From: Raillietiella orientalis | Lineage: Eukaryota | Direction: 5' to 3' | NCBI GenBank assembly: GCA_036172245.1 | Contig: JAYWIR010000013.1 | Location: 4,464,001 to 4,487,508, forward strand | DNA length: 23,508 nt | Part shown: piece by piece, positions 1-23,508 of the stretch | Layout: the number at the start of each line of letters is the position of its first letter | Numbering within the stretch: the first letter of the stretch is position 1 | Program-made: the position numbers and the translations under genes | Notes under the pieces: model-generated | What the model was told of the DNA's origin: nothing | The model's database searches: none | What the model saw: the letters and a program-made list of their open reading frames with translations, nothing else

Positions 1-1683
1 GTCTAGGATGCCCAGGCCTGCATCCTGACGCGGCGCCACCAAGTCTTGAAGTCTTACGGGGGATCTTGCAGCGCCCCACAGCGCTTTGCGTAGAAGGCGC
101 TGCGCCCAGACTTTGACTTTCTGGGGACGTGGACAAACAAAAAACAGGGGGCGGAGGAGATGGGCAACGAAGGTGTTCCAGATGCAGGCCCGTTCCGGCA
201 AGACGAACTCGCTTCCTGAAAACGGGCCAAGTGCACGCTCTGCCTTCCGAAGGCAGTCCGACCTCGCTTCTGAGATGCAGAATTCGTCCAACGGCACGTC
301 AAGGTACCTGAGGTACCTGCCCGTGGAGATCCTTAGGCCGATCCAGTCGGACTGCCCCTCCCACGTCGCAACCACCGGAACAACCATACACTTACCCCTG
401 TTAACGCTCACGCCCGCACCGCAGCGAATTAACTAAAAGAAGTCTTCAAGCGATGACGCAGGGGTGGATATGGGCAACAGGAGAAGCAGGTCGTCGGCAT
501 AGAATGTCACGGCCGGCGTACCTGGACAGAAGGTCGGCAGGTTAGCTAGCGTCAGCCTGTAAACCTCCAGCACCAATTCAAAAAAGAAAATAAAGAGCAG
601 CGGGGTTAAGCTATCACCCTGCCGAATTCCTCGTCGTACCGGCACGCCGTACACGCGACAGCCACTGAAAACAATGGATGTAATCGCGTGGCGCCAGCAG
701 GAGCGCAAGTACGCCAACAGGAATGCCGGAAGACCCAGACGTTCCAAAAGCTCAAGAAGAAGCTTTTGGTTCACGCAATCGAAAGCTTTGTGCAGATCGA
801 CTGCAACCGCCAAGGCTCCCGGTGTCTCCCTTTGCGTCCCGCGCCTCTGTCGGTGAGAGATCGAAGGCGTCGCTTCCGCACGACGATCCACCTCCACACG
901 AAGCTGCAATTGCAGCCATGTGCGGATGAACAAGAGATTCGCATCCATGGACCGTCCTGGAACAGCGTACGTCTGCTCCGGACTTACCAAGGATTCCGCG
1001 ATCCTACCCATCCGCGCCACCCAAAGTTTCCAGAACAACTTGACGTGCGAATTCACTAATGTGATCGGACGCCAGTTTTTCAGTTGGCGCAAATCTTCGC
1101 CTTTCGGCATTAGACGCACCTTCGCTGAGCAAAACGAGGCGGGCACATCGCCCGAGTATCGCTTCAACCACGAGAGTTGGAGAACCAGGGGGATGAGCTC
1201 CGCCGCAAAACACTGGAAGAATTCCGCGGGGAGCCCATCTTCGCCTGGCACTTTTCGACTCTTGAGCCCCGAGATGGCCGAGGAAATTTCCTCTGCCGTG
1301 AAGGGCTCATCAAGACGCGCGCGTTCCCTCTCGTGTACAACAGGTGCATCAATCGGCAGAAGCAGCCGGGAGAGGCTGCGTTCCGTCGGTGCCTCTGCAT
1401 ACAGAGAAGAGTCATAGCGCCTCACTATCCGTCGCAAGTCGGCTGGAGCCGAGCTTTCCCGGTCCCGGTCGTCGAGCAGAACTGTCGCCCCTGACTGCCA
1501 GACCTGGCGCTCGGCATAGGCCTTGTACTTAAATAATCGATAAACGTCCGGGCGCCTGGAAAGAAGCGGGCCTGCAGAAAATCTCTGCTGTTGGCAACGC
1601 CCTCTCGGAAGCCGCGCGGAAGCTGGTGCAAGGGAAACCGGCAGCAGAACTCGCGGACCGATCTTTTGAGATCGTCCCAGTCC
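1..1683 (-). pseudogene. Segment A: ORF2 (linker, RT and post-RT) of an L1/Tx1-like non-LTR retrotransposon, running off the window's left edge
   Basis: ORF 433..1791 carries RT motifs PGEDG, NWRPITLVN, DLHKAFD, GIRQGDSLTPLLF and YADD (490-501). After a TAG at 433-435 the same frame continues to base 1 (…ERACIWNTF…RQDAGLGILD). A frameshifted upstream part reads DWDDLKRSVREFC up to ~1683. The N-terminus of the called ORF is antisense read-through of B's 5' UTR. Confidence 0.93.
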
Positions 1684-1790
1684 TCGAGTCAGAGCGGCCG
1701 AGTTTTTGTTTCGCTCTTCAGCGTTTGTGGTTTTATTTTTATTCTTTTTTTTCTTGGTGTGCCAGTGGATTCGGTGGTGGCTAGGCAGCA

Positions 1791-2203
1791 ATGCCTCGGA
1801 CCATCACCAATGTTAAGGAGGGGGCGACGTCTATGTCGCCCCCTGAATCAATGGATGTGGGGGCAGCCGCCCTCACAGAAGCGACTCCCTCGCTAGGGAG
1901 AAGCTGGAGTTCCGTGTTTGCGGCACCAACGCAAGCCGCTGCATCTGAGTTAAAAGCCTACCTGGAGGAGGGGAACAATCATCCTCTACTCTACAAGTAA
2001 GGCAACTTTAACTCCTTTGAGAGTGCACGCACGTTCTCCAAAGCGATGCACTCCCTCAAAGTACCACAGGAGCAGCTCTTGGCGATGACCATCAGGAGTG
2101 GTGGACAGTACGTTGAGGTGATTTGCAAAGAAGCAAGTCTTGCCCAGCGTCTGCTCCGTACACCTGTTCCTTAATGGAATCGCCGGCTCCTTTGCATCAT
2201 GGA
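1791..2203 (+). pseudogene. B ORF1 (gag-like) N-terminal fragment
   Basis: MPRTITNVKEG… is nearly identical to C ORF1 MPGTTTNVKEG…. Stops at 1998-2000 and ~2173. Confidence 0.9.
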
Positions 2204-4880
2204 TGTTACGCGCGAACACCAGACGTACGCAGGCTAGCCGAATACCGTGCGGGAGTTGAGAGGCAGGCGTGGCAATCCGGGTCGGCCAGCTTACTGGACG
2301 ACCAGGGTTCGGAGCACTCGGCCCCCGACCAGGTAAAAGGCTTATTAAAAAAATTATACTCCTCTCTGTACGCGCGCGCTCCACCGGAACGAAATGTCTC
2401 GCGACTTCTTCTTCCGGAAGGCGCTCCGGCGATCGGGGAGAAAGATAGAAAGACCCTCGACGAGCCTTTCCCGATGGGCGAGATCATCTCGGCCATCGGA
2501 AAGCTCAAGAGGCGGTAGGCACCAGGAGACGACGGCGTGCCAGCGGAATTTCTTCAATGTTTCGCGGCAGAGCTCACTCCTCTGGTGAAGAAACTCACCT
2601 TGCTGATCCGCGAAAGGGGCGACGTCCCCGCCTCGTTTCGTTCGGCAAAGGAGCGTCTCGGCCCTAAGGGAGGAGACCTTCAGAGCATGAGCAACTGGCT
2701 TCCGAATACCGTGATAAACGCGGACACCAAGTTGCTGGCAAAATTGTGGGCTGAACGCTTGAGGCGGATAGCGGGAAAATTCATTAGCCAGGAGCAGACA
2801 TATGCAGTTCCCGGGCGAAGTATGGATGCCAACCTGTTCCTCGCCAGCACCTTTTTCGCGCTTCAACAGGAAAGGGTCAGGATGGGCAACCGGACTTCCG
2901 GAATGTCCGCCCCTAGGAAACGGGATGGTTGGGGGGGAGGGAGCCCTCGCAGTCGCAGTCGATTTGCATAAAGCATTCGACTGTGTCGACCAGAGGCTCC
3001 TCCTGGAGCTCCTGGAACGCTTGGGCTTCCCGGTCCCTTTGCTGACCTACCTGCGATCCTGCTGGCGCGACGCGCTCATTCAGATCTTTTTCAGTGGACA
3101 CTCCGTGCACGGCGTACCGGTGCGACGCGGCATAGGGCAGGGAGACAGCCTGAGTCCCTTGCTCTTCAGTAACTACTTCGAGTTGCTACTGAGAGCGTAC
3201 AGGGAAACTCTAGCGCACCTGCCGCGCGACTATCCCGGTACGCCCGCGGTGTCAGCATATGCGGACGACCTACTGCTGCTTCTCCCTATGTCCACCCCGG
3301 CATCGGCGGTCGAGGAGTTCTTCGACCTGCTAAGTCGGAAAACCGGGCTTTAGGTGAACAGGGCGAAGTCGTCCGTCATGCCAATCGGTGCGGCGTGGGC
3401 AGGGCAGCCGGACTGGGTCTGTTTGGGAATCCCCACGGTACGGTACTTCGAGTACCTCGGTGTACCGATGGGTGAATATCTCCCTTGGGATGCGTGGTGC
3501 AGCTGCCTTCAAAAGGTAGAGACGGCGATCGGCCAGTTTCAAGGCCGCAGGTTTTTCCTGCCGGAACGGGCCGCGGTGTGGAATTCATTCGCGGCGACCC
3601 TCCTCCGTTCCCTGCTTTTTGTTTGTCCCCCCACCACAGAGACTAAACAGCGGACGAAGGACCTACTAAGGATTGCCCTGTGGGGTAATGAAAGGGCCCG
3701 AGTCCGGATTGAGGACTTGAGCGCTCCGCGTCGGGACGGCGGTCTCGGCCTCCTGACGCTAGAGCGGCTGGAGCTCTAGCTTTAGTTTCGGTTACTCGTC
3801 CTAGTGGCGAAATATTGCAGTAACAGTTGGTGCGAGCCTGCACGTCTCCTCGTCGAGCAGGCTAGAGGCAAGGTGGGACTGTCATCCTTCCTTGCGTTCC
3901 GTCGGCGCCGCCTGTTCGGTCACTGCGGGTTGCATTTCCGGAGAGTGGCTGATCTGATGAGGAAGAACGCAGGATGACTCTGCTGTCGCCCCGTTCACGG
4001 ACCTGCATGGCTGCAGGAAACGGTTCAGACGTGGGCAAAGAGCAGCCAGCAACGCACCCAAGAAGGGCAGAAACAATTCTTCGCCCGTGATGACCGCCTG
4101 ACGCTCCGGGAGGTTCTGGAGAACCTCTAAAAACGAGCGTGGGCAAGAAGAACTCCCCTCACTGCAATGCTGTTTTCGTTCGCGGAACATTTGTACGGCA
4201 ACACCGCTGCAGCATGGGATGTGTATACTAAAATTTCCGGTACAGAAAAAAAGATCGAAGAATGAAAAACGGGAATTCTCTGCGATACTGCGGCCCGGAT
4301 TACCACCCCTATTGGACTTTTGCGCTGGGGCGAGCTGCTCAATGTTCCGCGGGAACAATTAAAGTGGCCCCCGGTGCTGATGAACACCTCCACCCTTTTC
4401 TTAAAATAGCAGGAGTCGGCGCTATTGTTGCCGCATTGGGGACTCCCCTGCAACGCCCGCCGACACCACTGGACCTCGGAAGCGGTAAGCCCTAATTGTG
4501 CGAGGTATGGAGAACGGGAGTCCCTCACTCATCTCCTTTTGGATTGTGTGGCTCTTCTGCCCCTTTGGAACCGTTTTGCCGCGGCAATCGGTAAGGCCTG
4601 TGGCAACCCCAGAGACGCAATTAGATCCCTCTTTGTTTGCGACGCCCTTCGGCCCTCTACCGCGTTAGCAGCTCTGTGCTAGTTTCGCGGGAGCGTCGCT
4701 GCATGAAGCAAAGCAACGGGAGGACCTCGCGATAAGGGTGCCGTCCAGTGCGCAGCCGAATTTATGCGGACGGCGACAGGATGGACCCATCTGGATTCAA
4801 CCATCCATAAACAGCTTGTCGGCATCCTGCAAAGGATGTAACGGCCCCACAGCAGACTGTGATCCCTTCCCGTGCCCCCT
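2204..4880 (+). pseudogene. B ORF2: RT and C-terminal zinc finger, disrupted
   Basis: DLHKAFD, GIGQGDSLSPLLF, YADD (3258-3269), DGGLGL and CARY-x7-H-x4-C (4497-4547, second Cys replaced by Tyr). Multiple stops and frameshifts (2516, ~2935, 3351, 3777, 4680). Confidence 0.92.
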
Positions 4881-5057
4881 AGACCTTGATTTTATATATT
4901 TCTTTTTTTTTTTTAAAATTTTGTTTTGTCCATGGCCTCTCTGCTGTCGTGGTGGACCGTGCCAGAATACGAACCGGTGACCCGGCAGGCTTAATTTTGT
5001 ATACCAGTGCGTAACCGGACCATCTGGTCAGCCACCAACGTTTGTTTTATTCCAAAG

Positions 5058-5087
5058 AATGAACGCCCCGATGCAACTGGGTGAAAA
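5058..5087 (+). promoter_or_regulatory. 3'-terminal motif of B: degenerate poly(A) signal, palindrome and short A tail
   Basis: AATGAA CGC CCCGAT GCAACTGGGTG AAAA, with the same spacing as the motifs at 14540 and 19260. Confidence 0.7.
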
Positions 5088-5192
5088 TCGAGCAAGAGCG
5101 GACGGGTTTTTGTTTCGCTCTTGAGCGTTTGTGGTTTTGTTTTTTCTTTTTTTTCTTGGTGTTTTAGTGGATGCGGTGGTTTCTAGGCAGCA

Positions 5193-6822
5193 ATGCCCGG
5201 AACCACCACCAATGTTAAGGAGGGATCGACGTCTATGTCGCCTCCTGAATCAATGGATGTGGGGGCAGCCGCCCCCACAGAAGCGACTCCCTCTCTAGGG
5301 AGAAGCTGGAGTTCCGTTGCTGCGGCGCCAACGCAAGCCGCTGCGGCTGAGTTAGAAGCCTACCTGGAGGAGGGGTCGAATCCCCCTCTACTCTACAAGG
5401 TAGGCAACTTTCACTCCTTCGAGAGTGCACGCGCGTTGTCGAAAGCTATGCACTCCCTCAAAGTACCACAGGAGGAGCTCTTGGCGATGACCATCAGGAG
5501 TGGCGGACAGAACGTTGAGGTGATTTGCAAAGAAGCAATTCTTGTCCAGCGTCTGCTCCGTACACCTGTTACTCAAGGGAATCGCCGGCTCCTTTCCATC
5601 ACGGAGGATAGATCTATCGTGATCCACCTCCTCGGAATCACCTTCCGGATGGCCGAAGAGGCTGTCCGAAAGGAACTAGTTAAATTTGGAACTGTCCACG
5701 CGTTGTGGAAAAAACCGACTTCGTTTTGGGAGTACGATCTCCTGAATTGCGGTATGGCTTCCGCGCGCATGACGGTCTGCGAGGGTTGCTTCCTACCTAA
5801 CAATCTGGAGGTCAACGGCGAACCCGTTGACATCTGGTATGTCGGTAAGCTGCATATCTGCGGGCATTCCAGCACTTCAGGTCACCTGAAAAAAAAGTGC
5901 CCTTACTTGCAGTGCAAGCAATGCAAGCAACCCGGGCACACTATTCCAGTGTGCCCGCAAAATGATGTCCGCGTCGCTTTCGCACGGAATGCGAAGAAAC
6001 GCGCAGCGAGAAAAAGACGAGATCAGGCAGCCCGAGAGAGAGCCGCCGCTAGATAAACAACTATCGTGCCCCAGGTGAAGGTCAGCTCCGAGATCTTGGA
6101 AAACTCGGACAAGGTCGAGGAGAACGGCCAGGAACCTGGATGGCAGGTAGTAAAATCCAAGAGGCAGAAAAGCCTCAAGGAAGCAAAAAAAAATGTCGCG
6201 AAACGCAGCGAGGATTTGGCGCGTTGCGAAAATATCAAAGGCTGCTCTGTCGTCATTAAGCGCATTCCTGCTGTCGAAAAGAGCGGCAAAAATGGACTCG
6301 TCCCTGCCGACTTTCAGCCCTCCGTCAAATTAATGCCGGAGGCTATCGGCCCGACGGTGGCGTCAGTCGTCGAACGCATGCTCGACGACGTCGCCTTTTA
6401 GCGGGCGGCGGAGGAGCTCGCTGCGTCCTTTCAGCGTTTCCTGAAATCCGCGAAAAAGACCTGGAGGTGTCCGACCTCGTTCAAGAAGTCGGAGATTCCG
6501 AACTCCGACGCAGAGGCGGAAAACACAGCCTTCGTCATTGCGGCCTCCCGCCCGAAGGCCAATCGCACGAAGATGGCTACCCGCAAAATTGTCCCGTCCG
6601 TGGAAAAGGATAGAGATAATTGAGGAAAGCGAGTGTGCCAATGAAGTGGGGAACTCCTGGGACTCTTCTCGAAAGGTAACCTCACGCTGCGCCCCCGGAG
6701 GGAGGGAAAGGGTAGAGTCTGTGCCCCAGATGCTTCAAGTGCCTGAGATAGCCGCGGTCCCCTTACTCGTCCCTCCCACCTGTCCCTTGACAGGTGCTGC
6801 AATGCCACGCTCCCAGCCTTAA
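5193..6822 (+). pseudogene. C ORF1: gag-like nucleic-acid-binding protein with two CCHC zinc knuckles and a K/E/S-rich tail
   Basis: ORFs 5193..6056, 6066..6401 and 6538..6822 form one interrupted gene. Knuckles are CGHSSTSGHLKKKC (one Cys lost) and CKQCKQPGHTIPVC. It ends in TAA at 6820-6822. Confidence 0.9.
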
Positions 6823-8227
6823 TGCCGGGAATCGCTTCTTACCGCCGTCTGCGAATTGCCTGTTGGAACGTCAACGCGCGAAGCAACAACGGTAAGAGAG
6901 GGGACATGGCCTCCACCCTGGCATCGTTCGACCTGGTGCGGCTTCAAGAGATCCACGTGATCTCCGCAGATCAAGCAACGGAGTTCGAGCTTATCACGGG
7001 TGGACGGCTGCTGTGGCGTTGCGGCACCGTTAAATCTTGCGGTGTCGTTTTCGTGCTTCGTCCAGCTGTCGAGACTGCGGCAAAAGGCGTACGGTTCGAT
7101 AGTGCCGGTCGCGTCGGGCAGTTGACCATCAGGTGGTCCGACTTTATCGATGTTGTCATTACCAACGTGTACGCCCCAAGCGGCAGCGATGCGCTAAGGG
7201 CAAAGGCAAGGAGAGATTTCTTCCTTACCCTGAAACGCGAAAATCTGGACAAAGCGGGAGTGCGCAAAGAGCACCTAATCGCAGGTGACTTCAACCTGCG
7301 CCTGCTGTCAGGTGCGTTTGACACACTTCGAGACCGCGTGAGCGAGCTGTGCACAGAGATGCACACGCGCAACTTGTTCGCGGAAAAACCGGAAATGGTC
7401 GACAGCATAGATCACGTGTTTTTTGACCAGCACCTATGCTCACGCGTGGGCAGGCGCGGCAAGTTACCGTCGGAACTGTCGGACCATCACCGGATCGTAT
7501 TCGAGGTGCGCCCACGCGATAGGGGTCATCCGTCATCTGCGTGGCGCTGAACGGGGGACTGGCTGAAACTTTTGTAAGCCGCGAAGCATATCCGCGGATT
7601 CATACGAGGTTTCAGCTTGCAGACGCTTCAAGCGCTCGGTCCGGAATTTTTGCGACGAGTTCACTATGAACCTCCTGCCTGCCGGGTTTGGTGAGAGCGT
7701 GCGTAACGAGAGATGGTATTTAGAATCTCGATGTTACGCGCGAACACCAGAAGGAAGCTGGCTAGCCAAATACCATGCGGGAGCCTAAAGGCAGGCGTGG
7801 CAATCCGGGTCGGCCAGCTTACTGGGCGACCAGGGTTCGGAGCATTCGGCCCCCGACCAGGTAAAAGGCTTATTAAAAAAATTCTAATCCTCCCGGTACG
7901 CGCGCGCTTCACCGGAAGGGGATGTCTTGCGAATTCTTCTTCCGGAAGGCGCTCCGGCGATCGGGGAGAAAGATAGAAAGACCCTCGACGAGCCTTTCCC
8001 GATGGGCGAGATCATCTCGGCCATCGGAGAGCTCAAGAGGCGGAAGGCACCAGGAGAAGACGGCCTCCTAGCGGAATTTTTTCAATGTTTCGCGTCAGAG
8101 CGCACTCCTCTGGTGAAGAAACTCACCTTGCTGATCCGCGAAACGGGCGACGTCCCCGCCTCGTTTCGTTCGGCAAAGTAGCGTCTCCTCCCTTAGGGAG
8201 GAGTCCTTCGGAGCATGTGCAACTGGC
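6822..8227 (+). pseudogene. C ORF2: APE-like endonuclease, linker and start of RT
   Basis: 242-aa ORF with WNVN, LQE, NVYAP, GDFN, IDH and SDH motifs. After the stop at 7548-7550 it continues with FKRSVRNFC, KAPGEDG and SMCNW. Confidence 0.94.
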
Positions 8228-8986
8228 CGCCTCCGGGTGGCTTAGCCAGTCTGCCGGCATCCTCCGAAAACAGTTTGGAGGCTCCTTGCCTGGCGGGAGC
8301 AACTCGAACTCGAGTTTGTTGTGGTCTGAAAGCACGGACGGCACGCGACCTCTTCTTCCCACTCAAGAGGGCAAGTGTTCATCAAGGTATACGTGGTCCG
8401 GCGTTGCTGGCATAACAGGGTCGCTAGCGAACAAGTTGCACGCGTGCAAGGACGCGCACATCTCTTCCGCTAGCAACTTTTCCCTTTTGTGGGAGCTATT
8501 CTCGGAAAGCAGGTGGACGTTAAAGTCCCCCGCAATGAGATGGGCCACAGTAGGGTGAGATCCGGTGAGCCACTGGCTTTGAACGGTACCGAAGAACACA
8601 ATTCTTTCGGTCCATCGTCCAGCACCGCTCGGCGCGTACACGTTGGTTACGACAAGGTCAATCGAGTCGGGCCACTTGAGTACAAGCTGTCCCACTCGGC
8701 CTTCCGTGTCGAAACGAATGCTGCGCACCGCTCCCGCCAAAGTTCCTCGCACGAGGAAAGCGACGTCGCACGTACGTGCAACGCCACACTTATAAAGTAG
8801 CGTTCCGCCCGCGCGCCTTTCGATTTCGGCAGCCTGCTTTTCAAAGATGCTGTGAATTACCTGCAAGAGCGTCAAGTCGAAGGCACGCAGAGCGTCAGCC
8901 ACTAGTCGCCACTTCTCCTCGTGTTGGAGCCCGTTGACGTTCCAAGACGTTACGGCAACACGACGAGAAGACGCGATTGCCCTCAT
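8227..8986 (-). pseudogene. D ORF2 APE endonuclease
   Basis: WNVNGL, LQV (catalytic E replaced by V), NVYAP, GDFN and DHVY, then a frameshift near 8363 followed by SDHNKLEF. Confidence 0.92.
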
Positions 8987-10890
8987 GACGGCTTGGAAAG
9001 CGAGGCCGTGGTGCTCGCCTTACCCGGCGAGCGGGCAGTAAGCAGCACGACGGGCTTGAGGGCGCGGTCGCCACCGGCCTCAACTGTGCTGCACGTTATC
9101 CAGTGCTTCTCTCCGGGTGCAGAACCTGTGAGTTCCGGGGTGAGCACTCGCCGTTTTGTGGCGAGTTTGTCACGCCTCAGGGCTTCAGCCCTGCGGGCGC
9201 TCGCTCCCGCGCGAGTAACGCGTCGTTCAGCGGCGCTATCAGACTCCTTTGCGGAGTCTGATGCTCGCACGATCGACGTGCGCTTGCATCCGTCCGATTG
9301 CACCTGAATGGTCTTCTCGGCGGTCACATAAGCGGACTTGCATGCGTTGAAGGCGCTGGCTTTTTCCTGGGAAGAGGCACAAGCCACGAGTGTTTCGGTA
9401 TTCGAGCGACGGCTTTTTTCTATGGAAGAGCTCAGGGATGGATGTGGCGAAGCTTTTTTTTGGAGATTTTTCTTCCCTCCTCTCCACAACCTTCCATTCG
9501 CCTTCGCGATTTTCGGAGGCTTTCGCGACAGTAGTTTCGGAAACCTCCGGGATTTTCGCTGCGTTCTCTGGGGGCGTTGCTCTCGCTGCGAATTTGAAGG
9601 GCGGCAACGAAGTCACCTTCTTGACAGTCGAGAGATAGCTCCTCTCCTGCCGAGTGGGCGATGGGACGACTGCATGCAGCGTGCTTTTTCTCGTCGCGAC
9701 GCTGCCTTTTACGGCTTTCGTCGTTTTTGCAGAGGGCCCTGCGCTGCAGTGGGGCTGTCCGGAACTCGGAAGGGACAACGGAACGGGGCAAGAAGTCTTC
9801 GTAATGTTGCGATCTTCCTGTTCTCCTACCTTTCCCTCCAGGGTGTTACGGAGATTTCCTGGTTCCTGGCTCGGAGAGGTGCCTGCGAGTTCGGCAGCGA
9901 GGGAGGGCACGGCACGCGTCAAACCCCCGTGCCCATGTTTAATTGGCTTTCCAGCCGTGACTTTCTCCTTTCGGGGCGTTGCGGCCGGGGATACTTTCTT
10001 TTCATCCAAGGATAGCTCGTTGTTTTTCCCGAGTGTTTGCGGACGACGTTTTCTATTTGCCGCTCCGGCTTTTCGTGCAGTGGTCTCTTGAACCCGACAA
10101 ATTTCCGCTGCGGCTCTTTTTCTTGCAAGTACCGGGCACTTTTTGATTTCGTGCTTGGAATCTTTGCAATAGCGGCATCTTGGAGAGAAGCACTCTTTAA
10201 TTCGGTGCCCCTCCTTGCCGCACTGCTCGCACGCAAGAGTCTGGCCTATGAACCACAGGTGAATGAGCGTGCCTTTCACCTGCAGCTGCTCAGGCACAAC
10301 ACGCCTGTTCGCGACGGTGATCCGCGCGGAGGTTTGTCCGATGTGGACAGAAGAGAAATCCTTGAAAGTGTTCGGCCTCCTCCACAAAGCGTGCACGGTG
10401 GCGAAATTCGAGAGCACGCTGACAACATCGCGGTCGGAAATTTCCGGTTCGATGTTGCACAATTGAACGACAAAAGAGTCGTACATCGCGGTAGGTAGGA
10501 CTTTTTTGCCATTGATAATAAACGGCGTACGGAGAAGGCACTGAAAAGTGCTGCGTTCTTGCAACGAATCTTCGTATATTCCACCCTGCTAGCAGGCATT
10601 ATGGCAAGAAGTTCCTCTTCGCGAACTCCGATCAGGACGAGCTCATCATTGAGTTCACGACCTATTCTCCCGTTAAGGGGCCCACTGATATTATAACGGA
10701 GTGCAGGCATGTATCCTGATGACACATATGCCTGGAACTCCGCATCGCAGGGTCCTGGTCTTTAAGAGGTAACGGCGGCGTAACTCCTCACCGGGTGCGA
10801 GGACGCCATTACGGAGGATGCGGCCACTTCAAGTGCAGCTGAAGCGCATCCAGTGGCTTGCTTCTTCACACTTTCCTGTGTACTGTCCAT
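8983..10890 (-). pseudogene. D ORF1: gag-like protein with two CCHC knuckles
   Basis: ATG at 10890 (MDSTQESVKK…RSYAAV), then ORFs 10276..10725, 9239..10564 and 8983..9489 joined by frameshifts. Knuckles are CEQCGKEGHRIKEC and CRYCKDSKHEIKKC. Confidence 0.88.
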
Positions 10891-10960
10891 GTTGCATTAT
10901 GCTACTTGCCAGATTTCACAGGAACACACAAGTGCGAGCGAAAACGCAGGCACAAAGTTG

Positions 10961-12486
10961 CCCGATCGTTGGCGCGGATCGTTGTGCGGAAGCCATCGCT
11001 TCCCCTTCGACGGGAGAGACGAGCTTCCTCGGCTTTGTGGACTTACGTCCAGCCTTCTTGCGGGGTGTCGTGGAAACGGAGGCTGCGCTTCCGGCCTCCA
11101 CCTCAAGGTCGGAAGTGGGGCATTCCTGAGGATAGGCCGGACGCCTTACCGCCTTCTTGCCAGCCTTGGAGGGTTCTGGCTGCAACGAGGCTGCCAGCTT
11201 CTCCGCGGCTCGCGCGAAGGCTACGTCATCGATGGTGGTGTCGACGACGGACGCCGCCGCCGGCTCGCTCCCCTCGCTGTTGACAGAGTAAACAGAGGGG
11301 TTGTCGTCGGTAGCGTTGAATTCTTTTTGGCAGCGTTCGGCAACGCTGCACTCTTTAATTTGCTCACTTGCCTGCTGTTTTTTCTGGATGTACGCGAGCT
11401 TTTTCTCTAATCCTTTTCCTGTTTTTGTTTTTTTGGCTGTTGTCACCTGCCACTTAGACTCGTGGCTGATTCCCTGGACTTGTTCGGAGTTGTTCGCCGG
11501 GGTCTCGGGTGTTGCCTGGGCCTTGGGCGCGGGTGGCACAGCCTTCGTGGCAGCATTCGCCTCCAGGTTTTTCTGCAGCAGCCGGGCGCGTTTTTTAAGG
11601 TTTCTCTTGGAAACCACCCGCACTGCTGTTTTTGGGCACACCTCCCTCGTGTGCTTCATTGTTCCGCAAACTTGGCACTGCACGTTGTGGCACCTCTTTT
11701 TGAGGTGGCTCGACGTATTGCAGAAGCCACAGTATTCCGGCTTTCTCACATTCCAGATGTCCACGGTTTCGCCTTCGTCCACCAGTTTGTGAGGAAGAGT
11801 GCAATTCCCCCGAACGATCACGCGCGCCGCCGTGAGGCCGTGTTGCAGCCCCGTGTAGTCCTGGAAAGGACTAACTTCCGTGCACTGTGCGTGGACCGTT
11901 CCGAACTGTTCCAGAGCGGCGCGAACCTGTTCTTTGCGCATTCGCGCGGTTACGCCTAACAGGTGGACCTCCATGCTGCGGTCCGCCGTAGTGGGGAGGA
12001 GCCTGCGCGTTTCCATCACAACGGGGGTTTAAGCAGTCGTTAGGCCAGCTCTGCATGCTTGCAGATGACCTCAACGTACTGACCCCCGGTGCGGATGGTC
12101 ATAGCGGTGAGCTCCTCCTCTTTCACATCGAGAGCGCGCATGCCCTTCGAGAAGGCGCACGCGCTCTCTAATGAATAGAGATTGCCAACCTTGTAGAACA
12201 ATGAGGGGTTACACCCCTCCTCTACACAGTCCAATTTCGTTGCAGCTGCATTCGATGGCGCCGACACAACGGCGCTCATCGCTTGCGCCGCAGCGTGGAC
12301 CGATTCTGTGGAAGCGGATGCCCCATCTCCATCGCCTCTGGGGGCGACGTTGCCGCCGCCCCCTGGCCATCCCTGGTGGTCGCGTCAGTCATCGCTGCCT
12401 GATCCACCACCGAACCACACGACGCTTGCACTGGGGGAGACTTCCTGACACAAGGAGCACCAAGAAAACACGTCCGCCCTTGAGCG
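10961..12486 (-). mobile_element. Segment E: 5' end and most of ORF1 (ATG 12392) of a family related to B/C
   Basis: 5' motif GGGCGGACGTGTTTT. EEGCNPSLFYKVGNLYSLESA… aligns with C EEGSNPPLLYKVGNFHSFESA…. Knuckles are CGFCNTSSHLKKRC and CQVCGTMKHTREVC. Frameshifts near 12290 and 12030. It fuses to D's UTR near 10960. Confidence 0.9.
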
Positions 12487-14569
12487 CACAAGGCGTTTAA
12501 CTGCGTAAATTAGGATCTCCTGCTAAAGCTCCTGGAACGCCTCGGTGTCACGGTGCACCTCGTAGCGTATTTGCGCGTTTGCTGGCGCCACGCGCTTATT
12601 ACCATCTCTTTCAGCGGCTGTCACGTGTACGGCGTGCCGGTTTAGCGGGGCACAAGGCAAAGCGACAGCTTAAGCCCATTGCTCTTCAGCATCTTCTTTG
12701 AGTTGGTTCTGAGGGCGTACAGGCTGACGCTGGCCAACCTGCCGAGCTCTTGTCCAGGAACGCCGTCCGTGACAGCCTAGGCTGACGACCTGCTTCTCCT
12801 CTTACCGATGACAACCCCTGCGTTCAGTATCGAGGATTTCTTCGAGCTGATTCGCCGGGGAGCGGGCATGAGCGTAAACATGCGCAAGAGCGTGGTCGTA
12901 CCTATTGGTGCGGCGTGGGAGGGGCAGTCCGACTGTATCCGTCTGGATATCCAGAACGCTTCGTCCACCCAATATCTGAGCGTTTTGCTGATGAACATCA
13001 ACCCAATGGAAGTGTGGTCGGAGTGCCTTCGGAAGGCTACCAGTGCTCTGAGCCCGTTCCGGAGTCGCAGGTTCGTCTCGGTGGAGCGGGCCACGATATG
13101 AAACACCTTCGTTGCCCCCCTGTTTCGTTTTCTGCTTTTTGTTTGCCCGCCTTTCGACTCGGTCAAGCTCCAGGCGCACAGCCTGTTGAGGAACGCTCTG
13201 TGGAGACCTGCGAGGTGTAGGATCTGCCTAAAACACTTAACGGCACTGCGTCGGGATGCTGGATTAGGCATCCTGACGCTGGAGAGAATCGTGTAGCAGG
13301 TGCAGCTTCGGATGTTGGCCCTGTGCACCAACCTTTAGTCCACTCCGTGGTGCGCTCCCGCGCGCCTGCTTTTGCGGCGCTGCACAGGCAGTGATGGACT
13401 TCTATTGTTGCGTCCGCACACGGAGATCCCCTCGACAAGTTTCGATTTCCCTTTGAAACCGCTATAGCGGCTCCTAACAGCCCAGGAATGGATCTCCTGC
13501 CGCCCAACGAACTTTCAAGCCTGGCGGCAGGAACCGTTATATGGCTGGGCAAAGCACCAGGATGTTTCCCTCCTGGAACTCCGTTGCGTTCACCTCTCCC
13601 CGTACTGCACGGTGGATGAGGTCTGCAGCAGCCAGGAGAAGTGGATCGGCCTAGCCATCACCTCCCTCGCCGACGGACTGTCAGCCCTCAGGGCAAGAGA
13701 TGAAGCTGCGAACCGGCGAGATGAAAGGTCACCTGCACTATTGCAGGAACAACACGACCTATTGGCGGCTGGAGGACTTGCGAGCTGGCAGACGCCGCCA
13801 CGCCTCGCCACATCTCGTAGGGACTCCTTCGGTGAAGTGAAAACTTGAGTGTGCCCCCTGAAGAACTTGTGGTCCCTCCCTCCTGTTTAAACACTTCTTT
13901 GTTCCCCCTTTCGTGGAAGCAGGACGTCATCATGCTGGTGCATTAGGGTTTTCACTCGAACCAGAGGACGAACCGTGTTTCCGGGGGAGTTGTCTCCCCA
14001 AACTGTAAGCGGTGTGTGGAAGTGGAAACGCTCCTGCACCTGCTTTTGGACTGCAGTGCCCTCCAAGGACTTTGGCGGAGGCTGGCCTCAGCTCTCCTGC
14101 ACCAGGGGGACGCCGCGAGGGACTTGATGCGCCGCTTCTTCACGCCAGGCGGCCTGTCATTGGGTACTGTCGTTGCAACCGTGTGTTGCACCCGCGCCAT
14201 CGACAAGGCCCACCGAGAGTTGGAGAAGCTGGCCATCGTTCGTCAGCCCACCGGATTAGCCAGCGCAAGCATGTCGTCGGCTGCCGAGTGGGCCCACCTT
14301 CCACAGGACGTAAGGAGAGAGATCGCCGGCATCCATCGCCGGTTTTGAAAAGAAGGAACGGACTCACCAAAGACCCCTGTCCCCTGTTCTCCATATTTTA
14401 ATTTTTTTATAGTAGTGTATTTGTGGTCCCCTCCCTCCCGTTCCGGACTTTCAGCATACCGACCTGCGTGTTGGGGATCCCACCCCATTCGTCTCTAGTC
14501 TTTCCCTTTGTCCTGGAGCTCTGTTCCCGGATAGTTTTTAATAAACGCCCCAACGCACCCGGGTGACAA
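12486..14569 (+). mobile_element. Segment F: 3' part of an element, from the RT HKAF motif to the 3' terminus, degenerate
   Basis: Begins HKAFNCVN*. Contains SLSPLLFS, YADD changed to *ADD (12778-12789), DAGLGIL and CKRC-x7-H-x4-C (14004-14054). Stop at 14401, then the 3' motif at 14540-14565. Confidence 0.9.
14540..14569 (+). promoter_or_regulatory. 3'-terminal motif of F: AATAAA and perfect palindrome CACCCGGGTG
   Basis: AATAAA CGC CCCAAC GCACCCGGGTG ACAA. Confidence 0.72.
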
Positions 14570-16350
14570 CCAGCCGCCCCCCTGCGATCCTCTCGATCTC
14601 CTGGGAGTTCTCCCCGGTGATCACGTGGATCTCCTGCAGGAGTGCCAGGTCGAAGTCACGCAGGGTGGAGGTCGTGCTACGTCTGTTGCCGTCGTCACGC
14701 ATCCCGTTCACGTTCCAGCAGTCCACGCGTAATTGACGGCGACAGGTGAGCTCAGGTGTTATTACTGGGTAAGTAGCAATGGGGCTCCCGCCACCTGGTC
14801 GGGCGGGACGGATAGAGGAATGGGATCACCGCGCACCTGTTCTCCCTTTCCATGGTGGACGATTCCTCGTCAGACCGCAACGGCTGAAGGGGGCGGGTGT
14901 CACGTAACTGCTCCTCCTCTTCCATGGGGGACGATTCGTCGGCTGCGCTGGACGGCAACGGGGAGCGGTTGTCAACCTTCTGCTCTCCCTCCTCCATGGG
15001 GATCTCTAGGTGCTCGGTAGCTCTGGGTGGGAAAATCCCTTTCTCCGTTCCCACGCTACCGGCTTTATCCTGGCCTTCCTGTGGGTCCCCCTCCTTCTTT
15101 GTCGGGATGCGCCTCTTCGGATTCTTGGGCTTCCGTTCATTCTTCTTCGGAGGCCCCTCCGCGGAGGAGGAGGCACTTCCGTCATTCGGTTCGTGGACAC
15201 CTGTCGGAGGTGCGTTGCTCGCGACCGGCCTTCGCAAGGCCTTTTGCGCGCCGTTCTCACGGTCCGCGAGCTCGGCCGCGAGCTCTTCCGCCGCCTGTTG
15301 GTAGGCGGCGTCCTCGATTGCGGCGAGCGCGTCGCTCGGCTCCCCCTCTGTTTGTACAGAGGGTTCGCCTTCCTCGATCGCGGCTTCGGCGTCAACGAGG
15401 CGGGAGATATCTCCCCCGGTGGAGGTCTCGGGGATCTCCACGGGCTCCAAAGCGACCGAACATTCGCGGAGCAAAGCGCGGCCTTGCCTTCTATTTGAAG
15501 AAGTTGTCGCGGGTTCCGCTGTCGGTTCTTCGGTTTTTCGGCTTTTTTTACTTTTCGGCTTCGCTGTCCGCCAGTCCTCGTTGTCACCAGCGTCATCGGG
15601 AGTTGTCTCGACCGCCGTTGGCTGGGAGCATTCGGACTCTGGCTTTTTGCTTGGCCTTTCCTTTGCTTCTGTGGGCTTGCTTGTTTTCCCCAAGCGTTTC
15701 TTCTTACCTTTTTTCAAGGCAGAGGGCGCTGGAGGTTCCGGTTCTAAGCGCACTTTCCGGAGGTGGCTTTTCTCCCTGTATTGGGAACACTGGATGTGAG
15801 GGCACCGTTTTTTCAAGTGCCCACAGTATTTAGGCTTGGCCACGTACCAGATGTCGACGACCTTGTTGCCGACGCCGAGTTTGTGGGGCAGCCCACCGTT
15901 TTCGTGGACGGTCACACGCTCTGAGGCCATGCCACTGAACAATCTTCCGTAACTTTGGAAGACGTTCGGCTTGGTCCATACCGCGTGTACCTTTCCGAAT
16001 TTACTCAATTATGCAGTCCGCCCATCAAATAATGGATCTGCTTGATATATCAGAGAGGGTTTGTACTCTACTGCCCGGTAAACCATCTGTTCTGCCGAGG
16101 CTTCTGCGCTGGGCGCTGCCACCATGGCGCTCCATGTCTTCGTCTGCTGCGGCGAAGACGATTCAAGGGCTGATGCTTCCGATCCAGTTTGCTGTGGTGA
16201 CGAACTAGCGTTGCCTACGCCTACTTTAATCACGGTGTCCTCTGGCATGATAGCCATCGGACACCGGCGATGTGAAAAAGCAGAAACACTCGAACAAAAA
16301 ATTCTTTTCAAGCCTCGCTGACAGGGCGACAGAAAACCACGTCCGCTTGC
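14570..16350 (-). mobile_element. Segment G: 5' end, ORF1 (internally deleted) and first ~65 codons of APE
   Basis: 5' motif AAGCGGACGTGGTTTT. ORF1 MAIMPED…KTWSAMV, SKFGKVHAVW and damaged knuckles. APE fragment VDCWNVNG…LLQEIH…GGRL is cut at F's 3' end. Confidence 0.9.
14830..15005 (-). repeat. Degenerate 72-bp (24-aa) tandem repeat in the G ORF1 tail
   Basis: CCATGG recurs at 14850, 14922 and 14994. The protein reads PMEEGEQ…ESS / PMEEEEQ…ESS / TMERE. Confidence 0.75.
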
Positions 16351-19290
16351 AGCGGGGTTCTAGGTAGGCATTCGGAACGAAACGGCTTACCTTTAGGCCC
16401 GTCGTTACAACCGAACACCCTACTTCCGAATATTGGCGGAATAATATGCTGAGACGGAGCGGCAGGCCTGGCATTCCGGGGCGCCTAGCCTTATAGACGA
16501 GAGCTTGGAGCACTGGTCCCCTGAAGAGTTGAGCATCCTATCTCGTGGTGATTATTCCTCCCTGTACGCCAAGGTGTCTTCGGATTGAAAGCTTTCTCAG
16601 CCTTTGCTTCCGCATGCTGCTACGGCGATCGGAGAGAAGGAGAGAACACGCCCATACGAGCCTTTCATGATGGGTGAAAGCATGACCGCAATCGGTAAGC
16701 TGAAAACGCAAAAGTCACGTGGTGATTACGACCTGCCCGGGGATTATTTTTGGTGCTTCGTTGCGGAGCTGGATCCCCTGGTGCAGCGGTTAATGCCGTT
16801 GATCCGGGAGACAGACGACGTTCCCGCCTCCTTCCGATGGGCACGGATGCGTCTTCTCTCGAAGGGTGGATTCTTACGGGACCTCAGCAATTGACGTCCG
16901 ATCACCGTTATGAACGCGGAAACCAAGCTGCTTGCGAAGCTATGGTCGGAGCGAATGGGGCGAGTGGCGGAAAGCTTCATCAGCTCGGAGCAGACATACG
17001 CTGTTCCCGGGCGAAGCATGGACGCCAACCTGCTCTTCGCGATTACCTGGTTCGAGTTCCAGAGATGTAGAAAAAATTAAAGAAACATGGTCGGCACCTC
17101 GATATGCGGGACGTCCGCTGGTGGTTTTCGGGATCGTCGGGAGCGCGAGGGGGCCCTCGCGGTCGCAGTCAGTCTGCGAAAGGCATATGACTGTGTCGAT
17201 TAGGAGCGCCTGCCGGAGCTTCCGAAGCGCTTGGGATTCTCAGCCCATTTATTGGCCTTTCTGCGCTCTTGCTGGCGGGACGCGCTGACCAGTATTACTT
17301 TTAGTGAAAGCAACGTGTTCATGTGCCGATGCGCCGCAGGATACAGCAGGGGGACAGCTTGAGCCCCTTGCTCTTCAGCACCTACTTCGATATGGTGCTG
17401 AGGGCGCACAGGAAAACTCTTGGTCGCCTGCGGCGCGTGTGCTTAGGTACATCGGTTGTGGCTTCGTATGCAGAGGATCTTCTGCTGCTGATCCCTATGT
17501 CTAGCCCGGCGTCGGCGCTTGATAACTTTTACGAGCTGCTGCGTTGCGGGTCAGGGCTGGAGGTGAACTGAGCGAAGTCTTTCGTGGTTGCAGTTGGTTC
17601 GTCGTGGGCTGGGCAGCCGGACTGGTCTAGCTTGAGGATCCCCACGGTGCCGTACTCCAAGTACGTGATTATGCCGTTGGGGGACTATTCCTCTGCGGAA
17701 GCGTGGTTTAGCTGCCTCCAAAAGGCCGAGAGGGCGATCGGCCCGTTCCAGGATGGCAAGTCTTTCCTGCCGGAACAGGCTGTGGTGTGGAACACGTTCG
17801 TTGCCCTTCTTTTTCGCCTCTTGTTTTTTTTTTGTCATCCACCCTGCAGTATCAAAAAACGAACAAAGGATCTCCTCGGAATCGCCCCTTGGAGCAGAGG
17901 TAGGCCCCGAGTCTGTATGAAATGCCTGTGTGCCCTTCGTCGCGTCGGAGACCTCGGCCTCCTTACGCTGCAACGACTGGGACTGCAGCTGCAGTTCAGG
18001 AAGTTAGCCCTATTTGCGAAGTCATGGAGCACCTGCTGTTGCTAGCCTGCGCCAGATCTGGTTAATGGTGCTGGCGGCTGCGCGGGAATGTCCACCTCCT
18101 AGGGTGCTTCAATCTTTGGTACCTGTTCCGCTGTAAATTGCACTTCGGCGAGTGGCGAAGTTGAGCAACACGAACACATGGATCTCCTGCCGACCAGCGA
18201 ACGGCACTTCTTGGCTGTAAGAAAGCTTTCATACGTGAGCCCTGATCAAGGTAGGGAGCCCAGAGTTGCGGCAGCGAATGGTGCACTCCTATCACAATAG
18301 TTGCTCGCTGCAGGACATCATCGTGAAGCACGCCTTGAAGGCATGGAATGAGAGGATTTCCCTTGCCACGGCTCTGTCCCACCTCAGGGAGCACCTGGGA
18401 AGTAGCCAGCCAGAGAAAACGGAAATCAGGTGTAGTATCTCTGTGAGAGAGAGAGTGCAAGGTGGTTGGACCACGGGCGAGTTGACAGACGCTGTGAATC
18501 CAAGTGAACTGCTGAAGGGAGTATTCCGTCAGGGCAAGCTGCTGAGCATCCCAATGGATGTACTCCGGTGGCCCGCGGTGCTGAAGACTAACAGGGTCCT
18601 CTCCATGACGTAGCAGGATTCAACATCCTTGATGTTGCACTGAAGTCTCCCCAGCAATGCCCGCCGTTCTCACTAAACGGGGGAAGCTGTGGACTCAAAT
18701 TGTTTCAGGTGCGGGGAACGGGGAACCCTCCCGCATCTTCTTCTTGACTGTGTTCCTTTTTGGTCCCTATGGTTGCGTTTCGCAACAGCCCTAGGAGCAC
18801 CCACGAACAATCGCAGAGATGTGTTGAAGCGCTTCCTTGTGCGCGACGCCTTTTCGCCTGCCGCAGCCCTTGCAGCACTCTGCTGCCTTCGAGGGATTGT
18901 GGCGGCCTGGAGCAACGGTACTGGTGGACCGCACGATAGGGACATCATCTGCTGAACCCTGTGGTTGCTGAGCATGGCAGCCGGATGGTGCCACTTAAGA
19001 TGTATGCGGACTGAACTTGCCGGCATCTTGGAAAGTATGAAGAGGACGACCCCAAAGGAACGTGTTCGCTTTTCCAAGCAATCCCTACTTTTGTAAAAAG
19101 CGTTACCTTTTTTTCTTTTTCAATTGTCCTTTGCCCTTCCGCTGCCGAGTCGAACTCGACAGTCTGCGTGCTGGCTAATCGACAAGTTCAAAATTTTAAT
19201 TAGAACATTCCTCGTACGCTGTAGGAGCAATGGCCATACGCTTCCTTGTTTATTGAAAAAATAAACGCAGGGGAGCACCCGGATGTAGAA
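16350..19290 (+). mobile_element. Segment H: ORF2 from linker to 3' terminus, heavily degenerate
   Basis: N*RPITVMN, EQTYAVPGRSMDAN, IQQGDSLSPLLF, YAED (17467-17478, catalytic D replaced by E) and CFRC-x7-H-x4-C (18701-18751). Stop near 19094, then the 3' motif at 19260-19285. Confidence 0.92.
19260..19290 (+). promoter_or_regulatory. 3'-terminal motif of H
   Basis: AATAAA CGC AGGGGA GCACCCGGATG TAGAA. Confidence 0.7.
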
Positions 19291-19344
19291 GCAACGCAGT
19301 CTCCTGTCAATCCAACAGAAACGCGCTGCTCACCCAACGCTCTA

Positions 19345-20440
19345 TGGGCCTCTCTACTTCTCCCGGAAAAATACAAAGTAGCATACTCCAGGGCACAAAA
19401 TCTTTAATTGGGACTCTAGGAATATGCACAAGTATACCAGCTATATACGCTTATACAGACGATCTGCTGCTGCTGCACTTGAATTTGATTTCAGCACAAA
19501 CGCTTGGAAATTTCCTCTAGTGGCTACTCCGGGGGAAGAGACTAGAGATGAGCAGAGTGATGTGGCATGCGGTAGTAGCCCGTTTGACGTTGTTAGGGCA
19601 GACGGACTGGTTAAGATCAAAAATCTGTGCGACCCTATTCATTAGTCACCATAGCGTGTTGCTTGAGGGCTATTTAACTGCGGAGTTGTAATTAAAGTGT
19701 CACTAAAAGGCTGTCACTGTGATGGCTCCGGTGGATGACCAATTATATTTCCGAAACGGCTGCGGTGTACAACACTTTGTTCCATCCCCTTTTGCTTTCC
19801 TGCCCAGCAGAGAAATAAATTAAAAAAAACTTAGGTGTGATCGATTTCTAAAACGCAAATAGGTTCAAAAACCAGAAAAAAGACTTGTTCTCTCCAGGAC
19901 GGGACCATGAACAGGGTTTCCTGCTTCTCAAGCGGCAACAGCTTCCGCCCTAGTTTAGAATGGTTGCCCTTGTGGAGACGGTATGGTGCAAATTGCGTTG
20001 CGACGGAGAACGCCATGACGTACGGAAAGCCAACGGAAAGGTACAAATAGCGTTTTTCGTTTCACTCCAATATCATCCATTCGCCCACTGTGCATAGCAG
20101 TTTATAAGGAGAGAAACGTGAACCGGAAGAATTTCAAATAGAACCAATGGGACCCAAAGATGGTACCTCCAGCATGCAAGAAACCGTTTGCAGGATAAAC
20201 AGAATCCAGTAGCGAAGCATGAAACCAGTACACCGGTGATTCTCACTGGAATTTAACGGTTCCGCGCTCGGCAAAGATCTGTAGCACTCCAGTAAATGTA
20301 TTTGAGCATCAAGAACTTCGACCAAATCAGCTTTAATCTCTCTTAGGTAATACCTATGCAGGAATATGGCAGAAAAAAAAAACATATATTAATACATTCG
20401 TTTAAAAAAAAGACAAGGAAAGTGAAAGACGTTCAGCTCA
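19345..20440 (+). pseudogene. Segment I: very old, A-enriched ORF2 relic of the same group, not shown by the ORF track
   Basis: Manual translation gives AYTDDLLLL (~19449-19475), GQTDW, ETAAVYNT, DLFSPGRDHEQGFLLLKR…FRMVALV, ANGKV…FAHC and MQETV. These are colinear with B's AYADDLLLL, GQPDW, ERAAVWNS, DLSAPRRDGGLGLLTLER…FRLLVLV, ARGKV…FGHC and LQETV. Confidence 0.8.
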
Positions 20441-21229
20441 ACGACGATAAAACGGTTCAATGTGGTGAAGTAACCAGCTAAACCAAAAAAAACAACATTA
20501 TAAGACGGCAACTGTGAAAAAACAGAGCACTTCGGATAAGGGGGGATTCACTGCGGTAGCACGTTTCAGCATAATTTATAAACTATAAGAAGCATATTAA
20601 CATCATGTAGATAGTGCTGATAACTTCCGCAATTAAAAGGAGAAAATATCCGCAGTATATTTAAGACACACAGAACCTCTCAGATGATAAATGTAAAAAC
20701 TATTAATCAAGAAGACCGTGAGAGCTTTGAAAGACACAAAAATTAAGGTAAACTTCCCCAAAAAATGCTTGCATATTTGATGAACGAATTCAACTTTGGA
20801 AAATCTTACAAGAAAGACATAATGAAAAAGAAAAACATAATGTACAACGTCTCCTTTGTGTTCAACTTAAAAGAAGACAAGCAAAACCAAGAAGTGTTCT
20901 CAAATGTTACCACTGGAACTCAATTTCGAAAGCCTTCCGCAAAACCCTATCACATAAAGAACAAAGAAACGTCGTGATTTGACGTTAAAGAAAACGATGA
21001 AACATACAACAATGAAGGGGTTAAAGATTTTGGCATGGCAACAAAACTTTCTAACTAGAAGAAAGAAAAATGTAGATACCAATTCAAATTAAGAAGCTTT
21101 AGTTCTCCATTTCACTTACTCTACTAAGCTTCCCATAGAAAATTCCTAACATTTTCTTCCAAGTAGGTAATTAACAAAATGTAAGAATAAGACGAACCGG
21201 AAAATTCAGAAATTTTAGGTTCTACAAAC

Positions 21230-21721
21230 ATGGAAACACAACAAGAGGTGTTACGGAATCATGATAAGCAAAAGATTATGAATGAGATAGAAATACTGTA
21301 TAGATGGTAGCTAAGGAGCGCATACTACATAAAGTATAACAGCGATGTATTTTGGGATTTCGTCAGTTTAGCTAACAGCAATGATGACATAGATGCTATA
21401 CCACACCTAGATGACTCATTGAAATACAGGCTCAGAGAAAACGGATTTTGGAAAATCGGACACATACATGGATTTCTACGACATCAAAATTACGATGGAT
21501 TGGAATCTGCAACCATACTGGGCTACATAATCGGAGACCATAGACCGGAAGCCATTGAACAAATGAAATTTCTCGTTTTCATACTCTACTACTGGATAAT
21601 CAGCACAACAAGGTGGAACTAAAAAAAACAAATATATAAAAAACATATTAGGCATTCCAAAGTAGTGAGATTACAAAAGGAAAAAGAAGACTGGGTTAAA
21701 ACGATAATCAGCATAGGATAA
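21230..21721 (+). pseudogene. Degenerate coding relic, possibly the ORF2 C-terminus of an AT-rich LINE family
   Basis: A 163-codon frame with only two internal stops (21308, 21620) in AT-rich DNA. The pattern DAIPHL…FWK…ILGY…YYWII…RWN loosely resembles L1-type ORF2 tails, but the finger cysteines are absent. Confidence 0.35.
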
Positions 21722-22407
21722 ATTAGGACAGATCGCATTACTTTAGGTTAACTTAGGTTAGCTCAGGCTGGCTTGAATGAGGAAAGGTAGTTTTGGTTAA
21801 GAGAAATTACGATAAATCGTTGACAATATAGAGAACGTTGCAACAGTTGTGTTTGAGAAATGTACATTCCCGTTGAAATCCAGAATGAAGAATCACTACT
21901 CAGAGCAAACATATGCCACCGGTAGACAAGGATGCTGGACGGAATCGAATGCAAGCAGCTTGGATAGCAAAGAAACCGGGTGAACACATGAAGAATGTAA
22001 ACATTTATTCAAAAAGCCATACCCAAATGGAGAATACAGGCTAAGTAAACAATCTCAATTAAAAAACATAGAGCAGATTAAGGTTATTTCACTGATTGTA
22101 CCTCCATAAATCAAGTAATATTCTCACCACTTGCATCATCGACATCATGAATGCTCCTAAGTTCTTCTTCGATGGTTCGCTCAAGCAAACATATCCTAAA
22201 CAGCACATTGGGAAAGCCAGGAATATTAAAGGTGAATGGAAAGAATGGAATTCGGATTATTTCGTATTAGATTGCAGCAAACGGTGCAAAAAACCCACCC
22301 CGCATGCAAATTTCGACAAAGTCAGGAGCCAGTTGCAGGCAGGCCATAAAATGGAAGAACCTGAGTCACTTCAGTAGAAGCCAAACAAATTTCACCAGAA
22401 ATGATAC

Positions 22408-23508: not shown

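Follow-up and report, generated by a model that had tools for sequence, protein, structure and literature searches.

Family-specific target sites of L1/Tx1-group LINEs in the coding sequences of sister families in Raillietiella orientalis

A pile of LINEs at the end of a contig

The window, i.e. the whole stretch of 23,508 nucleotides analysed here, is the right end of contig C13 (JAYWIR010000013.1, positions 4,464,001 to 4,487,508) of the Raillietiella orientalis assembly GCA_036172245.1, which comprises 210 Mb in 491 contigs. Decayed L1/Tx1-like LINEs occupy positions 1-20,100 (Table 1). A preliminary description, made from the sequence letters, had seen a stack of about 20 kb built from a single group of LINEs, and this is borne out: one LINE group accounts for 91% of positions 1-20,440 by protein homology, the remainder being mostly UTR, and the same group makes up 85% of the 100 kb upstream of the window. 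At 20,110-22,412, no homology to the LINE reference set was found, and Pfam returned no match in six-frame translations of 19,290-22,402 or in six frames of a low-GC insert at about -50 to -43.5 kb (negative values denote distances upstream of the window).

Pieces of an AP endonuclease (APE; Exo_endo_phos, E 4e-10 in segment C) and of a reverse transcriptase (RT; RVT_1, E 6e-14 in segment A) are recognized by Pfam in the window, together with zinc fingers of the zf-CCHC (E 0.003 and 0.025) and zf-RVT (E 0.004) types, whose matches fall under the curated cut-offs. An ORF1 is present; in ORF2, the AP endonuclease precedes the RT, and the order is colinear in full-length copies. Judged from their sequence, the elements can be classified as APE-type non-LTR retrotransposons of the L1/Tx1 group. 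The best PDB match of the RT is human L1 ORF2p (E 6e-36, as against 5e-16 for R2) in a PDB set from which other APE clades are absent. With the RT of A as query, a protein-database search gave 14 matches at 23-30% identity, unnamed except for two entries called 'hypothetical protein', and the matches in a protein atlas were to RVT_1 clusters only. Members of the L1 clade in the strict sense end in a 3' poly(A) tail; in 59 of 60 F and H ends, the A-run after the 3' motif measures 0-4 nt (14 nt in the remaining one), and a placement in the strict clade was rejected.

Table 1. Segments and junctions of the window. Letters A-I are the segment names of the preliminary description; other family letters used in the text (X, T, Z, Y, K, P, U, D2, G2) are labels of this analysis. 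ORF2 residues are numbered after a natural 1,188-aa ORF2 copy 19-22 kb upstream, its stop read as X.
Feature	Position	Strand	Description
A	1..1689	(-)	D/A-family LINE, RT half (ORF2 aa ~267 and beyond)
B/A junction target-site remnant	1684..1689	(+)	C-family site, antisense, host codons ELEDWD
B	1690..5087	(+)	C-family copy with natural 5' and 3' ends
B/C spacer	5088..5093	(+)	6-nt target remnant TCGAGC between tandem copies
C	5094..8229	(+)	C-family copy with natural 5' end, ORF1 and APE; breaks off at ORF2 aa ~474
C/D junction	8226..8232	no strand	putative ~2.4-kb deletion of the C 3' part and ~40 nt of D; size derived from comparison with the uninterrupted D/A copy
D	8230..10975	(-)	5' half of the D/A element: ORF1, APE to aa ~252
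E	10976..12487	(-)	5' part of an E-family element with broken ORF1; its natural 5' end lies within DLHKAF, the RT motif of F (ORF2 aa 568), in antisense
F	12488..14567	(+)	RT through a natural 3' end that lies antisense in G (APE aa 64)
G	14568..16352	(-)	ORF1 and APE up to aa 64, with a natural 5' end that lies antisense in H (ORF2 aa ~289)
H	16353..19287	(+)	ORF2 from aa 289 through a natural 3' end, which lies antisense in the I host (aa ~1052)
I0	19288..19382	(-)	~95-bp antisense host piece at ORF2 aa ~1052, reads QETALLL
I1	19383..20091	(+)	RT piece (ORF2 aa 640-886), old and diverged; 31-33% identical to the reference
J	20441..22412	no strand	AT-rich decayed repeat of unknown kind
(TTAGG)n array	22413..23508	(+)	221 copies, at the contig end

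Five junctions of the window (B/A, E/F, F/G, G/H and H/I) are canonical: a natural element end lies antisense in its host, at a site that is reused genome-wide. The preliminary description had proposed that each segment carries a natural terminus on its right and a break in coding sequence on its left. This is confirmed for H (3' end, ~19,287), G (5' end, ~16,350), F (3' end, ~14,567) and E (5' end, ~12,486). The 5' UTR of D (~10,960) is no such terminus, as it lacks the first ~33 nt that are present in all 29 other D loci, and the polarity is not uniform: B has its natural 5' end on the left (~1,690), and C is broken on the right. Furthermore, I is not a single segment; it resolves into the antisense host piece I0, which has a homologue with an uninterrupted site on contig C166, and the plus-strand RT piece I1.

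D and A are one element split by B and C, since both match a D/A copy without interruption, 80-86 kb upstream, at 91-93% (93% for A); the inserted B and C belong to one family and stand in tandem. A extends about 1.1 kb to the left of the window, where its 3' UTR is absent. An internal deletion in B at 2204/2205 has fused ORF1 aa 138 to ORF2 aa 309. Spacers of the B/C type are also found at two other loci (L256 and L258), and the second tandem copy is a re-insertion at the regenerated site. On comparison of the sequences, the C/D junction seems best read as a deletion of 2.4 kb, and D/E as a deletion or a short-homology joint.

Recurring target sites and element ends

The main finding of this study is that the families possess specific target sites in their sister families, and the idea of nesting holds. 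The preliminary description saw no target shared between the junctions, which is correct across families but not within a family, where each has its recurring site; that families insert in relatives is thus supported more strongly than was proposed. For E, 26 of the 30 best 5' ends (window included) adjoin ORF2 aa 567/568, antisense to the RT motif DL(H/R)KAFD; three of the others lie behind another E end and one lies elsewhere. The 5' ends of D are situated at APE aa 52 in 26 of 29 other loci. When exact patterns were searched genome-wide and read by eye, 94 of 97 E 5' ends ran into host codons around KAFD, and EIERI codons of the host followed 70 of 73 D 5' ends (the remaining three lie behind a D 3' end); these patterns need a non-A first base and miss decayed copies, and may slightly inflate the fractions. 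For C, the arrangement seen at the B/A junction recurs at 20 of 22 other 5' ends read, all at aa 266-271 (a linker codon), and the non-tandem 3' ends lie at aa 267 in 15 of 15 cases (14 by tblastn, one by a 33-bp match), in a sample of 40 regions chosen from match tables, with three further loci picked as tandems. The 5' ends of G-like elements, a set of several subfamilies 70-82% alike with slightly different positions, fall at aa 289-298 in 20 of 30 cases (window included).

Site preference is only weak or partial in F and H. Eleven of 30 F 3' ends (window included) lie directly at aa 60-64, or 12 if one behind a short duplication is counted, and about 5-6 of 30 H 3' ends lie near aa 1052; most of the others are found in unrelated flanks that share a short AA(A/C)CAG or AAAGCA consensus. 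PMC4494074 applies a criterion of 20% of flanks in one target, a value which the ends of E, D, C, F and G-like elements exceed and around which those of H are borderline. E and C both cut next to TCGA. This tetranucleotide occurs 16-25 times per strand in each of eight references, and E and C each use one position.

The families have a common 3' end: AATAAA, then a small hairpin and 1-4 A, but no poly(A) tail. The hairpin was seen behind AATAAA in 79 of 120 motif matches, with a loop typical of the family. Copies of Y, K, C, H and E with both flanks present show target-site duplications of about 6-15 nt, often imperfect (11 nt in Y, 13 nt with one mismatch in K, about 6 nt in C). In all three such E copies, 3-4 of 15 nt are mismatched between the 5' and the 3' repeat, and the 5' repeat is alike across hosts. 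A target-like leader at the 5' end of E would account for these observations; the 5' junctions of R2 provide a parallel. Head-to-tail tandems retain a target remnant between the copies. The short duplications of the site and the 3' end with AATAAA, hairpin and few A fit target-primed reverse transcription.

Orientation is fixed per family, and antisense insertion is a bias rather than a rule. A census of 30 motif-detected ends in the window and the 100 kb upstream, tallied by eye and missing some real ends such as the 3' end of H, counted 20 ends antisense to a coding flank (one doubtful), four sense, four in tandems and two without coding flank; hence, the proposition that insertion is always antisense was rejected. 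Sense ends are those of X/T in E-type ORF1 aa 287 and of D2 and U at APE aa 154-156.

Hosts, exchange between copies and genomic distribution

By best match, the hosts of C are D/A (8), Z (7) and F (5), and those of D are E (9), P (6) and C (2), with nine further flanks in a group 74-79% from C, P or E. F is hosted by G, X, G2 and E, and E by many families. Two pairs, C with D and E with F, are reciprocal. Short-spacer tandems aside, the own family is the best match for 0 of 20 on-site flanks of C, 0 of 26 of D, 0 of 11 of F and 1 of 26 of E, the last being a flank 89% like E itself; the references of C, D and F differ at their own target codons. The pN/pS ratio of the RT between families ranges from 0.29 to 0.49 (13 pairs). 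In trees of 17 APE and 17 RT rows, D, F, Z, Y and either D2 or U form a group with support of 100/99, the other forks being weak.

Among the 26 on-site E loci, median identity is 92% on the element side and 70% in the flank; the flank is more than 10 points lower in 301 of 325 pairs, and the flanks form 10 clusters at 80%. The corresponding values for 26 D loci are 98% and 72.5%, with 251 of 325 pairs and three flank clusters. For C, a 70-nt test gives similar identities for element and flank (89% vs 86%). Flank pairs at least 90% alike number 7 of 325 for E and 66 of 325 for D. Judging from these identities, the insertions are mostly independent, and some junctions are copies.

Of six full-length C copies (paired by spacing), two are flanked by different host families on their two sides, as is one of three E copies; the upstream D/A copy also has differing hosts on its sides, with E at 93% on one of them. 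Exchange between copies is probably common. The best other copy among the fetched loci is 73% identical for I, 82% for H, 86% for G, 94% for F, 89% for E, 92-93% for D/A and 91-94% for B/C. Of the proposed order of insertion, I>H>G>F>E>D/A>B/C, the parts I>H>G>F>E and D/A>B/C agree with the junctions and, roughly, with the ages; the step from E to D/A is not a canonical insertion. Stop codons are in excess in B/C (16 in 1,365 codons) relative to their host D/A (2 in 833; Fisher p 0.025), an anomaly that would not be expected from a plain order of insertion.

The same families cluster at 2.44-2.56 Mb of C13, i.e. 1.9 Mb inside the contig, which gives C13 at least two clusters, one terminal and one interior; they also cluster near 8.05 Mb of the 12.19 Mb of C1 and at two places in C5. 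The window had been regarded as a self-targeting subtelomeric hotspot or trap for transposons. With these interior clusters, a subtelomeric hotspot is not supported, and the window reads as one example of a genome-wide system. Of the 170 matches to the E and D patterns, 22 lie on C1-C20 and most on smaller contigs. In sequencing run X1, related copies occur as short contigs, mostly less than 95% alike.

TTAGG is the usual telomere repeat of arthropods. Over the assembly, the TTAGG pattern has 149 matches in forward and none in reverse orientation; the 100 that were listed belong without exception to the array of the window, whose start is separated from the last element end by about 3.1 kb. 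In the 200 kb searched, there was no array of three or more TTAGG, and no junction contains TTAGG; a telomere-targeting type (SART/TRAS, FoTeR) was rejected, given that no element junction lies in telomeric repeats. Five homologues of J on contigs C43, C166 and C102 extend beyond the position at which the telomere array of the window begins, which suggests that the telomere was added at a break inside repeat J; a join made in assembly would be the alternative. More tentatively, the pile may stand at a telomere since the chromosome end was set inside J, and not through telomere seeking.

Interpretation and known systems

We presume, with a probability of roughly 0.8, that the pile reflects a small radiation of APE-type LINEs, each of which inserts at its own short site in the coding sequence of its sisters. 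According to this model, the endonuclease of each family would nick its own site, on the host coding strand in the antisense families, and insertion would proceed by target-primed reverse transcription with a site-reading AP endonuclease. Every new copy would supply sites for other families, so that piles could grow by themselves, and deletions and exchange between copies would remove or swap halves, leaving runs of one-sided junctions.

An unlikely alternative account holds that the elements are tethered to a chromatin domain full of relatives, in the manner of Zepp, and cut there at a motif of 4-7 bases. The sites would then recur since good motifs are scarce, and sister elements as such would not be recognized. 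The wide insertion of F and H with only a short consensus and the TCGA beside the cuts of both E and C would agree with it, as would the single cluster per chromosome that PMC3446292 and PMC8226300 report for Zepp and ZeppL. Yet short cores of this kind are frequent on both strands, and E and D nevertheless occupy one site in one orientation in nearly all genome-wide matches (94/97 and 70/73). Old segmental duplications that spread a few chance junctions could also be invoked: blocks upstream are duplicated (2.5 kb at 93%, 3.7 kb at 83%), the F/G junction is 95-100% identical to one 107 kb upstream, where the F bodies are 82-99% alike, and the locus pairs L031/L032 and L045/L047 are identical. 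It is difficult to reconcile with this that flanks are far more divergent than the elements and come from many host families, as the 10 flank clusters among 26 E loci illustrate, that the hosts have diverged with a synonymous excess, and that F copies share 95-99% identity across 1 kb in 33 of the 40 other rows. For E and D the duplication account is largely refuted, and overall we regard it as very improbable.

The preliminary description envisaged a single Russian doll of serial insertions at a subtelomeric hotspot or trap, whose missing halves resume to the left. A run of five closing junctions and a rough gradient of age in the direction of the telomere are in line with such a doll, and so is the observation that between about -53 and -14 kb most natural ends face the opposite way. 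The halves are not where they were expected: in the 100 kb upstream, nothing matches the 5' half of F or window H or I at 80% or more, and E-family pieces are present, none of which resumes beside an A 3' end. To the left of the window, A, devoid of its 3' UTR, joins an E-type ORF1 piece that is 87% like E. Among 41 rows listed for the F 5' half, the sole other match on C13 lies about 110 kb upstream, directly before an F 3' part, in a copy that is apparently uninterrupted. The search for halves covered 100 kb of a cluster with about 35 kb more beyond it (about -139 to -100 kb; 4.325-4.364 Mb of C13); the cluster fades between -124 and -139 kb, where one of 12 samples of 600 bp, the nearest, was positive. 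Because the predicted halves are absent from the 100 kb upstream, the window is not one intact Russian doll. Considering also the interior clusters and the C/D and D/E junctions, which are not insertion junctions, there is very little chance that an intact doll exists with its halves further upstream.

A possible extension of the preferred reading, i.e. a radiation of LINEs with family-specific sites, is a network of mutual predation, which we put forward tentatively. Here, the endonucleases would have evolved to read constrained coding motifs of a rival (DxxKAFD of the RT, EIER/GRL and AGDFN of the APE, QES/TAL at the C-terminus), which the rival could not easily mutate. The attacker may be spared where its own copy differs at the motif, in keeping with C, D and F never lying on-site in their own family; each insertion would both kill a rival copy and create new sites, and the target-like 5' leader of E could guide attachment of the second end.

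Target-specific LINE endonucleases are few and usually compared across distant species. With many sister enzymes of apparently different sites in one genome, domain swaps could show how the specificity of the AP endonuclease changes. Direct conflict between transposon families becomes measurable in terms of who targets whom and who escapes, and large gene-free clusters of transposons could build themselves without a telomere or satellite as seed.

Among known systems, the closest in targeting are the Tx1 elements. Passages of PMC4494074 name DNA transposons, LTR elements, U2 (RNA) genes and microsatellites as Tx1 targets, with Tx1 inserted in Tx1D, Tx1-Mar in Mariner-N4_AMi, Tx1-8_Crp and Tx1-4_AMi in LTR elements, and Tx1-9_AMi in Harbinger. 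Like the target-specific members described there, the window elements are APE-RT elements that prefer another transposon as target; unlike them, as far as those passages go, they target coding motifs of sister LINEs, with the reciprocal pairs C/D and E/F. In their targeting, the window elements work like target-specific Tx1 elements. We found no report of LINE families that target each other's coding motifs in a literature search whose coverage was thin for subscription journals and Repbase Reports.

Grem-LINE1 of Mucor resembles the window elements in its zinc finger, AP endonuclease, RT and zf-RVT and is confined to gene-free regions, according to sections of 10.1101/706580; it differs in that these sections do not describe nesting in sister families at fixed sites. 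Cnl1 of Cryptococcus, whose arrays expand and contract (10.1101/2021.08.11.455996, in extracts), and FoTeRs (PMC12857005, in extracts) also build long non-LTR arrays, located at the ends of chromosomes. Both are tied to chromosome ends in these extracts, and FoTeRs are flanked by telomeric sequence; in contrast, the junctions of the window are free of TTAGG, and there are clusters far from this telomere.

Zepp of Coccomyxa C-169 and ZeppL of Chlamydomonas are L1-type LINEs that nest in existing copies, one cluster per chromosome, and thereby form GC-rich nested clusters comparable to ours, as portions of PMC3446292 and PMC8226300 relate. As here, the clusters were first seen near telomeres and later mostly inside chromosomes; those of Zepp and ZeppL are probably centromeric. 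According to the same portions, Zepp consists of one family (one or two ZeppL families per species) that nests in itself and mostly leaves 3' ends. On the own-family counts given above, same-family insertion of the Zepp type was rejected for C, D, F and E. The window differs from Zepp in its many families, which target each other at fixed sites, in the many 5' ends that are kept, and in the two or more clusters of C13.

Family F and its junction with G

Family F looks young from an open frame and copy similarity: the copy at L083:709-3582, a fetched genomic locus, retains a stop-free frame of 958 codons, and many copies are 95-99% alike across 1 kb. Family F is a candidate for a functional assay. 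In the window, the 3' end of F lies antisense in G, and this junction (14551-14850) is 95-100% identical to one at a locus 107 kb upstream (L070), whereas the F bodies at the two places are 82-99% alike. A variant 3' motif is also common to both junctions. Together these features suggest local conversion or duplication.

Stop codons are commoner in the inserted tandem copies B and C (window 1690-8229; 16 in 1,365 codons) than in their host element D/A (2 in 833). Related elements are also found in a public DNA sequencing run (X1), with 317 records matching at 85% or more, of which 8 reach at least 99%.

Target remnants of family E

The 5' ends of E mostly sit antisense at the reverse transcriptase motif KAFD of host LINEs. 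At these junctions (loci L021-L050 and genome-wide pattern matches), a variant of the target remnant, KAV for KAF, recurs before hosts of different families, which hints that this remnant travels with the E element. Further sites recur within E and its neighbours.

Recurring sites within E and neighbouring elements (loci L081-L100; amino acid positions)
Site	Orientation and end
E ORF1 aa ~229	antisense 3' end
ORF1 aa ~288	sense
ORF2 aa 55	
ORF2 aa 268	
ORF2 aa 441	

Telomere join and upstream cluster

Around window 22330-22420, the telomeric array starts in the middle of the AT-rich repeat J. Five J homologues on three other contigs (C43, C166 and C102) run on beyond this point, with sequences alike among themselves. 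The join is a candidate healed chromosome end.

Upstream, the LINE cluster is broken by an insert of about 6.8 kb and lower GC (L005:1-6440; about -50 to -43.5 kb), in which neither homology to the LINE group nor a Pfam match was found. Closer to the window, about 5.5-11.1 kb to its left (L001/L002), a divergent family, K, appears circularly permuted in its order: the portion that runs from ORF2 aa ~120 through the 3' end comes first, followed by the 5' part up to aa ~119.
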